DNA of 64,000 bases from an uncultured virus (IMG/VR IMGVR_UViG_3300030376_003496) (IMGVR_UViG_3300030376_003496), one strand, 5' to 3'. Counted from the first letter of the stretch, positions 1 through 64,000 are shown. Translations and numbers: made by a program. Notes: a model not told the origin generated them from the sequence alone.

Positions 1-228
1 AACTTCGATGATATCCAAGGAATTTCTTTCCTGCCAAAAACAGAACATGTTTACAAGCAAGCTCCCTTTGAGCCAATTGATAATGTTGCCTATCTGGTAA
101 GATGCGACAAAATGCCTATGATTAAATGGTCTAAGCTTTCTGAATACGAGCTTGAAGATACTACCAAAGCAAGTCAAACTCTCGCCTGCACAGGCGGTGC
201 TTGCGAACTTGTAGACTTAACCGATTAG
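1..228 (+). CDS. nrdJ: Class II (B12-dependent) ribonucleotide reductase, C-terminal fragment (5' truncated)
   Basis: Frame 1 reads NFDDIQGISFLP...YKQAPFEPI...TLACTGGACELVDLTD* (TAG 226-228). The GxSFLP, YxQAPxE and terminal ACxGGACE motifs are typical of monomeric class II RNRs of marine podoviruses. Confidence 0.85.
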   Translation, partial: NFDDIQGISFLPKTEHVYKQAPFEPIDNVAYLVRCDKMPMIKWSKLSEYELEDTTKASQTLACTGGACELVDLTD

Positions 229-236
229 GAGAACGA

Positions 237-509
237 ATGCATAATATTGAACAAGTGATTAGAAGACTCAGATTAAGCGGGAGTGGCATCTCAGCTACAC
301 CCGGAGAAATACGAATGCTTTTCATTCACTTACTTAAAAAAGTAGAGGACTTAGAAAATGAAATTTCCTTATGTAGATCCGAAACTTGTGGAAAATCTGG
401 AGACGCTGTTTCCAGTGCTGGACCTAAACTTAGAGGACGCGGAAAACCCAAATCTGAATCTAAGAGTAGCGCATCGAGCGGGAGCAAGGGAACTGATCTT
501 AAAACTTAA
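237..509 (+). CDS. Hypothetical protein with basic Ser/Lys-rich tail
   Basis: AGGAG SD then ATG 237; the 3' half overlaps the next ORF in another frame. Confidence 0.55.
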   Translation: MHNIEQVIRRLRLSGSGISATPGEIRMLFIHLLKKVEDLENEISLCRSETCGKSGDAVSSAGPKLRGRGKPKSESKSSASSGSKGTDLKT

Positions 510-543
510 AGTAATTTCTGAGCAGCAGAATAGGAGGCAGTAA
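358..543 (+). CDS. Small conserved podovirus protein (T7 gp6.5-like position)
   Basis: GAGGA SD; P..LVE.LE.LFP...AGARELI..L pattern resembles small proteins found upstream of the portal in T7-like phages. Confidence 0.6.
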   Translation: MKFPYVDPKLVENLETLFPVLDLNLEDAENPNLNLRVAHRAGARELILKLKVISEQQNRRQ

Positions 544-544
544 A

Positions 545-1798
545 ATGACATTTACAGGTGGTCATTTAGACGATATAGGAGATCTTGAACAAGTAGAAAG
601 TATGCAAGCTCAAGGAGTTGCAGACTATCAATTTGAAAGCATTTTAGAACGATACGCAAGTCAAGCATGGGCTGGCGGTGAAGGCGAAGGACTGCCGGAT
701 TGGCTGCAAAATTCTAATAATAACGCAACTAATGCCTTTGCTGCTGTCAATGCTGCTTTTGGTAATTGGACAGGTAGAATGACCGGGGCTACGGAAAACA
801 TTAACACACAGTTTTACGATCAATTAGGTGGTCTTGAAATTGATGACGGTGGTTATTTGGAAGCTTCTTCGGCAGCTTTAGAAAAAATGACTCAAAATGT
901 TGATGAAGCTACTCGCTTGCTTGGACAAAAACAAAATACAATTAGAACTATTGGTGATTTGCATAAGGTCTATAAAAAAGATAAGCAAAAAAGAGAACGA
1001 GCCATTAAATCACTTGAAATGGAAACGCCCGAAACAGGGCAAACAATTTCTTATCGAGATCCTCTTACAGGAAAACGAGTAACTCATAATGTTGGAGGAG
1101 AATTCTCGGCTGAAAATAGAATGGGTGTTCGGAATACAGATGCTTATGGTCAAGCTAGGGAATGGATCGCAAATAGAATTAACCAACAGCAAGAAGCCTA
1201 TCACGATATGGTTTTAACGGAAGATTGGATTCGTGATAATCAAATGGATAATTGGACAAGTAGAACTGGTTGGGGCGGACAAACAGAATATCTTTTAGGT
1301 ACAGACCCTTGGAATGATCAAGAAACATGGGGCACTTACGAAGAGCGATTAGACCAGCAAACTTCAGCAAATACAAATACTAATCAATGGTCCCATATTG
1401 CCCTTAATGAATTTTTTGGTGGTAATGATATTACCTTAAATTTCTTTAGAAACCAAAACGACGAAATGGATGTTTCAGGCCAAGCGTGGCAAACTACTCA
1501 AAATTTATATGATGCTTTTGCTTCAATTGCTAGTTCTACTTACGGTAATTTATATGATGCTGGGTTTAATACAGTTGGACAGTCTATGTTGGCTTCAGAA
1601 TTAACAGGTAAAAGTGTTCAAGACGCAGAAGAAACTATGTCAGCCCAAGCCTTTAAAGCGCAAGACCAGCAAAAAGCTTTGCGTAAATCGCTTAAACAAG
1701 CTAATGAAGTGTTTCAAAAAACAAAAGGTAAACTCCGTAAAAACGAAAAACAACCTAAAGCTAGGTTCGGAGGATTTAGAAAGGATACCCCAGCATGA
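545..1798 (+). CDS. Hypothetical (probable virion) protein, 417 aa
   Basis: AGGAGG SD; long ORF upstream of the portal; basic C-terminus. Confidence 0.7.
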   Translation: MTFTGGHLDDIGDLEQVESMQAQGVADYQFESILERYASQAWAGGEGEGLPDWLQNSNNNATNAFAAVNAAFGNWTGRMTGATENINTQFYDQLGGLEIDDGGYLEASSAALEKMTQNVDEATRLLGQKQNTIRTIGDLHKVYKKDKQKRERAIKSLEMETPETGQTISYRDPLTGKRVTHNVGGEFSAENRMGVRNTDAYGQAREWIANRINQQQEAYHDMVLTEDWIRDNQMDNWTSRTGWGGQTEYLLGTDPWNDQETWGTYEERLDQQTSANTNTNQWSHIALNEFFGGNDITLNFFRNQNDEMDVSGQAWQTTQNLYDAFASIASSTYGNLYDAGFNTVGQSMLASELTGKSVQDAEETMSAQAFKAQDQQKALRKSLKQANEVFQKTKGKLRKNEKQPKARFGGFRKDTPA

Positions 1799-2274
1799 TG
1801 ATTCCACCCGGAAAACTTAACGGGTCTTTACCCGGACCTTATTATTTTGGCGGAGGAAGTTACCAAGCCCCAGAAATTGATATGGATGCCCAGCTTCGTA
1901 ACGCTCAGGCTTCAGCAGGATTTGCTAGAGAACAGTCAGAACTTGCTCACGCCCAAGCTTTAGAAATGGAAGCTACTCGTAACGCTTACGCTAGTGCTAT
2001 TTCTGAACGAGAGCAGCAAAACGAAGCCCAGTTGGAAGCACAGCAGCAGTCTATGGAAGACATGTTAAGTGATGTTCAAACTGGTGTTGAAGAAGATGAA
2101 GAAGAAGGCATTACTAGTGTTAACTTCTTTACATCATTAATGAATGCTATGCAGGGCGGTACAGGCACCGCTATGCCCGGTATGGGTGGGCCTATGACTG
2201 GTGACGATGGTTCCCGTCCAACTATGACTGCTGACACGGGTGCCCAGCCCTATAGCGGCGCGAGGCCCGTTTAA
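1795..2274 (+). CDS. Small virion protein (T7 gp6.7/gp7.3-like position)
   Basis: Coupled to its neighbours (ATGA and TAATG overlaps); Gln/Glu/Ala coiled coil; directly before the portal. Confidence 0.6.
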   Translation: MMIPPGKLNGSLPGPYYFGGGSYQAPEIDMDAQLRNAQASAGFAREQSELAHAQALEMEATRNAYASAISEREQQNEAQLEAQQQSMEDMLSDVQTGVEEDEEEGITSVNFFTSLMNAMQGGTGTAMPGMGGPMTGDDGSRPTMTADTGAQPYSGARPV

Positions 2275-3836
2275 TGAGTATTCCTCCCGAAGGAAGTATT
2301 TACGAGCGTTTTAGATTATTAGATACAAATAGAACAAGTAAATTAGACAGAGCGCGTGATTGCTCAATGCTTACTATTCCGTCTGTATTACCTCCAGAAG
2401 AATGGACAGAGCAAGATGCTCTAGTTCAACCTAGTTCTTCAATGCCTGCAAGAGGGGTAACTAATCTTGCCTCCCGTATGCTTTCAGCTTTAATTCCTTT
2501 AAATGATTTACCGTTCTTTCAGTTTGAAGTCAAAACTGGAGAACAGCTTGATCCTAAGGTTGCTGCTTTTTTAGATGTTATTGCTAATCAAGTTTACACT
2601 AAAATTATTGGTGGTAACTTTAGAGAAACTGTTTTTACTGCTTTGCAGCACCTTATTATTACAGGTGACGTTATGGTTGTAATGGAAGATGATTTTGATT
2701 TTAGAATTATTCGACAAGATCACTACGTAATCCGTCGAGATATTGTTGGAAATCCTGTTGAAATTATTCATTTAGAATTTGTTGCTGACGATTCTAACGA
2801 ACCAGCCTTAGATCAATATGACAGTGCTAATGTCTATGGACGTAAAGGTTATAAAACCCAGTTTGTTAGATTAACCTATAACGAAAAAGACAATAACTGG
2901 AACGTCAGAAGAGAAGATACTGACGGCACTGTCCTTGATGATGGTACTTATACTGTATTGCCTTATTCGTGTTTACGGTGGACTGCTATCCCCGGAGAAA
3001 ACTACGGTCGATCTCATTGTGAAGAGATTTACGGTGACATTCAAACCCTAGAGTCTTATACTCAGGCTATGCTTGAAGGTATGGCAGCTTCTAGCGCATT
3101 TTGGATTGGAGTTAATCCAGCAGGTGTGACCAATATTGAAGATGTCGCGGGTCGAGATAACGGTTCGTATATCTCAGCTAGACGAGAAGATATTTTTACT
3201 ATTTCACCTTCTGATACCCTTAATCCTCAGATTCAATCTGTATCAGCGGCTGTTGAAACTATGCGTAGAGAAGTGTCTACGTCATTTTTAATGTCTGCTG
3301 GTGCTATTCCTTCTGGTGATCGCGTTACCGCTACGGCTGTTCGTATGATTGGCTCTGAATTAGAGACAGTTCTCGGAGGAGCTTTCTCTTCTATTGCAAG
3401 AGACATGATGCAGCCTATTGTTGAAAGAGCAGTGTTTTTAATGATTGATCAACAGTTAATTGATCCTAGATTAGCACAGCAATTCTCAGACGATGGCGTG
3501 CTTTCTGTTGAAATTATTACAGGTCTTCAGGCTCTTTCTAGAGATTCCGATTTAACAAAACTTATTCAAATGGGTGAGATGGTACGGAACCTTCCGCCCG
3601 AATCATTAGCTACCTTTAAATGGGACGCTTATACAACAGCACTTATTACTGCTCTTGGTCTTGATCCAGCTAACTGGGTGAAGTCTGAACAAGAAGTGCA
3701 GCAAGAACAGCAGGCTGCTATGGCACAGCAAATGGCTATGCAATCAGAACAGCAAGCTGCCCAGATGGGTATGCAAGCTGCTACAGGTCTTGCAGAACAG
3801 GCTGTCGGTGGTATGTTATCACCGGGAACCGCATAA
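2274..3836 (+). CDS. Portal / head-to-tail connector (T7 gp8-like)
   Basis: LTIPS, ARGVTNLASRML, GENYGRSHCEE and RVTATAVR..ELETVLGG motifs; 520 aa. Confidence 0.95.
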   Translation: MSIPPEGSIYERFRLLDTNRTSKLDRARDCSMLTIPSVLPPEEWTEQDALVQPSSSMPARGVTNLASRMLSALIPLNDLPFFQFEVKTGEQLDPKVAAFLDVIANQVYTKIIGGNFRETVFTALQHLIITGDVMVVMEDDFDFRIIRQDHYVIRRDIVGNPVEIIHLEFVADDSNEPALDQYDSANVYGRKGYKTQFVRLTYNEKDNNWNVRREDTDGTVLDDGTYTVLPYSCLRWTAIPGENYGRSHCEEIYGDIQTLESYTQAMLEGMAASSAFWIGVNPAGVTNIEDVAGRDNGSYISARREDIFTISPSDTLNPQIQSVSAAVETMRREVSTSFLMSAGAIPSGDRVTATAVRMIGSELETVLGGAFSSIARDMMQPIVERAVFLMIDQQLIDPRLAQQFSDDGVLSVEIITGLQALSRDSDLTKLIQMGEMVRNLPPESLATFKWDAYTTALITALGLDPANWVKSEQEVQQEQQAAMAQQMAMQSEQQAAQMGMQAATGLAEQAVGGMLSPGTA

Positions 3837-3854
3837 CATGGAGAACGAATAAAT

Positions 3855-4739
3855 ATGTCCGAAGAAATTACCACTCAACCCGTAGATAACTCTACGCCTA
3901 CTACTGAAACCCCCGCTCCGGCGGAGGTAACGTTACAGCCCGGTACTCCCGAATATGATGCAGCTATGGCTGCTCGGGGTACGGCGGAGCAGGCCGTTCA
4001 AAAGACGGCTGTTCCCGAAAAGTTCCAACGAGAAGATGGAACGGTAGATATGGAAGCTCTTGCTAAAAGCTACGCAGAACTTGAAAAACAGTTCCATGCT
4101 CCCAAAGAAGAAGCTCCTCCTGTTCCTACCGAAGAGACTCCTAAAGAGTTTCGTATTCCATCTCCTCAGGACGAAGTAGAAAGCGAAGAGCCTATGGTTA
4201 AAAGTGAGCTAACTCAAGAAGATTACGCTAATTGGGGTAATGAGTTAGCAGCTAAAGGCGAGTTTTCAGAAGCTACTATTGCAGAGATTAAGAGTAAGAC
4301 CAATTTCACAGATCAAATGATTAACGATTGGACTCTTGGTCAGAAAGCAAAACAGAAAGAAGCTTTTGTTCAAGCCTCCCAATTAGTAGGGGGAGAAGAA
4401 AGACTAGGTGCCATGTTTAATTGGGCAGCAAATAACCTTCCAAGAGATCAACAAGAAATTGTTAATCAAAGGCTTGCTGGTCCTGATTACGAGGTCACTT
4501 TATACGGTCTTGCTTCTATGTACGATAAGGCGATGGCTGCTGCACCCAAGGCGCAAGAGCCGGTTCCTCCGCAGAATCGTGCCCCCAACCCGGCTGGGCG
4601 TTCCACCGTGCAAGGATTTACTTCCTACGGTGAGTTCACCCAAGCAAGATCAGACCCTCGGTATATGCAAGATGCTAATTACCGGGGTGCTGTAGAGGAA
4701 CGAATGGTGAAGACTAATTGGCAGAGTCTTCCACGTTGA
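3855..4739 (+). CDS. Capsid scaffolding protein (T7 gp9-like)
   Basis: PEKF...LAKSYAELEK, VGGEE...WAA and C-terminal GF.S..E...A.SDPRY..D..YR..VE motifs; lies between portal and capsid. Confidence 0.93.
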   Translation: MSEEITTQPVDNSTPTTETPAPAEVTLQPGTPEYDAAMAARGTAEQAVQKTAVPEKFQREDGTVDMEALAKSYAELEKQFHAPKEEAPPVPTEETPKEFRIPSPQDEVESEEPMVKSELTQEDYANWGNELAAKGEFSEATIAEIKSKTNFTDQMINDWTLGQKAKQKEAFVQASQLVGGEERLGAMFNWAANNLPRDQQEIVNQRLAGPDYEVTLYGLASMYDKAMAAAPKAQEPVPPQNRAPNPAGRSTVQGFTSYGEFTQARSDPRYMQDANYRGAVEERMVKTNWQSLPR

Positions 4740-4889
4740 GAAAGCGGTTTAATTAAATAGAGATATTTATGCTAACCGTGGGATTAACAAGCTAATGTTG
4801 AACCCGAAAGGATAATTCAATCATTGACTATTGCTGTAATTAAACTTTTTTATTATTAAACAATTACTCAATTCTCAAGGAGAATTATT

Positions 4890-6272
4890 ATGGCTAATTA
4901 TTCTGCTGGTATTAATGCATTCCAGCCTGCTGTTGGTAGTGGTGGTACTGGAACCGCTACGCCCGGAATTACGAAGGGACAGCCCTTCCGTACTGATATC
5001 ACTGCCGCTACTTCTGGTGGTGTTGCCGGTACTAATAAACTTTGGCTTCCTATTTGGTCTGGCGAAGTTATGTACGCTTACGATCAGTACCGTGTTTTTG
5101 AACCATTTGTCGAGTCACGAACGATTTCTTCGGGACGCTCAATGGAATTCCCGATCATGGGTACTGTAAATCTTAAGCCTGCTTGGTTTGCTGGTGAAGA
5201 ATTAATCGGTAGCCCGAACGATCACGTAAGCAAGACCTTCGCGGTTAGTCTCGATAACCGTCCTATTGCTTCGTTCTTCGAGCTTGATAACGTCGATCTT
5301 ATGATTACTCAGTGGCAGTATCGTCAGGAACTGGCTCGTCAGGCTGGTCAGACGCTTGCTAACGCCCGTGACATTCAGATCGCTGCTTACATTGCCCGTG
5401 CTGGTATGGAATCAGTTATTGCTAATGATCCCCGCCTGAGCGGCGGTGCTAGTGATTGGAACCACTCTCTTAAAGATGGCCCAATTTATAGCTCTGGCTT
5501 TAGCACTAAATTAGAGTACTTATCTGGTAACGGTGCTGATGCTACTGATGCTAACCGTGCCGATGGTGCGCTTGCATTGCTTGCTGCAATTGAAGACTTT
5601 ATGATTCACTTGCAGGAAATCAATGCTGACACCTCAGGTGTTTACTGTGCTGTTCCCCCGCAGACCTTCCACGACATCCGTGCCCTCGGCGTTGCCCGAG
5701 ACACTGGTGACCTCGGTGGTGGTGCTGGCCGTCCGTTCTTCGGCGGTGTTGCTGATGCTGGTGGTCTTGGTGCTGGTCTTCGTGACGGTATGATGGCTCT
5801 TCAGGACTCGCTTGAGTACATGAGTTGTCGTATTATCAAGACTAACCACCTTCCGCAGTGGAACGCATATACTACTGGTACTGGTGGTTCTGCTGGTGAT
5901 ACCGATATTTACGGTGATTACAACATCGGTGAGCCTCGCTACAACCTCGACTTTACTCTTAGTAAAAACGCAGGTTCTGGTGCTGCTAAAGCAAATGGTG
6001 CTACTGCTAGTGCTGGAATTAAAGCTTTGCTTTGGCAGTCCAAGTCCGTGGCTTCGCTGTCGCTTCAGGGTATGAAGGTTGATACGGTGGAAGATGTCCG
6101 TCGTAACACCAACTTTACTGTCGCTTCGATGATGGCCGGTACGGGCGTTCTGCGTCCTGAGTGTGCTGCTATTGTTTGTGGCGGTTACCAGAACGGTGGT
6201 ACGACTGGTCTTACCCGAGCTAAGGCTCTTGAATACAGCATGATGACTGCTGAGTATACCAATACAGCCTAA
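4890..6272 (+). CDS. Major capsid protein (T7 gp10-like)
   Basis: LWLPIWSGEV, RTISSGRSMEFPIMG, ELARQAGQTLA..D and G.GVLRPECA motifs; strongly biased codon usage. Confidence 0.95.
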   Translation: MANYSAGINAFQPAVGSGGTGTATPGITKGQPFRTDITAATSGGVAGTNKLWLPIWSGEVMYAYDQYRVFEPFVESRTISSGRSMEFPIMGTVNLKPAWFAGEELIGSPNDHVSKTFAVSLDNRPIASFFELDNVDLMITQWQYRQELARQAGQTLANARDIQIAAYIARAGMESVIANDPRLSGGASDWNHSLKDGPIYSSGFSTKLEYLSGNGADATDANRADGALALLAAIEDFMIHLQEINADTSGVYCAVPPQTFHDIRALGVARDTGDLGGGAGRPFFGGVADAGGLGAGLRDGMMALQDSLEYMSCRIIKTNHLPQWNAYTTGTGGSAGDTDIYGDYNIGEPRYNLDFTLSKNAGSGAAKANGATASAGIKALLWQSKSVASLSLQGMKVDTVEDVRRNTNFTVASMMAGTGVLRPECAAIVCGGYQNGGTTGLTRAKALEYSMMTAEYTNTA

Positions 6273-6377
6273 AATTGATAGGATCTTTTGGAGGATATTT
6301 TTATGTCTTACAGACTCTTTTATTGAAAGAGGTGATCCTATCTCGGCAGCAGGAGTTGTCGTTACCTGCAAAACTAT

Positions 6378-6417
6378 CGCCGTGGCCCCCGAAGGGGGGC
6401 TGCGGTGTTTTTTCTTT
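6378..6417 (+). terminator. Intrinsic terminator after the capsid gene (T-phi-like)
   Basis: CGCCGTGGCCCCC-GAAG-GGGGGCTGCGGTG stem followed by TTTTTTCTTT. Confidence 0.85.
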
Positions 6418-6431
6418 GAGAGGAGATTATT

Positions 6432-7079
6432 ATGGGTTATATGACCAAACTTGATGCTGTGAATCAAATGTTGATTTCAGCCGGAGAAGGAATTGTTAGT
6501 GACTTAGAAAACAAAAGTGGTGTTGATACCTCTGTTTGTGAATTTATGTTAGAGCAAAAAATTGTTGATTATCAGATGCGTGGTTTAGCTAATAACCAGC
6601 AACAGCAATGTTATGAAACATCAAATAAAGATAAAACAATTGAACTTCCTAATAATGTTTTAAGCGGATGGCTTATTTCAACCCATACAAACTCAAAAGG
6701 TGATCAGATTCGTGGTATTGTAAGAGGAGCTAACCCTCCGTATCTTTATAACTTAACGGATAATACAAAAGAATGGTCAGAAAACGTAGAATATAAAGTT
6801 TATTTAGTACTTAAATTTGACTGGGAAGACATGGATACAAATGTTCAAAAAGCTATTGTTATGCAAGCAGCTAGAGAATATCAAATGTTATCTCAGGGTG
6901 ACGGAGATGTAGATAATTATTTAGCCCAGTTATCTATGTATTACGACAGTCAGGCAAAGGGTTCTGACAACACGCAAAAACGATATAATATTTTCTCAGG
7001 TCCAGAATCATCTGTTACAGGGGCTGTTAACAGAAACAGAACTTGGAACTATAATCGATACAGATATCCCACTACTTAA
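6432..7079 (+). CDS. Tail tubular protein A / adaptor (T7 gp11-like)
   Basis: TKLDAVNQML..AGE N-terminus and F.WEDM....Q..I...AAR.YQ motif; position after the capsid gene. Confidence 0.9.
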   Translation: MGYMTKLDAVNQMLISAGEGIVSDLENKSGVDTSVCEFMLEQKIVDYQMRGLANNQQQQCYETSNKDKTIELPNNVLSGWLISTHTNSKGDQIRGIVRGANPPYLYNLTDNTKEWSENVEYKVYLVLKFDWEDMDTNVQKAIVMQAAREYQMLSQGDGDVDNYLAQLSMYYDSQAKGSDNTQKRYNIFSGPESSVTGAVNRNRTWNYNRYRYPTT

Positions 7080-7090
7080 GGAGTTATTAA

Positions 7091-10000
7091 ATGCCGCCAT
7101 ATGATAGACGAGCCAGACAACGCGGGTTTAATACGCGAATTCCCATTTACACTCTTAGTGGTGGTGTTGGGAGACAAGCTCCCTCTAAACGAACGCCTTC
7201 TGAATCTCAGATCATCGATAATGCTACCCCTACTTTAGAAAAATCTATTGAAAAAAGACCGGGGTCTACTCAATTATCTTGTTATACTGATATTGCTTCA
7301 GATAGCTTGACTCGTTGGGGAGCGTTAACTTTACCGTCCGGCAGCGGAGCCATTGGTAAAATTGGAGTATTAACTGCTACAGGAGCAGCAGGAAGCAGCG
7401 TATTAAATTTTAATGCTGCCGCTGAAATTAATAGCACTTTAACTCTTAAAAGTACTGACGGAACAACGGTAACTTATTTAGCGAATGAATTTGCTAATTC
7501 AGGGGATCTTACTGAAAGTATTATAGATTTTACTTTTGTTGATTCTCCTGAACCAAATAGCACAATTACTTTAATTTCAGCAGACGGTACAAGTAAGGTT
7601 TATAAAGCTAAAACAGACGGCACCGTCACTAACGGTGCTATAGACGGTGACGGAAACGTGCAGTTTAATAATGGTTCTGGTAAAACTCCTAACGAAAAAT
7701 CACACAATGTTGCAAAAAATTTACAAGAAGCTATTTATTCAGCACAGGGTCATAATAATAATGCCAGTACTTCTTTTGAATTTTCTGCTGCTGCTCAAGT
7801 AGACGAAACCATTACTTTAACGTCTACTGATGGTACTGAAATTACTTACATTGGTAAAAGTTCTGGTACTAGCGGTGATCTGTCAGGATCAAACGTTCTT
7901 TTTAACGTTGGGGCATCTGCATCAGCTTCCGCTACTGCTTTAGCTGCGGCTATTAATTCTACAAACGGTCATAACGCTGTTAACGCTAAAGCTACGGCTA
8001 CGTGGACTTTTAGTGCTGGACCTGCTGCTGGAAATACTATTCAATTATTAGGCACAACTAATTTAGGAACAACTGTTTCTAAAACGTTTAAAGCAGCTAC
8101 CTCTGGGTCTAACGGAGATCTTGATGGGTCAGATGTTATCTTTTTATCTGTAACTAATAGAACAACTACTGCTGCTAACCTTGCACAAGCTATTAATAAT
8201 AAAAATGCGTTTGGTACTACAGGTTGGATGGTTGCTACAGCTAATGCGTCAGCAGCCAAAGCAACGGCTACGCTTACTTTTACGGCTGCTGCTACTGAAA
8301 ACGCCACGATTAATATTATAGATTTTAAAGGTGTTGCAAAACTTTATAAAGCAGTAAGTAGTCCTTCTGCAACTTCGACAGATTTTTTACGTGGTACTGA
8401 TCGAGTTGCTTCAGCTAGAGCTTTTGCAGATTGCGTTAATACAAACCATGCTAATACTATTCGAGCATCGTATAACTCAAGCGGTGTTGTTACATTAAGA
8501 CAAGAAGCTTTAGGTACTGACGGTAATACAGCTATTAGTGTTAGTTTATCCCCCGGTTGGGCAATTAATTGTACTACTCCTGCTGCATTTACTGGAGGTG
8601 TTGACGGTGGTGATGTCACAGTTACTCAGGCTTTTGGAGGATCATATGGTAATACTACTATTACTGATTCCGCAGGTTTTGCTAGTGCTTGCTCTGCTGC
8701 ACCACCAGCAGCGTTTACTGGGGGAACTAGCACAGGCGTTAACGGAACTAAATTTACTACTTCTGTAAGCACAGCGCAAGTAACAATTTCTCAGGTAGCT
8801 GAAGGATTTGGTTCTACTTCAAGAGTAAAACTTTCTGCTAAATTTACTGATTCACTTTCTACACGACCTAGTGCTAGGTTAGGAAAATTACACAATACTA
8901 TTATCGGTAAAACAGGTAGGGTAGTTATTGCTCAATGCGTAGGTGGTGATACAGGTAATAAAAACATTACGCAAAGTAGATTTTTTCCTGAAGCTGTTAA
9001 TAAAATGCCTACCGTATTTTCAAGGTCTTCTCAAACTTATGTTAATACAGGAACAAATGCTGACGATGCTGCAAATCATTTAAAAACTGCTGTACTTAGT
9101 CCCAATGGGCACAACGGAAAAATTACAGGTGCTGTGTCCACAAGCCAAGTTACATTAACTCAAAATGTTGTAGGCAAAGCAGGTAATACTGCTATTGAGT
9201 ACAATAAAAAATTTTCGGATAAACTGTCAGTTAAACCTACTTCATTTTCAAATGGTTCTGATTATAACTCAATTTTAGATTCTAAAAATATCTTTTTATT
9301 AGATGTAGACGGAAAAGGCGTATCGATGGGGTTTGATTCTGCTTTAAATAAAAGTGAATCAACAAGTAAAACTATTGGAACTAAAGACGTAACAACAACT
9401 GCTTTAGCGGCAGAATCTATTGCAAAAGCCATTAACGCTACTGATATTGGTATTACAGCTTCTTACACTGCTGGTACTTCTGAAGTTAATTTAACTATGG
9501 ATAAAACAGGAGGCAACGGAACAGCTATTGTAGCAGACGATACGTATTTTAAAATTTCTGCTTTTAGAGGATCAATGCCTACTAAAGATTTGTTTTATTA
9601 TTGGTTTTCAATTAGCGATGATTTAAGGTATTTATTAGTTATTGATTATAATGCTATGTCAGGATCAGAAAAACTGTTTTATATATATAAAGTAAATACA
9701 GAAACTGGTAAGGTAGAGGACCAAACCCCACCCCTAAATTCTGAAAATGGTCCTACTCAACCTGCTACTAAAGTTTACGATTATATTACATATAAGAATG
9801 AGTCTAAAACTGCTAGAGAAGCACTGCAAGCTATTACTGTTGGTACTAGCATTTACATTGTTAATAAGTTTGTTAAAGCAGGTTTTAGCTCAAGTGACAA
9901 TGGATATCTTTTTGATTACGCTGGAAACGAAACATCAGAAGTTGACTACAAAGGCAAAGAAGTTATTTATTATACGTCCTCTCTTGTAGACCCCGAAGGT

Positions 10001-12556
10001 GTTGCTTCGTTGTATATCCCTGATAAAGCTTATTCGGCTGGTACAGAAGTGTACACGGCTACTGGTGTTTGGAAAGCTATTACTGATATTAGAGCAGAAA
10101 CTTCTAATATTTTTTCAGCAACGGATAGTTCAGAAACGGTCACTCCCGCAGATCCGGGTCCGCCGGATTATTTATTCGGTAATAAAAACAGCGAAGCTGG
10201 GAACGGTCCGGCTCCTTATATTTGGTATCCTTACGCTATGAACGAAGCCGGAACTTCAGGAATTAAGGATACTCCCGATACAACGGGACCGGGGCGATGG
10301 TATTTCGGAGGTACAGGTGCACCCAGCACACTAGACCCGGCTACGATGACACCTTCGGTTCCAACCTCTTCTGACGAAAATCTTTTTACATGGAAAGAAA
10401 CAGTTAAAACCGCGTCTGGTATTGAAGAAGTTGAGGGTGATATTGTTTACGATCCGAATCATTCACGACGAACGTGTAAACCCCTTGCCGACTGCGGCGA
10501 CACAGATGAACCAACTTGCCCAGAGTGTGGGAGTGTAGCGGATTCTAATCCGGGGGTTAGTTTTTACACCGCCTTATGGCAGTACATGCGTCCAGTCGAA
10601 CAGATCCCTGTTCAGGACAACCGTTACGTTAACAGAGTCAAGCAGTATCTTGGGCAGTCATTAAGTGACTTCTCAAATGTTAAGTTACCTCCTCATCCTT
10701 CAGACCCTACAGATATTATTGATAAAGTGTCTGAAATTTGTGATCATCCTAGCACAGGAGGGACTAACACTAACCTTACGGGAGACGCAGCTAGAACTAT
10801 TGGTATTTTGTATGAAGATAAAGTAGCTGATGATTATTATGATGATGCTTGTGATAGCCCAAGACATGAAGATCCTATGAATACTCATGACTACGGATTA
10901 GGTAAAATTCTGTTTATTGAAAACAGTTATGCTGGATTAAATCCCGGCTATTACCGTATTCGTTCAGCTACTCGTAAGCCTTATATCACTAAGATTAGAA
11001 CACCTTTTAAGCATAGTCGGTTTGATGAAAACAGAATGCCTCACAAAATGGTGTTTACTCCTCCTACTGACACAGCAAACGCTGGGTGGAATCTTATACC
11101 AGAAGAATGGCTTATGCGTGTTAGCGGTGATGCCGAAACAAATCCCGGCCCAAAAATATTTGAAGAAGGTAAACAAGCTGAAATTAAAGCTATGGGATTC
11201 TTTAGAAATAGACTTTGGTTAGCAGGAGAAGATAAAGTATTTTCGTCTAAATTAAATGAAATTAATAATATGTGGATTGATGATCCTACTTCATTGACTG
11301 ACGAAGATCCTATTGATATTACTTGCTCGTTTAATAAATATACCGAAGTTATTTCGTTAACGCCGTTTGAAGAATATTTATTTGTAAACACTGGTTCAGA
11401 CGTTCAGTTTACCTTAAAGGGATCTGATAATCAGATTACTCCGTTTACGGCTGAAATTTCTCCTACGTCGTTTTATTCAACAGCACCTTTAGTTAACCCT
11501 GTTTTACTTGGATCGCAGATTTATTTCTTTGACAAAGAAAGACTTTATGTCTACTTTAACGATAAAACGGTTTCAATTAATAACGCTATTGAAGTAAGCT
11601 ATCACTGTCCGGGTTATTTACCTAGTGATGTGACAGAAAGTACAGTAGTTGCTCCGTACGATACTCTCTTATTTATTGACCAAGAGGATAAGAAAAATAT
11701 TTATTGTTATACAAATAGATATTCTGGTGAGCAAGTTATTCAAAATGCATTCTTTAGGTACGTATACGATAAAGAAACTGAGGCAGTTAAAAACTGGGAT
11801 AATGATATTTATTCGGTAGTTAAAAGAGAAGGTAGGTCTAGTTACAGTACTACAGCCGCTGGAGATATGATTTATCATATTGAAAGACAGCCGTACAAAC
11901 AAACTGATTTAACTATTCCTTTATTAGACCACACAAAAACTCTTATTATTACTAAAGATAATACATCCTTTGATAAAGACAAAGACGAAACTACATTTAC
12001 TTTTACTGGTTATTATAACGATGCTATTGATGGTGTTGTTGTAACTAATGGCACAAACACAAATTCAGTTCCTGTAGATGGAGAAAGTTTAGAAATTATT
12101 TCTACTACCGCAGATGCTGCTAAAAGTACTGTTGTTGTTAATGGTAATTATTTAAAGTATACTAAAGCAAAAGTTTATGTAGGAACTAAGTTTAAAACTA
12201 TTATTGAGCTTTCGCCTCAGTACTATAGAGATGAAGCAAACAATGTAGTAGATGGTATTTTATCTTTACGGACTATGCACATTAGGCACCATCAAACAGG
12301 TAACTACCGTGTTGAAGTAAGTAACAGAGGTCGCTTAACTACACCTATTGAATTTTCTAGCAAAGAAATTTCATCTAGGACAGATACGTTACCTCTTGAT
12401 TCTAATATTCTAAACGGAGAAACCGTATCAAAAATTCTAGGATTTGGAGATGAAGTAAAAATTCAATTAATATCTGATTATATTTCTCCAATGAATATCA
12501 CAAACATAGAACTAAAAGGACGATTTAACGCTACCTATAGCTCTTGGGTACGTTAA
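7091..12556 (+). CDS. Tail tubular protein B / nozzle (T7 gp12-like), enlarged to 1821 aa by insertions
   Basis: I.TLSGGVGRQAP..R...IEKRPG N-terminus; MPH, R.SGD.ETNP.P, FFRNRL and DPIDI core motifs; about 740-aa insertion at 7346-9574. Confidence 0.9.
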   Translation: MPPYDRRARQRGFNTRIPIYTLSGGVGRQAPSKRTPSESQIIDNATPTLEKSIEKRPGSTQLSCYTDIASDSLTRWGALTLPSGSGAIGKIGVLTATGAAGSSVLNFNAAAEINSTLTLKSTDGTTVTYLANEFANSGDLTESIIDFTFVDSPEPNSTITLISADGTSKVYKAKTDGTVTNGAIDGDGNVQFNNGSGKTPNEKSHNVAKNLQEAIYSAQGHNNNASTSFEFSAAAQVDETITLTSTDGTEITYIGKSSGTSGDLSGSNVLFNVGASASASATALAAAINSTNGHNAVNAKATATWTFSAGPAAGNTIQLLGTTNLGTTVSKTFKAATSGSNGDLDGSDVIFLSVTNRTTTAANLAQAINNKNAFGTTGWMVATANASAAKATATLTFTAAATENATINIIDFKGVAKLYKAVSSPSATSTDFLRGTDRVASARAFADCVNTNHANTIRASYNSSGVVTLRQEALGTDGNTAISVSLSPGWAINCTTPAAFTGGVDGGDVTVTQAFGGSYGNTTITDSAGFASACSAAPPAAFTGGTSTGVNGTKFTTSVSTAQVTISQVAEGFGSTSRVKLSAKFTDSLSTRPSARLGKLHNTIIGKTGRVVIAQCVGGDTGNKNITQSRFFPEAVNKMPTVFSRSSQTYVNTGTNADDAANHLKTAVLSPNGHNGKITGAVSTSQVTLTQNVVGKAGNTAIEYNKKFSDKLSVKPTSFSNGSDYNSILDSKNIFLLDVDGKGVSMGFDSALNKSESTSKTIGTKDVTTTALAAESIAKAINATDIGITASYTAGTSEVNLTMDKTGGNGTAIVADDTYFKISAFRGSMPTKDLFYYWFSISDDLRYLLVIDYNAMSGSEKLFYIYKVNTETGKVEDQTPPLNSENGPTQPATKVYDYITYKNESKTAREALQAITVGTSIYIVNKFVKAGFSSSDNGYLFDYAGNETSEVDYKGKEVIYYTSSLVDPEGVASLYIPDKAYSAGTEVYTATGVWKAITDIRAETSNIFSATDSSETVTPADPGPPDYLFGNKNSEAGNGPAPYIWYPYAMNEAGTSGIKDTPDTTGPGRWYFGGTGAPSTLDPATMTPSVPTSSDENLFTWKETVKTASGIEEVEGDIVYDPNHSRRTCKPLADCGDTDEPTCPECGSVADSNPGVSFYTALWQYMRPVEQIPVQDNRYVNRVKQYLGQSLSDFSNVKLPPHPSDPTDIIDKVSEICDHPSTGGTNTNLTGDAARTIGILYEDKVADDYYDDACDSPRHEDPMNTHDYGLGKILFIENSYAGLNPGYYRIRSATRKPYITKIRTPFKHSRFDENRMPHKMVFTPPTDTANAGWNLIPEEWLMRVSGDAETNPGPKIFEEGKQAEIKAMGFFRNRLWLAGEDKVFSSKLNEINNMWIDDPTSLTDEDPIDITCSFNKYTEVISLTPFEEYLFVNTGSDVQFTLKGSDNQITPFTAEISPTSFYSTAPLVNPVLLGSQIYFFDKERLYVYFNDKTVSINNAIEVSYHCPGYLPSDVTESTVVAPYDTLLFIDQEDKKNIYCYTNRYSGEQVIQNAFFRYVYDKETEAVKNWDNDIYSVVKREGRSSYSTTAAGDMIYHIERQPYKQTDLTIPLLDHTKTLIITKDNTSFDKDKDETTFTFTGYYNDAIDGVVVTNGTNTNSVPVDGESLEIISTTADAAKSTVVVNGNYLKYTKAKVYVGTKFKTIIELSPQYYRDEANNVVDGILSLRTMHIRHHQTGNYRVEVSNRGRLTTPIEFSSKEISSRTDTLPLDSNILNGETVSKILGFGDEVKIQLISDYISPMNITNIELKGRFNATYSSWVR

Positions 12557-12566
12557 TCGTTCTCCG

Positions 12567-12605
12567 GGCCGGTGTGGCTGTAATTAGCTGCACCGGCCTT
12601 TTATT
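12567..12605 (+). terminator. Intrinsic terminator
   Basis: GGCCGGTGTGGCT-GTAATT-AGCTGCACCGGCC stem followed by TTTTATT. Confidence 0.75.
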
Positions 12606-12620
12606 ACTAGGGAGACACAA

Positions 12621-14930
12621 ATGGCTTTTGACAACTTACAATTTAGATCTTGTTCTTATAATTATAACCACAATGGATTTGCAGATGATCCTTCTTTTAT
12701 TTCTCAAGCAACAAAAGATATTGGAAATGACGCTGGTAGTCCCGCAACCAATAACTGCCTTAAATTTGAACTTTCACCTTTAAACACAGTATGGAACGAT
12801 GATGTTACCGTTTCGGCGCAAGTTGAAGTATATTTCCAAGCTCTTGCTGTAGCAGATTCTAGCGGTAATACTACTGCTGATTCACCGTCGTGGTTAAGTA
12901 AAGTCCCAGTAGAACAGCGGCAGGGTTTATTCCGTCTCCCTCGGTATTACTCTGCTGATGGGTCTATTACTAAAACCGTTTATAGAGCTTATAAAGAAAA
13001 CGACGGTTTGTACTATTTGTACATCGATACAAATGTTGTCAAAGGCTTACACAAAACTACTCGTACTGATGGCTCTGTTATTTTAGGTTACCCTCCGGCA
13101 GTTCCTGAGGGGGATGCAACATTAGAAGGATCTCCTGTTACTGATCTGTACTACCCTCAGCCTACTACTAGTGATGAATTTACTATTAAAAGATTAACGC
13201 ATTCTATTACTGACTTTGTTACTTATCAGGCTGGCGGCCAGTTAACTTCTAATATTTTAAATTTCCAAAAAGAACAAGAAATGTATCTTATCCAAGAACT
13301 TCTTTGGACTATTGAAATGGATATGCTTACATTCTCAGACTTGTCTGGTCTTGGTTCTATTGTGACTGCCGGTAATGACGGCACTATCGATCCTGAACAA
13401 ATTAGATTAAGCTTGTATCAGCTTACAGATACTCAAAGTGCAGAAGGAGCTAATTCTCATGTAGTTCTTTATAAAGATCAAGTAGGCGACGATTGGACTG
13501 AAAGACAAAAGAATAACTTATTAGCCTATAACGATTTAACTGATGTTACAATTAATTCTGATACTCTTACGGGAGGTCATGTTGTATTTTATGATTCTAC
13601 TTCTGGATGGATAAACGGCACCATTAACGATGCTGCTGATTCTTGTACTGAAAAATCAGCTAGTGTTCTTAAAATGTGTGCTGATTCTGTGTCATCTAAT
13701 CAAACCGTAGGATTAAATGGTATTCTTATTAACAACGGTAGTAATACTTTTGACGTAACTTCTGATACAACTCTTGTTACTTCTAGTGGTTTAGCTAAAG
13801 TTCCTCTTACTACGCTTTCTAATGTTACAGTCCCTTCTCCATCAACTAATGATGTGTTGTATTGGAGCGGGTCTACTTGGGCTAATATAGCTGTTGGTAG
13901 TTTAACTTCGGGTATTCTTGGTCCTGCTGGTGGGGATACTTTCTTCTTTGACTTAGTTTACAACAACACAAGTGCCCCTGCTTCTGGTAAAATTATTTTA
14001 TTACAGAGTGGTGGAAGTGCTGCTACTACGTGGGCTTCAGTGGCTGAAATTCAAGTTAACACTACAGATAAAGACAGTGCAGCTATTAGTAGTTGGTTAG
14101 ATTCTTTAGACGATGGGTCCAGTGCTATTGGCGGTAACATTAAAATCTTTAATAAAGCAGCCCCTGAACAATACGGTATTTTTAATTTAACTAGCGTCAC
14201 TGGTACAAGCTCTACTCGTAGTCTCTCAGTTACTCACGTTTCGTCTAATACAAACCCTAGTGCAAATATGGAAGTCTATCTTACTATGTCATACAAAGGG
14301 GACCAAGGCGATAGAGGACCAGCAGGTACTGATGGCACAGACGGACAAGATGGTAGTCAAGGACTTCAGGGAATTGGATTCGCAGAAACTGGAGCTACGT
14401 GTCAGCTTGTAAACAGTAATCAAGATTTAAAGTTTGAATTTCCCCGTGAAAATCCCGCTGGTGGCTCTGCACTAGCCGATACTGAAGTTACTTGCACTGG
14501 TATTGGAGCAGCAGTCGGAGTAGAGATTCTTTATGTACAATCTTTCCAGATTAATCCCAGTGGGTTTGGTTTTTACAACTATGTTTTAAACACAGCCGCT
14601 GATGGATCAGGTACATCTTATAACGCTATTAACGCTATGGAAGAACATAATACTGGTGCCGCAGCTTCAAATAGAATATTTAACGGTATTACTTTTTCCG
14701 AAGCAGCGGGCGCAGGAGATTTAACTAGAATTACAGGAGTCGATACTGTAACAAACGATACTATACGTCTTTATCCTGCGGGTAATAACGCCCCTACAGA
14801 TAGTTCTAGTACTACCGCTGCTTATAAACTTCAAGTTTTATGTAAAACTCAGTCAGCAACAAAAAATTCTTTTGCTTATACTAGAATTTTTAGTGTGGCT
14901 AACGCAATTAGAACCATTCAGTGTGGTTAA
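12621..14930 (+). CDS. Tail fibre protein (T7 gp17-like attachment domain)
   Basis: I.R.T......Y..G..LT...LN....Q..Y..QE attachment motif; L.DV....G.VL.Y....W.N fibre repeats; short collagen-like GDQGDRGPAGTDGTDGQDGSQGLQG run. Confidence 0.85.
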   Translation: MAFDNLQFRSCSYNYNHNGFADDPSFISQATKDIGNDAGSPATNNCLKFELSPLNTVWNDDVTVSAQVEVYFQALAVADSSGNTTADSPSWLSKVPVEQRQGLFRLPRYYSADGSITKTVYRAYKENDGLYYLYIDTNVVKGLHKTTRTDGSVILGYPPAVPEGDATLEGSPVTDLYYPQPTTSDEFTIKRLTHSITDFVTYQAGGQLTSNILNFQKEQEMYLIQELLWTIEMDMLTFSDLSGLGSIVTAGNDGTIDPEQIRLSLYQLTDTQSAEGANSHVVLYKDQVGDDWTERQKNNLLAYNDLTDVTINSDTLTGGHVVFYDSTSGWINGTINDAADSCTEKSASVLKMCADSVSSNQTVGLNGILINNGSNTFDVTSDTTLVTSSGLAKVPLTTLSNVTVPSPSTNDVLYWSGSTWANIAVGSLTSGILGPAGGDTFFFDLVYNNTSAPASGKIILLQSGGSAATTWASVAEIQVNTTDKDSAAISSWLDSLDDGSSAIGGNIKIFNKAAPEQYGIFNLTSVTGTSSTRSLSVTHVSSNTNPSANMEVYLTMSYKGDQGDRGPAGTDGTDGQDGSQGLQGIGFAETGATCQLVNSNQDLKFEFPRENPAGGSALADTEVTCTGIGAAVGVEILYVQSFQINPSGFGFYNYVLNTAADGSGTSYNAINAMEEHNTGAAASNRIFNGITFSEAAGAGDLTRITGVDTVTNDTIRLYPAGNNAPTDSSSTTAAYKLQVLCKTQSATKNSFAYTRIFSVANAIRTIQCG

Positions 14931-14945
14931 GGAGAACGAATAAAT

Positions 14946-17900
14946 ATGTCTATTACAAATTGTCATTGCGGTAGTTGCCGAGGTGTTGGCACTTGTTGTA
15001 TTAAATACGCCGAAGGCGGTGGTTTTAATGACGGTGATTTTTCTAAACTAGGTCAATCAACACTCCAAACAAATTCGTGGTTTTTAGATACTGACGGTAG
15101 CGGAGCAAACGGTCCTCCTGTTGTTTCTTCTTTACCCTCAAGTTTGTTTGTAGGTATTGATGCTACAAATCCTATAACAAGAGTTCAGCTTTCAGCTATT
15201 GCTGATCCAAGCGGTAATGCAAACATACGTATACGTTTTAATAACTCAACAGATAGAGATCAGTTTGTAACTAACTTAAATAACTATACTGATAAAACTT
15301 TTGCTCTAGTTATAAAAGTTACTGAGTTATATACAGACAGTGATCAACCCGCTGCTCCTTATAACCAAACAGATTCTTTTAATAATAAAATTATCACGCA
15401 AACATCAGTAAATGAAATTTTAGAATATCATTGGAGTGTTGAAGATATTGTAAATACTAACTGGAGTAATAATACTTCATACGTCCAATTCAATCTTAAT
15501 TCTACTGGAGGATCAACACCTTTCCTTCAAGCGTCAACTCACGCTAGAACAACTAGAAGATGCATAAATCCTACTACTGAGTGTTTAAATGGATTAGTTT
15601 GTACTTGGGGTAAAGACCCCGAGTTTTTGCTTTCTCTTGTTGGAGTAGCAGGTCAAGCTACAGACGATTTTATTAACAGACAAGGCTCAATTTGTGCCCC
15701 TAATGAATCAGGTTGTGGGCCTGTAAGTAACCAATGTTGCACTTCTGAGGTTTCAGGATCGTGGTGTGTAGCCAATATGCCGGGGTATATTCAAGGTATT
15801 CCCTCCCAAGATGATTGTTGTTGCTGTAAATATCTTTCCCAGTCGGGTCAAACCGCATGTTGTGAGGAGTGCGATTATAGATGCTCTACTTGTCAATGTT
15901 GCGCCGGAGTAGGCGGAGACATTGACGAAGGTGGAGCGTGTGAACCTTGTACTGATCCGCAGTTTTGTTTTGACTTTATTCCTATAGGCTCTTCGCAATG
16001 CATCTGCGAAGGAGCACTTTGTAATGAAAGTCTTGGTAGTCCGTTTTGTGTAGAAGGTAGATGGGCTTTTCCTCAATGCGGGCCAGATGAATGTGAAACT
16101 CCTATTACTTTTCCAACTTCCGATTCTACTTATACTTGTTTAATTTCAAGTCCAGAGTTTTGTAAATTAAAAAACGAAGAAGCAGGGGTTGAGTGGGCTT
16201 GTTGGAGCGGAAAACAAAATTGCGATTATAAGTTACCTCCCGCAGTTGTAGAACTTACTGACTCTTGTCCTTGTTTAGATGAAATTGTACCTCCTATTAC
16301 TACTGATGATTGCGGTTGTACTAGAGATGGTAACGGTAATTTTGTATACCAGTGTAACACTGTAGGAAATTCTTGTACTCAATCATGGAGTTTAGGTACA
16401 AGTTGTACTGGTAATAATGTATTTTCTTTAGATTTTACTGACTCAAGCGGAGCAGTAAGCGATCAGTTACAGTTATTTACACAAGTTCCTTATTTTAATC
16501 AAATTAAACCAACTAAATGTGGTTGCGATACTTCTTGTCCAGACGCTAGTATTAACCTTAGTCTAGGACATTTAGATCCTTGTTTTGATTCTTTCCCCGG
16601 ATCTGAATCTTGCTGCCCTAATTGGTGTGATGGTTTGTGTCCTGTTTATCAAAACATTTCTTACAAAAAAATCCACCATTGTAATATTAGTACCACAGTT
16701 ACTGACTGTAGTACCTGCGGAGGGAGTGCTTCACCTGTTTTAATGGAAAGTGCCCCATTAAAACTTACTTTAGATTTTAACGCAAATAACGGTATTGAAT
16801 TACAAAGAGATAACGGATGGAATGATTTTGTTGCGGTGTCTCCTAATAATGAACAGCTTATTACTACAAATAACAACAACTATGAAATTCCTTCAGACGG
16901 TGTTAACAATACGTGGGAAACAATTTTTGATGTAAGTTCTTTGTTTACGTCGGATTATTTATTGTCTAGTTTATTGTTTACAAACACCAACGAACAAAAT
17001 TTTGTTTTAAATGATTTTTCTAATTTAAGTTCATTTTGGCGTATGGAAACACACTGTACTTCTTCTTTACGATACGGAATTTTTAATGATCTTCCCGGTG
17101 ACGTTGATCCAGAAACAAGTACAGTTAAAAATATTTACAATCAATTAATCGTGCCTTCTAATACTTGGGTACATGAAGGTCCAAGTTCAAATGAAAATAA
17201 TACCGTTTGGCTTAGATTGTATACCACAAATTTAAGAGGTTTATACAAAACTCCTATTAATCCTGATTGTAGCGGAGATTCTACGGTTAACCAGTATAGA
17301 TACCAGATTGATCACGTTTATCAAGGTAATTCACAATACGAAAGAGGATACGATTCTAACGATTGTATAACAAAAGAAGGAACCGATTGTACCGAAACAC
17401 AAACTTGTGTGTATTGTAACCCTTGGGAAACAATTAATAAAGCGGCTGTTGGCACTGATAGTTATCGGTGTACTAGTTATATTGACGGTAGCGGTAACCC
17501 TGTTACTCCAACCGAAGGTAGTAAACAATTTCCTATTAAGCCTTATGAGTATAGGTATGAGTTGTGGTTTGCTGGAGAAGCTGCTTCAAACTGCCGAGAT
17601 GACGGTAACGATGAAGACTATACCCCCAATTTTAAATTAGCTGCTATTGTTCGGGAAGTTGCTGATTGTTCTTCTTGTTCTATTAGTGGTTATAACACTG
17701 GTAATGAAAATCAGTATCAAACGTATAATGATACATGTAGTTCTCATTATTGGCAGTGTAACCCAAGAACTACTAAATTAGTAGCTTATGGTTTAGTAGA
17801 CGATGGAACAAGCGAACCGTGGAATCAAACACTAACGGCTAACTACGAAAACGAAGAAGGAGAAATTGTTTACATTGAACCGGGTATTGAAAGCCAAACA

Positions 17901-20900
17901 ACACCAAGAATTATTTCCTTAACTCCTAAATCAAGCGGGGCTATGAATCGTTCTACTACTGGAGATGTAACTCAAGATGCTACAACTGTTTTAACGCCTG
18001 CTTCGTCAGTTGCTTGGAACGAAGACATCTGGTATCACGCAGATCCTAAGCATTCTTTTGAAGAAGTTGGAAAAGGAAAGCCACAGGTAATGGCTAGGTG
18101 GACTGAACTTCCATTTAAAAACTACGCTAGAGATTATTTAGATGAAAGTAAAACTTTAAAAGGTTTTTATTTAACTTTATCGGCGTATCATTTAGACGGT
18201 ATTTCTAATATCGGTTATTATTTAGATGGAGCTAAAACCGGAAACGGTACTGCTTTTGTGTCAGACACTACTGAACATCCTTTAGAGCCTACAAAAGCTC
18301 AGATTGTTAAAGACGATGACGGTACTCTTTTGTCGAGCTTAAAAGAATACACGGTTGCTGTAGACACTACATCTATAACAACTGGTGTTCACGAAGTTAG
18401 AGCTAAGATTAACCCTAAAAATCACCAGTATGGTAACAGAGGAACTGCTCGGTTCTTATACGGAGAACCCCCTACGGGAGATGCTTCTGTTAATACCGCT
18501 GATTTTCTTAATCCAGCTAAAGGAACAAATAGTTATTCAGTTATTAGCGGACAAACTTGGCCTGTCAGTCAAGCTAAGTGGCCTGCTAATATTCCTGATG
18601 GGCCTTCTATTTACGACACCAATAAAAACAGTTCGTTTTCTAATAAGATGTTTGGTATTGACCGTAGCGAAAACAACCTTAATCCTATGTGGGGTGCAGA
18701 AAATTTCTGGAACCTCCATAACAAAGGTTTCCAGTATTACGCCAATGCTACTGACGCTACAAACAAAACGCAGACATTATCTTCAGAAAATAATTTTATT
18801 TTCGGTGGTACACCGCAGCAAGAATTGTTATTAAACGGTTATGAAAGTTTCTGGTTTAACTTTAACCCTACGCCCCTTACAGTGTATGTAGGACAGGCCG
18901 GAGATTCTGTACCGGAAGATAGCTCTTATTTTGCTACAAGCCTTTACGAGGCGTTCCAGTGGCTTGAGAACAACTATACGGCGGACAATGCGTCTCTTCA
19001 CGATGCTGAGATTGTTCTTATTTCGGGTACGTCTGCGTCCCCTAGAAAATACAGTTGGCCTAACACGTTTGTAGGAGAAAGTTTACCATCTTCAGTTTCA
19101 TGGTGTCAAAACGCTCTTCAAAAGAAAAGTTTTGTTATTAGGTCAGAAAACCCAGATGATAAGGAAGGCACTATTCTGTGGTTCCCTCCTGCTGTTGACA
19201 GAGTTGAAATCCCTTGGAATAATTTTGCGTTACACGTAAGAGATCTTACGGTTTATACGTCTTCTCAAAGAGGTCTTTCTGATAAGTCGTGTTTCCATTC
19301 TAACGGAACTAATTGTAGATTAATTGTTGAAAACTGCGTTTTTGCCAGTACGTGTTCTACAGGTATTAAGTCATCTGCGTTGGTGGACAGTAGTGGTGAT
19401 GTAATCTGCGGGGATACTCTTCAGAGAGCAGCCAATGGTTCGGTCACAGGTCAAATCGACTACAGCAAATGCCGTAATATTAATACTACTACCTCTAATT
19501 TAGAATGTGCTAAGACTACTGCCGACTGCGCTAGTATTACTTGCTGTGGTGCTAAGGTTACTGGAGGCTGTCAGGCATGTACGGGTGCTACCTGTACTCG
19601 CTGTAGGAAGAATTGCACCTGTCGGTCTACTGAAATTGACTGGTGGCCTTTCTTCTCTAGCGATAGTTTTGACATGGATAGCTCTGGTACTAGCTTAGAG
19701 CCTGTCATCCTGTGTGGCAATAATGATTGTACGTCTGGAGCAAGCTGGGCTTGTAAGGGTATCTTTGGAAGCGACATCGTGACCTCTAGCCCCTTTATGT
19801 GTCTTGGTACACAACCTCAGCACTGCGTTATGCTTGGTCTATTTAACCACGAATTAATGGATATGGCTCATTCTACTGAATGGAAGCTTGGCATGTACGG
19901 TAAGGATATTGAAGTTCGTGATGTCCCCGGAACCAGCCTTAAGAATCCTGTTTTAATGAAACATATTTTAGTAGATAATTATAACAAGAACTTAATTTCT
20001 GATAAAGGTCATGGAGCCATTATTGATTTATGGATTAAGAACGCCGATCCTCTTACTACGTCGTTTGTTCCTGATATGGATATCATTAAGTGGGAAGCTA
20101 TTGGCTATGATACCTATAGCTTAGAAACGGTTAAAGACTACGATCAAAACTTTGCTTCTAGTAACCCCAGAAGTGTTAGAAACTTTAACTGTTTTATTGA
20201 AAATAGAATGATGGTAAACATTAAAGTGGATAATTGTCATGCTAGAGTTATTAATATGGCAGGTCCAGCCCTTCGTTATCGAGACTTCCTTGCTAACCCA
20301 ACTGCTACTATTTCTAGTTATTCTGGTCATCACAATAACTTTGGTATGCCTAGTACTAGAAACTTTGTGTTTAAAGATTTCCATATCGAAGATAAGAAAG
20401 CATCAGATCAAGTGTTTGGTAATTTCCCAATTAACCATCTGTATATGGATAACTTTGTGGTTTCTAATCATTTAAAGAGAAACTGCGATTCTACCGCAGC
20501 TACTACAGATACTTGTAGTTACGCTGAAGATGGAGCTTTATTCCCCTTATCTAATGTTTCAATATCAACGGCTAATGCCGCGTATTTACACTACGGTAAA
20601 AAGCCTATTCAAAACCTTCGTTTAACGAATAGTTTGTTCCAAAATTTAGGGACGGGTAAATACAGTTGGAACGATACGGGAGCATTGGCTGCGTTTTCAT
20701 CTAGTGCAGACGCTAAATTCCAGAATGATATTGATTGGGGTAGTTATAAACGTAAAGCTGGTAATAACTTTATGGTACAATCACCTAATTCTGCTCTTAT
20801 CAAATATTTCTGGAACGGTACATTTGAGCCTATCATTTCTAATGTGAGGCAGCAACGATTAGATAGAGAGAATTGTACTCTTCTTCCTTTTGGAGCTACT

Positions 20901-21611
20901 AGTGGTTTAGTTGTACACAAATCTATTTCACCTCCAATTGGGTCAACAGCATGTGGTTCAGCTTGTGATTATGGTACTACTGTAGATAATCATTTCAGTA
21001 TTGATTCTACTTCTTTAGATTGGTTAGCAAATACTTCTGATGCTACGTCTAAACAAAAAACTATTTTTGGTATAGACTCAACCAGCAAACGAATTACGTC
21101 TAATAAACCTAAGTTTAGTAAAACGTTAATTACAGGTAAAACCCGTAAGACTGCTGATAACAAAGATGCTTGTTACGATATAACCCACGGTACTTGTTCT
21201 GGTGAATCAGATCCCTTCCAGTTTCCTTCTGAGGCTCACAGCAATCTTATTGCTTACGCTGAAGGATTAAGTTCTGGTAACTTATTTAGCAGAGGTATTC
21301 CCAATGTTGGCGGAATGCAATTGCAATGGGCTATTCCCAAAAATTATTATCACGATGTTTGTACGTTTGCTAGTGTAGCACAAACTTGTAGAAGAAACCC
21401 TATATTAGATGGTCGTTATACTAATGAAAATCTTACTGCTATAACCGAAAGCAGTGGTACTTATTCTTGGACTACTAATGCTCTTGCTGAATGTGCCGGA
21501 AATTGTAAAATTATTAGAGATCACTATTTTATCGATAATACTAATACTGATAACAGAATTGATTTAGATTGGATTCCTGTTATCGATGAGTGTCGTTGTA
21601 GTGACGTTTAA
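14946..21611 (+). CDS. Giant Cys-rich tail spike / receptor-binding protein, 2221 aa
   Basis: Follows the tail fibre; dense Cys clusters (CHCGSC..GTCC, CCCC); C-terminal half has beta-helix-like strands (LHVRDLTV, LIVENCVF, NIKVDNC, LYMDNFVV). Confidence 0.65.
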   Translation: MSITNCHCGSCRGVGTCCIKYAEGGGFNDGDFSKLGQSTLQTNSWFLDTDGSGANGPPVVSSLPSSLFVGIDATNPITRVQLSAIADPSGNANIRIRFNNSTDRDQFVTNLNNYTDKTFALVIKVTELYTDSDQPAAPYNQTDSFNNKIITQTSVNEILEYHWSVEDIVNTNWSNNTSYVQFNLNSTGGSTPFLQASTHARTTRRCINPTTECLNGLVCTWGKDPEFLLSLVGVAGQATDDFINRQGSICAPNESGCGPVSNQCCTSEVSGSWCVANMPGYIQGIPSQDDCCCCKYLSQSGQTACCEECDYRCSTCQCCAGVGGDIDEGGACEPCTDPQFCFDFIPIGSSQCICEGALCNESLGSPFCVEGRWAFPQCGPDECETPITFPTSDSTYTCLISSPEFCKLKNEEAGVEWACWSGKQNCDYKLPPAVVELTDSCPCLDEIVPPITTDDCGCTRDGNGNFVYQCNTVGNSCTQSWSLGTSCTGNNVFSLDFTDSSGAVSDQLQLFTQVPYFNQIKPTKCGCDTSCPDASINLSLGHLDPCFDSFPGSESCCPNWCDGLCPVYQNISYKKIHHCNISTTVTDCSTCGGSASPVLMESAPLKLTLDFNANNGIELQRDNGWNDFVAVSPNNEQLITTNNNNYEIPSDGVNNTWETIFDVSSLFTSDYLLSSLLFTNTNEQNFVLNDFSNLSSFWRMETHCTSSLRYGIFNDLPGDVDPETSTVKNIYNQLIVPSNTWVHEGPSSNENNTVWLRLYTTNLRGLYKTPINPDCSGDSTVNQYRYQIDHVYQGNSQYERGYDSNDCITKEGTDCTETQTCVYCNPWETINKAAVGTDSYRCTSYIDGSGNPVTPTEGSKQFPIKPYEYRYELWFAGEAASNCRDDGNDEDYTPNFKLAAIVREVADCSSCSISGYNTGNENQYQTYNDTCSSHYWQCNPRTTKLVAYGLVDDGTSEPWNQTLTANYENEEGEIVYIEPGIESQTTPRIISLTPKSSGAMNRSTTGDVTQDATTVLTPASSVAWNEDIWYHADPKHSFEEVGKGKPQVMARWTELPFKNYARDYLDESKTLKGFYLTLSAYHLDGISNIGYYLDGAKTGNGTAFVSDTTEHPLEPTKAQIVKDDDGTLLSSLKEYTVAVDTTSITTGVHEVRAKINPKNHQYGNRGTARFLYGEPPTGDASVNTADFLNPAKGTNSYSVISGQTWPVSQAKWPANIPDGPSIYDTNKNSSFSNKMFGIDRSENNLNPMWGAENFWNLHNKGFQYYANATDATNKTQTLSSENNFIFGGTPQQELLLNGYESFWFNFNPTPLTVYVGQAGDSVPEDSSYFATSLYEAFQWLENNYTADNASLHDAEIVLISGTSASPRKYSWPNTFVGESLPSSVSWCQNALQKKSFVIRSENPDDKEGTILWFPPAVDRVEIPWNNFALHVRDLTVYTSSQRGLSDKSCFHSNGTNCRLIVENCVFASTCSTGIKSSALVDSSGDVICGDTLQRAANGSVTGQIDYSKCRNINTTTSNLECAKTTADCASITCCGAKVTGGCQACTGATCTRCRKNCTCRSTEIDWWPFFSSDSFDMDSSGTSLEPVILCGNNDCTSGASWACKGIFGSDIVTSSPFMCLGTQPQHCVMLGLFNHELMDMAHSTEWKLGMYGKDIEVRDVPGTSLKNPVLMKHILVDNYNKNLISDKGHGAIIDLWIKNADPLTTSFVPDMDIIKWEAIGYDTYSLETVKDYDQNFASSNPRSVRNFNCFIENRMMVNIKVDNCHARVINMAGPALRYRDFLANPTATISSYSGHHNNFGMPSTRNFVFKDFHIEDKKASDQVFGNFPINHLYMDNFVVSNHLKRNCDSTAATTDTCSYAEDGALFPLSNVSISTANAAYLHYGKKPIQNLRLTNSLFQNLGTGKYSWNDTGALAAFSSSADAKFQNDIDWGSYKRKAGNNFMVQSPNSALIKYFWNGTFEPIISNVRQQRLDRENCTLLPFGATSGLVVHKSISPPIGSTACGSACDYGTTVDNHFSIDSTSLDWLANTSDATSKQKTIFGIDSTSKRITSNKPKFSKTLITGKTRKTADNKDACYDITHGTCSGESDPFQFPSEAHSNLIAYAEGLSSGNLFSRGIPNVGGMQLQWAIPKNYYHDVCTFASVAQTCRRNPILDGRYTNENLTAITESSGTYSWTTNALAECAGNCKIIRDHYFIDNTNTDNRIDLDWIPVIDECRCSDV

Positions 21612-21620
21612 GGAGAACAT

Positions 21621-21869
21621 ATGTCTTGTGTTAATTTAGGTGTTTTGGATGAAAAACGAGTTTGTTTAATCGGAGAATTTAGCGGTAATCCTACTGAAGA
21701 TAATTGCCTTAGTTGTGGTAAATACGATGGCCCTTCTAGAGGAATTGGGGATACAGTTAAAAATGTTATCAGCAAAGCTACCGCAGGTAAAGTTAAACCT
21801 TGTGGTGCCTGCCAAAAACGAAGAGAAGCCCTTAATAAGATGATGGGGTATAAAAAGAAAGAGGAATAA
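21621..21869 (+). CDS. Small Cys-rich protein (GxGD...KPCGxCxKRRExLN type)
   Basis: AGGAG SD; SRGIGDTV...KPCGACQKRREALNK pattern, common in environmental phages. Confidence 0.75.
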   Translation: MSCVNLGVLDEKRVCLIGEFSGNPTEDNCLSCGKYDGPSRGIGDTVKNVISKATAGKVKPCGACQKRREALNKMMGYKKKEE

Positions 21870-21870
21870 C

Positions 21871-22704
21871 ATGGCTTTAAATACTACGTCTACTACGGGC
21901 ATCTTAGGTGGACACACATGGCGATACGGTACTACTGATGATGACGGTAAAGCTGAAGTAGATATTAATGTAGCAGATGGAGACGGAGGTAATACTTGGG
22001 CAAATATTAATACAGGAGATTATTTTACCCTTGTTAGCTCAAGCGGAGTTTCCCAGAATTACGTATTTAGTAGAAACAATAACGGCGCGGGTGGAACTGC
22101 TGTACCAACAGGAACGGTAGTCGCTGCTGGAGATAATATCGGCGGCAGCAGAAAAAGTAATGTTGCTGGTATTACTGTAGGACTACAAGCGTCTCTTTTA
22201 GAAGGAGATACTATAACTCAAATTAGACTTGCTATTGAAAACGCAAGTTCTACACAAAATACGTTATTTACTTTAGTTCAAACCGGAGATAGTTCTACAA
22301 ACGGTAAAGTTACTTTACATTTTACACAAAACACAAGAGGTCTTGCCGGTAATACTACTATTAATTTTTATGATTGGTCAGCCGGTACAGCAGGAGATGG
22401 CACAAATAGCGATGGTTCTGCTAATCCCGGTACTCTTATTGAGGGTACTTGGACTGACTTGGAACAAACGTTTCCTCTTACATTTACCGGAGGATTAAAT
22501 AACCGTATTCCTTTTGAAGATGAATTGGTTATTGAAGGTAAGTTTGTAAATAGCGTAGCTGGATCTAATGAGAAAGCTGGGTTAACTAGAGTTAACAATA
22601 GTACAGCACTTGATTCTCCTACTACAACCCCAGATGCTACCCAGTTAGGGAGAGCAAGAGATATTGCAAGGGCTTTCCTTGCTTACAAAAAGAAAAAGAA
22701 ATGA
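21871..22704 (+). CDS. Probable virion protein containing one copy of the repeated module found in the nozzle
   Basis: FTLVSSSG..NY...LHFTQ..RGLAGNTTI...FTGG module; termini shared with the next gene. Confidence 0.75.
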   Translation: MALNTTSTTGILGGHTWRYGTTDDDGKAEVDINVADGDGGNTWANINTGDYFTLVSSSGVSQNYVFSRNNNGAGGTAVPTGTVVAAGDNIGGSRKSNVAGITVGLQASLLEGDTITQIRLAIENASSTQNTLFTLVQTGDSSTNGKVTLHFTQNTRGLAGNTTINFYDWSAGTAGDGTNSDGSANPGTLIEGTWTDLEQTFPLTFTGGLNNRIPFEDELVIEGKFVNSVAGSNEKAGLTRVNNSTALDSPTTTPDATQLGRARDIARAFLAYKKKKK

Positions 22705-22713
22705 GGTAATGTT

Positions 22714-22986
22714 ATGGCATTAAACACAACTCCTACTACTTCGGGTCAAACACTTATTGGAAATATTGCGTCCCTTGCTTGGGCTAATACAGACCAAGCT
22801 TTAGTTACTGCATATCAGTGTGTTGATCCAGCTACTGGAGGAAATACGGGAGTTCAGAGTTCATTTACTACGATTGCAAGTGGATCTGGATCAACTATTG
22901 TATTTACTCCGACAGCTAATAATACAGCGGCAGAAAGATTAGCTTTCGCTGTTACTTTTAACGCTTATTTAAAGAAAAAGAAATGA
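22714..22986 (+). CDS. Small protein, paralog of the preceding gene without the module
   Basis: Both start MALNTT.TT and end F.AY.KKKK; GAGG SD. Confidence 0.75.
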   Translation: MALNTTPTTSGQTLIGNIASLAWANTDQALVTAYQCVDPATGGNTGVQSSFTTIASGSGSTIVFTPTANNTAAERLAFAVTFNAYLKKKK

Positions 22987-22993
22987 GGCCGCT

Positions 22994-23083
22994 ATGAAGG
23001 CTATTTACAAAACGTTTATTAATTTTTTTACAGGATTTTGGAAAGCACTGAAGGTCTTTGGTAAGACTGTGTGGGAAGGTTAA
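22994..23083 (+). CDS. 29-aa cationic amphipathic peptide (not in ORF track)
   Basis: TGAGG SD; MKAIYKTFINFFTGFWKALKVFGKTVWEG*; fills the gap before the holin-like gene. Confidence 0.6.
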   Translation: MKAIYKTFINFFTGFWKALKVFGKTVWEG

Positions 23084-23086
23084 GCC

Positions 23087-23497
23087 ATGCCCATTGAATT
23101 GCTGTCCCTTATCGGCGGAGGACTCTCCGGTTTTATCTTTAAATTAATTGGTTCTATGGTAGAACGACAGTCGGCTCTTGCTGAGTTGGCTATTAAGACC
23201 CAAGCTGCTGCTGATGACTCTGCTGACCGTGCGGAGGCACGGGGAGGTGCTGGCGGTACGTGGGTACGGCGATTCATTGTTATTACTGTTTTATTTGCAA
23301 TGGTTGGTGCTCCCTTTATTCTCTCCTTCTTTGGTATCCCTACGTGGGTCGAAGGTGAGTTTGGTGGTATCTTTGGATTATTTACAGAGCAGTTTCATGA
23401 AGTCAAAGGGTTTCTTCTTGTTACTGAATTGCGTACAGCCCTGATTGCTATTATTGGTTTTTATTTTGGGCAGTCCGCTGTCAGTTCTAGGAGATAG
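23087..23497 (+). CDS. Holin-like membrane protein (3 hydrophobic segments)
   Basis: Hydrophobic N-terminus; WVRRFIV...TM; AIIGFYFG near the C-terminus, resembling 3-TM (GTA-type) holins. Confidence 0.65.
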   Translation: MPIELLSLIGGGLSGFIFKLIGSMVERQSALAELAIKTQAAADDSADRAEARGGAGGTWVRRFIVITVLFAMVGAPFILSFFGIPTWVEGEFGGIFGLFTEQFHEVKGFLLVTELRTALIAIIGFYFGQSAVSSRR

Positions 23498-23499
23498 TC

Positions 23500-23673
23500 A
23501 TGGACACTACGAATGTTATTCCTTTTGTCGAACTTTTAATCGGCACAGGGATTATTGGTATGCTTTGGAAAATGAATATGCAAATTGCTGCTTTAACCGA
23601 GCAGTTAAAAACTATTTTTAAATTAACGGAAGACCACGAAGAGCGTATTCGTGATCTTGAAAAAGGAGATTAA
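23500..23673 (+). CDS. Small single-TM plus coiled-coil protein, 57 aa (not in ORF track)
   Basis: AGGAG SD; MDTTNVIPFVELLIGTGIIGMLWKMN...DHEERIRDLEKGD*. Confidence 0.65.
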   Translation: MDTTNVIPFVELLIGTGIIGMLWKMNMQIAALTEQLKTIFKLTEDHEERIRDLEKGD

Positions 23674-23675
23674 CT

Positions 23676-23771
23676 ATGCCCGGTTTAAAAGGAAAAAAGA
23701 CAGGTAAAGCTAAAGTTAAAAAAGTTAAGACGGTCCCCAAACCTAAGGTAAAAAAAGTAAAGAGGTATTAA
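23676..23771 (+). CDS. 31-aa Lys-rich peptide (not in ORF track)
   Basis: AAGGAG SD; MPGLKGKKTGKAKVKKVKTVPKPKVKKVKRY*. Confidence 0.6.
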   Translation: MPGLKGKKTGKAKVKKVKTVPKPKVKKVKRY

Positions 23772-25277
23772 ATGAGTAGGGCAACAAGACAAAGCCACGG
23801 TATAGATGGTTTAATGACTATGACTATTAACGGTTCTATTAATAGCACTGAAAAAGTCAGCATTAAACAAAATCATAACGATTTGTTAGCTAGGGGTAAC
23901 GAAAACTATATTTTGTCCTACAGAGAAAATACTCTTGCTTCTTTACCTACTACTGGAAAAACCGGAGCAGCTAAATGGGTAATTCCTCAGATGTGGGAAC
24001 GAGAATGGAATCCGCGTTTAGGTGTATCAATTACTCCTTTAGATTTTAATAGTGAAAGCGATGGGGCTAAACTTGTTCCTGAATTATGGTTAAAACCAGA
24101 AAATACTTTATTAACTACTGATGGAACTAAAGTAACTTCTTGGGAAGATTCTTCAGCTACTCCAACTAACTGGGAAGCAGCTACTAACGATGAACCGCCT
24201 ATTTCAACAGTTGAAAATGCTAATAGGTTTGCCGGTCCTTCTGGAAACGGAGTAAATAATAGCGGAACTTATTTAACCGCCTTAACCGATATGTTTGATC
24301 TTCCCCCAGCAAGCGGCGGTACTCCCCAAAGCGGGTTTTTAATGTATTTTGTAGTTAAATTTGATTCACCTAATAACGTAACTGCTGATCAAACTTTATT
24401 TGCTTGTGGCTCAGAAGCAGCTACTACAGAGTGGAGAATATTTGCTAATAGTTTTAACGGATTTGGAGTTGGTAATGTTGTTATCGAAGCAAAAGGAACA
24501 GTAGAATATACTGCCACTGGTGCTATTGCTGCTAACGGAAATGATCCTATTATTATAGGTGTTGCTAGAACAACAGACGGTACTTTTGTATGTCGTGTTG
24601 ACGGTGCTAACAAGACTTTTACTCATACTTCAGGAAGTGCTTTTCCTGACGTTGGTGACTTTGGTACTTCTAGTAGTTTGATATCCACCTTAAACAGTGT
24701 GTCCCCTACTGAATTAAACGTGTTAAAAGGTACTCTTCTTGAAGCTTTTTACGTAAGAGAAAAAAATACAGATGCGGTGCAAGCTAGTCATGTTTTAATT
24801 GCTAACGGAGCAGCAGCAGTAGGAGGAACAATAACAATAATTTCTAGTGACGGTACTGAAATTACTTATATTGCAGCAGACTCTGGAGCTAACGGTGCCC
24901 TCGATGGAACTAAAGTAAAATTCCTTACTGACGCTAATACGACTACACAAGCAACTAACCTTGCTGCTGCGATAAATGATACTACTAACGGCCACGGTGC
25001 TAAAATTGTTGCTACTGGCTCGGGTGCTCTTATTGTTCTGCAACAAGCTGCTCACGGAGCAGCAGGTAATACTCCTATTACTATTACTGGTTTACCTACA
25101 ATAGTCCCTAATACAGGCTATGGCGAAAGATTTAAAAACGGAGCAGCAGGGATTAATGTTCCTGATATGGAAAAAATTGAAAGTTATTTAGGGCATAAAT
25201 TCGGTATTGTTTTACCAGATGCTCACCCTTATTCTAAACAGTACAAAAGAAAATCTGCTATTGAAGCAGTAATTTAA
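23772..25277 (+). CDS. Probable virion protein with a LamG/ConA-like domain and one inserted module copy
   Basis: LWL......V.SWED.S start and IESYLGHKFGI..LP..HPY end are typical of LamG-like phage proteins; module at about 24777-25142. Confidence 0.7.
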   Translation: MSRATRQSHGIDGLMTMTINGSINSTEKVSIKQNHNDLLARGNENYILSYRENTLASLPTTGKTGAAKWVIPQMWEREWNPRLGVSITPLDFNSESDGAKLVPELWLKPENTLLTTDGTKVTSWEDSSATPTNWEAATNDEPPISTVENANRFAGPSGNGVNNSGTYLTALTDMFDLPPASGGTPQSGFLMYFVVKFDSPNNVTADQTLFACGSEAATTEWRIFANSFNGFGVGNVVIEAKGTVEYTATGAIAANGNDPIIIGVARTTDGTFVCRVDGANKTFTHTSGSAFPDVGDFGTSSSLISTLNSVSPTELNVLKGTLLEAFYVREKNTDAVQASHVLIANGAAAVGGTITIISSDGTEITYIAADSGANGALDGTKVKFLTDANTTTQATNLAAAINDTTNGHGAKIVATGSGALIVLQQAAHGAAGNTPITITGLPTIVPNTGYGERFKNGAAGINVPDMEKIESYLGHKFGIVLPDAHPYSKQYKRKSAIEAVI

Positions 25278-25291
25278 CGAAAGGTATTAAA

Positions 25292-25441
25292 GTGGCTAAA
25301 GAAGAAAAAAAGAAAAAAGCAGGTAGATCTGCTGCACGACCTAATAAATTAAAGGCTATTAAAAAAATGGCTGGCCGAAGAGCAACTTCAAATAAAAACA
25401 GAGCAGCCCAGCGAAGCCGCTCTAAGGGCGGAAGCCGGTAA
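25292..25441 (+). CDS. 49-aa Arg/Lys-rich peptide (not in ORF track)
   Basis: AAAGGT SD, GTG start; MAKEEKKKKAGRSAARPNKLKAIKKMAGRRATSNKNRAAQRSRSKGGSR*. Confidence 0.55.
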   Translation: MAKEEKKKKAGRSAARPNKLKAIKKMAGRRATSNKNRAAQRSRSKGGSR

Positions 25442-25454
25442 ATAAGGAGAAATC

Positions 25455-25907
25455 ATGTCATCTACAATCACACCAGCTACACTTACTGTGACTCACACTG
25501 AGTCTTTGACCCTTAACGGGGTTGACCGTGGGGTTACCAATACATTAACGATTGCTTCTATTAATGAAGTCGATCATCGAATTGTTACTGTCGATACCTC
25601 GGCAGCTAGGACGCTTCTTACTCTCGGTACTACCGTGGGTGCTGGGGCATTTCTTAAAGCTAATATCAAGTATATTAGAATTACTAACAAAGACAATACT
25701 AACTACATTACTCTGGGTATGTTAGACACTAGTGGTGATACTGCTTATGTCAAGCTTGAAGCAGGTCAAACTTTCTGTATGTATAACGACGATCTTGAGG
25801 CGTTTACTAACGGAGCAGTTTGGTCAGCATTCTCTGAGATTGATACGTTTAACGCTCAGGCTAATACTGCTGACGTTGATGTAGAGGTATTCGTCGCATC
25901 CACCTAA
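25455..25907 (+). CDS. Conserved beta-rich phage protein
   Basis: AAGGAG SD; ATLTVT.TES.TLNG...YIRITNKD pattern. Confidence 0.75.
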   Translation: MSSTITPATLTVTHTESLTLNGVDRGVTNTLTIASINEVDHRIVTVDTSAARTLLTLGTTVGAGAFLKANIKYIRITNKDNTNYITLGMLDTSGDTAYVKLEAGQTFCMYNDDLEAFTNGAVWSAFSEIDTFNAQANTADVDVEVFVAST

Positions 25908-25916
25908 TGGAGAGCT

Positions 25917-26117
25917 ATGAGTAATATCTCAGCACTAAAAAACAAATTAATTAATAGGTTGTCAGAAGATCTTGATGACCCATCTAAATGCACACCCGGT
26001 CTTTATCAGGTTGTGTGCCGTGTGATTGTTGACTTTAAGGACGAAATTGATCTTGAAGGCATCGAACAGACTGTTAATAAGATGTCTTTAGATCCTCCGT
26101 TTAAATTTGGGACTTAA
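25917..26117 (+). CDS. terS: Terminase small subunit (T7 gp18-like)
   Basis: RLSEDLDDPSKCTPGLYQVV resembles T7 gp18 RMLADLSDHERRSPQLYNAI; upstream of terL. Confidence 0.65.
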   Translation: MSNISALKNKLINRLSEDLDDPSKCTPGLYQVVCRVIVDFKDEIDLEGIEQTVNKMSLDPPFKFGT

Positions 26118-26209
26118 TTGTTCGCTACCTTGGTTCTGTTGAACTTACCAACAGGGCCAGTCAGACCCACCTTGGGGTAAAATCCAAGGTGGGCATTCAA
26201 GGAGATACT

Positions 26210-26464
26210 ATGCCAGCAGGTAAAAAGAATTCTAAATATTACTATGATAAAAATCCACAGTCTAAAGCTAAGAAAAAGAAGTACGATACATCTTATCATA
26301 GTACTCCTGCCCGCAAAAAGTATCGAGCAAAGTTAAACGCTGCTAACCGTAAGGCAGGTACTTATGGTAACGGCGATGGTAAAGATATGTCTCACACTAA
26401 ATCGGGTCGTGTCGTTAAAGAAAAAGCTTCTGCTAACAGAGCTAGAAACAGGGGCCGTAAATGA
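26210..26464 (+). CDS. Small basic protein with a degenerate HNH-like motif
   Basis: AAGGAG SD then ATG 26210; GDGKDMSH...KASANRARN. Confidence 0.65.
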   Translation: MPAGKKNSKYYYDKNPQSKAKKKKYDTSYHSTPARKKYRAKLNAANRKAGTYGNGDGKDMSHTKSGRVVKEKASANRARNRGRK

Positions 26465-26790
26465 ATCCCCCTAAAGAGATTTGTCAATATTGTAACAAAA
26501 AAGAAGCTGACCATTTGCAATACGAGCTAACTCAATGCCAAAAAGCAAATAAAAGCAAAGACCAAAAAATCCAAAAATTAGATAAAAAGGTTTTTATTTT
26601 ATTATGTATTGTTGTCGGTATTGGTGCTATCTTCGGTAAAGAAGCACTAGACGGTTTAGTAGAGTGGTTAGAAACTTTAAATTCGGTAAAATCTGAAGTA
26701 GATAATTTAACTGACGCTAATATACCGGGGCCGGGTGCGCTACTTCTGTTATCTTGTGCGCCTTTAGCTATAAGACCAAGAAGGAAATAA
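26461..26790 (+). CDS. Membrane protein with a C-terminal PEP-CTERM-like sorting signal
   Basis: Internal TM (VFILLCIVVGIGAIFG); ends IPGPGALLLLSCAPLAIRPRRK. Confidence 0.65.
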   Translation: MNPPKEICQYCNKKEADHLQYELTQCQKANKSKDQKIQKLDKKVFILLCIVVGIGAIFGKEALDGLVEWLETLNSVKSEVDNLTDANIPGPGALLLLSCAPLAIRPRRK

Positions 26791-26791
26791 T

Positions 26792-28486
26792 ATGAATGTA
26801 CCCTCAGAAATGACTGAAGATTTCAGGAACCACTTGTGGGCCTGCTTCAAGTATCTAGGCTTGGGGGAGCCTACGCCATTACAGTACGCTATGGCAGAAA
26901 AACTACAGCATGGCCCTGAGGGCTTCCAGCTTCAGGCTGGTCGTGGTGCTGGTAAGTCCGTGTTAACAGCTTGCTTTGCATCGTGGTTGCTGCTTAGAGA
27001 TTCTAATACAACTGTAATGGTTATGTCAGCTACGGCTAATAAGTCTACGGAGTTTATTTCCATGACTCGTCGTATCTTGTCTCTTGTCCCGTATTGTCAG
27101 CACATGGAACCCGGTCCAAACACTAAGGATAATGCCTTTGGGTTTAACGTCGAAAACAGAACTTCACACGGTCAGGATATGAGTTGCTTTGCTAAGGGTG
27201 TTACCGGACAGATTACTGGGTCACACGCCGATTGGGTTATCTTAGATGATGTTGAGATCGAGAAGAACTCCGAGACGGCAGAGAGCCGTGAGCGGCTTCT
27301 CACGAAGGTCTGGGAGATCGAACAGATCCGTAACCCCGGAGAGGGCGGTGTACGCATTCTGGGTACGCCTCAGACTTCTGAGTCGATCTACCGTAAGATG
27401 GCTGATGGTTATCCGATCCACAAGTTCCCGGCTCTGATGCCGGACCCCTCCGTAGAAGGGCAAATTGAAAACTGTGCTGATTACATTAAAGAATTAGACT
27501 TAGAACCCGGAGACTCTACTCAACCTGAGCGATTCCCGCTGGATCTCTTAATGGAGCGTAAAGCAAAAGTTGGACCTAAGTTGTTTTCTTTGCACTACCA
27601 CCTTGATACGACTCTAGCAGATGCTGAAAGGTATCCCCTTAAGTTAGCTGATTTGGTAGTATTAGATCTCGATTATGAAGTAGCTCCTGAAAAAGTCGTG
27701 TGGGCTTCTAAACAAGTTAATAAATCAATGCCTTGTTTTGGTTTAAGTGGAGATGTTATTTATGAACCTATGTGGATTTCTCAAAATTACCAGCCTTATG
27801 TCCAAAAAGTCATGCACATTGACCCTAGTGGAAGAGGTGCTGACGAAACATCCATATGCTGTAGTGGCTATCTTAATGGTTATGTTTTTATTATGGAGTT
27901 GCTTGGCTACGATGGCGGTTACGACGAAGGGACGCTCAAAAAAATCGTCCAAGTCGCAATCGAAACGGATGTAAAATTAATTCGATTTGAGTCTAACTGG
28001 GGTGACGCTATGTTTGGTCAGATCTTGCTACCCGTCATGCAGCGCATGGGGTGTAAGGCGGGCATCGAAGAGTACCGGGTTACTGGAAATAAGAATAAAA
28101 GAATTATCGATACCCTTGAGCCAGTTATGAATTCACATCGTTTAATTATAGACCGAAAGTCTATCCGTCAGGAAAAGACTCAGAGGCAGCTTACCCGTAT
28201 TACAGAGGTACGCGGGAGCCTTGCTCACGATGACCGCGTAGACGCTCTAGCAGCCTCTGTAAGCTATTGGGAAGAAGCAATGGGGGTCAACGTCGATAAG
28301 ATGATTGAAACGTCTGAGATCGCCCGTCAGGAGGCCGTAGTGAAAGACTGGATGAATGACGAAAGGCGTATTATGGCTATTGCTTATGATCGCACTATTG
28401 GTAATGTAGAAGTAAACGGTAAGGAATTTCGGATGCAGACTCCTAAGCCGTTTAGAAATAGATTGTTAAGGAAATTTAAACGATGA
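26792..28486 (+). CDS. terL: Terminase large subunit (T7 gp19-like)
   Basis: Walker A QAGRGAGKS, GQITGSHAD, Walker B ILDDVE, LGTPQT, nuclease IDPSGRGADET and HDDRVDAL. Confidence 0.95.
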   Translation: MNVPSEMTEDFRNHLWACFKYLGLGEPTPLQYAMAEKLQHGPEGFQLQAGRGAGKSVLTACFASWLLLRDSNTTVMVMSATANKSTEFISMTRRILSLVPYCQHMEPGPNTKDNAFGFNVENRTSHGQDMSCFAKGVTGQITGSHADWVILDDVEIEKNSETAESRERLLTKVWEIEQIRNPGEGGVRILGTPQTSESIYRKMADGYPIHKFPALMPDPSVEGQIENCADYIKELDLEPGDSTQPERFPLDLLMERKAKVGPKLFSLHYHLDTTLADAERYPLKLADLVVLDLDYEVAPEKVVWASKQVNKSMPCFGLSGDVIYEPMWISQNYQPYVQKVMHIDPSGRGADETSICCSGYLNGYVFIMELLGYDGGYDEGTLKKIVQVAIETDVKLIRFESNWGDAMFGQILLPVMQRMGCKAGIEEYRVTGNKNKRIIDTLEPVMNSHRLIIDRKSIRQEKTQRQLTRITEVRGSLAHDDRVDALAASVSYWEEAMGVNVDKMIETSEIARQEAVVKDWMNDERRIMAIAYDRTIGNVEVNGKEFRMQTPKPFRNRLLRKFKR

Positions 28487-28974
28487 GAATTGTGACCGGC
28501 ATAGGACCGAGAGTCGGTTCTTCTTTTGTAATGAAATCCCTCAGGGATGTGGGTCTTCCTGTTGTTGGCAGGAAGTTTTGGGAGTTTACAGCCAAGGACG
28601 AGAACCCAGATGGTTATTGGGAACCACATCCTATTGAAACTAATAAAAACATTTATACTGATAAATGGAAAAATAAAGTTGTAAAAATTTGGCCTAGCGT
28701 GTTGCTAAAAACCCCAGTATATAACATAGACCGTATGGTTGTCTTGGAAAGACGCGATAGACAACGCCAAGATGAAAGTGTCATTAGAGTGGAAGAAAAG
28801 GAACAAGGATTAGTTAAATTTAATAATCCTTTTAATCCAGTTACTGACATTATTGATTGGTCTAGGTGGTGTCTATCAAGAGCATTAGAAGAAGCTAACT
28901 ATCCCATACTTAGGGTGTATACTGAGGATCTTTCTAATAATATAAATAAGATAATTGAATTTATGGAGAAATAA
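28483..28974 (+). CDS. Sulfotransferase-family protein
   Basis: IVTGIGPRVGSSFVMKSL (5'-PSB loop-like) and DENPDGYWE motif. Confidence 0.7.
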   Translation: MRIVTGIGPRVGSSFVMKSLRDVGLPVVGRKFWEFTAKDENPDGYWEPHPIETNKNIYTDKWKNKVVKIWPSVLLKTPVYNIDRMVVLERRDRQRQDESVIRVEEKEQGLVKFNNPFNPVTDIIDWSRWCLSRALEEANYPILRVYTEDLSNNINKIIEFMEK

Positions 28975-28975
28975 T

Positions 28976-29758
28976 ATGGGTGTAGGAATTGCTATGGGAG
29001 CCGCCGCTATTGGCATGGGAGTTATGGGTGCTATTAGTGCCGGTGATGCTGCGTCAGCAGAAAATGCGGCAAGAACGGCTCAGTATGTACATCAAACAGA
29101 AAAAGAAACGTGGTCATACGGTGAAGCTGCATGGGCTACTGCTCAAAGAAACGCAACTCGTTGGATGCAAAACCAAGTTAATATGGAAGTAGCTGCTAGA
29201 AATTACGGTTTAAATCAAATTGCTTTAGCTAAAACTGCTGAATCAAGAAGAAAACAAATTAGCCGTGCTCAAAAACTACAAACATCTTCTGTAACAAGTA
29301 AACTAACTGCTAAAATGGGCGTTAATTCTGGTACAGCCGAGCGTATTATTAAACAAATGGAAACCCAAGGAGCAGAAAACTGGTCTAGAGAATTTAAAGG
29401 TCAGCTTAATGCCGAAAGACAATTAGAACAGCAATTCCAAAATAACTTAAGACAAGGCTCTGATTTAGGGTATGACCTTCTGGGACCATACCAACCGGGT
29501 CTTCCGCCTCAAATGAATAACGTCGGTATGGCTACTCTTAATGGTGGTATCCAAGGAGCCGCTCAGGGTATCCAGATGGTTGGTGGTATCATGGGTGCCA
29601 TGAACAGTTATCAGCAATGGTCTGCTGGTGCCGGTGGTGGCGGTCTTCCATCTGGTGTAGGTAGTATGAATACAGCTAGTACTATGAGTTCTACTTCTGC
29701 TTTAGGCGGTAATTCCAGCAGTATATTAGCAATGCCCGGTAATATGAGTTTCGCATAA
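28976..29758 (+). CDS. Internal virion (ejection) protein, T7 gp14-like
   Basis: GGAG SD then ATG 28976; hydrophobic Gly/Ala N-terminus, coiled coil, G..SG motif; first of three internal-protein genes. Confidence 0.7.
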   Translation: MGVGIAMGAAAIGMGVMGAISAGDAASAENAARTAQYVHQTEKETWSYGEAAWATAQRNATRWMQNQVNMEVAARNYGLNQIALAKTAESRRKQISRAQKLQTSSVTSKLTAKMGVNSGTAERIIKQMETQGAENWSREFKGQLNAERQLEQQFQNNLRQGSDLGYDLLGPYQPGLPPQMNNVGMATLNGGIQGAAQGIQMVGGIMGAMNSYQQWSAGAGGGGLPSGVGSMNTASTMSSTSALGGNSSSILAMPGNMSFA

Positions 29759-29769
29759 GGAGATAAACA

Positions 29770-32700
29770 ATGCCAAGAAAAACACAAAAACAAGAGCAGA
29801 CTGGTGGGCCTATTAATCCCCAGATGCAGTACGTAGAAGAACAGCAGTTTATTTCTCAAGAAGTTGCTGGAAAAGTAGGACAAGCGACTAGCCAATACCA
29901 AACAATTTTTGGGTCTGATTCCCCCTCAGCTTTTGCAACTGGGCCTTCGCCTATGCAAAATTTATTAAGTATTGTGGGAGGAGTTTATCAAGGAATTGAC
30001 GCAGCAGGGAAAACTTTTCAAACTGCTGTTGATATCGATAAACGCAAAGATGCTAAGATGGCTCGAAACTTAGAAGAACAAATGAAAGTTATCGATAGTG
30101 ATCCTAACCTTACACCAGAACAAAAACAGTGGTCTAAATTTGAATTACAAGGTAAAGGATTTCAATCGGCATTAAGACCAGAAACTAAAGATTTTTTTAA
30201 ATACAGCCAAGACATTACTATGCATAATGTCGAATTTTTAGAAGATGCAGATAACTTTTCAAATACTTTATTTGAGTTTGAAAAAAAATCAATTCGGATG
30301 ACTGCTGCTGAACGGTTAGAAAAATTACCGGGTATGTACAGAGCACTTGAAAAAAAATATCCGGGTTTTTCAGAAAAAATTAAAGAGTCTGCTAGGGTTG
30401 CTGAGGTAAAAGCACACGAATTGCTGTGGAAAGAAAACACTAATAAAACAATGGTTTATTTTGACCAAGCCTTAAATACATTTTTTAGTTCTCCTTCTGC
30501 TCAAGATAGAAACAAAATTTTTAATTTAGATCCAGAATCTGTTTATGCTGGGGCTATGAGTCTTATGCGTGAAAGTGATACAGACGCTACGAATTTTGCT
30601 CTAAGTGCTGAAGACGAAGAACAAGATTCAGCTTTAAGAGAAATTCTTGTAAACAGAGCAAACCAAGCTTTATTTGAACGTCAATCTACTGAAAGAAATG
30701 CTCAACGAGAAGCCAAAAGAGCAAACTACGGTCGTAATATTGGTATAGCTACTCCCGGTAGCTATAGCCCTATTGTAGACGCTATAGATTATGGCGGCGT
30801 TGGTTATTTAAGTAATATAGCTATGTCTCCTTATCTCCAAGGTGAAACAGGAGAACAGTTTGGTAAAAACATTCAGCGTTATCGAGATGAGCTTTTGGGA
30901 GCAACTACCGAAGTCCCTGATTATTTATTGCAGTTTTGGAATTTATCTAAAACAGGTAATTTTAATTTAAAAAGTGTCGAACAATATTATAATCTTGGGG
31001 CTGAATACGAACAAGTTAAGGCCGGAATTGAGGTTTTTAAAAGACTTAATGAAGACGGATTAAGAGTAGACAACGTAAATGAAGAAGATTTAGCAACATT
31101 AAAAATAGCTGCTGGTTTTATGCTTGATGCTGAAATGAATAAACTTGAAATGTTGGGTGCTAACTCTGAAAACGCAGCAGCAGGTTTTGCTTTTCAGGCA
31201 TTAAATGCTTACCGGACTGATCACGGAATGCCGGGTAGAATAGCTTTAGAAATGCAGCAAACAACCCTTGACGAAGAATCAGATAAACGAACAGAAAACG
31301 AAACAGGCAGAGCTTTATATACATCGGCTTTTCTAGGTTCAGGAAGTTGGAATGCTTATAGTAATCATCTTCAAGCTAGTATACAAAGCATCGTGGCGGA
31401 TTTTTCTGGTCGAGTAACTGGCCCTACTATGGCTGGATACGAGTTTGACCCGCAAATGGTAAAAGACGAGCAAACTTTAAGCGCAGCTTATGCTGAGTTA
31501 AATAAGCTTGAACAATCTGGTGTTGCTTATAAAAAATCAGAAGAAGCAAACAAAAAGAAAAATGAGATAGTAAAAAGTATTTATGATGTATTAGATGCAC
31601 ACGATCTTACAATAGGAAGACCAAGAATTGATGTTTCAGATTCTAAAGAAAGATTAGACAACGCCAATAGAGCCGCTGAAAATGTAACTGAAGAAGATTC
31701 TTTTTCTTATTTCGAGCCTGCTTTAACTTCTATTTTTACAGAGGATAACAGAGTAACGTCATTAGTTCATATGCAAACGGCTCTTGAAGGTGTTACCGAA
31801 GGTTTAAGGGCATATCAAGAATTTATTCCTGATCAAATTGTAAGAGGTGAGGGCTACATTGAACCCTTATTACAAGATGTGCAAAAGATTTTAAAATCAG
31901 ATCAACCTTTAGAAGAAATTATTCCTAGTGTTTTAGGAATGTTAGATCATTTTGAAGTGGATTTTCAGAAAGCACCTGAAAATCAAGATTCGGCGCAGTT
32001 AAATGCGTGGGGTATTTTTAGAAAAAAACTTAAAGATGTTAAACTAAATTTAATAGCTCAAGCGGCTGGCATGGATGATAACCCGGCCCGAGGGGGATCA
32101 AACCAATTTGTAAAAGTTAGAAACGATCAGGGGACTGTTTGGGGATTAAAACCTAGACTTGGAAGCCCAGAACAGTTTCAGCGTATGTTAAGCGGTAGAA
32201 TTATACCATTAGCTAATGAGGGTTATGTAGATGATTTCCTGTTACGCGCTAATTCTGAAGGTCCAGCTTTAGACTATCTTGTGGGATCTGTAGAACAAAT
32301 TGTAAAAACTTACCAAGACGCTGCACAAGCAGAAGAAGACCCCGACCGAAAAATGTTAGCTGGTATGATAGCTGTTTCGGGTAATGAAGATCACAAGGCT
32401 ATTTTAAAACAACTTTTTGAGGTTACGCATAATACCGCAATGTCTCACTTAGTTCCAGAAAAACTTAAAAACGCTATGCGAACTGGTTTTATGGTTCCGC
32501 TTTTAAACCAGCAAACTAAAAAAGTATATAGTTCATTTCTTGGAGCACAAGAAGAAGATCCGTTTAAAGCCCAAATATTAACAATATTAGATTCTTCATT
32601 ACCTGTTTTACTTAATATTGAAAATCCCGAAGAAGCTCTTTTTAACGCTTCTAGAATGAGCGAAGCTTTAAATCTTTCTTTAAGCCGGATTAATCAAAAA

Positions 32701-34371
32701 GGTACTTATATAAACGCACTAAACGATGCAGAGGTTTCTAATACTGTTGCTTTTTCTTCTGGGCTTGAGCAAGCTATTGGAATGCACGAAAAAAGAAGAG
32801 GTGTGGTTTCTACAAAAGGCAATAGACACTCTAATATTGACGGAGTTTCTGCGGTTGTTTTAAACGGTCTTCAAATTACAGGATTACCTGTTGATTCTTC
32901 GACTACTGCTAGTAAATCCCTTCTTAATATGTCTACTCCTAAATTAGATCAAGCTATGTTAGGAGCAGTATTTGATTTAATGCCAGAAGCTATGAGATCA
33001 CAAGCGCAGCTTCAATGGGTAAATACTACTTTTATGGAAGCTGCTGGACCTACTTTTGGTCAAAATACGGGTGATTTATACAACTTAAGGGAAAAAGCTT
33101 TACAAGCTCAAGGAACGTTATTAGGAAACAGCTTACCTTCCAACGCTCAAATTGCTGTTGCAATTGTTCCAACTCAAAATGGAGAAGATAACCAAAAATT
33201 AAGGTGGTTTCCTAAAACTCCTGATAAAGAAGCACACTATCAATACGATGGTGTAGAAGTTACATCAGCAAACGAGTTAAGAGTGTATTTAAACGAAGAA
33301 TTAGGGAAAACAAATTCTGGTTTTGAAATAGAAGCTTATATGGTTTCTAGTCCTAACGATGTAACACCTACATCTACTACAACCCCACCTAATTTACGCT
33401 ACGTAGGACCACGAGATACTCAAGGGTTAATTGCTCCAACTGCTCCAGCAAACGCGCAACGAAGAGTCTCAGCGCAAAGCCAGTTAATCGTATCTCCTAC
33501 GTCTTCTAAAGATATTATTACAACTTTTCTTACTAATAAAAACTCTGGTTTTAGTTTACTTAATAATCAATTACAAAAAAATGCCCAACAAGACGGTGAT
33601 AAAAACCAGTTACACCCTAAGTTAAAAAGACCTTTTATGCTCTTTTTAACAGCGTTTAAAAAATCTACAGGTAATTCGAGACAGTTCAACGGCGGCGCAG
33701 ATACTGTTTTAAGAGGAGTCGCAGAAAGAGGCGAGTGGCAGAATACTTCAGTTCAAGATTATGGTCGAACTGTAGCAGATCAAGAAGCATTAATAATGGG
33801 TATGGCAATTTTAGATGATCAGTGTAAAAGAACATTAGAACAAGCATCTTCTGAAGGGTGGACACAAGATCGGTTATTTCAAGAAATGGACGAACAAATT
33901 GCAAACCTTACGCAATTGTTAGATTCTTCTAACGGTATTCAAACTTGGATGACTCCCGATAATGAAAATATTATATTAGCTCAACCGGATATGAACGGAG
34001 AAGAATTGTATGATGTAAATTTAGATTTTATGGCAACTTTAAGAGGAGCCGCCTACCAAAATCATAATAGAAATCAAATGAGTAATTCTGGCTTTACTTT
34101 AGACGGCGGAATGGATTATTTTGGAAGAGTAAATTCCGGTATGTTTAATATAGGGGCTGTATCTAGATACGAGCATAGAGTAAATGTTCCTGACGTTAGA
34201 GGACCGATGTTTCAACCAGAATTACTCCGCAAAAACTTAAGGGCATCAGAAGTTTCAGCCTTTAATAGATTAGAAGGAAATAAAAAAATTATAGAGTACA
34301 ACTGGAAATCTCCTGATACTCCCTATAGAGCATACCTTGAATATCTTAGGTCTTTACAAGAACAAAATTAA
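29770..34371 (+). CDS. Internal virion (ejection) protein, T7 gp15-like position, 1533 aa
   Basis: Large helical, essentially Cys-free protein between the gp14-like and gp16-like genes. Confidence 0.6.
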   Translation: MPRKTQKQEQTGGPINPQMQYVEEQQFISQEVAGKVGQATSQYQTIFGSDSPSAFATGPSPMQNLLSIVGGVYQGIDAAGKTFQTAVDIDKRKDAKMARNLEEQMKVIDSDPNLTPEQKQWSKFELQGKGFQSALRPETKDFFKYSQDITMHNVEFLEDADNFSNTLFEFEKKSIRMTAAERLEKLPGMYRALEKKYPGFSEKIKESARVAEVKAHELLWKENTNKTMVYFDQALNTFFSSPSAQDRNKIFNLDPESVYAGAMSLMRESDTDATNFALSAEDEEQDSALREILVNRANQALFERQSTERNAQREAKRANYGRNIGIATPGSYSPIVDAIDYGGVGYLSNIAMSPYLQGETGEQFGKNIQRYRDELLGATTEVPDYLLQFWNLSKTGNFNLKSVEQYYNLGAEYEQVKAGIEVFKRLNEDGLRVDNVNEEDLATLKIAAGFMLDAEMNKLEMLGANSENAAAGFAFQALNAYRTDHGMPGRIALEMQQTTLDEESDKRTENETGRALYTSAFLGSGSWNAYSNHLQASIQSIVADFSGRVTGPTMAGYEFDPQMVKDEQTLSAAYAELNKLEQSGVAYKKSEEANKKKNEIVKSIYDVLDAHDLTIGRPRIDVSDSKERLDNANRAAENVTEEDSFSYFEPALTSIFTEDNRVTSLVHMQTALEGVTEGLRAYQEFIPDQIVRGEGYIEPLLQDVQKILKSDQPLEEIIPSVLGMLDHFEVDFQKAPENQDSAQLNAWGIFRKKLKDVKLNLIAQAAGMDDNPARGGSNQFVKVRNDQGTVWGLKPRLGSPEQFQRMLSGRIIPLANEGYVDDFLLRANSEGPALDYLVGSVEQIVKTYQDAAQAEEDPDRKMLAGMIAVSGNEDHKAILKQLFEVTHNTAMSHLVPEKLKNAMRTGFMVPLLNQQTKKVYSSFLGAQEEDPFKAQILTILDSSLPVLLNIENPEEALFNASRMSEALNLSLSRINQKGTYINALNDAEVSNTVAFSSGLEQAIGMHEKRRGVVSTKGNRHSNIDGVSAVVLNGLQITGLPVDSSTTASKSLLNMSTPKLDQAMLGAVFDLMPEAMRSQAQLQWVNTTFMEAAGPTFGQNTGDLYNLREKALQAQGTLLGNSLPSNAQIAVAIVPTQNGEDNQKLRWFPKTPDKEAHYQYDGVEVTSANELRVYLNEELGKTNSGFEIEAYMVSSPNDVTPTSTTTPPNLRYVGPRDTQGLIAPTAPANAQRRVSAQSQLIVSPTSSKDIITTFLTNKNSGFSLLNNQLQKNAQQDGDKNQLHPKLKRPFMLFLTAFKKSTGNSRQFNGGADTVLRGVAERGEWQNTSVQDYGRTVADQEALIMGMAILDDQCKRTLEQASSEGWTQDRLFQEMDEQIANLTQLLDSSNGIQTWMTPDNENIILAQPDMNGEELYDVNLDFMATLRGAAYQNHNRNQMSNSGFTLDGGMDYFGRVNSGMFNIGAVSRYEHRVNVPDVRGPMFQPELLRKNLRASEVSAFNRLEGNKKIIEYNWKSPDTPYRAYLEYLRSLQEQN

Positions 34372-34408
34372 AGTCTATGAGAATAGATTTAAATAAGGAA
34401 AACAATAC

Positions 34409-37400
34409 ATGTCAAATTTTAGCGCAAATTCAGATTGGTTTAAAAACTACGTTAATTCTATTGAAGTAGAAGAGTTTAATAAAAACAGACCTAAACTAAC
34501 TTATAAAAAATTTGAGGAAAATCAAACTTTATCTACTTATATTGCAGAAGAACGTTTTCTTAACACGCTGGAAAAATCTACTGATTTAGTCCCAGAGTAC
34601 GACTATATGGATAGGCTTAAGGATAAACAAGAAAACTTACTGGGTTTATACCGAATGAATTTTTCTGAAATTGAAGAGCGTGATGCAAAAAGACAAGCTG
34701 AAAGAGAAAAATACGCCGCTCTTATAACGGACGAAGAAAAAGAGTTACACGATATTACCGAAGGTAATAAAGTTGCTAAAATTAAAGAAGGCATGAAAAA
34801 TAACGTTCCTTTATGGCAGTTAATGAACCCTGATGATTTTGTTACTAAAGAAGCAGGCGAAGCTCAGGTACGATTGTATGATACTACTGACGGTTATTCT
34901 ATGTCACAGTATACGACATTTACAACCGCTGACACTTATAAAAGTTGGTTCGGTACTACCAAACGAGTAAGAATGGGTGCAGCCCAACGTCTTCAGCTTG
35001 ATACTTCAACTGCTGATGTATTTAGAAAAATTGCACAAGCTGCTGGTATTCAGTTTAATTTTGAGGGAGAGGTTATTAAAGGCAGTAACCTAACTATTAA
35101 ACAATACATTGACGAACATATTGGAGAAAACCCTGATCAGTATTGGTTCTGGGAAAACATAAAAGATATTTTTGTAGATACTGGTATTGATGGTCGCCTT
35201 GGTCCGTGGAACAGTACTATGCTTTCTGAAAAACTCCTAGCTTTAAAAGATGATAACTGGATGGGAGAAGGAGGAGATAGAGACAAACTTATTGCTATTC
35301 TTTCTATGGATGAAAGTGAAATTGGACCAACAGGTGCTGTACAGGGAGAGGTTAGGCAGTTCTTAGCAGAAAATCCTCAGATCTTAGAAGACCTTAAAGG
35401 ATCTCAAAATGGCTGGCAGTTTATTTCAGCCTTAAACGCAAGAAAATCCGAACGTGTTATTGGTAATTATTTAACTGAAAATAACGGCGATTACGGATCA
35501 GCAGGTTTTTTAAATCTTTTAGGATACGGCTTTACTACCGACCCTGCATTAGCTTTAGATGTAGCAGCTACTGTAGGACTTACGGCTGTTACTGGCGGCG
35601 GGTATCTTGGAGCTAGAGTAGGAGCAGGAGTTCTCCAAGTCGGCACTAAAATGAAATTTGCTGTGAATGCTTTAGATCATTCTAAAAAACTCAGGCACTT
35701 TAATAAAATGGTCGATTTAGCTAAAAAGGATAATGTCCTTAGAAGATACAGCGTAGGATCAAAGTTAGCTAAGGGTTTATCTAGAACTGGTGAGGGTATA
35801 ATGTTTACCCGAAGACTTTTACCAACTCAGATTGTATCTGAGCTTTTCTTTCCCAGTGTTAAGTTTTTATGGCATGGTAGGGCAATGAAAAAAGGTGATG
35901 ACGCTGTAGACGCTGGTAAATCGTGGTGGAAATACTTAAAAGATGAAAACTATTTAGGCGACAATGTAGGACACCGTATGCTTCACAGAGCACTTGGAGG
36001 AGCAATGGAAGGTGTTGTCTGGGGAAGCATTGAATACGGAGTTATGGAAGACTATCAAGATAGAACAAATAGTCTTATATTTGGTAATGAAGCTTCGGCA
36101 GCTTTAGCTTTAGATAGAGATAGAAGCGGCGCGTTTGGTCATATGCTTATGTTTGGAGTAGCCTTTGGTGGTCTTGGTGGCCCTCTTATTGGTGAGGCTT
36201 TTACTCAATTAGGTAGAATCCCTAAAGGTCTGATTAAAGGCGGGATGGGATTAAATCAATGGGCTGATCAACTTCTTAGTCCGGGCGGTCAAGAAGCTAT
36301 GGGTTATACAAAAACACCGTGGGCTAAACGATTTGCAGCAAAGGTTGTAAAAGGAACAGGTGTAGCAGCGCAGTGGTTAGGTGGCGGAAATCAATACACA
36401 ATTGAACAACATTATTTAATGTATAAAGCTCTTAGTATGTTAAGTGATGTCGAAATTGAAGCTATTAAGGCAGACGAGTCTGGTAGAGCTATGACTAAAA
36501 CTTTACAGTCAATTCAAGATAGAATCTCTAAGTGGCACTTTGTAGCTGAAGAAGGAGGTCTTGATCTTAAGAAATCTTTTGAAAACGCAGAGGCTGAGTT
36601 TATGCGTTTAGACCCCTCAGAACGAACTGCCCGCGCTTTTACAGATTTAGTAGAAAACGACATAGCAGCACAGGAACATGTCTTTAGAGAAGGCGAAGGA
36701 TTTAGAGATAGAGTGTCACATGAAATGAGGCGTGAACATGACGCACGCATGAGAGCAAGCTCTGATTTCGATCTTATGCAAGAAGCTATGGCTAAAGCAG
36801 ATCCATCTAAACCACCTGCTGGTTCTGATGGAGTTACTTTTAGTAAAGAAGCTGAGGAAATAGAAGCAAAACGTGTTGAAACAGCACGGCAAAACACTGA
36901 AGCAAGAGCCGAACAAGCTAGAAGAGAAGCGGGAGAAGATTTAGAAGAACCTGTAGCAACTCCAGACGATATTAAAGGCGATTTAGCAGACGAAATGGCT
37001 CTCCGCGATGCAGACACTATTGCAGCAAAACAACAGGCAATTGAAGACGCTAAAAAACTACAGAAAGAAGCAGAGCAAAGAATAGCGGAAATGGAAGGAG
37101 GCAGCAAACAAGAAAAAAAAGCAAATTACCCAGAAGAATACCCTGCTGCAAAAAAACAAATAAGAGATGCTAAAAACGCAAAGAAAAAGGCAGAAGAGTT
37201 TCTTGAAAAGGCTGAAAAAGCTAAAGAAATTCCTCTGGAAACGGTAGAAGAAGAGCTTAAGGCTAAGTTAGAAGAAGCTAAAAATGATGTTAGGAATATA
37301 TCTGATGAAGAACTTGCTGATAGAATTACTGATTTTGAGTTAACTTTAGGACAACTTAGATCTGAGCTTAACTCTGAAGCTATGTTATATTGGCAACAGA

Positions 37401-40400
37401 ATCCTACGAAATTTGTTGAAATGGTAGGGTGGTTTAGAAAAACAGTTCTTAACGAAAGAATGAGAGGCGATACGCCAAACGCTAATAACCTTCCTCCGAT
37501 GATTACAGGCATTAAAGAATTAGAGCCGGGTCAATGGACACATATGGTTGAGCTTTTTGCTCCCGGTGTTTACTTTAGCCGTGACGAGTTATTACGTATT
37601 ATTCCTAATATTAAAAATAAAGTTGACCGTGAGTTTTTAGAGGCTGCTTTAGTTTGGAACCAAAACTCACGTAATGATATTGATTTAGATCAAGCCGGGG
37701 CTTTAAAGCTTGCTAAAGAAATGGAAGAAATTCTTTTAGATCACGGAGCTTCTAAAGATTATACCCTCGAAGAAATGCACTTTATGAATAGGATTATTAA
37801 TAATCCAAATGAAGAAACAATCTTAAAAGCATTTAAAGAAACTAGAATTGATACGTATGTTAATAGCATTATGATTGATGCCGCCAAACGAAACAAAACT
37901 GTTTCTGTTAAAGACTTACTTATCTACAACCAAGATCCTGAGTTAGTAACGGAAACGTTTGCAAAAGCTCGGCTAGAACTTGGGGAGCTTATGGCTCAGG
38001 TTAAAGAAGGAAATTACGAAAGTATTCTTAAAAGCCAAGGTAAGCATGTTCTAAATTCTCTCGGAGAAGGTGTGCAAGGTTTTAAAAAATCAAAAACTAA
38101 CCAGTGGAAAGCTGAGTTCTTAGCGGATCATTTCGAGAATAGCCCTGAATTTACTAATAGCCTTAGAGAAATGTTGGATGTTTTTGATGACGTTGAAGGA
38201 CAAGTTAAAACACCGAAACAGCTTACTTTAGTAAAAAACAAAGTACAGGATTTATTAGAAAAAGTAGCTAACGATAATAAAAGAAAACTTCAATTAGCTG
38301 AAATTAGAAGATTGAAAAAAGAAAATAATTATAGTGAACTTCGGACTGAAATGCAAGACGCTTACGCTAGTTGGGACAAAGCGGCTAAAGAAGGTACAAA
38401 CTCAGCTAAAATTAATAAGCTTCGATCTGAGTTTATTAAGAAAAAGAATGCTGTTAAAAGGTTAAACGAAGGTTTTAAAAAATCTGTTGAAGCTAACTGG
38501 GAAAGCATTAAACAAAAATGGGTTGATATGCAGGGTAAACGTCTTGATATTGAAACTAGACCCGACTACGCCCACACCCGTCCATTAATTAAAATTGTAT
38601 CAATGCTTAATGGTCACTTATTAGCAACGTCTAAATGGTGGCACGATCCTGTAACTGGTTTCCACGTTGACTCTACTATTTCAAGAAAAGATCTTATTTC
38701 TATTCTTGAGTCGGCTGAAGAAGGATACGGGTTTATTGCCAATTTAGATGATATTGCTATTGGGTCTAAAAACGGATCTGGTTACGACGGTGATAAAGTT
38801 GTTCAAGCCTTAATCGAAAGAATTAAAACTTCTAATGAAACCCTTGGAGAAATCCTTCGTCAAGGCTTTGAAAAAAACAGGGATATTCACTTCGGTAAAA
38901 AGCTTCCTTATGCTAAAGATGTTTACGGTTCTGGGGGAGATCTTAGAAACCTGATGGAGTCATTAAAGGGACAGCAAGCGGGTAAGCAGGCGTATGCTAG
39001 GGAAAAAGGACAAAACGGTGAATACTCAGGAAATAGATTAGAAGGTAACCTTACAAGAGACGCATGGGTACAAGCCTTTAATGGTGACCTATTAAATGGT
39101 ATTAGCTTTATGTTAAAAGGCGACGGACCTCGTTCTCAGCGTATTAAAGCAGCGGTAGATAGTCTAAGGGGACAAGAAAGAGTTGATAGGCTTTTAGATC
39201 TTGTTAACGAGTTTATTCCCGAAGGTCAAGAAAAACTTAGAGACTTTAGCCAGTTAGGGGGCGGAACAGATGCTGTTGATTGGGTTGGCCCTAAGAGAGC
39301 AGCTAACGCTGTCTTGTCTGCCTTATCTAGTGACCGTCCCTATGCTAATAAGGTAGCTGAAGCAGAAGTTATCCTTGGACAAAAAGGACCAGCAGTAGCA
39401 AGAAGATTAGGTGCTATTAACGAAGATGGTATTTTTATTCAGCATGATTCTGATCCTGTTATTCAAAGAAACTTTGAAAGAGCTTCAGCAGATCAAGCTA
39501 TGAATTGGTTACTTGGTAAATTAGATGATCCTGAATTAGACGCTGCTGGTAGGAAAGATATTTACGATAAGCTTGAAGCTTGGTTACAAGATTTCCCTGA
39601 ACAGGCATTCTTAAACGAAGCTGTTAGGTCCGCATTACCACGGCAAGGTCTTTCGTTTGTCCCCCGTTGGATGGTTGCTGGACCTGATCTTGATATTATC
39701 GGTAAAAACTTTGGTGAAGGCATTGCAGGACAAATTAAATATCAGCAAGCAATGAACGCAGCCGTGACACCGGCATTAATGGCTACTATTCACGATGCTA
39801 TCTTTGTCGGTCTTCCTACTATGATGACAAAGTTTAACAACGAAGCGGCTGCTTCCCCTAACTGGAATTATAAAGATTCTGAGGGTAGGCACGTTCTTAG
39901 GGGTATTGGTTTTGGTTTCCAGACTATGATTGCTAGACAAGGAACGTTTGAAGACGCAATTAACCTCTCGCATGAACTTATTTACGGTTATACTGGGTTA
40001 GTAGATAACGCCCGTAAGGCTTATAATAAGATGTCGAGGCAAAAAATAGAAAACCTAACAGAACAGCAATTTAAAGATAACGACGAATTTATGGGGTGGA
40101 TGGTTCAAGAATTTCCTAAATTAAATGACGAAAATAAAAAAGCTATTGTTAGAGAAATTTTCCCTGCTGTAGCTAGTTCTTACATGGATGCCGATTCTTC
40201 AGGTTCTAATATTATGCTTGCAATAGTAATGGGACAAAAGGCAGATTTTGGTTCTTTGTGGGAAAAGATTAAAGGATCTGCCCCAGAGCTTGAACAAGGC
40301 GCGTTTAATGAAGCCCACAGTACAGCAGTAAATAACGCTTATAAGCACGTTGAAAATTACATTGTTCAGAGGATTAACGACGGTAACTTTGAAGGTAAAG

Positions 40401-43400
40401 TCGGCCTTGAAGAAGTATATGCGGACTTAAAGGGTTTGTTTGAATTTGCTCAAGCAGAAGGAGCAACTAAGGCTATTCTTAAAGGCCCGGTTATGACTGA
40501 TTCTTACGGTGTCGGTGTTAAATCTATGGCTAAACAAATTAGAGATTCTTTAGGTGCTGAAGAAATTAGAGAAAAGCTTATTAGGGCTAACAAAGGATTT
40601 ACTACAGAAAACTACGATGTTAAAATCCACGCTTTATCCGACAGTTTAGCTACTTTATTATCAAAGGGTATAGACGATAATCTTGGTGGCTGGATTAAAC
40701 GAAGTCTTTTTGAGCAGAAAATTACTAACAAAAAACTGGGTGGAATTCTTAGTGACTGGAGAAATACTAACAGCGGAGCAAAAGTTAGAACCGCTGGGGA
40801 TAAAGAATCGCTGTCTGTTAGTAACGCTAGAATGGATAGTATCCAAGGAGTAGCCGAAACAAATGCGGGCTATAAGGCAGGTAACAGAGAAGAAACACTT
40901 GACTTTGATGACATGTTTACGGAAGTTAGAGAGCGTGTTGAAACTTTAGCTGAAATTATGGGCGATGCGAATGAAGCTAAAGAGTGGGTAAGCGGTATTG
41001 TTAATCTCATGGTTGACGATCTTAAAGGCAACAAAAATATTCAGAAACTTATTGATGAAGGTAAATACGCCGAAGCACAGGAAGCTATTGATATTCAGTT
41101 TAATACACTGGCTAATGAAAATATTACGGTAAAAGCTCTAAATAGCTACATGGCGCAGGGAATTGGTTACGATGAAGCTGGGTTTAAATCCCAGATTCGG
41201 GGTATTATTCCTGACGCTGATGCAGATAAACTGGATGCTATTTTAGGTAACTTAAATCCAATTACTCGTCAGGCTATTAAAGGACAAATGTTTAGGCAAT
41301 TGGCTATTTCCGCCGAAACAAGAAACTTTGTTTCTAGTAATTTTGATTTAATTGCAGATAAAATTCTTAGGCTTGAGGCAGAAGAATCTCCTCTTGGTTT
41401 AGCTAAACTTATTATGGAACCATTAGGTGAAGAAGACATTAGACAACGAACTATTTTACAGGCAATGAAAGAAATTTCTGAGATTTACGATTTAGAGAAA
41501 TTAGGACTCAAAGTAGGAGGAGAAGAGTTTAAAAATCTTACGTGGGATCAGTATTTCAAACAATGGGAAAAAGATAGTGATATGGGTCAAGAGCTTAGAT
41601 TAAAAGCCATCGAATCTTTACAGAACATTAACTGGAAAGCCATGTTAAACGAGATTGATGAAAAAATGGCTAATGATCCTAGCGATGAAAAAGTCATGTC
41701 TCTTGAAATGCGGAAAGAAGCTATTGAGCAAACGCTTAAAATGCTTACTAGAATTATCGACGCTACTAACGAAGCTAGACCTACTGACTCTGCTAAACAA
41801 ATGGAGATTGTATCAGGAAGTAAAAACGTTATTAACACGGGCAACATGCCGGGACTTTTTGGCGCACTTCCTCAGACTACAACTCGTCGGTTTGAAGGAG
41901 CACCCATTCCAATTCTTAGGATGGCGCAGCTTGAGCAAACTGCCGAAGTTCGTAAATTAAGATCTCTTGAAAGAGGAGCACAAACTCAAGATTCTAGCAA
42001 GCCCCTCTTTACAGAAAGAGAATTGGCAAGAAGATTAACTCCAGATGATCTCATTGGGGTTGAAAAGTATAGGGGATCTATGTACGACGTTCCGTTATCG
42101 TCTAAGCCTATTTACTCATTACAAGACGCTCCTACTCCGGCTATTGCTGCCGAGCTTTTACAGGCCGAATTAACCAATTTTGCTAACCAAGTTGGAGGTA
42201 AAGCACTTACGTACCTTAAAGAAGGTAATTTCTATATGCTTTACAACTTACAGAGGCACTTTACGGCTGAACAAGAAGCAATGAAAGCCGAAACAATTTA
42301 TAGAGATATTGGACAGGCTTTAGCTGAAAAGAGAACAAGTATTCTAAAAGACTCTGAAATTACTGATGAGTTAACAGAAAACATGATTCTTAATAGAAAC
42401 GAAGATTATGTTAACCTTAAACTTGAATTAGCTAAAGCGCAAGATAACGCTCTTATGGTAAGAAACGAGGTTCTTTCTATTGATGGATCATGGGCTATTG
42501 ACGTAGATGAAAGGGTTTGGTCGGTCCAGTCTATGAACGGAGAATCTTTAGAAACTGTTTCTAGCGGAAGAACTTATTCAGAAGCTATTAATAAGACAGC
42601 TATGGATAACCCAAGATCGGGTAACTTAATTGCATGGCTTGCGCCCCCCGCTAAATCACCGGGTGAGGTTATTTCTGAATTTGGTAATAAAGGTGGAATT
42701 CGTTATGCCGATGGATCTAATGTTGCGATGCTTCCAAAAGGTGCTCATTCAACTGATGCTTCTGGTCCTTTATATATGGGTAATCAAATTCAAGTTACTG
42801 GATGGCACAACGCTTTACATAAAATTTTAGGTCTTGCTGACGATGTTTCTCCCACTAGTAATGAAATTACTGTATTTAGACGATGGGCTGACGCAAAAGC
42901 ACGGGCTGATGTTGACGAGATGAATAAACTTAAAAGACAGTACCCCAATTATATTAAAGATTATGAGGATATGACTTCCGTTCAACTTGACGCTAGTTTA
43001 GGAGAAGGGCAATCAAAAGCTAAGAAAGATTTTAGAGACGCTAATAAAGCACTTTTCTATATGTCTAAGCCTGTTATTAAAGCCCAAGTCATAGAAAATC
43101 TTAAGGCTCAATTTGGAGAAGACTTTGAAGCAAAGCTTAGAGAAAGATCAGATCTTACTTTAGAAGAATTAATGACGTTTGAAAGAAAAATAACAGACGA
43201 AGATACAATTATTTTTGTCAATCCTCTTGGTGTTGTTATTTCTCCTCACAAAGTTGTGGGGCAGGCAGTTATTAACTTAACTATGCAAGAAAGAGTATTA
43301 TCTTTAAACGGTATTCAGAATCAAACTGTTGTTGACCGAATGAGATTAGCTACTATGCTTGATAGAAAATTACCAATAAACTCAGAAATTTCGTCGCGTA

Positions 43401-46400
43401 TGGGTGGTTATGATCCCTTTACAAAATTTGATGGGATGACTATTGATAGAGCTAGGCGTAATACTGCTATCTTAACTGATGCTTTAGAAGACCTTCAAAG
43501 CAGAAGCACAACTCACAAATTAAGCGTTGCTGTAGATAGAAGACACGTTATTCGTCGGGGTACTTTATCAGAATCTCCTATGAGATTTATTAAATTTAGT
43601 GATGCTATTAACGAACAGGGAGCTAAAGAAGCTCGTATGATTCTTGCTGAAAACACCTTAGAAGTATTACCTTTACGTAAAACAACTATTGATCAGCTTT
43701 ATGTGTTAAAAAACACAACTTTTAATAAATACAACGAAGCTGATTGGGCTAACGGAATTCAAATTGCCTTAATGACTGGGAAAGAATCTGCTTGGGCGGT
43801 ATTTAAAGAACGTGTTATTGCAGAAGAACGACTGAATAAAACTAAAGATCTTGACCCAGAAGACTTTGAAAAAGAATTAAACGAACGATGGGATAAAGTT
43901 AAAGATATCGTTAATATTCTTAGAGACGAATTAAACGTTCTTAATAAAGATGAGGGATTAGTGGGTAAATTTATAAGTGACCGAAATGATATTTTCTTTG
44001 GTTCTAAAGCCAGCGATAGTGAAAACCATGCTACTTTTATTAGTTTATATTCCCAGAAACTTAGCATCGAAAGAGCGGCTCAAATCGAAGTAATGAATAG
44101 AACTCTTATTCCCGATAATAAATCATTTGATAGGACGGTTCAATTTGTTAAACCTATTGACGATCTTAATGGTATTGCAGCAAGATCTGACGGAACTCAA
44201 ATGAAGCCTAATACTATCGACGCTCGTTTAAGGGATTACCCTGCTGATGACGGGCATTTAATGTTAAGTTATCGTTTAGATACTTTCGTAGATCAGGGAG
44301 TTTTAAACAGGGATCAAGCAAGTGTTCTAAAGTTAGCTTTCTGGGATTATGATACAGAAGCATTAAACCGTATTTTTGATCCAATGTCATCTGGTACTCC
44401 TATTCGCTTTAGTGTAACAGAAAGTGTTAATTATTTAGGAAAATACGAACAAGTTAATAAAACTTTTACAGATGGTGTAGTCCACAGAATTGATTTACTT
44501 AAAAACTTATCTAGTCGATTTAAAGAAGAGGGATCATTAGGTCCGGCTGCTGTTGTCTTAGAAGAAATTGGTCATGCTTTAGGCCATAGATTAAACACTG
44601 AAGATCAGATTAATTTTATTGAACGTGTTAGAAAAATCGAAATTGCTGAAATTGAAGAAGCCGAAAAGCTTATTTACGGTAAAGCAACAGACAGCGAACA
44701 ATACAAAAAGAGACTTCAGCAATTAAAAGAAGATCGCGCTAGAATGGAAGGCGATATTCCCGAAAACGCCGCAAGAAGAACAGAGTTATTCGGTGCTATG
44801 TTTGCTATTAGTGGTTTACATAAAGCTAAAAACCAGTGGGACTTTATTTCTAAGGGATTAGAAACCCAAGAAGCTTTAACTGATGCTCACGCAACTATTT
44901 CTAATCTTAATAAATTAGCTACTGTCGCTGGCATTGAAGATATCAACAGTAAGAGTTTATTTGCAGACGTTGAAGCTACTCTTAAAAGTGCTATTAATCT
45001 TGAAATGCGGATGAACAAAAGAAATAAACCTACTGATGATAACAGAGAAGTAGGGGACGATACTGGCCCTCTTATGGTGGATGATATTACGTCTTCTCTT
45101 AAAGAAAATGAAGATGCTCGTCGCGCTCAACTTGATAATGAGGTTGATGAGATTATTGAGCAAATTACAGATCCTAACACTAACGAAATAGATCTTAACT
45201 TACTCCATGAAAACGGCACATCAAGTATTACTTTAAAAGATCAGGTTATTATGAGAGCTATGGAAACTAACGTTAAGCGATCTACTATGGGTCGAAGAAT
45301 TGAAACACCCTTTTCAGATTTTGTTGCTGCTATAGCTTTTGGTAAATTAACTAATAACCAAATTGCTCGGTATAACGATATGCTTTCAAGCCCCTTCGGT
45401 ATGAGAAACATGGCATTTGCTGTTGATGGTGAAGTACCTTTAGCTGCTCCTATTTTACATTTGTTTAACGCAGCAGATAGCCAAAGTTACTTTACGTCGG
45501 GAGCTTTTGAAGATGCTATGCCTACTATTCAAGCTTTAGGGTTATATCTTAGAGGAGAATTTGAAAAGATTATTCCTGCTCTTGCTATTCTTAAAGGAGA
45601 AAACGCAACTCAAGGACCACTTGGGCCTTCTGGGGGAGAAACTACTCCGTGGTCACTTTTCTCAAGCTTGTGGCGTGAAATGATTATGGATTACGAAACA
45701 CCTGAAAAAGCAAAAGCTATTGTAAAACAAAAACTTGCGAGTATGCAGGGTAATGACGATTCGTTTAAACGTTTTATTAATTCCAACAAATCAGATGAAT
45801 TTGTAGATATTTTAGTCCAAACAGCAGATTCTTGGGCTAACCCAAACGAAGGCTTGTGGCCTCACATTGTAGATTCAATGGTTACTGCTGGTATGGTACG
45901 ACCAGAGAAACGAGATGACTTGGTTGCTAAAGCTGCTTATCCTATTAAATTTAAAGATAGTATCTTTCAAAACGCTGTTGACGTTGACGGTGATACACCA
46001 AGGCGTGAATTAAGAAGAGCTATTGTAGAAATCGTAAGAGACAAAATGAATAATTCAGAAGATGTTGATGTAGACATTCTTCAAATCGCATTAGCGGATT
46101 ATTTCCCTGTCCCAAGTAAAAGAAGAGAAGTTGATGTTAGCACATGGAGTAATAGACTTCCTATGGAAGTTAGATCTTTACTGGAATCTGATGAGATTAA
46201 AGGAAATGTAAATGTTCTTCTTAATAAAATCCGTAGAGGAGATATTAAGATGAAAGACCTTGGGACAGAAACAAAAAGATTATACGATGAAACTCTTATC
46301 GATGAAAGTTTACTGGGTAAAGATAACCCCAATAAACAGGCTATGCTTCTTGAGTTATCAGAAGAATTTAGAAACAAATTAGCTAAATCGCAGCAGACTT

Positions 46401-48553
46401 CAACTTTAGATCTTCAGGTTACAACGGCTGCTGAGTTTGTAGCTAATCGTTACATGAGTAATATTGGTTCTTCTAGTTATTCGTTTGCTGGAGATGCTTT
46501 CTTATCTCCTAGACAGCTTTGGGAAGACCCTCGTATTTCTAAATTCTTAGAAGATGATCCTGTTGCTCTTTTAGATTCTGTTAAAAGAGGTACGGCTGCT
46601 CAAGCATTTGACAGAGCTACTTACAGTAACTACTTTGGTATTAAAGGTTTTGGAATGAAAGATCTTATTGAAATGTACAAAAAAGTAGGTAACGGTAAAA
46701 ACACCCATCACGAAATGCAGATGTTGTTTATGTCAAAAGATATGGAATTAGATCAAACTCGATATAACTTAACTAGTGACGAACGAAAGAAATTTAAAGC
46801 CGGTGTCGATCATATTGATCTTATGTATAAATACTCAATTGGTACACTATCTTCAATTGATAATAAATACGGTGCTCCTTTCTTAAATATCTTAAATACA
46901 ATTAGTGAATTAGGTACGGCTTTATCTATTGCTCCTCGCCTTGCTATTGCTACGGCTATTGAAGAAACTCCAATGAGTATCGGAAGTGTTTTAAAAGATA
47001 ATCTTTTAGGGGCAAAAAAAGAACTGCAAGATGTTCTTTCTATCGCTAAAAGTACTAAAGATATTGAAGCTACTCTTCAAGGCTTAGGGCACGTTACTTC
47101 TTCTGTTATGCATAAGGCTGCTGCTTTAGCTGCTAAACTTGGCGATGATGGTACAGGGTCATACGGAGCTACGGATAAGAAAAAGATTAAGGCACTTTAT
47201 AAGTTCCTGTCTATGGGTATGGACAAACAGGTCATGGCTGCTCGTAGTCTGGGTGCTATGCAGTATATTCATAGAGTTGATAAATTGTTTTCAAATATTG
47301 CTGGTGATCTGGGAACCGCTAAGGATAAAGACGGTCTTGAGGTGGGTATTACTCGTCAAGGTGCCGGAGGATTCCATGTTACAGCAGATGAGTTATACTT
47401 ACAACTTCAAAATAGATACGATAACGATTTTTCTAATATCACGAAAAAGAATTTCCGAGAGTTTACACGTGAATTAAACATAGATGAAGAATTATCCAGA
47501 GATGTAATGGAAATGATTAAAGCTGGTTTATTCGAGGCAGATAAATATAAATACGTCCGAAACTTATGGATTGAACACAGGCAAGATATTCTTCGTACTG
47601 GTATTCCTTTTGATGATTTACGTACAAAAATTACTTTTGATTTTGAAAGAAAAACTCAAGAAGGGATTGATGCTGAAGGAATTAGAGCAAGAAAGCTACA
47701 GGCACTAAACGGATTAAGAGAACTTGTCTTTGTGGCTTCTACTAAGTTTGCTAAACAGCCTTCGTTAAGTACTCAACCGCTTGGTGCAAGACACGCGGGT
47801 GCCCTTGCTACGTTCTTTACTCGCCTTACAACCTACGCCTCCTCCTCTGCTAATACACTTAGAAGAGCTATGTTTGCTGGTCCTTCGGCCTTTGCTGCCG
47901 CTTTTTCTGCTCACATGATTACGGGGTGGTTATACTATAAGCTTATTCAGCTTCAGGGTTTCCGTACTATCGAAGAAATGAAGAGAGAATTACAGAAAGA
48001 CCCAATGGGTGAATTATCAGATGCAGCAATGTCTGTTCCTTTCATGGGGGCTAACCAAATGGTCTTAAGTATGCTCATTCAGATGATGAGAGGAGAACGC
48101 CCTGTTAACTCCAAGCCTTACGATATCGCTGCTTTAAATGCTGCAAACAACCTCTTGCAGTTGCCTGTAAGAGTTACTCAATCGGTTGGGGATATTATTT
48201 CGGGGGATGTCTCAAAGGGTTCAGCTAATATTGCACAACGTCTTCCTGTACCTCACGCATGGGCTTTAGCTATTGCATTACGAAATGCGGGTATGTTCGA
48301 GAAAGACATCCAAATTGGTAGACTCAGCCCCAATTATAGGGGACAAGTCACACCTAGATCGTTTACTCAGGGCCGTCCTTCTAATAGACAATTACCCAAT
48401 AAAGAAGCACTGGAACAACAAACAGTTGATCTTAAATCACAATATGTCCCGCAACATATGGATGAAAAGACAGGTAAAACTGTACCATCTTCGGCTGAGT
48501 CTGATAGAGTAAATCGATTATTAGAAGAATTAAGAAAGAGAGACATAAATTAA
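34409..48553 (+). CDS. Giant internal virion protein (gp16-like position, 4714 aa) with a putative single-subunit RNA polymerase domain and a zincin-like motif
   Basis: Gly-rich hydrophobic segments near the N-terminus; TIHDA, DSEGR, MDADSSG and KAILKGPVMTDSYG motifs at 39662-40510; EEIGH at 44561; no Cys seen. Confidence 0.7.
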   Translation: MSNFSANSDWFKNYVNSIEVEEFNKNRPKLTYKKFEENQTLSTYIAEERFLNTLEKSTDLVPEYDYMDRLKDKQENLLGLYRMNFSEIEERDAKRQAEREKYAALITDEEKELHDITEGNKVAKIKEGMKNNVPLWQLMNPDDFVTKEAGEAQVRLYDTTDGYSMSQYTTFTTADTYKSWFGTTKRVRMGAAQRLQLDTSTADVFRKIAQAAGIQFNFEGEVIKGSNLTIKQYIDEHIGENPDQYWFWENIKDIFVDTGIDGRLGPWNSTMLSEKLLALKDDNWMGEGGDRDKLIAILSMDESEIGPTGAVQGEVRQFLAENPQILEDLKGSQNGWQFISALNARKSERVIGNYLTENNGDYGSAGFLNLLGYGFTTDPALALDVAATVGLTAVTGGGYLGARVGAGVLQVGTKMKFAVNALDHSKKLRHFNKMVDLAKKDNVLRRYSVGSKLAKGLSRTGEGIMFTRRLLPTQIVSELFFPSVKFLWHGRAMKKGDDAVDAGKSWWKYLKDENYLGDNVGHRMLHRALGGAMEGVVWGSIEYGVMEDYQDRTNSLIFGNEASAALALDRDRSGAFGHMLMFGVAFGGLGGPLIGEAFTQLGRIPKGLIKGGMGLNQWADQLLSPGGQEAMGYTKTPWAKRFAAKVVKGTGVAAQWLGGGNQYTIEQHYLMYKALSMLSDVEIEAIKADESGRAMTKTLQSIQDRISKWHFVAEEGGLDLKKSFENAEAEFMRLDPSERTARAFTDLVENDIAAQEHVFREGEGFRDRVSHEMRREHDARMRASSDFDLMQEAMAKADPSKPPAGSDGVTFSKEAEEIEAKRVETARQNTEARAEQARREAGEDLEEPVATPDDIKGDLADEMALRDADTIAAKQQAIEDAKKLQKEAEQRIAEMEGGSKQEKKANYPEEYPAAKKQIRDAKNAKKKAEEFLEKAEKAKEIPLETVEEELKAKLEEAKNDVRNISDEELADRITDFELTLGQLRSELNSEAMLYWQQNPTKFVEMVGWFRKTVLNERMRGDTPNANNLPPMITGIKELEPGQWTHMVELFAPGVYFSRDELLRIIPNIKNKVDREFLEAALVWNQNSRNDIDLDQAGALKLAKEMEEILLDHGASKDYTLEEMHFMNRIINNPNEETILKAFKETRIDTYVNSIMIDAAKRNKTVSVKDLLIYNQDPELVTETFAKARLELGELMAQVKEGNYESILKSQGKHVLNSLGEGVQGFKKSKTNQWKAEFLADHFENSPEFTNSLREMLDVFDDVEGQVKTPKQLTLVKNKVQDLLEKVANDNKRKLQLAEIRRLKKENNYSELRTEMQDAYASWDKAAKEGTNSAKINKLRSEFIKKKNAVKRLNEGFKKSVEANWESIKQKWVDMQGKRLDIETRPDYAHTRPLIKIVSMLNGHLLATSKWWHDPVTGFHVDSTISRKDLISILESAEEGYGFIANLDDIAIGSKNGSGYDGDKVVQALIERIKTSNETLGEILRQGFEKNRDIHFGKKLPYAKDVYGSGGDLRNLMESLKGQQAGKQAYAREKGQNGEYSGNRLEGNLTRDAWVQAFNGDLLNGISFMLKGDGPRSQRIKAAVDSLRGQERVDRLLDLVNEFIPEGQEKLRDFSQLGGGTDAVDWVGPKRAANAVLSALSSDRPYANKVAEAEVILGQKGPAVARRLGAINEDGIFIQHDSDPVIQRNFERASADQAMNWLLGKLDDPELDAAGRKDIYDKLEAWLQDFPEQAFLNEAVRSALPRQGLSFVPRWMVAGPDLDIIGKNFGEGIAGQIKYQQAMNAAVTPALMATIHDAIFVGLPTMMTKFNNEAAASPNWNYKDSEGRHVLRGIGFGFQTMIARQGTFEDAINLSHELIYGYTGLVDNARKAYNKMSRQKIENLTEQQFKDNDEFMGWMVQEFPKLNDENKKAIVREIFPAVASSYMDADSSGSNIMLAIVMGQKADFGSLWEKIKGSAPELEQGAFNEAHSTAVNNAYKHVENYIVQRINDGNFEGKVGLEEVYADLKGLFEFAQAEGATKAILKGPVMTDSYGVGVKSMAKQIRDSLGAEEIREKLIRANKGFTTENYDVKIHALSDSLATLLSKGIDDNLGGWIKRSLFEQKITNKKLGGILSDWRNTNSGAKVRTAGDKESLSVSNARMDSIQGVAETNAGYKAGNREETLDFDDMFTEVRERVETLAEIMGDANEAKEWVSGIVNLMVDDLKGNKNIQKLIDEGKYAEAQEAIDIQFNTLANENITVKALNSYMAQGIGYDEAGFKSQIRGIIPDADADKLDAILGNLNPITRQAIKGQMFRQLAISAETRNFVSSNFDLIADKILRLEAEESPLGLAKLIMEPLGEEDIRQRTILQAMKEISEIYDLEKLGLKVGGEEFKNLTWDQYFKQWEKDSDMGQELRLKAIESLQNINWKAMLNEIDEKMANDPSDEKVMSLEMRKEAIEQTLKMLTRIIDATNEARPTDSAKQMEIVSGSKNVINTGNMPGLFGALPQTTTRRFEGAPIPILRMAQLEQTAEVRKLRSLERGAQTQDSSKPLFTERELARRLTPDDLIGVEKYRGSMYDVPLSSKPIYSLQDAPTPAIAAELLQAELTNFANQVGGKALTYLKEGNFYMLYNLQRHFTAEQEAMKAETIYRDIGQALAEKRTSILKDSEITDELTENMILNRNEDYVNLKLELAKAQDNALMVRNEVLSIDGSWAIDVDERVWSVQSMNGESLETVSSGRTYSEAINKTAMDNPRSGNLIAWLAPPAKSPGEVISEFGNKGGIRYADGSNVAMLPKGAHSTDASGPLYMGNQIQVTGWHNALHKILGLADDVSPTSNEITVFRRWADAKARADVDEMNKLKRQYPNYIKDYEDMTSVQLDASLGEGQSKAKKDFRDANKALFYMSKPVIKAQVIENLKAQFGEDFEAKLRERSDLTLEELMTFERKITDEDTIIFVNPLGVVISPHKVVGQAVINLTMQERVLSLNGIQNQTVVDRMRLATMLDRKLPINSEISSRMGGYDPFTKFDGMTIDRARRNTAILTDALEDLQSRSTTHKLSVAVDRRHVIRRGTLSESPMRFIKFSDAINEQGAKEARMILAENTLEVLPLRKTTIDQLYVLKNTTFNKYNEADWANGIQIALMTGKESAWAVFKERVIAEERLNKTKDLDPEDFEKELNERWDKVKDIVNILRDELNVLNKDEGLVGKFISDRNDIFFGSKASDSENHATFISLYSQKLSIERAAQIEVMNRTLIPDNKSFDRTVQFVKPIDDLNGIAARSDGTQMKPNTIDARLRDYPADDGHLMLSYRLDTFVDQGVLNRDQASVLKLAFWDYDTEALNRIFDPMSSGTPIRFSVTESVNYLGKYEQVNKTFTDGVVHRIDLLKNLSSRFKEEGSLGPAAVVLEEIGHALGHRLNTEDQINFIERVRKIEIAEIEEAEKLIYGKATDSEQYKKRLQQLKEDRARMEGDIPENAARRTELFGAMFAISGLHKAKNQWDFISKGLETQEALTDAHATISNLNKLATVAGIEDINSKSLFADVEATLKSAINLEMRMNKRNKPTDDNREVGDDTGPLMVDDITSSLKENEDARRAQLDNEVDEIIEQITDPNTNEIDLNLLHENGTSSITLKDQVIMRAMETNVKRSTMGRRIETPFSDFVAAIAFGKLTNNQIARYNDMLSSPFGMRNMAFAVDGEVPLAAPILHLFNAADSQSYFTSGAFEDAMPTIQALGLYLRGEFEKIIPALAILKGENATQGPLGPSGGETTPWSLFSSLWREMIMDYETPEKAKAIVKQKLASMQGNDDSFKRFINSNKSDEFVDILVQTADSWANPNEGLWPHIVDSMVTAGMVRPEKRDDLVAKAAYPIKFKDSIFQNAVDVDGDTPRRELRRAIVEIVRDKMNNSEDVDVDILQIALADYFPVPSKRREVDVSTWSNRLPMEVRSLLESDEIKGNVNVLLNKIRRGDIKMKDLGTETKRLYDETLIDESLLGKDNPNKQAMLLELSEEFRNKLAKSQQTSTLDLQVTTAAEFVANRYMSNIGSSSYSFAGDAFLSPRQLWEDPRISKFLEDDPVALLDSVKRGTAAQAFDRATYSNYFGIKGFGMKDLIEMYKKVGNGKNTHHEMQMLFMSKDMELDQTRYNLTSDERKKFKAGVDHIDLMYKYSIGTLSSIDNKYGAPFLNILNTISELGTALSIAPRLAIATAIEETPMSIGSVLKDNLLGAKKELQDVLSIAKSTKDIEATLQGLGHVTSSVMHKAAALAAKLGDDGTGSYGATDKKKIKALYKFLSMGMDKQVMAARSLGAMQYIHRVDKLFSNIAGDLGTAKDKDGLEVGITRQGAGGFHVTADELYLQLQNRYDNDFSNITKKNFREFTRELNIDEELSRDVMEMIKAGLFEADKYKYVRNLWIEHRQDILRTGIPFDDLRTKITFDFERKTQEGIDAEGIRARKLQALNGLRELVFVASTKFAKQPSLSTQPLGARHAGALATFFTRLTTYASSSANTLRRAMFAGPSAFAAAFSAHMITGWLYYKLIQLQGFRTIEEMKRELQKDPMGELSDAAMSVPFMGANQMVLSMLIQMMRGERPVNSKPYDIAALNAANNLLQLPVRVTQSVGDIISGDVSKGSANIAQRLPVPHAWALAIALRNAGMFEKDIQIGRLSPNYRGQVTPRSFTQGRPSNRQLPNKEALEQQTVDLKSQYVPQHMDEKTGKTVPSSAESDRVNRLLEELRKRDIN

Positions 48554-48610
48554 AAACCCAGTGTATTGTAACTAAAGGTTACTCACTACATATTTTATTT
48601 GTTATTTTAT

Positions 48611-48633
48611 AATTAGGGATCACTATAGATAAC
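48611..48633 (+). promoter_or_regulatory. Candidate phage RNAP promoter
   Basis: AATTAGGGATCACTATAGATAAC resembles K11 (AATTAGGGCACACTATAG) and SP6 (ATTTAGGTGACACTATAG) promoters; intergenic. Confidence 0.5.
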
Positions 48634-48646
48634 CGGGGGGATTACT

Positions 48647-48853
48647 ATGGAAGAGATCATTATTACTGTTGCAATCAGCATCGCTGGACCCGCTCTGTTG
48701 GGTATCTTCGGGCTGATCTGGAGGTTATCTGCCAAGGTAAGCCTCCATGAAAAAATGATTGAAGCACATGACAGGCGTATCAGGGATAACCTGAGCCGCC
48801 TTCAGAAACTAGACGATAAACAATACTCTATTGTTAAAAACATAAAAATGTAA
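48647..48853 (+). CDS. Small single-TM plus coiled-coil protein
   Basis: Hydrophobic N-terminus then HDRRIRD; same architecture as 23500-23673. Confidence 0.65.
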   Translation: MEEIIITVAISIAGPALLGIFGLIWRLSAKVSLHEKMIEAHDRRIRDNLSRLQKLDDKQYSIVKNIKM

Positions 48854-48890
48854 TTTTACTGGCCCCTTGGGCCGCTGTCAGGAGTCTACC

Positions 48891-49427
48891 GTGATTAAGT
48901 ACCTTGTTCTGGCTACGCTTCCGTTGTTACCTATGGATGATACCGATAACGATAATTCAATAATGGACTATCAAATCTATCAGAATGGTCCTCGTACTGT
49001 GTACGAAGGGGCTGCTAAACTCAAGTGGGACGAAAACGTAAATGCTTGTGTTACCTACACTTTCGATCTCGTACCGGGGCGGTTGGCGGGATCTGCGATC
49101 TCTTCCGATCCGGGTCAACCGATGCTTCCTTTCGATGAGGTCTTGATCTTTGATGATGAGATCTACGTTAGCTGGGAGCGGAACCGCACTGACTTATGGC
49201 CTACTCCTACGGAGTGCCATCGGAGATTCCACTTTTTTATTATTAAAACAGAATTTAATGCTGATGACCTCAGTGAACTCTTAAGTGACTGGGGTCCACC
49301 TTATGTGGTTGACGTTCCGTGGCCTGAGGAGGATTACACCTACCTCTCGCCTTGGGATCTTAATCTGGATACTGTGGTGGACGGGAAAGACTTAGCGATT
49401 CTTCTGGCGGGGTGGAAAATCGATTAG
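48891..49427 (+). CDS. Secreted-type protein with a Phycisphaerae-like dockerin/EF-hand C-terminus
   Basis: AGGAG SD, GTG start, signal-like MIKYLVLATLPLL; NADDLSELLSDWG and WDLNLDTVVDGKDLAILLAGW. Confidence 0.7.
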   Translation: MIKYLVLATLPLLPMDDTDNDNSIMDYQIYQNGPRTVYEGAAKLKWDENVNACVTYTFDLVPGRLAGSAISSDPGQPMLPFDEVLIFDDEIYVSWERNRTDLWPTPTECHRRFHFFIIKTEFNADDLSELLSDWGPPYVVDVPWPEEDYTYLSPWDLNLDTVVDGKDLAILLAGWKID

Positions 49428-49494
49428 GGGGTCAGGAATTTACAGAGGGGTAAATATAAACAACTGTGTTCAGTTTCCCCCCTTACCCCCTAAT
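49423..49494. repeat. 14-bp imperfect inverted repeat at the late/early boundary
   Basis: ATTAGGGGGTCAGG (49423-49436) versus CCTTACCCCCTAAT (49481-49494); 13 of 14 complementary. Confidence 0.6.
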
Positions 49495-49511
49495 TCTTGG
49501 AGTTTTTAGTT

Positions 49512-49736
49512 ATGCTAAATCTTTATTCCGTTCGATATGATGTGAACGATGGTTCGTATCACTTTGAATACGGTGCTATGGCTGTTGTTGCCGCTTACGA
49601 TGTCCGAGACGCTGAGTGCGTCATCGAAGAGGCATGCGATAATCTGCATCCCTCGCGCCTGACAATCAAGACAACACTCATTGGCACCCCGAAGTCTGGT
49701 ACTGAACGCGGTCTTGTTGATTGCTTCATTACCTGA
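49512..49736 (+). CDS. Early hypothetical protein
   Basis: GGAG SD then ATG 49512. Confidence 0.6.
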   Translation: MLNLYSVRYDVNDGSYHFEYGAMAVVAAYDVRDAECVIEEACDNLHPSRLTIKTTLIGTPKSGTERGLVDCFIT

Positions 49737-49766
49737 CCTCACCCTGTTCTTTGAAAGGAACACACC

Positions 49767-50108
49767 ATGTTCGTTGAAATGAAACCCTGCAAGGATCGGA
49801 TCGCCTTCACTCTCCGCCACAAGGAAGAGAGTGCATCCGGTTTTCTGCTCGAACTCCTCGACCTCGCCATTGCGAAGCACGAGGAGAACGTTGAATTCCA
49901 GTGTGAATTCGGTCACCACTTCGCCAACAGCGAAGAAGACTGGGCCTCCCTGCGTGCGAAGCAGGCGGAGCTGATTGAGTGCCGCAATGCACTCAAGGCT
50001 CTGCCGCTGCGGTGCTCGGAGTGCGAAGGCAAGGGTTGGTTCTATGCGTGCGACGAAGAGGGTGTCAAAGCTCGCTGCGGCTGCACCTACCATCCCGAAC
50101 TCGACTGA
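49767..50108 (+). CDS. Early protein with a C-terminal Cys cluster (CxxCxGxG...CxC)
   Basis: GAAAGGA SD; CSECEGKG...RCGC. Confidence 0.7.
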   Translation: MFVEMKPCKDRIAFTLRHKEESASGFLLELLDLAIAKHEENVEFQCEFGHHFANSEEDWASLRAKQAELIECRNALKALPLRCSECEGKGWFYACDEEGVKARCGCTYHPELD

Positions 50109-50175
50109 GCGAGTATAAACAGCCGTCAGGCTCAGTGCGTCGGGCTGCACCCTTAACGGGTGCGGCTCGGGTCGG
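50099..50175 (+). ncRNA. Pistol self-cleaving ribozyme (copy 1)
   Basis: P1 ACUCG/CGAGU; loop ACUGAG pairs with CUCAGU (pseudoknot); AUAAAC-AG linker; P2 CCG/CGG; GCG junction; 13-bp P3; G50171-U50172 cleavage site. Confidence 0.9.
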
Positions 50176-50213
50176 ATTTTGTTTCCACTATCACTGTTCT
50201 CGAAAGGAACACA

Positions 50214-50441
50214 ATGCACAAGTTTACTGCAAATGAAATGAAGAAGTTCAGAGAAATGGCCTCTTACATCAGGTCATTGGATTCATCGGTCAGAGGCATC
50301 TCAAAAGAAGACGGGATCAACATCGTCATCGCAATGGTCAACCGTGACCGTCCGGTGGTTCGTTCCCTGAACAACGAAGGCGAAGCCCCACTTGTGCGGC
50401 TCGGCCAAGGCACTTACACCAAAGACATTCACACTTTCTAA
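50214..50441 (+). CDS. Early hypothetical protein
   Basis: GAAAGGA SD then ATG 50214. Confidence 0.65.
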   Translation: MHKFTANEMKKFREMASYIRSLDSSVRGISKEDGINIVIAMVNRDRPVVRSLNNEGEAPLVRLGQGTYTKDIHTF

Positions 50442-50465
50442 ACCGCTTCTGAAAGGAGCAACAAC

Positions 50466-50936
50466 ATGGGTGTTTCATTCATGCTCTACACGACGGATAC
50501 CGAAGGCCGTCACGAACCCGTCGAATCAGAACGATTCGAGATCCACTGGTCCTACTCCAGTTGGAACGGCTTCAGTGCTGGTGTCCTCAACGCCCTGAAG
50601 GATGCATACGTTTCGGCCACCAAGGTCCGTAACGATGCTCGTCAGGCGTGGCAAAACGAAGAGGACATGTCGGACAAGTTCTGGCTTGACAGCTTCAAGG
50701 ACGCTGCGAACCATGTCAAGCATCTCGCTGACCTCAAGACCTACTGGTCTAAGGGCGAGAACCCTGATGCGGTGGATGCGGTCTGGGAGTTCAACAAGGC
50801 CAAGATGATCGAGTGTCTCTTTGAGGCTCTGGTCACCGACTCTGCGACGATGGACCCGTTCGTCGAACGGGAGCGCATCGCGTGGGTGCTGCGCTACCTC
50901 ACGCTGAACGATGGCGATCACGTTGTGCTTGCCTAA
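50466..50936 (+). CDS. Early hypothetical protein
   Basis: GAAAGGAG SD; 156 aa; GC3-rich codons. Confidence 0.75.
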   Translation: MGVSFMLYTTDTEGRHEPVESERFEIHWSYSSWNGFSAGVLNALKDAYVSATKVRNDARQAWQNEEDMSDKFWLDSFKDAANHVKHLADLKTYWSKGENPDAVDAVWEFNKAKMIECLFEALVTDSATMDPFVERERIAWVLRYLTLNDGDHVVLA

Positions 50937-50942
50937 ACCCAC

Positions 50943-51021
50943 ACTCGTCTGAGCGAGTATAAATAGACGTTAGGCTCAGAGCGGCAGGCCGCACCCTTGA
51001 CCGGGTGTTGGTCTGCGTCGT
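50943..51021 (+). ncRNA. Pistol self-cleaving ribozyme (copy 2)
   Basis: P1 ACUCG/CGAGU; loop UCUGAG pairs with CUCAGA; AUAAAU-AG linker; P2 ACG/CGU; GCG junction; long P3; G51017-U51018 site; compensatory changes relative to copy 1. Confidence 0.9.
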
Positions 51022-51036
51022 GAAAGGAGATCAAGG

Positions 51037-51210
51037 ATGATCTCAGCTAAGGAAGGCACTTTCGATTCTCTGATGTTTAACCCTGACGGTCGTACTGTCG
51101 GCCACCCTCTTGTGAGGGATGCTGACGTACAACCACGTTCCATCCCTGTGGGTAGTTTCCCCGCAGGGAGTTTCCACTATCATGCTCTTGAAAGGAGCAA
51201 CAATGCCTAA
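51037..51210 (+). CDS. Possible 57-aa early protein (not in ORF track)
   Basis: AAAGGAG SD then ATG 51037 just downstream of the ribozyme; MISAKEGTFDSLMFNPDG...*. Confidence 0.4.
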   Translation: MISAKEGTFDSLMFNPDGRTVGHPLVRDADVQPRSIPVGSFPAGSFHYHALERSNNA

Positions 51211-51742
51211 CGTTATTGCAAATCAGTTCGTCATCGATCACCACCGACTCATCTACATGCGCGGTAGGGGCGATGGCTATGGTTTCTCCATCAACACCGT
51301 CACTGGTAAGCTGGAGTCTGCCTGCGTTCTTCCTCCCAAGAAAGTCGAAGAGATCTGTGCATACTGGGACGATGCTCGTACTCCGTCGCAACAGCAACGC
51401 TCGATCACGGCCAAGGTGACACCTCTCCGTGCTCTGCCGTACTTCATCACATGGAACACCTCCGAGATGCTCCCCAACGCGGCTCGGGCCATGTGGTACA
51501 AGAAGAACAGCCTGAAGACTCCCATCAAGTTCGTCAGTGCTTGGGTCGATGGTGGGATCGTTGTGAAGTACACTCCTGATGATGGTATGTCAGGCTCAGA
51601 GGTGCATCATGTCTTCTCTGCTGGCTACGGCGGTGTCTGGCTCCCGATGGTGTACACTCACACCTGTCCTGTCCACGATATGCTCTACCCATCCGTCGCC
51701 AAGGCGTATGAAGAGCAGATCATGGCGAACCTGAGCGACTAA
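51203..51742 (+). CDS. Early hypothetical protein
   Basis: GAAAGGAG SD then ATG 51203. Confidence 0.7.
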   Translation: MPNVIANQFVIDHHRLIYMRGRGDGYGFSINTVTGKLESACVLPPKKVEEICAYWDDARTPSQQQRSITAKVTPLRALPYFITWNTSEMLPNAARAMWYKKNSLKTPIKFVSAWVDGGIVVKYTPDDGMSGSEVHHVFSAGYGGVWLPMVYTHTCPVHDMLYPSVAKAYEEQIMANLSD

Positions 51743-51755
51743 TTCGGCCTTCAAC

Positions 51756-51816
51756 CCGAAGATCCGAAGAGTCCGAAGGCCCGAAGTCACTCAGACCGAA
51801 GACCGAAGGCCCGAAG
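51756..51816 (+). repeat. Array of seven CCGAAG hexamers
   Basis: CCGAAG at 51756, 51764, 51773, 51781, 51796, 51803 and 51811 in a non-coding gap. Confidence 0.85.
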
Positions 51817-52056
51817 ACCTGTCCTTGCGGGTAGTTCCACTATCACCGGACTCGCATAGAGGCATTCCCCGCGTGTAGTCCCCGTCAGAAGCCGTAGAAT
51901 CTCGACTGCGGTCCTCGCTTGGACTCGGGGAGTTCCACCCCATTCACTTTTACTGTCCGTTAGGCGGCCTCTCCGGCCCTCTCACGGCATTTCCGGGTAC
52001 ACCTGTTCGTATGGTGGCCCCTGCTTATTTCTCTCCGTTTCTCGAAAGGAAACAAT

Positions 52057-52371
52057 ATGTGTGACAAGATTGACCTTGACCCTCATCGATGCTTGGATGA
52101 TGAGGATGCTGCGTGCCTTTGCACGGCCCAAGACCTTCTCCCGAGGTTCTTGCACGAACACCACGAAGGAAGCGAGATGTTTGGAGACAGTACGTGGGTT
52201 CTCAACAACCGACAGATGGCTCGTCTCATGGAGATTGCCATCTTGGCACTGAATAAGGAGGCTTCTTCTGACCAGATTCGACGAGGAAACTTCGTTCGAG
52301 GCGGCATCTTGGCAGAAATCGGAACAGATCTCATGAACAAAAATCGAAGGGCCATGACTTCGGTTGACTGA
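52057..52371 (+). CDS. Early hypothetical protein
   Basis: GAAAGGA SD; 104 aa. Confidence 0.7.
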   Translation: MCDKIDLDPHRCLDDEDAACLCTAQDLLPRFLHEHHEGSEMFGDSTWVLNNRQMARLMEIAILALNKEASSDQIRRGNFVRGGILAEIGTDLMNKNRRAMTSVD

Positions 52372-52377
52372 CCCGAC

Positions 52378-52404
52378 ACTGCTGGGCATCAGTATAAACT
52401 GCCC
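52378..52404 (+). ncRNA. Compact H-type pseudoknot element
   Basis: ACUG/CAGU stem; loop GGGCA pairs with downstream UGCCC across an AUAAAC linker. Confidence 0.5.
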
Positions 52405-52436
52405 TTTCACTTTTCACAAAAAAGGAGACTTGACCG

Positions 52437-52685
52437 ATGCGTGATAGAAGAATGATTGTTAATCCCAACCCTCGGAGAGGTATCGAGGTGCGGGATGGTG
52501 AGGCCATCAAGGCAAGGATCAACGAGATCAACAACCTGAAGCGCAAGTGGCTTGCTCAAGAGCAGCGACGGCGGCCCGAGGCAAAGATCTCTTGTACTTT
52601 GATCTCCTTGAATCTGGATGATTTGTGGAGGGACCACGACGTAGTGGATCTCGAATCTTTTGAGCGTGTTGCTCCCTATCTCTGA
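52437..52685 (+). CDS. Early hypothetical protein
   Basis: AAGGAG SD; 82 aa. Confidence 0.65.
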   Translation: MRDRRMIVNPNPRRGIEVRDGEAIKARINEINNLKRKWLAQEQRRRPEAKISCTLISLNLDDLWRDHDVVDLESFERVAPYL

Positions 52686-52695
52686 AAGGATTGAT

Positions 52696-52935
52696 ATGAT
52701 TATTTGTATTGAATCAGAACTTGAAAGTACTCTTACAGAACTTCTTCGTGAAGACTACGGAGATGAGCTTGAGGGTATCGAGGATATCGATGACTTGCTG
52801 TCAGAGCTTTACGATCATATCCATGTGGATATTATTCCTATTGCTGAGAATTATTTTAGGAGCAGTATCCCCGGCTTGACTAAGGAAACTGTTGAAACAT
52901 TCGTATCAAACCATGAACCCGAGGACGATGAATGA
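52696..52935 (+). CDS. Highly acidic early protein (possible Ocr-like DNA mimic)
   Basis: GAAAGGA SD then ATG 52696; 79 aa with 24 D/E and 3 K/R. Confidence 0.55.
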   Translation: MIICIESELESTLTELLREDYGDELEGIEDIDDLLSELYDHIHVDIIPIAENYFRSSIPGLTKETVETFVSNHEPEDDE

Positions 52936-53186
52936 CTAAAGAGTTCCGTATTTACGTGCATGACGATGCTTCACCAACACCTGAGGCTATCGCAATGTGG
53001 TTTTTTGACGCAAAAGATCCTGCTCTTATGTATGCTAGAGAGCTATGCGATAAGTTTCAAGAAAACAAGGATTGTCTTAGAAATCTTTCACGATACTCTG
53101 TAACGGTGTATCAATTTTACGGTACTGACCTGAAGTTCAGGTCGGATGTTTTTGACTCAAAGAAGGAGTACCCATGCGTACGATGA
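52932..53186 (+). CDS. Hypothetical protein
   Basis: GAGG SD; ATGA overlap with the upstream stop. Confidence 0.6.
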   Translation: MTKEFRIYVHDDASPTPEAIAMWFFDAKDPALMYARELCDKFQENKDCLRNLSRYSVTVYQFYGTDLKFRSDVFDSKKEYPCVR

Positions 53187-53572
53187 GTTATCAATGGCTC
53201 CATGACGGAGAGAATCTGACCTGTGTCAGCAATGACACTGGACCACAAGAAAAGTTTTTGTTCAAGACCGGGATGTTTGGTCGAGAATACTACTTCATTG
53301 AGCGTGACATTTCGCTCAAGGACTACGACGAGGATGCCGGGGCATACTGCTCGGAGGATATCGAGTGGTACGTCACTTGGCTGAGTGATGTGTCCAAGGC
53401 AGGCGTTGGACTCAAGAGGGAGGCAGTACACGCTCCCCTTGGTACTTACGCTGACATCAAAGAGGTATGCCTGTGGTGCCGAATTGGTTGTCCTGAAATC
53501 AAGAGAACAACAAGCAACGCCAAGTCGAAGATGGACTGGACGCTTGATATGCTCGAAGCTACTTCAAAATAA
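53174..53572 (+). CDS. Hypothetical protein
   Basis: AAGGAG SD; 132 aa. Confidence 0.65.
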   Translation: MRTMSYQWLHDGENLTCVSNDTGPQEKFLFKTGMFGREYYFIERDISLKDYDEDAGAYCSEDIEWYVTWLSDVSKAGVGLKREAVHAPLGTYADIKEVCLWCRIGCPEIKRTTSNAKSKMDWTLDMLEATSK

Positions 53573-53580
53573 CTCTCACG

Positions 53581-53613
53581 GGGGCGGTCATGTTGGCCGT
53601 CCCCTTCTTTTTT
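53581..53613 (+). terminator. Intrinsic terminator in the early region
   Basis: GGGGCGGTCA-TGT-TGGCCGTCCCC stem followed by TTCTTTTTT. Confidence 0.75.
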
Positions 53614-53643
53614 CTATGCCACATTGGCAGAAAGTTTTATACT

Positions 53644-53922
53644 ATGTCTAACTATGACAAGACTATGCGTTTCTTTGCTACCGTCACCTTCTACCTCCCC
53701 CTTGGTGAGGGCAACAAGACTTGGGAACTCAAGGTCCACGCGAACACTCAAGGCGGCCTCATGGATGAGGTGCTTCGGGTCAAGAAGAACTACGAGGCCA
53801 AGCACGGCAAGTCCACTTGCAAGACTTGGAAGTACTCTGGCCCCGATGGTTTCAACCGACTGATGGATCAGCGCAAGCGTGAGCAGAAGGCGTGGGCTGA
53901 GAAGCAGCAGGCCAGCGCGTGA
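53644..53922 (+). CDS. Hypothetical basic protein
   Basis: ATG 53644; strong GC3 codon bias. Confidence 0.65.
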   Translation: MSNYDKTMRFFATVTFYLPLGEGNKTWELKVHANTQGGLMDEVLRVKKNYEAKHGKSTCKTWKYSGPDGFNRLMDQRKREQKAWAEKQQASA

Positions 53923-54148
53923 GCGGCTGCTCAACTCAAGAGGTATCCCGAGTCCCCTCTGAGGCATACGTCTCAGAGGGGGTCTCCGGGCCTCACACGG
54001 AACCTGTTGACTTGGGGGCTGCCCTCCTTGTTTTTATATTAGTAGTTTTATTATGCTACAGATTACTCAAGAGTAGCAAAGATTGATCCGATGATTATGT
54101 AGTGTCCAAAAAACCCACGTTATTGGTATAGCTACATAAGGAAATGCT

Positions 54149-54529
54149 ATGAGTAAACTGTATGACCGTGATGGATTCTGCGTATTCGGTACGCAACCTT
54201 CTGCTACGCAGCTTGTTGTGAACGACCGTGTGTATCTCATCGTTGACCGTAGGCGTAATCAAGACAACCTGAATGAAGCACAGCAATTGCATATGCAAGG
54301 GCTGCTGAATGTCCATGATCCTTATGTGGACTGGAGGGCTGTCACTGACAAGAAAGGAAAGTCTACCTATAAAGGAATGCTGAATGTATTCCCATCCATT
54401 GCACAGCAGTGGAAGAATCAGATGAAAGGTAAGTACATCAAGCCCAAGACTTATATGACTGATAACCCTGATAAGATGGGTGAAGATAAGTATTGGGAAG
54501 TTCTTAAGTCCTATCTAACCAAGCACTAA
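54149..54529 (+). CDS. Hypothetical protein
   Basis: AAGGA SD; 126 aa. Confidence 0.65.
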   Translation: MSKLYDRDGFCVFGTQPSATQLVVNDRVYLIVDRRRNQDNLNEAQQLHMQGLLNVHDPYVDWRAVTDKKGKSTYKGMLNVFPSIAQQWKNQMKGKYIKPKTYMTDNPDKMGEDKYWEVLKSYLTKH

Positions 54530-54538
54530 GGAGTGCAA

Positions 54539-54700
54539 ATGATTTACAAGATTGTTGAGTCTGGCAAGTGGTACAACGTTGTGGTTGCTTCCACTGATAT
54601 GATTGAAGATGGTTTTGATAATCGTGAGGATGCCGAGCGGTACATGGCACACCTCGAAGCTTCAGATTCTGTTGGTATCCTCGAACAGGAGCGTAAGTAA
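54539..54700 (+). CDS. 53-aa hypothetical protein (not in ORF track)
   Basis: AAGGAG SD; MIYKIVESGKWYNVVV...GFDNREDAERY...*; TAATG coupling to the next gene. Confidence 0.6.
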   Translation: MIYKIVESGKWYNVVVASTDMIEDGFDNREDAERYMAHLEASDSVGILEQERK

Positions 54701-54942
54701 TGCCTAAGAAACTAAAAACAGAAGACATCATCACTACCAAGGATCACCTCCATGACATTGACTACCTCGCAGGTAGGGCACTCATGATATTCAATGATGA
54801 GTATGAAGGTGAGGCTGATTCATGGTTGGATGATATCAAGGACATTCAAAGAAAATGTTCTATCCTATTGACTAGAGATTTCATTAGGCGGGCTGATGCC
54901 CGTGCAGCAAGACACGCAAACCTTACAAGAAAGGAAGAGTAA
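54700..54942 (+). CDS. Hypothetical protein
   Basis: AGGAG SD; TAATG coupling on both sides. Confidence 0.6.
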   Translation: MPKKLKTEDIITTKDHLHDIDYLAGRALMIFNDEYEGEADSWLDDIKDIQRKCSILLTRDFIRRADARAARHANLTRKEE

Positions 54943-55148
54943 TGTATATTGCAGAGATTATGTATCGTGGTGACCTTCATGAGATCATGCATCTCAACGA
55001 CAGGGAGCCGTCCAATCTGGAAGTTATCAAACAAGAAATTGATTTGAACTATCCCGGCGAGGAGGATCATGTTCGTATTACCTTGATTAATAGGGATACA
55101 GATGAGCGTGAAGATATTACTGGAGAAGTAACATGTTCACAGAAATGA
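54942..55148 (+). CDS. Hypothetical acidic protein
   Basis: TAATG coupling; 68 aa. Confidence 0.55.
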   Translation: MYIAEIMYRGDLHEIMHLNDREPSNLEVIKQEIDLNYPGEEDHVRITLINRDTDEREDITGEVTCSQK

Positions 55149-55801
55149 ATGTTGAAATGGTAGATAGCATGGGAGGAGACTTGGATGTAGTTAACGCTGC
55201 CCGCGTCTCTTTCTCTAAAGAAAGTAATGAGCTTGGTAATAACGATATTAAACTTATTAACTATCTCGCCAAGCATAATCACTGGACTCCCTTTGCTCAT
55301 TGCTTTGTAAAGTTTAGGGTTAAGGTTCCTATCTTTGTAGCTCGTCAATGGTTCAAACATACTGTTGGCTTTGCTTACAACGAAGTAAGCAGACGCTATG
55401 TATCAGGAAACCCTGAGTTGTTTGATGTTAACGTATGGAGAGGTAAACCTGAAGATAACATTAAGCAAGGATCTAGTAGCAAAGTAATATATGTTACTAG
55501 AGAAACTACTGAGCTTATGGAAATAATGGTAGCTCACTACAATACTCTTATCAAACAAGGTATTGCACCGGAGATGGCACGTATGGTGTTGCCTCAGGCT
55601 ACAATGACTGAGTACATCGTAAGTGGTAGCCTTGCTGCATGGGCTAGGTTCTACAACCTCAGGGCAGACGATCACGCGCAGCATGAAATTCGCTGGTGTG
55701 CTGAACAGATCGGTGAGAAGATGGTAAAGTATTACCCACATAGTTGGGCTGCTCTTTGTAACAACTGTAAGGAATGGAACTTTGGCGAAGAAGAACATTA
55801 A
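55133..55801 (+). CDS. thyX: Flavin-dependent thymidylate synthase
   Basis: VVNAARVSF, HWTPFAH, PIFVARQWFKH...NEVSRRYV, EMARMVLPQ and LR...HAQ.EI motifs. Confidence 0.95.
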   Translation: MFTEMNVEMVDSMGGDLDVVNAARVSFSKESNELGNNDIKLINYLAKHNHWTPFAHCFVKFRVKVPIFVARQWFKHTVGFAYNEVSRRYVSGNPELFDVNVWRGKPEDNIKQGSSSKVIYVTRETTELMEIMVAHYNTLIKQGIAPEMARMVLPQATMTEYIVSGSLAAWARFYNLRADDHAQHEIRWCAEQIGEKMVKYYPHSWAALCNNCKEWNFGEEEH

Positions 55802-55895
55802 GTTTAAAGAATTTAGAGGTCGCACTGCTGGTAAGCCGAGGCGATCTAAAAAGAATAAGTACGGCCTACGAAAAAGTGGGAGAAAGAATTGATGT

Positions 55896-56090
55896 ATGAG
55901 TCCGAAGGATCATAACGATTGGCGTAAGACTGATCGTGCTAAAGATAAGATTAAAGAACCAAAGAAAAATAAACACCAAAAGAAACACTGGACCGAATGG
56001 GCTGGTGATAACCTTGCTCATCCTGATGACTCAGTAGACATGACTCAACAAGAATGGGATAATTTTCTTGAAGGAAACTCAGATGAATGA
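55896..56090 (+). CDS. Hypothetical protein
   Basis: 64-aa ORF in a tightly packed operon. Confidence 0.5.
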   Translation: MSPKDHNDWRKTDRAKDKIKEPKKNKHQKKHWTEWAGDNLAHPDDSVDMTQQEWDNFLEGNSDE

Positions 56091-56188
56091 GATTGATCCA
56101 AAAGAACTTGAAAAGATTTTTGATGTCTTTCCTCAAGCACAGATTGAAAAAGACCTTCACAATCAGATTGTAATTTATACAGGAGTTT

Positions 56189-56530
56189 ATGACAATGACT
56201 GAACGTGATTGTGTTCGTTACACAATAATGGTTCCTAATACTTTTGCAACAGATGAAGACATTCAGAATGAATTAAAAGAAGTTATTTTTGATGAATGCA
56301 CACAAGCAGTAATCAGATCTTTTGCTTGCACTTGTATGGTTAGCGAGGGAAATGTTTTTGGTTTTAAAGAATGGAAAGTAACTATACCCCTGCATTCAGC
56401 CGAAGCTGTGTATCATCGTATTGCCCTTTGGGCAGAAGAATGGCTTCATCGTGAAGAAGCATCGGGAAGACTTGGTATAGATAGTATCATGTTAGAGAAA
56501 GAATTTGTAAAGAAGGTATACTTGAGGTAA
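56189..56530 (+). CDS. Hypothetical protein
   Basis: AGGAG SD; 113 aa or slightly shorter. Confidence 0.6.
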   Translation: MTMTERDCVRYTIMVPNTFATDEDIQNELKEVIFDECTQAVIRSFACTCMVSEGNVFGFKEWKVTIPLHSAEAVYHRIALWAEEWLHREEASGRLGIDSIMLEKEFVKKVYLR

Positions 56531-56537
56531 CGATATA

Positions 56538-56657
56538 ATGAACGGAGCAGATGGATTTTTATTGTATCAGTTAGGTTGTTTTGATTACGTTTTGTTTCTT
56601 GTTTTAATTGGTATTCTTGTGAGCTTTATTGGTAAAGCTCTCGATCTCTTTGACTAA
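56538..56657 (+). CDS. 39-aa membrane peptide (not in ORF track)
   Basis: GAGG SD; MNGADGFLLYQLGCFDYVLFLVLIGILVSFIGKALDLFD*. Confidence 0.45.
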   Translation: MNGADGFLLYQLGCFDYVLFLVLIGILVSFIGKALDLFD

Positions 56658-56673
56658 GAAAGGTCAATACACT

Positions 56674-57657
56674 ATGTCACACGAAATTACTACTACTGAC
56701 AACGCAGTTTTCCACGGAACCAAGGCTTGGCACGGGCTGGGCTATGTTGTTCAGGATGAGATGGGTCCACTGAAGGCAGTTGAAACTGCTGGACTCGATT
56801 GGTACGTCTACAAGACGGATGGTGTGTTCGGTTATACTAACGAAGGTGCTACTGTAATGGATTCCAAGCGGTGCATGACGTACCGTGAAGATACCAAGGA
56901 AGCCCTTGGCTACGTCTCCAGTGACTACAACGTCTTTCAGAATGTGGAGCTTGCGAATCTCGCACTCTCTGTGTCCGATGATGTTAAGGTTGAGTCTGCA
57001 TTCTCAATGATGGGCGGCAAGCGTGTCGTGATCCTGCTCAAGGGATCAAGCATTGAGGTTGGCAAGGATGAGCGTGATGTCCTTGATACTTACTTCTGCC
57101 TGTGCAATGGGCACGACGGTAAGTTCTCTCTTCGTGGCTTTGGTACAACCATCCGTATTGTGTGCAACAACACACTTCAGATGGCACTGAGCAATGCCAA
57201 GGGACAAACTTATGCAATTAGTCACAACGGTGACTTCCAGACTAAGCTGGAAGACATGCGTACTGCACTGGGTGAATACAAGAAGAACCGTGAATGGTTC
57301 CACACTACTGTTAACTCCCTTGCTCAGAAGGACGTTGACAAGGCTCGACTTGATGAATTCTGGAAGCAGTCATTCGCAATGATTACTGATCCTAAGATTC
57401 TCAAGGACAAGACTGCTGGTATGCGTGAAGCAATCAAGTTCCAAGAAAACGTCAAGGTTACCTTTGAACAGGAACGTGACGCTGAAGGCATCCGACCCTC
57501 AATGTGGCTGGCTGCTAACGCAGTGACCAACTACATTCAGCACAGAACTACAACCCGAGGACGCAAGGCTTCCTTCGAAAATCGGGCTGGCGATATGCTG
57601 ATGGGCAAGAAGGCAGATACTTCTAACAAGATCATGAAGGCCGCGTTGGCTTTCTAA
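56674..57657 (+). CDS. DUF932 / phage-plasmid TIGR03299-like protein
   Basis: MSHEI...AWHGLG...AGLDW, LG.VS.DY..FQN, NGHDG and T.IR.VC.NTL motifs. Confidence 0.88.
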   Translation: MSHEITTTDNAVFHGTKAWHGLGYVVQDEMGPLKAVETAGLDWYVYKTDGVFGYTNEGATVMDSKRCMTYREDTKEALGYVSSDYNVFQNVELANLALSVSDDVKVESAFSMMGGKRVVILLKGSSIEVGKDERDVLDTYFCLCNGHDGKFSLRGFGTTIRIVCNNTLQMALSNAKGQTYAISHNGDFQTKLEDMRTALGEYKKNREWFHTTVNSLAQKDVDKARLDEFWKQSFAMITDPKILKDKTAGMREAIKFQENVKVTFEQERDAEGIRPSMWLAANAVTNYIQHRTTTRGRKASFENRAGDMLMGKKADTSNKIMKAALAF

Positions 57658-57764
57658 ATTTCACAGCATAGTGTACACAACCCTTACTTATGAAAGGGCC
57701 TATAGTTTCCTCAAAACTTAGTACACTATGTCCCCCCGCCCCTTGATTGTTTCAAGGGGCACTC

Positions 57765-57837
57765 GCCCTCGTAGCTCAGTTGGTAGAGCATTCGGCTTTT
57801 AACCGATCGGTCGCAGGTTCAAGTCCTGCCGAGGGCA
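57765..57837 (+). tRNA. trnK: tRNA-Lys (anticodon UUU)
   Basis: Acceptor GCCCTCG/CGAGGGC; D arm TAGCTCAGTTGGTAGAGC; anticodon loop CTTTTAA; T arm GCAGGTTCAAGTCCTGC; no encoded CCA. Confidence 0.95.
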
Positions 57838-57852
57838 TTAAGGAGATTTATT

Positions 57853-57948
57853 ATGATTGTTATTACTAACCCAGATTGTCCTGTTTGTAAAGGTACTGGA
57901 ACAGATACCCGTGGACCCATTGCCGAGGAGTGCCCTAAGTGTGAATAA
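57853..57948 (+). CDS. 31-aa zinc-ribbon peptide (not in ORF track)
   Basis: AAGGAG SD; MIVITNPDCPVCKGTG...ECPKCE* (DnaJ-type CxxCxGxG...CxxC). Confidence 0.6.
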   Translation: MIVITNPDCPVCKGTGTDTRGPIAEECPKCE

Positions 57949-58494
57949 ATTAATGGAAGAAATGTATACGTTTCATAATGAAATTGCTTTAAGAGAGAAT
58001 GCTTCGGCTGCTTCGGTAGCCTCGCTGGCAGCAGTCGGGAAGGATTACTTTACGTCCATAGCGGGAGGACTTCTCACCCTCGGTGAAATCCACGCTCCAC
58101 TATCACAGACCCATAAGTTCATTACCCGCTGCTCCGAGCTTAACTACGAAAACGAAATCAAAACTCACTTGATTAATCACTACAAGATCCCCGGTTGGGG
58201 TTCATCTTTTGTCAAAGGTAATCCTGACTCGGTGTTCTTTGCAGTTGATTGTATGCTTGAAGGAAGCAAAACACNNNNNNNNNNNNNNNNNNNNNNNNNN
58301 NNNNNNNNNNNNNNNNNNNNNNNNNNNNNNNNNNNNNNNNNNNNNNNNNNTACCCAAACGCTTCGTATTATACTGTAGCATGTTGCATTGAATCAGGAGT
58401 TCCTATTGAAAAGGCAGCGTTCCATCTTGTTAATGCTAGACTCCCTGCTTGGACGGAGTTGTGGATTCTCACTAAACAGAAAAAACTTCGGTAG
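57941..58494 (+). CDS. Minimal, divergent citrate-synthase-fold protein (spans an N gap)
   Basis: H.....ENAS, TSIAGGLLTLGEIHAP and KIPGWG before the gap; YPNASYY...G.P...AR..AW after it. The frame offset across the Ns probably reflects gap-length error. Confidence 0.65.
58275..58350. other. Assembly gap (76 N)
   Basis: Run of n characters. Confidence 0.99.
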
Positions 58495-58558
58495 CTCAGT
58501 TGGATAGAGCAGTTGACTTCTAATCAACAGGTCGAAGGTTCGAGTCCTTCCCGAAGTG
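58485..58558 (+). tRNA. trnR: tRNA-Arg (anticodon UCU)
   Basis: Acceptor ACTTCGG/CCGAAGT; anticodon arm GTTGA-CTTCTAA-TCAAC; T arm GAAGGTTCGAGTCCTTC. Confidence 0.93.
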
Positions 58559-58562
58559 TGAT

Positions 58563-58647
58563 GGCTCTGTGGCGGAATTGGCAGACGCAACGGACTTAAA
58601 ATCCGTCGAGGGTAAACCTCATGGGGGTTCGAGTCCCCCCGGAGCTA
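58563..58647 (+). tRNA. trnL: tRNA-Leu (anticodon UAA)
   Basis: Acceptor GGCTCTG/CGGAGCT; anticodon arm ACGGA-CTTAAAA-TCCGT; long variable arm GAGG-GTAAA-CCTC; T arm GGGGGTTCGAGTCCCCC. Confidence 0.93.
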
Positions 58648-58663
58648 TTAGAAAGGAGTATTT

Positions 58664-58858
58664 ATGTACGGTAAAGGTGATAAATACAGGGACGTTGATA
58701 AGAAAAAGTACGATGAACAGTATGAAAAGATTTTTGGAAAGAAAAAATTTAACATCATGAGTGACAAGGAGTCCAATGACAGTATGGGAAGCGTACACAA
58801 AAGAAGAAAAAACAAGGCTAACAAATCTTCAGTTAGCAAACGAAGACAAAGCCGCTAA
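58664..58858 (+). CDS. Small basic protein (GKGDKYR..D..KY...Y..IF pattern)
   Basis: AAAGGAG SD; the 3' end overlaps the RNAP start. Confidence 0.65.
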   Translation: MYGKGDKYRDVDKKKYDEQYEKIFGKKKFNIMSDKESNDSMGSVHKRRKNKANKSSVSKRRQSR

Positions 58859-61340
58859 ACAATCTATTGCAAAGTACCTTAACAATGTTAACATGTCCCC
58901 TAGTGCCTCTCCACGCGAGAAGGAATTTGTATTTGACTATACAGAATACCTTAGTGATTACATTAAGTGGACAGAAGAACAGTACGAAAAAGTAAAGAAG
59001 AAGCCTTACTGGCTTACTATTGCTCACTTGTTAGGTGCTGAACGTTGTGCTGCTATTGTTGTTAAAGCTTTGCTTGATAGCTGCTTATCGTCTCGTTTGA
59101 TCCAAGCATCAGACGGTATTAAATACGATAACTATAACTTAGGAGACTTGAGATCCCAGACTAAACAGAATATACTTGGAGTTATATCAAGAGAACTGTG
59201 GCTTGCTATTGGCATACGCTTGGCTAAAGAAAACTACGGCGAAGAGTTTGCTCGACAGTCTCATTACTTCAAGAACTGGAATAAAAAGAGAATGAAAGCG
59301 TTTGCACGTAAGTGCCAAACGTTGCCTACATGGGATAACCAAAAGAGAAATGTGGTTGCCTTATCGTTTTATACTTTAATGGTAGGAAACAAAGAAAGCG
59401 TTATGCCCTTTGTTGAGAATCCTATTACTATTGTAAAGAACGGACAGATTAAAAGACATACTATTATCTCACTACGAGAAGAGTTTACGAAAAACTTTGA
59501 GGCATTTCATAATTTCTACCAATACTATAAGTGGTTGTATTACCCGATGGTATGCCCACCTATTCCTCACAACTATCCTAACAGGACAGCAGAGGACTGG
59601 GGTGGTGCTTTACATCTAGAGTACAGGAAGTCATCTGTTCATAACACAAGAGCAGGTAATTACTACAAGAACAATAGTGAGCATAGCCAGCAGTCAATCA
59701 ATGCGCTTAATGCATTGCAAGGTACTGAATGGAGCATCAACAAAAGAGTTCTTGAGGTAATGACTAACTTGTACAAGTCTAATCGACAGGTGTGTAACCT
59801 GCCTCCTTATGAGCACGATGAGTTTGTGTTTAGCAAACCTTTCCCTGAAGGAGAAGAAAAAGAAGTAATAGCTAAATGGAAAAACGAACGGGCGGAGGCT
59901 TGGGGTCTATGGGAAAAGACTAAGCAAAAGAGAATGCAAATGGAAATGCGTTTGCTTATTGCTGATGATCTTAAAGACCTGACGTTTTGGCATGGTTATT
60001 CTTCTGACTTCAGAGGCAGGTGCTATACACAGTCATCGTTTCTATCTCCTCAGAGTGGTGACTTTGACTGCGGTATAATTCAATTTGCTGAAGGGGCTAA
60101 ACTAGAGGCAAATGAAGTTAAAGAAGAATGTGATTACTTCTGGTTAAAAGTTCACTTAGCTAATAGATGGGACTTTGATAAAGCTTCTTTTGAAGAACGT
60201 GCTCAATGGGTTGATGATAACATTGCTATGCTTCGTCAAGTGTACGAAGACCCTGAGGGTACTGTAGACCTTTGGAAAGATGACAAAGCTAAAAAGAATG
60301 TGTCATTCAGACGGCTGGCTGACACTATTGATTTCTTTGTTGCTTTAGAAACAGGTTACTCGTATGTTCCTAAGAATCTGGATGGAACATGCAACGGTAT
60401 TCAACACTGGGTTGGTACAACAAAGGCTGAGAACTTAGCTGAACTTGTCAATGTTATTAAAACTCTTGAACCGGGTGACATGTATAAGTTTATTGCTCAT
60501 AACGCTACTGCAAAAATGCAAGCAGAGCGTGATGCCAATCAATACTTTGATATGTTTTTAACCCATTGGGAGCATACAGAAAAAGACAAGAAGATGCCAA
60601 GAGGGCTACCTAAAAGAACTGTAATGTGTGATCCATACGGGGTTACATTCTACAGTGCAAGGCAGTACATTCGATCTGAAGGACATCTTGACTGGTGCAG
60701 ACCATTGCTCGAAGAGCGTGGCCTAAGCTGGCAGGGAGCCATCATGGAATGTACGTCAGTAATTTGGGAAGCACTGCAAGAAGCATTGATCTTACCTAAT
60801 GAAGCTAAAGAATACATTAAAGATTGTGTTGAAGTTTGTTACAACAGTGATGACAGAAAGAAGAAGCCACTCCAATGGACAACTCCTTCTGGATTTAAGG
60901 TTAGGCAATATTATACAGAACATATAGAATATATTACTGATATTGCTTTATTGCTAAAGAATGATGTACGCATCAGATCTACAGCAGAAATGTGGCAGTT
61001 TACTGATAACATGGACGTTAGGAAAATGGCAACTGCTATTCCTCCTAATTGGGTTCATTCAATTGATGCTGCACATATGGTATTTGTGGTACTCGCTTTG
61101 CTGGCTATGGGATGCAGAAACTTCTGTATGATCCATGACAGCTTTGGCGTACCCGTCACTTACCTAAAGTATTTACCACGTATATCAAGGGAAACATTTT
61201 ATGAAATTCACAAAGAAAGTCAACTCGAATTATTTAAACAAGACCTCGAAAACTTTTCCGGTCACGAACTCCCAGACATTCCAGAACAAGGTAGCCTCGT
61301 TCCAGAAGAAATTCTCGAATCTGAATATCTCTTCTGCTGA
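58776..61340 (+). CDS. T7-type single-subunit DNA-directed RNA polymerase
   Basis: AAGGAG SD then ATG 58776; PMVCPP, DFRGR, motif A LDGTCNGIQH, motif B RGLPKRTVMCDPYG, PNWVHSIDAAH, motif C IHDSFG, and C-terminal YLFC, all in canonical order. Confidence 0.97.
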   Translation: MTVWEAYTKEEKTRLTNLQLANEDKAAKQSIAKYLNNVNMSPSASPREKEFVFDYTEYLSDYIKWTEEQYEKVKKKPYWLTIAHLLGAERCAAIVVKALLDSCLSSRLIQASDGIKYDNYNLGDLRSQTKQNILGVISRELWLAIGIRLAKENYGEEFARQSHYFKNWNKKRMKAFARKCQTLPTWDNQKRNVVALSFYTLMVGNKESVMPFVENPITIVKNGQIKRHTIISLREEFTKNFEAFHNFYQYYKWLYYPMVCPPIPHNYPNRTAEDWGGALHLEYRKSSVHNTRAGNYYKNNSEHSQQSINALNALQGTEWSINKRVLEVMTNLYKSNRQVCNLPPYEHDEFVFSKPFPEGEEKEVIAKWKNERAEAWGLWEKTKQKRMQMEMRLLIADDLKDLTFWHGYSSDFRGRCYTQSSFLSPQSGDFDCGIIQFAEGAKLEANEVKEECDYFWLKVHLANRWDFDKASFEERAQWVDDNIAMLRQVYEDPEGTVDLWKDDKAKKNVSFRRLADTIDFFVALETGYSYVPKNLDGTCNGIQHWVGTTKAENLAELVNVIKTLEPGDMYKFIAHNATAKMQAERDANQYFDMFLTHWEHTEKDKKMPRGLPKRTVMCDPYGVTFYSARQYIRSEGHLDWCRPLLEERGLSWQGAIMECTSVIWEALQEALILPNEAKEYIKDCVEVCYNSDDRKKKPLQWTTPSGFKVRQYYTEHIEYITDIALLLKNDVRIRSTAEMWQFTDNMDVRKMATAIPPNWVHSIDAAHMVFVVLALLAMGCRNFCMIHDSFGVPVTYLKYLPRISRETFYEIHKESQLELFKQDLENFSGHELPDIPEQGSLVPEEILESEYLFC

Positions 61341-61374
61341 ATGGTTGAAATCTATCCTTAACGAAGGTAGAATC

Positions 61375-61677
61375 ATGAGAGTAAGATGGAAGGACGCTCA
61401 ATCAACCGGCGGACCCGGATGGGAAGATGCTGAAGATATTAAAGAAGCCGCTTCTGCTGAGATTTGTATTGTAAACACTATTGGTTATGTTATTAATTTT
61501 ACTGAAGACAGAATTGTTCTGACGGATACTATTCAACATGACGGGCAAGCGGGAGGCGCAGTGCATCTCATCCCTATAGAAATGGTACAAGAAATTCACT
61601 ACCTCAAGGAGGATAGTTTTGATGTTCAAACACACAACAACGATCAACTCGGAACACACAATGGAGGAACTGCTTGA
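61375..61677 (+). CDS. Conserved small phage protein (V.W.DA...GW type)
   Basis: MRVRWKDAQ...GW...TIGYV...IP..MV pattern. Confidence 0.65.
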   Translation: MRVRWKDAQSTGGPGWEDAEDIKEAASAEICIVNTIGYVINFTEDRIVLTDTIQHDGQAGGAVHLIPIEMVQEIHYLKEDSFDVQTHNNDQLGTHNGGTA

Positions 61678-61897
61678 TACTATTGAGTTTAATATCCTAG
61701 AAGGAGAAAACGCAACGTATCAAATTATTCTTCCCTCTATTAAATGGGTGAACATTATTCTTGATAACGTGCAGACTATTGGAGATAAGCATCTTTCTAA
61801 AGAAGACGATCTTTCAGAAGATCTTGTAAACATTGAATTTGTAGTAGATAGTACTGACGATAACTTTCCAGAAGAGGATTACTTTAATGCAGAATAA
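61622..61897 (+). CDS. Acidic hypothetical protein
   Basis: AGGAGG SD then ATG 61622. Confidence 0.6.
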   Translation: MFKHTTTINSEHTMEELLDTIEFNILEGENATYQIILPSIKWVNIILDNVQTIGDKHLSKEDDLSEDLVNIEFVVDSTDDNFPEEDYFNAE

Positions 61898-62462
61898 GTT
61901 TAGAAACTACGAAACAGACCCTATTGATATGAACAACAATGATGATCTTATTGAGTTGATTAATAACATTATTGGTACAAAGATTAATCAGGGTTACTTT
62001 AGGCGTTGGTCTAAAGATGCTTTGTTAAGTGAAGGTTGGATTCAAATTCAGTCTCTCATTGAAACTTGGGACAAAAGTAAAGGGGTGGCCTTTAATAAGT
62101 ATTGCTATTTGTACCTTCCTTCTAGAATTTCTGACGGAATGCAGGGCTTTGAAGAAGGTATGGCTAAGAACAAGCCCGGTTCTGAATTTCGTTATGCTCA
62201 CCGAGCTTGGCAGTTTGACGAATATGAAGATGCTCACACTAACCCAGCAAACGGTGCTTCATGTGAAGACACTTTTGCACAACACAAAGACACAATAGTA
62301 GACAGGGTTTTGAATCACCCTAGTCTTACTGAGGCTGAACGTACTGTTGTTGATATGATTGGCAGAGGGACAACAATGAAAGCCATTGGCGCGGCTATGG
62401 GCGTAACTGAGTCCCGTATTTCGCAGCGATGCAAACTGATTAGGAGCAAGATTAATGAGTAG
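61887..62462 (+). CDS. Sigma-70-family (FliA/ECF-like) RNA polymerase sigma factor
   Basis: Region 2-like LLSEGWIQI..LIETWDKSKGVAFNKY...I.D; region 4 HTH LTEAERTVV...TMKAIGAAMGVTESRISQ. Confidence 0.85.
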   Translation: MQNKFRNYETDPIDMNNNDDLIELINNIIGTKINQGYFRRWSKDALLSEGWIQIQSLIETWDKSKGVAFNKYCYLYLPSRISDGMQGFEEGMAKNKPGSEFRYAHRAWQFDEYEDAHTNPANGASCEDTFAQHKDTIVDRVLNHPSLTEAERTVVDMIGRGTTMKAIGAAMGVTESRISQRCKLIRSKINE

Positions 62463-63114
62463 AGTATTAGTAATTGGGGATCTACATGCCCCCGCTGTTA
62501 GAGAAGACTACTTTGATTTCGTTAGAAGTATACGAAGAAAGTATAGAACTGATCAGACAGTATTTATTGGTGACGTTATAGATCACCATGTTATTTCGTA
62601 CCACAAAGCAAACCCTGAATCGCCCGACGCAATCAGGGAATACAACCTTGCTTTTGAAACTGTTAAGCGTTGGTACAAGGCGTACCCAAACGCTACTGTA
62701 ACTATCGGTAATCACGATAGTCGAGTGCATAGACTTGCAGCAGATGCTGGCATTCCTTCTATGTACCTCAAAGAATACAATGAACTTTATAAAACAAAGA
62801 ATTGGGAATGGAAACATAATGTTGAGTTGGATGGGGTTTATTACTATCATGGCACCGGTGCTGCTTCTGCTTACCCGGCATTTAATGCAGCTAGAACACG
62901 CAATCAGTCAGTCGTTATGGGTCACCATCATACAAAGGCAGCTATTAATTGGATGTGTGGGTCTAACAATCATCGTATTTTTGGTATGTCTGTTGGGTGT
63001 GGAGTAGACAATGACCACCTTGCCATGCTGTACGCAGAACATTATCTTATTAAACCTATTCACGCATGTGGGGTAGTGGTCAATGGGCACCCCTATCTCG
63101 AACTCATGCCATAA
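62455..63114 (+). CDS. Calcineurin-like metallophosphoesterase
   Basis: GDLH, GDVID, GNHD, HG and GHHH motifs. Confidence 0.9.
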   Translation: MSRVLVIGDLHAPAVREDYFDFVRSIRRKYRTDQTVFIGDVIDHHVISYHKANPESPDAIREYNLAFETVKRWYKAYPNATVTIGNHDSRVHRLAADAGIPSMYLKEYNELYKTKNWEWKHNVELDGVYYYHGTGAASAYPAFNAARTRNQSVVMGHHHTKAAINWMCGSNNHRIFGMSVGCGVDNDHLAMLYAEHYLIKPIHACGVVVNGHPYLELMP

Positions 63115-63161
63115 AACCCATGCTATTACAATAGGCACCTACTGTGCCGGAAAGGATAACT

Positions 63162-63365
63162 ATGAGTGAAGAAACTGTAGTTGAAGAAACCATTAAAGAA
63201 GAGGTGTCTGGACAGCCGATTGGTGTACAGGCACAAGTAGTTCTTTCCTACTTGGAAGAACTCTATGGGGCAATTACTATGCTTAGTAGTAACCTCAGTA
63301 ACCAGATTAAGTCCCTCTCAGATGTCATTGATAACGCCAACAAGGAGAACGAAACTAATGACTGA
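63162..63365 (+). CDS. Hypothetical protein
   Basis: AAAGGA SD then ATG 63162. Confidence 0.6.
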   Translation: MSEETVVEETIKEEVSGQPIGVQAQVVLSYLEELYGAITMLSSNLSNQIKSLSDVIDNANKENETND

Positions 63366-63885
63366 TCGACCCACTGCTACCATTAAGACCGGCGACCTGA
63401 CTGTGAAGTACTCTCATGTCTCCGTACCTGACACCAAGTTCAATGCTGAAGGTGAGTATAAGATCACCGTGATGCACGACGAGGAACTCGAAGCCAAGCT
63501 CCAGAAGCTTGCTGACGAGTGGAAGGTTGACCAGCCTTTTGTCAAGACCGTCAAGGATGGCTCCAAGGTTATTACCTTCAAGTCAAAGTATGCACCTAAG
63601 ATGTATACTGCTGATGACGTTGAAGCAAGAGCCAAGGGGTTCTGCTGGTCCGGTGATACCGTTAACATCAACTCTGTTTGCTACCCCGTTGAGGTCATGG
63701 GTAAGACCTACCTCTCAATGAAGTTTAACGCTGTACTCCTCAAGCATGTGAATGAGTCAGAACAGCGTGAAGCTAGTAACCCGTTCGGAACTGGTAGCGC
63801 AGTGTCGGCCAGTGATGTGAGTGAGACTGATGGTGAACAGCCTGATGCTCCTACTGTCATCACTGATGAAATCCCATTCGATTAA
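63358..63885 (+). CDS. Single-stranded DNA-binding protein (T7 gp2.5-like)
   Basis: Y.H...PDTKFN.EGEYK motif, FKSK, and acidic tail ending DEIPFD. Confidence 0.85.
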   Translation: MTDRPTATIKTGDLTVKYSHVSVPDTKFNAEGEYKITVMHDEELEAKLQKLADEWKVDQPFVKTVKDGSKVITFKSKYAPKMYTADDVEARAKGFCWSGDTVNINSVCYPVEVMGKTYLSMKFNAVLLKHVNESEQREASNPFGTGSAVSASDVSETDGEQPDAPTVITDEIPFD

Positions 63886-63894
63886 GGAGACCGT

Positions 63895-64000
63895 ATGAAT
63901 GCTGGTGAATGGACTTTTAATATAAATCCAGTTGCAGCCAGCCGTCCTCGGGTATCCAAACATGGACATGCGTACTTTACTGGTGCGTATAAACAATTTC
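63895..64000 (+). CDS. rusA: RusA-family Holliday junction resolvase (3' truncated)
   Basis: AAGGAG SD; MNAGEWTFNINPVAASRPRVSKHGHAYF, matching the P....RPR N-terminus of RusA. Confidence 0.7.
   Translation, partial: MNAGEWTFNINPVAASRPRVSKHGHAYFTGAYKQF

Follow-up and report, generated by a model that had tools for sequence, protein, structure and literature searches.

Phage N4 (Schitoviridae) encodes the giant protein gp50 of 3500 aa, in which a central, extremely diverged RNA polymerase (RNAP) module (mini-vRNAP, aa 998-2103) is bordered by long flanks, thought to serve ejection. The motif order of N4 vRNAP is the canonical TxxGR-A-B-C; N4 also encodes a second RNAP, of the T7 type, for the next transcription phase (PMC4496689; PMC13492108). 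The vRNAP is described as lying within a homologue of IVP-D (gp16), and IVP-D homologues, which are hard to detect, can host domains destined for the cytoplasm (PMC4819975). Another large virion-packaged RNAP, gp66 of the crAss-like phage phi14:2, is described as injected and as transcribing early genes; its active site is the two-barrel DFDxD site of multisubunit RNAPs, not the right-hand Pol-A-type fold (bioRxiv 10.1101/2020.03.07.982082). For RdRps of birnaviruses and permutotetraviruses, the motif order C-A-B has been described in a working right-hand polymerase (PMC4666646). They are a precedent for motif C before motif A, but are RNA-dependent enzymes of RNA viruses, and no homology is implied.

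The analyzed window, a stretch of 64,000 nucleotides from an uncultured virus (IMGVR_UViG_3300030376_003496), contains an uninterrupted ORF (34409..48553, + strand) encoding a protein of 4714 aa (P0001), presumably the largest among the internal virion (ejection) proteins in a marine T7-like phage of ~70 kb. The assignment to the gp16 position is based on location and size: the terminase gene is followed by ORFs of 163, 267 and 1533 aa (28483..34371, +), presumed from their order and size to encode gp14/gp15-like core proteins, and then by the giant ORF, so that the gene position is compatible with an internal virion or ejection protein, as originally predicted. Family searches with the 163-, 267- and 1533-aa ORFs gave no match; a hydrophobic segment is present at the N-terminus of the 267-aa protein. 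Portal, scaffold, capsid, tube, nozzle and terminase of this phage are of the T7 type. Similar to T7 gp16 and IVP-D, the giant protein is the largest in a run of presumed core-protein genes of a T7-like structural module; however, these genes are located after the terminase and not before the fibre gene, and its length is ~3.6 times that of T7 gp16 (1318 aa). No sequence similarity to IVP-D families was detected in Pfam and PHROG searches, where no family reached threshold; no matches were found among 50,697 phage records or, with either the single sequence or a profile, among PDB sequences. Full-length homologues of the protein comprise 3971-4719 aa.

The phage also encodes its own canonical single-subunit RNAP of 859 aa (58761..61340, +; PF00940, E 2.9e-64; phrog_414, E 1.3e-142), with the motifs in the usual order, DFRGR 416, LDGTCNG 540, PKRTVMCDPYG 617 and MIHDSFG 790; the motif-B string with which the giant protein had been compared is thus present in it. 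The giant protein and a canonical RNAP (848-859 aa) occur together in all three near-complete relatives (3/3). As in N4 gp50, an extremely diverged RNAP-like module is located centrally in the giant protein between long flanks, which may serve ejection. The phage differs from N4 in its T7-type structural module, the single-chain 859-aa RNAP and the length of the giant protein (4714 vs 3500 aa).

The original prediction placed in the giant protein a virion RNAP with a permuted palm. All five strings on which it was based were located in the ORF at the given residues, and the span 39662-40515 is correct within 3 nt. The distances D1823 to D1927 (104 aa) and D1927 to K2025 (98 aa) were reproduced, as were the corresponding 116 and 94 aa on the T7 record (D421, D537, K631). 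The dipeptide HD is confined to aa 114, 777, 1412, 1679 and 1795, and is thus missing downstream of motif B. In 5000 residue shuffles of the 4714-aa protein, the pattern [RK]xxxKxxxMxxxYG, observed once, was contained in 16, and a motif-C-like pattern that had been formulated post hoc in 12; DxxxSG (observed five times) was seen in 3691 shuffles and DxxGR (observed three times) in 3611. Accordingly, chance is an improbable source of motif B and the HD block, both of which are rare in shuffles, while the strings DxxGR and DxxxSG, being common there, are meaningless alone.

Conservation was analyzed in an alignment of 14 sequences covering aa 1580-2450, with 21-67% identity. Only 20 of the 871 target positions in the aligned region are invariant, and 18 of these 20 columns are located in an RNAP-like module at aa ~1745-2335 (39641..41413, +; approximate limits). 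The invariant set includes H1795, D1796, D1927, A1928, D1929, G1932, Y1978, K2025, M2029, Y2033, R2305 and R2321; the HD, DADxxG and motif-B K/M/Y residues are therefore retained in 14/14 homologues.

The fingers with motif B are represented by aa 1970-2046 (40316..40546, +; Y1978, K2021, K2025, M2029, Y2033), identified by both profile and predicted structure, with the motif-B core KAILKGPVMTDSYGVG at aa 2021-2036 (40469-40516, +). The pattern R/KxxxKxxxMxxxYG, which single-subunit RNAPs have on the fingers O helix, was found here: K2025, M2029 and Y2033 are present in 14/14 sequences, position 2021 is K in 10/14 and R in 2/14, and G2034 occurs in 8/14. Comparison of the 14-sequence family with the 59-sequence family of the phage's own RNAP by hhalign aligned aa 1970-2046 with RNAP 567-639. 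The E value was 3.5e-5 (71.8%) when the whole region was used and 1.8e-7 (93.8%) with the motif-B sub-block (reversed control, 0.59). The best match of the RNAP motif-B HMM is at the same aligned place in 14/14 full-length giant proteins, and in the reverse search the family motif-B profile falls on the same block in 59/59 RNAPs. Positions 117-198 of Pfam RNA_pol match the motif-B block with 12.3 bits in P0001, 20.0 in P0005 and 17.9 in the P0004 phage; the 22-bit gathering cut-off was reached by no family member, and hmmscan of 12 members gave any match in only 2.

The motif-B block is also the best local match to the N4 mini-vRNAP profile (E 0.035; this profile is of low diversity, Neff 1.5) and when the two full-length proteins are compared (4714 x 3500; E 0.08), a comparison in which no similarity to N4 vRNAP was found beyond motif B. 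The N4 vRNAP domains PF21769, PF21894, PF21624 and PF21867, present in 120/120 N4 relatives among the matches listed, were not found in the giant protein at E up to 1. It is shown here that the fingers carrying motif B (K2025, M2029, Y2033) share ancestry with the corresponding part of T7-type RNAPs.

In each of two template-free AF2 models, human mitochondrial RNAP (POLRMT) and T7 RNAP took ranks 1 and 2 among 48,161 chains (VIA-align), over the fingers. Both models are of low quality (mean pLDDT 58.7 and 57.0), the palm motifs have pLDDT <50, the HD and DAD segments are low-confidence helices and no palm is built; Foldseek gave no match in PDB or BFVD. The clusters ranking highest in the ESM Atlas for aa 1720-2120 belong to PF00940 or N4 vRNAP families (0.92; 181-193 of 256 features), and aa 1740-1915 alone show no RNAP features. 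The AF2 and ESM results are not independent of the similarity in sequence.

A chance resemblance, in which a helical ejection-protein segment has no evolutionary link to RNAPs, is very unlikely, since four kinds of evidence (hhalign, HMM, AF2 and ESM Atlas) meet on the same 80 residues in the same register. The originally predicted relationship to single-subunit RNAPs is supported by the profile match, the 14/14 HMM placement, the AF2 fingers and the ESM clusters. Similar to T7-type RNAPs (PF00940; T7 gp1, POLRMT), the giant protein has the fingers with motif B, recognized by profile and predicted structure, a candidate motif-A-like DxxxxG ~100 aa upstream of motif B and the RNAP-type Met. Unlike them, it remains below the Pfam cut-off, has no detected N-terminal domain, lacks HD after motif B and T/DxxGR before motif A, and carries the module within 4714 aa.

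The motif A candidate YMDADSSGSN (40181..40210, +) contains the invariant D1927, A1928, D1929 and G1932; the string YMDADSSG corresponds to aa 1925-1932, with the motif 98 aa ahead of K2025, compared with about 95-105 aa from motif A to motif B in single-subunit RNAPs. In AF2 model 1, the structural alignment with T7 RNAP begins at model residue 435, equivalent to T7 543; therefore, D1927 (model 428) is at approximately T7 D537. Motif A was not detected by hhalign or the RNAP module HMMs, and the family A-block profile falls on RNAP 425-474, off motif A. By its place in the sequence, the invariant DADxxG lies where motif A would be expected.

DNA polymerases have Phe in motif B and a steric-gate Glu at motif A +5, while motif B of the module carries the RNAP-type Met (M2029, 14/14), with Gly at motif A +5. 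These residues argue against another specificity within the Pol A superfamily, such as a DNA polymerase, a primase-like enzyme or a template-independent nucleotidyl transferase, as does the Pfam search, in which RNA_pol was listed but DNA_pol_A was not, with E values up to 1 considered. The motif-A DxD and the odd motif order, an active site unlike that of T7 RNAP, would fit such an enzyme, which is nevertheless highly improbable.

Motif C was detected neither by hhalign nor by the RNAP module HMMs, and no xHD was found 170-270 aa downstream of motif B, the region typical of single-subunit RNAPs (motif B to motif C is 173 aa in T7 and 273 aa in N4, the latter counted from Y678 to D951). The candidate is the HD block AAVTPALMATIHDAIFVGL at aa 1784-1802 (39758..39814, +), upstream of motif A, including the string TIHDAIF (aa 1793-1799); P1788, A1789, H1795 and D1796 are invariant in 14/14, and no other 19-mer in the 4714-aa protein is as hydrophobic as this block. 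The best place of the family HD-core profile is motif C in 38/59 canonical RNAPs, at ~0 bits. The P-motif block VPRWMVAGPD at aa 1751-1760 (39659..39688, +) has an invariant P1752, and D1760 is found in 4/14 sequences with a gap in the other 10; its profile falls on IPPNW/FxHSxD of several canonical RNAPs at noise level (-3 to -4.7 bits). A Gly-rich segment, RGIGFGF (39899..39919, +), with invariant G1832 and G1836 and R1831 in 7/14, is located downstream of the HD block and upstream of motif A.

No acidic residue downstream of motif B is invariant across the 14 sequences. The rival motif C is the block ALNSYxxQGxGYDE with D2255 (41126..41185, +), at a canonical distance of 222 aa after Y2033; D2255 is present in 12/14 and E2256 in 10/14. 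An active polymerase with motif C at this xHxDE/GYDE site, motif T at R2305 and another purpose for the upstream HD would have the order A-B-C-T, a true rotation of T-A-B-C obtainable by a single event of duplication and trimming, and five members have H at -2 of D2255. Such a simple circular permutation is, however, distinctly unlikely: P0008 (N) and P0009 (K) retain all other invariant residues, the D2255-block profile misses motif C and falls elsewhere on RNAPs, and the motif-C-like HD1795/1796 is invariant.

The earlier T/DxxGR candidate, DSEGR at aa 1823-1827 (39875..39889, +), was ruled out, since it is not conserved: D1823 and G1826 are found in 4/14 sequences each and R1827 in only 1/14. 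Of the original interpretation, the RNAP-related module is supported and this motif is not. No T/DxxGR was found ~115-135 aa upstream of motif A, its place in single-subunit RNAPs, and motif T was not detected by hhalign or the RNAP module HMMs. A T/DxxGR-like block is located downstream of motif B at aa 2295-2321 (41291..41371, +; F2295, [G/T]R2305, F2307, K2318, R2321), with R2305 and R2321 in 14/14, F/Y2307 in 13/14, K2318 in 12/14 and G2304 in 9/14. Its GR-x12-K-x2-R spacing is identical to that of N4 mini-vRNAP R424/K437/R440; the functional roles of K437 and R440 are those given in PMC4496689. The profile of the block has its best bin at DFRGR in 17/34 RNAPs (next bin, 3), at ~0 bits. 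R2305/K2318/R2321 are a better candidate for T/DxxGR than DSEGR.

If R2305/K2318/R2321 truly represent T/DxxGR, the motifs follow the order C-A-B-T, which simple circular permutation of T-A-B-C does not yield. The family of the giant protein does not show the TxxGR-A-B-C order of N4. A permuted palm motif order is plausible, although unproven. The invariant HD1795/1796 in the hydrophobic 19-mer, the absence of an invariant acidic residue downstream of motif B and the HD-core profile on motif C speak for permutation; the failure of profiles to find motifs A and C, the missing RNAP signal in aa 1740-1915 and the palm pLDDT speak against it.

It is unlikely that the RNAP-derived region is a relic that no longer polymerizes and has a nucleic-acid-binding or structural role, for example, gripping or threading the leading DNA end. 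The absence of canonical motif C and T/DxxGR from their normal places, family scores that are all below threshold, AF2 models without a palm and the complete RNAP already encoded by the phage are consistent with a relic. However, the residues that are invariant at 21-67% identity are those essential for a polymerase (two motif-A Asp, motif-B K/M/Y, HD and two Arg), while the acidic ones would not be expected to persist in a binding-only remnant.

The best explanation, considered moderately probable, is a working and ejected RNAP of the single-subunit lineage, diverged within an ejection protein and having the motif order C-A-B-T. The central aa ~1745-2335 would be a very diverged module from the single-subunit (T7/N4/mitochondrial) RNAP lineage and a working DNA-dependent RNA polymerase, in which D1796, in the invariant HD hairpin upstream, most likely supplies the second catalytic carboxylate, and the T/DxxGR function is most likely provided by R2305/K2318/R2321 downstream of the fingers. 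Similar to N4 gp50, the module would be ejected along with the DNA; by analogy, the phage may inject its own polymerase as N4 does. The injected module would transcribe the early region that enters first (~10 kb, 48.6-58.8 kb), whose last gene encodes the T7-type RNAP, and early expression, perhaps also genome entry, would thereby be independent of the host polymerase. A set of N4-like hairpin promoters was sought in 48.5-58.8 kb, and none was found.

It is proposed tentatively, as a possibility, that a marine T7-like lineage with genomes of ~70 kb injects an active single-subunit RNAP in a gp16-like protein, with the order HD1796 (motif C hairpin) / D1927 (motif A) / K2025-Y2033 (motif B) / R2305-K2318-R2321 (T/DxxGR-like). 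If true, its palm would be the first with rearranged motifs to be reported for the superfamily of Pol A and single-subunit RNAPs. The enzyme would also represent a second and independent type of N4-style virion RNAP, accompanied by a canonical RNAP of the T7 type.

The gene content of the window is that of most of a T7-like podovirus genome. Genes were found for the portal (2274–3836), scaffold (3855–4739), major capsid protein (4890–6272), tail tube A (6432–7079), a nozzle protein (tail tube B) of 1821 aa (7091–12556) and the large terminase (26792–28486). The match of the nozzle protein to the Phage_nozzle family is limited to residues 1309–1814, leaving an N-terminal extension of about 1300 aa. 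The large terminase is followed, in this order, by ORFs of 163, 267, 1533 and 4714 aa, all without a family match; their order and size, as well as the hydrophobic N-terminus of the 267-aa protein, suggest internal core/ejection proteins. The last of them, the giant protein, to which the residue numbers refer, is encoded by an uninterrupted ORF of 4714 codons on the plus strand (34409–48553). Small early genes, among them a GC-rich block and three tRNA genes, occupy the next 10 kb or so. The phage's own canonical single-subunit RNAP of 859 aa (58761–61340; PF00940, E 2.9e-64) carries its motifs in the normal order, DFRGR, LDGTCNG, PKRTVMCDPYG and MIHDSFG. The giant protein and a canonical RNAP are paired in all three near-complete relatives. 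A scan of 27 ORFs of the window revealed no genes for replication, and the contigs of relatives are 68–73 kb long; about 8 kb of the genome is probably missing from the window.

The original prediction placed a putative N4-like virion RNAP with a permuted palm inside the giant protein. All five strings that it named are present in the ORF at the expected residues: VPRWMVAGPD (aa 1751–1760), TIHDAIF (aa 1793–1799), DSEGR (aa 1823–1827), YMDADSSG (aa 1925–1932) and the motif B string KAILKGPVMTDSYGVG (aa 2021–2036). The spacings of 104 aa from DxxGR to motif A and 98 aa from motif A to motif B are correct, and the values of 116 and 94 aa for T7 agree with the T7 record. The absence of an HD downstream of motif B was also borne out, the last of the five HD pairs in the protein being at residue 1795. 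Among 5000 shuffles of the giant protein, a strict motif B pattern occurred in 16 and a motif C-like pattern, written post hoc, in 12, while DxxxSG occurred in 3691 and DxxGR in 3611; of these, it is therefore just motif B and the HD block that chance would hardly produce.

Exhaustive searching of 1.84 billion representatives with phmmer returned 12 proteins of the family, and a word-indexed search returned five, including that of the window. Fifteen loci were found in IMG/VR and JGI metagenomes, with just three new sequences, 55–81% identical to known members. All members come from environmental contigs; tblastn of aa 1500–2600 against 50,697 phage records gave no match, and no PHROGs family was found for the whole giant protein. 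In an alignment of 14 sequences covering aa 1580–2450, with members 21–67% identical to the window's protein, the latter has just 20 invariant positions out of 871: G1617, P1752, P1788, A1789, H1795, D1796, G1832, G1836, D1927, A1928, D1929, G1932, Y1978, K2025, M2029, Y2033, P2284, R2305, R2321 and W2386. The putative polymerase active-site residues, being among these positions, are thus the most strongly constrained. The expected conservation of the motifs held for HD, D1927, K2025 and Y2033, invariant in all 14 sequences, but not for DSEGR, of which four sequences retain D1823, four G1826 and one R1827; its assignment as the T/DxxGR motif was abandoned.

Profile comparisons indicate that the fingers of the giant protein are related to those of RNAPs. 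Alignment by hhalign of the giant protein family with a 59-sequence family of the phage's own RNAP matched aa 1970–2046, from the DIY helix through motif B, to RNAP residues 567–639, with E 3.5e-5 for the region, 1.8e-7 for the block 1970–2046 alone and 0.59 for the reversed block. The RNAP motif B HMM had its top match at one aligned place in all 14 full-length giant proteins, and in the reverse search with the giant block, motif B was the place matched in all 59 RNAPs. The Pfam RNA_pol match in the giant protein (aa 1973–2058, 12.3 bits, E 0.073) is below the cut-off of 22 bits; higher scores were obtained for the homologue P0005 (20.0 bits, E 3.4e-4) and the phage of P0004 (17.9 bits), and hmmscan detected no RNA_pol match in 10 of the 12 members scanned. 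In the ESM Atlas, the nearest clusters to aa 1720–2120 were PF00940 and N4 vRNAP (0.92; the recognition value is under the comfort line of the tool).

Against N4 vRNAP, whose profile is low in diversity, the block 1970–2046 was the top local match, weakly (E 0.035 for mini-vRNAP and 0.08 for the full length), and full-length hhalign gave no alignment besides motif B. No match to any of the four Pfam domains of N4 vRNAP was found in the giant protein. The module is proposed to work like N4 vRNAP while probably standing outside its family. Judged by its sequence, it is not a regular member of PF00940 either, because its score falls short of the cut-off and neither motif C nor T/DxxGR is at its defining place.

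The relatedness to RNAPs that had been predicted is therefore upheld for the fingers and motif B, but motifs A, C and T/DxxGR were seen by no profile method. At the motif A position, DADxxG is invariant in the 14-sequence alignment, and the motif A block profile of the family lands at RNAP residues 425–474, off motif A. Comparison by hhalign of aa 1740–1815, 1740–1870, 1815–1900, 1900–1960 and 2060–2450 with the RNAP family gave E 0.23–0.66, no better than reversed controls. HMMs of the RNAP T/DxxGR, A and C modules had no consistent match in the 14 giant proteins: the T module touched aa 2302–2311 in two of them at −5 bits, and the C module gave stray matches at about aa 2771–2820 in P0003–P0005, with no conservation of the acidic residues that come next. 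No RNAP features were found by the ESM Atlas in aa 1740–1915 alone (39626–40153). The nearest clusters there were unnamed or, weakly, carried LPD38 (0.92, just 142–148 of 256 features shared, which suggests chance); this domain belongs to the large polyvalent proteins that phages and conjugative elements encode.

AlphaFold2 models of aa 1500–2600 (14 sequences, pLDDT 58.7) and aa 1740–2130 (17 sequences, pLDDT 57.0) both drew the HD, DAD and motif B Tyr segments as helices at pLDDT <50, with no palm. Foldseek against PDB and BFVD found no match at E <= 0.001, and PDB sequence searches with aa 1500–2600 and the family profile gave nothing relevant (UBA-like, E 0.059; serpin, E 1.9). The UBA-like match is at aa 1691–1712 (39479–39544), just upstream of the module, and is weak (Pfam UBA_7, E 0.13; PDB 1vek, E 0.059).

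Two candidates for motif C were considered. None of the acidic residues after motif B is invariant in the 14-sequence alignment; the best downstream candidate is D2255, in the context GYDE (xHxDE in five members), 222 aa past Y2033, which is a canonical distance. In the homologues P0008 and P0009, which retain every other invariant, this position is N and K, respectively. The upstream pair H1795/D1796 lies within the most hydrophobic 19-mer of the giant protein, AAVTPALMATIHDAIFVGL, as would fit a buried strand–turn–strand, and its segment reads like ALIHDSF of T7 and CMIHDSF of the phage's own RNAP. For 38 of the 59 canonical RNAPs, the top place of the profile of aa 1784–1804 was in the motif C bin, and the P1752 segment was placed on IPPNWVHSID, about 30 residues ahead of that bin; with scores of about 0 bits or lower, these placements are a location test on related sequences and not independent proof. 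Reading the pair as part of an HD-domain phosphohydrolase was ruled out, since no second invariant His is present upstream. The HD is favoured over D2255 as motif C because of its invariance.

The candidate for T/DxxGR is the block F2295-x9-[G/T]R2305-x-F2307-x10-K2318-x2-R2321, located downstream of the fingers, with R2305 and R2321 present in 14 of 14 sequences and K2318 in 12. The spacing of R2305, K2318 and R2321 equals that of R424, K437 and R440 in N4 mini-vRNAP; in the available text of PMC4496689, K437 and R440 of N4 vRNAP are described as holding the initiating nucleotide. Of 34 RNAPs, 17 had the profile of the R2305–R2321 block placed in the DFRGR bin and three more in the next bin. 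If both HD as motif C and the R2305 block as T/DxxGR hold, the order is C-A-B-T, which is not a rotation of the canonical T-A-B-C and therefore needs more than one rearrangement. If D2255 is motif C, the order is A-B-C-T, a simple circular permutation. The version combining a rearranged order with an active polymerase is tentative, and doubt about it outweighs confidence.

Two further segments of the giant protein stand apart from the module. The segment FGHMLMFGVAFGGLGGPLI (aa 576–594; 36134–36190), Gly-rich and hydrophobic, in the N-terminal third, is one of only two over the hydropathy threshold and is possibly a membrane-inserting piece of an ejection protein. In the segment LEEIGHALGH (aa 3384–3393; 44558–44587), the five closest homologues share L3384, E3385, E3386, G3388, H3389, A3390 and G3392 without change, and the consensus of the 14 sequences there is LEExGH. 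No family was found for this segment, which is a possible site of metal binding or of a peptidase-like activity.

A search for repeated or N4-like hairpin promoters revealed solely a two-copy 67-nt element and one T7/SP6-like string, and sigma-70-like sites were not in excess (19 versus 14.4 ± 4.1 in shuffles). The copies of the element (50094–50160 and 50938–51004), 82% alike and each between two small early ORFs, share CTGAGCGAGTATAAAYAG as their conserved core and contain inverted repeats nested in one another; the related phage G001 has the two copies at matching places, and neither was found in G002 and G003 at <=3 mismatches. The element may act as a promoter or form an RNA structure. 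The string ATTAGGGATCACTATAGATAA (48603–48646), immediately after the stop of the giant gene and in one copy in the window, is by its resemblance a candidate promoter of the T7/SP6 class; together with the adjoining CCGGGGGGATTACT it is kept in two relatives, G001 and G002, and in part in G003.

The small early ORFs at 49700–52400 have 52–57% GC, versus 37–43% in most of the remaining phage, with a ribosome site of the GAAAGGA type ahead of each. Genes of tRNA Lys-ttt, Arg-tct and Leu-taa (57765–57837, 58485–58558 and 58562–58648) are located just upstream of the phage's own RNAP gene; two of them account for the near-identical stretches (98.8–100%) shared there with a distant relative whose giant protein is about 26% identical. 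Directly after the RNAP gene, 61887–62462 encodes a protein of 191 aa whose C-terminus resembles region 4 of sigma-70 (PF04545, E 7e-6).

The giant protein would be packaged in the virion and then ejected, and its central module would be an active DNA-dependent RNA polymerase. The motif B Met and the Gly at motif A +5 are RNAP-type residues; DNA polymerases have Phe in place of the former and the steric-gate Glu in place of the latter. By analogy with N4 gp50, the giant protein would transcribe the leading early region up to and including the T7-type RNAP gene, and its polymerase may help to pull the genome in. The precedent is N4, whose vRNAP sits inside a homologue of IVP-D (gp16) according to PMC4819975, and whose polymerase of the next phase is given as the T7-type RNAP II in PMC4496689.

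Searches of open-access full text and bioRxiv found neither a virion RNAP in a T7-like phage nor a permuted single-subunit RNAP, and virion-packaged right-hand RNAPs were described there for N4-like phages only; the sole permuted palms that these searches returned are those of RdRps of RNA viruses (PMC4666646). If the module is active, it would be a natural test of how much rewiring of Pol-A palm connectivity is tolerable, and it might supply a new promoter-specific RNAP for biotechnology. Its activity would also favour the view of ejection proteins as carriers for cytoplasm-destined enzymes, as outlined in the available text of PMC4819975. The N4 strategy of an injected polymerase followed by a T7-type polymerase would then extend to the T7 lineage, giving a new picture of early transcription and genome entry in a group of marine podoviruses that is abundant and uncultured.
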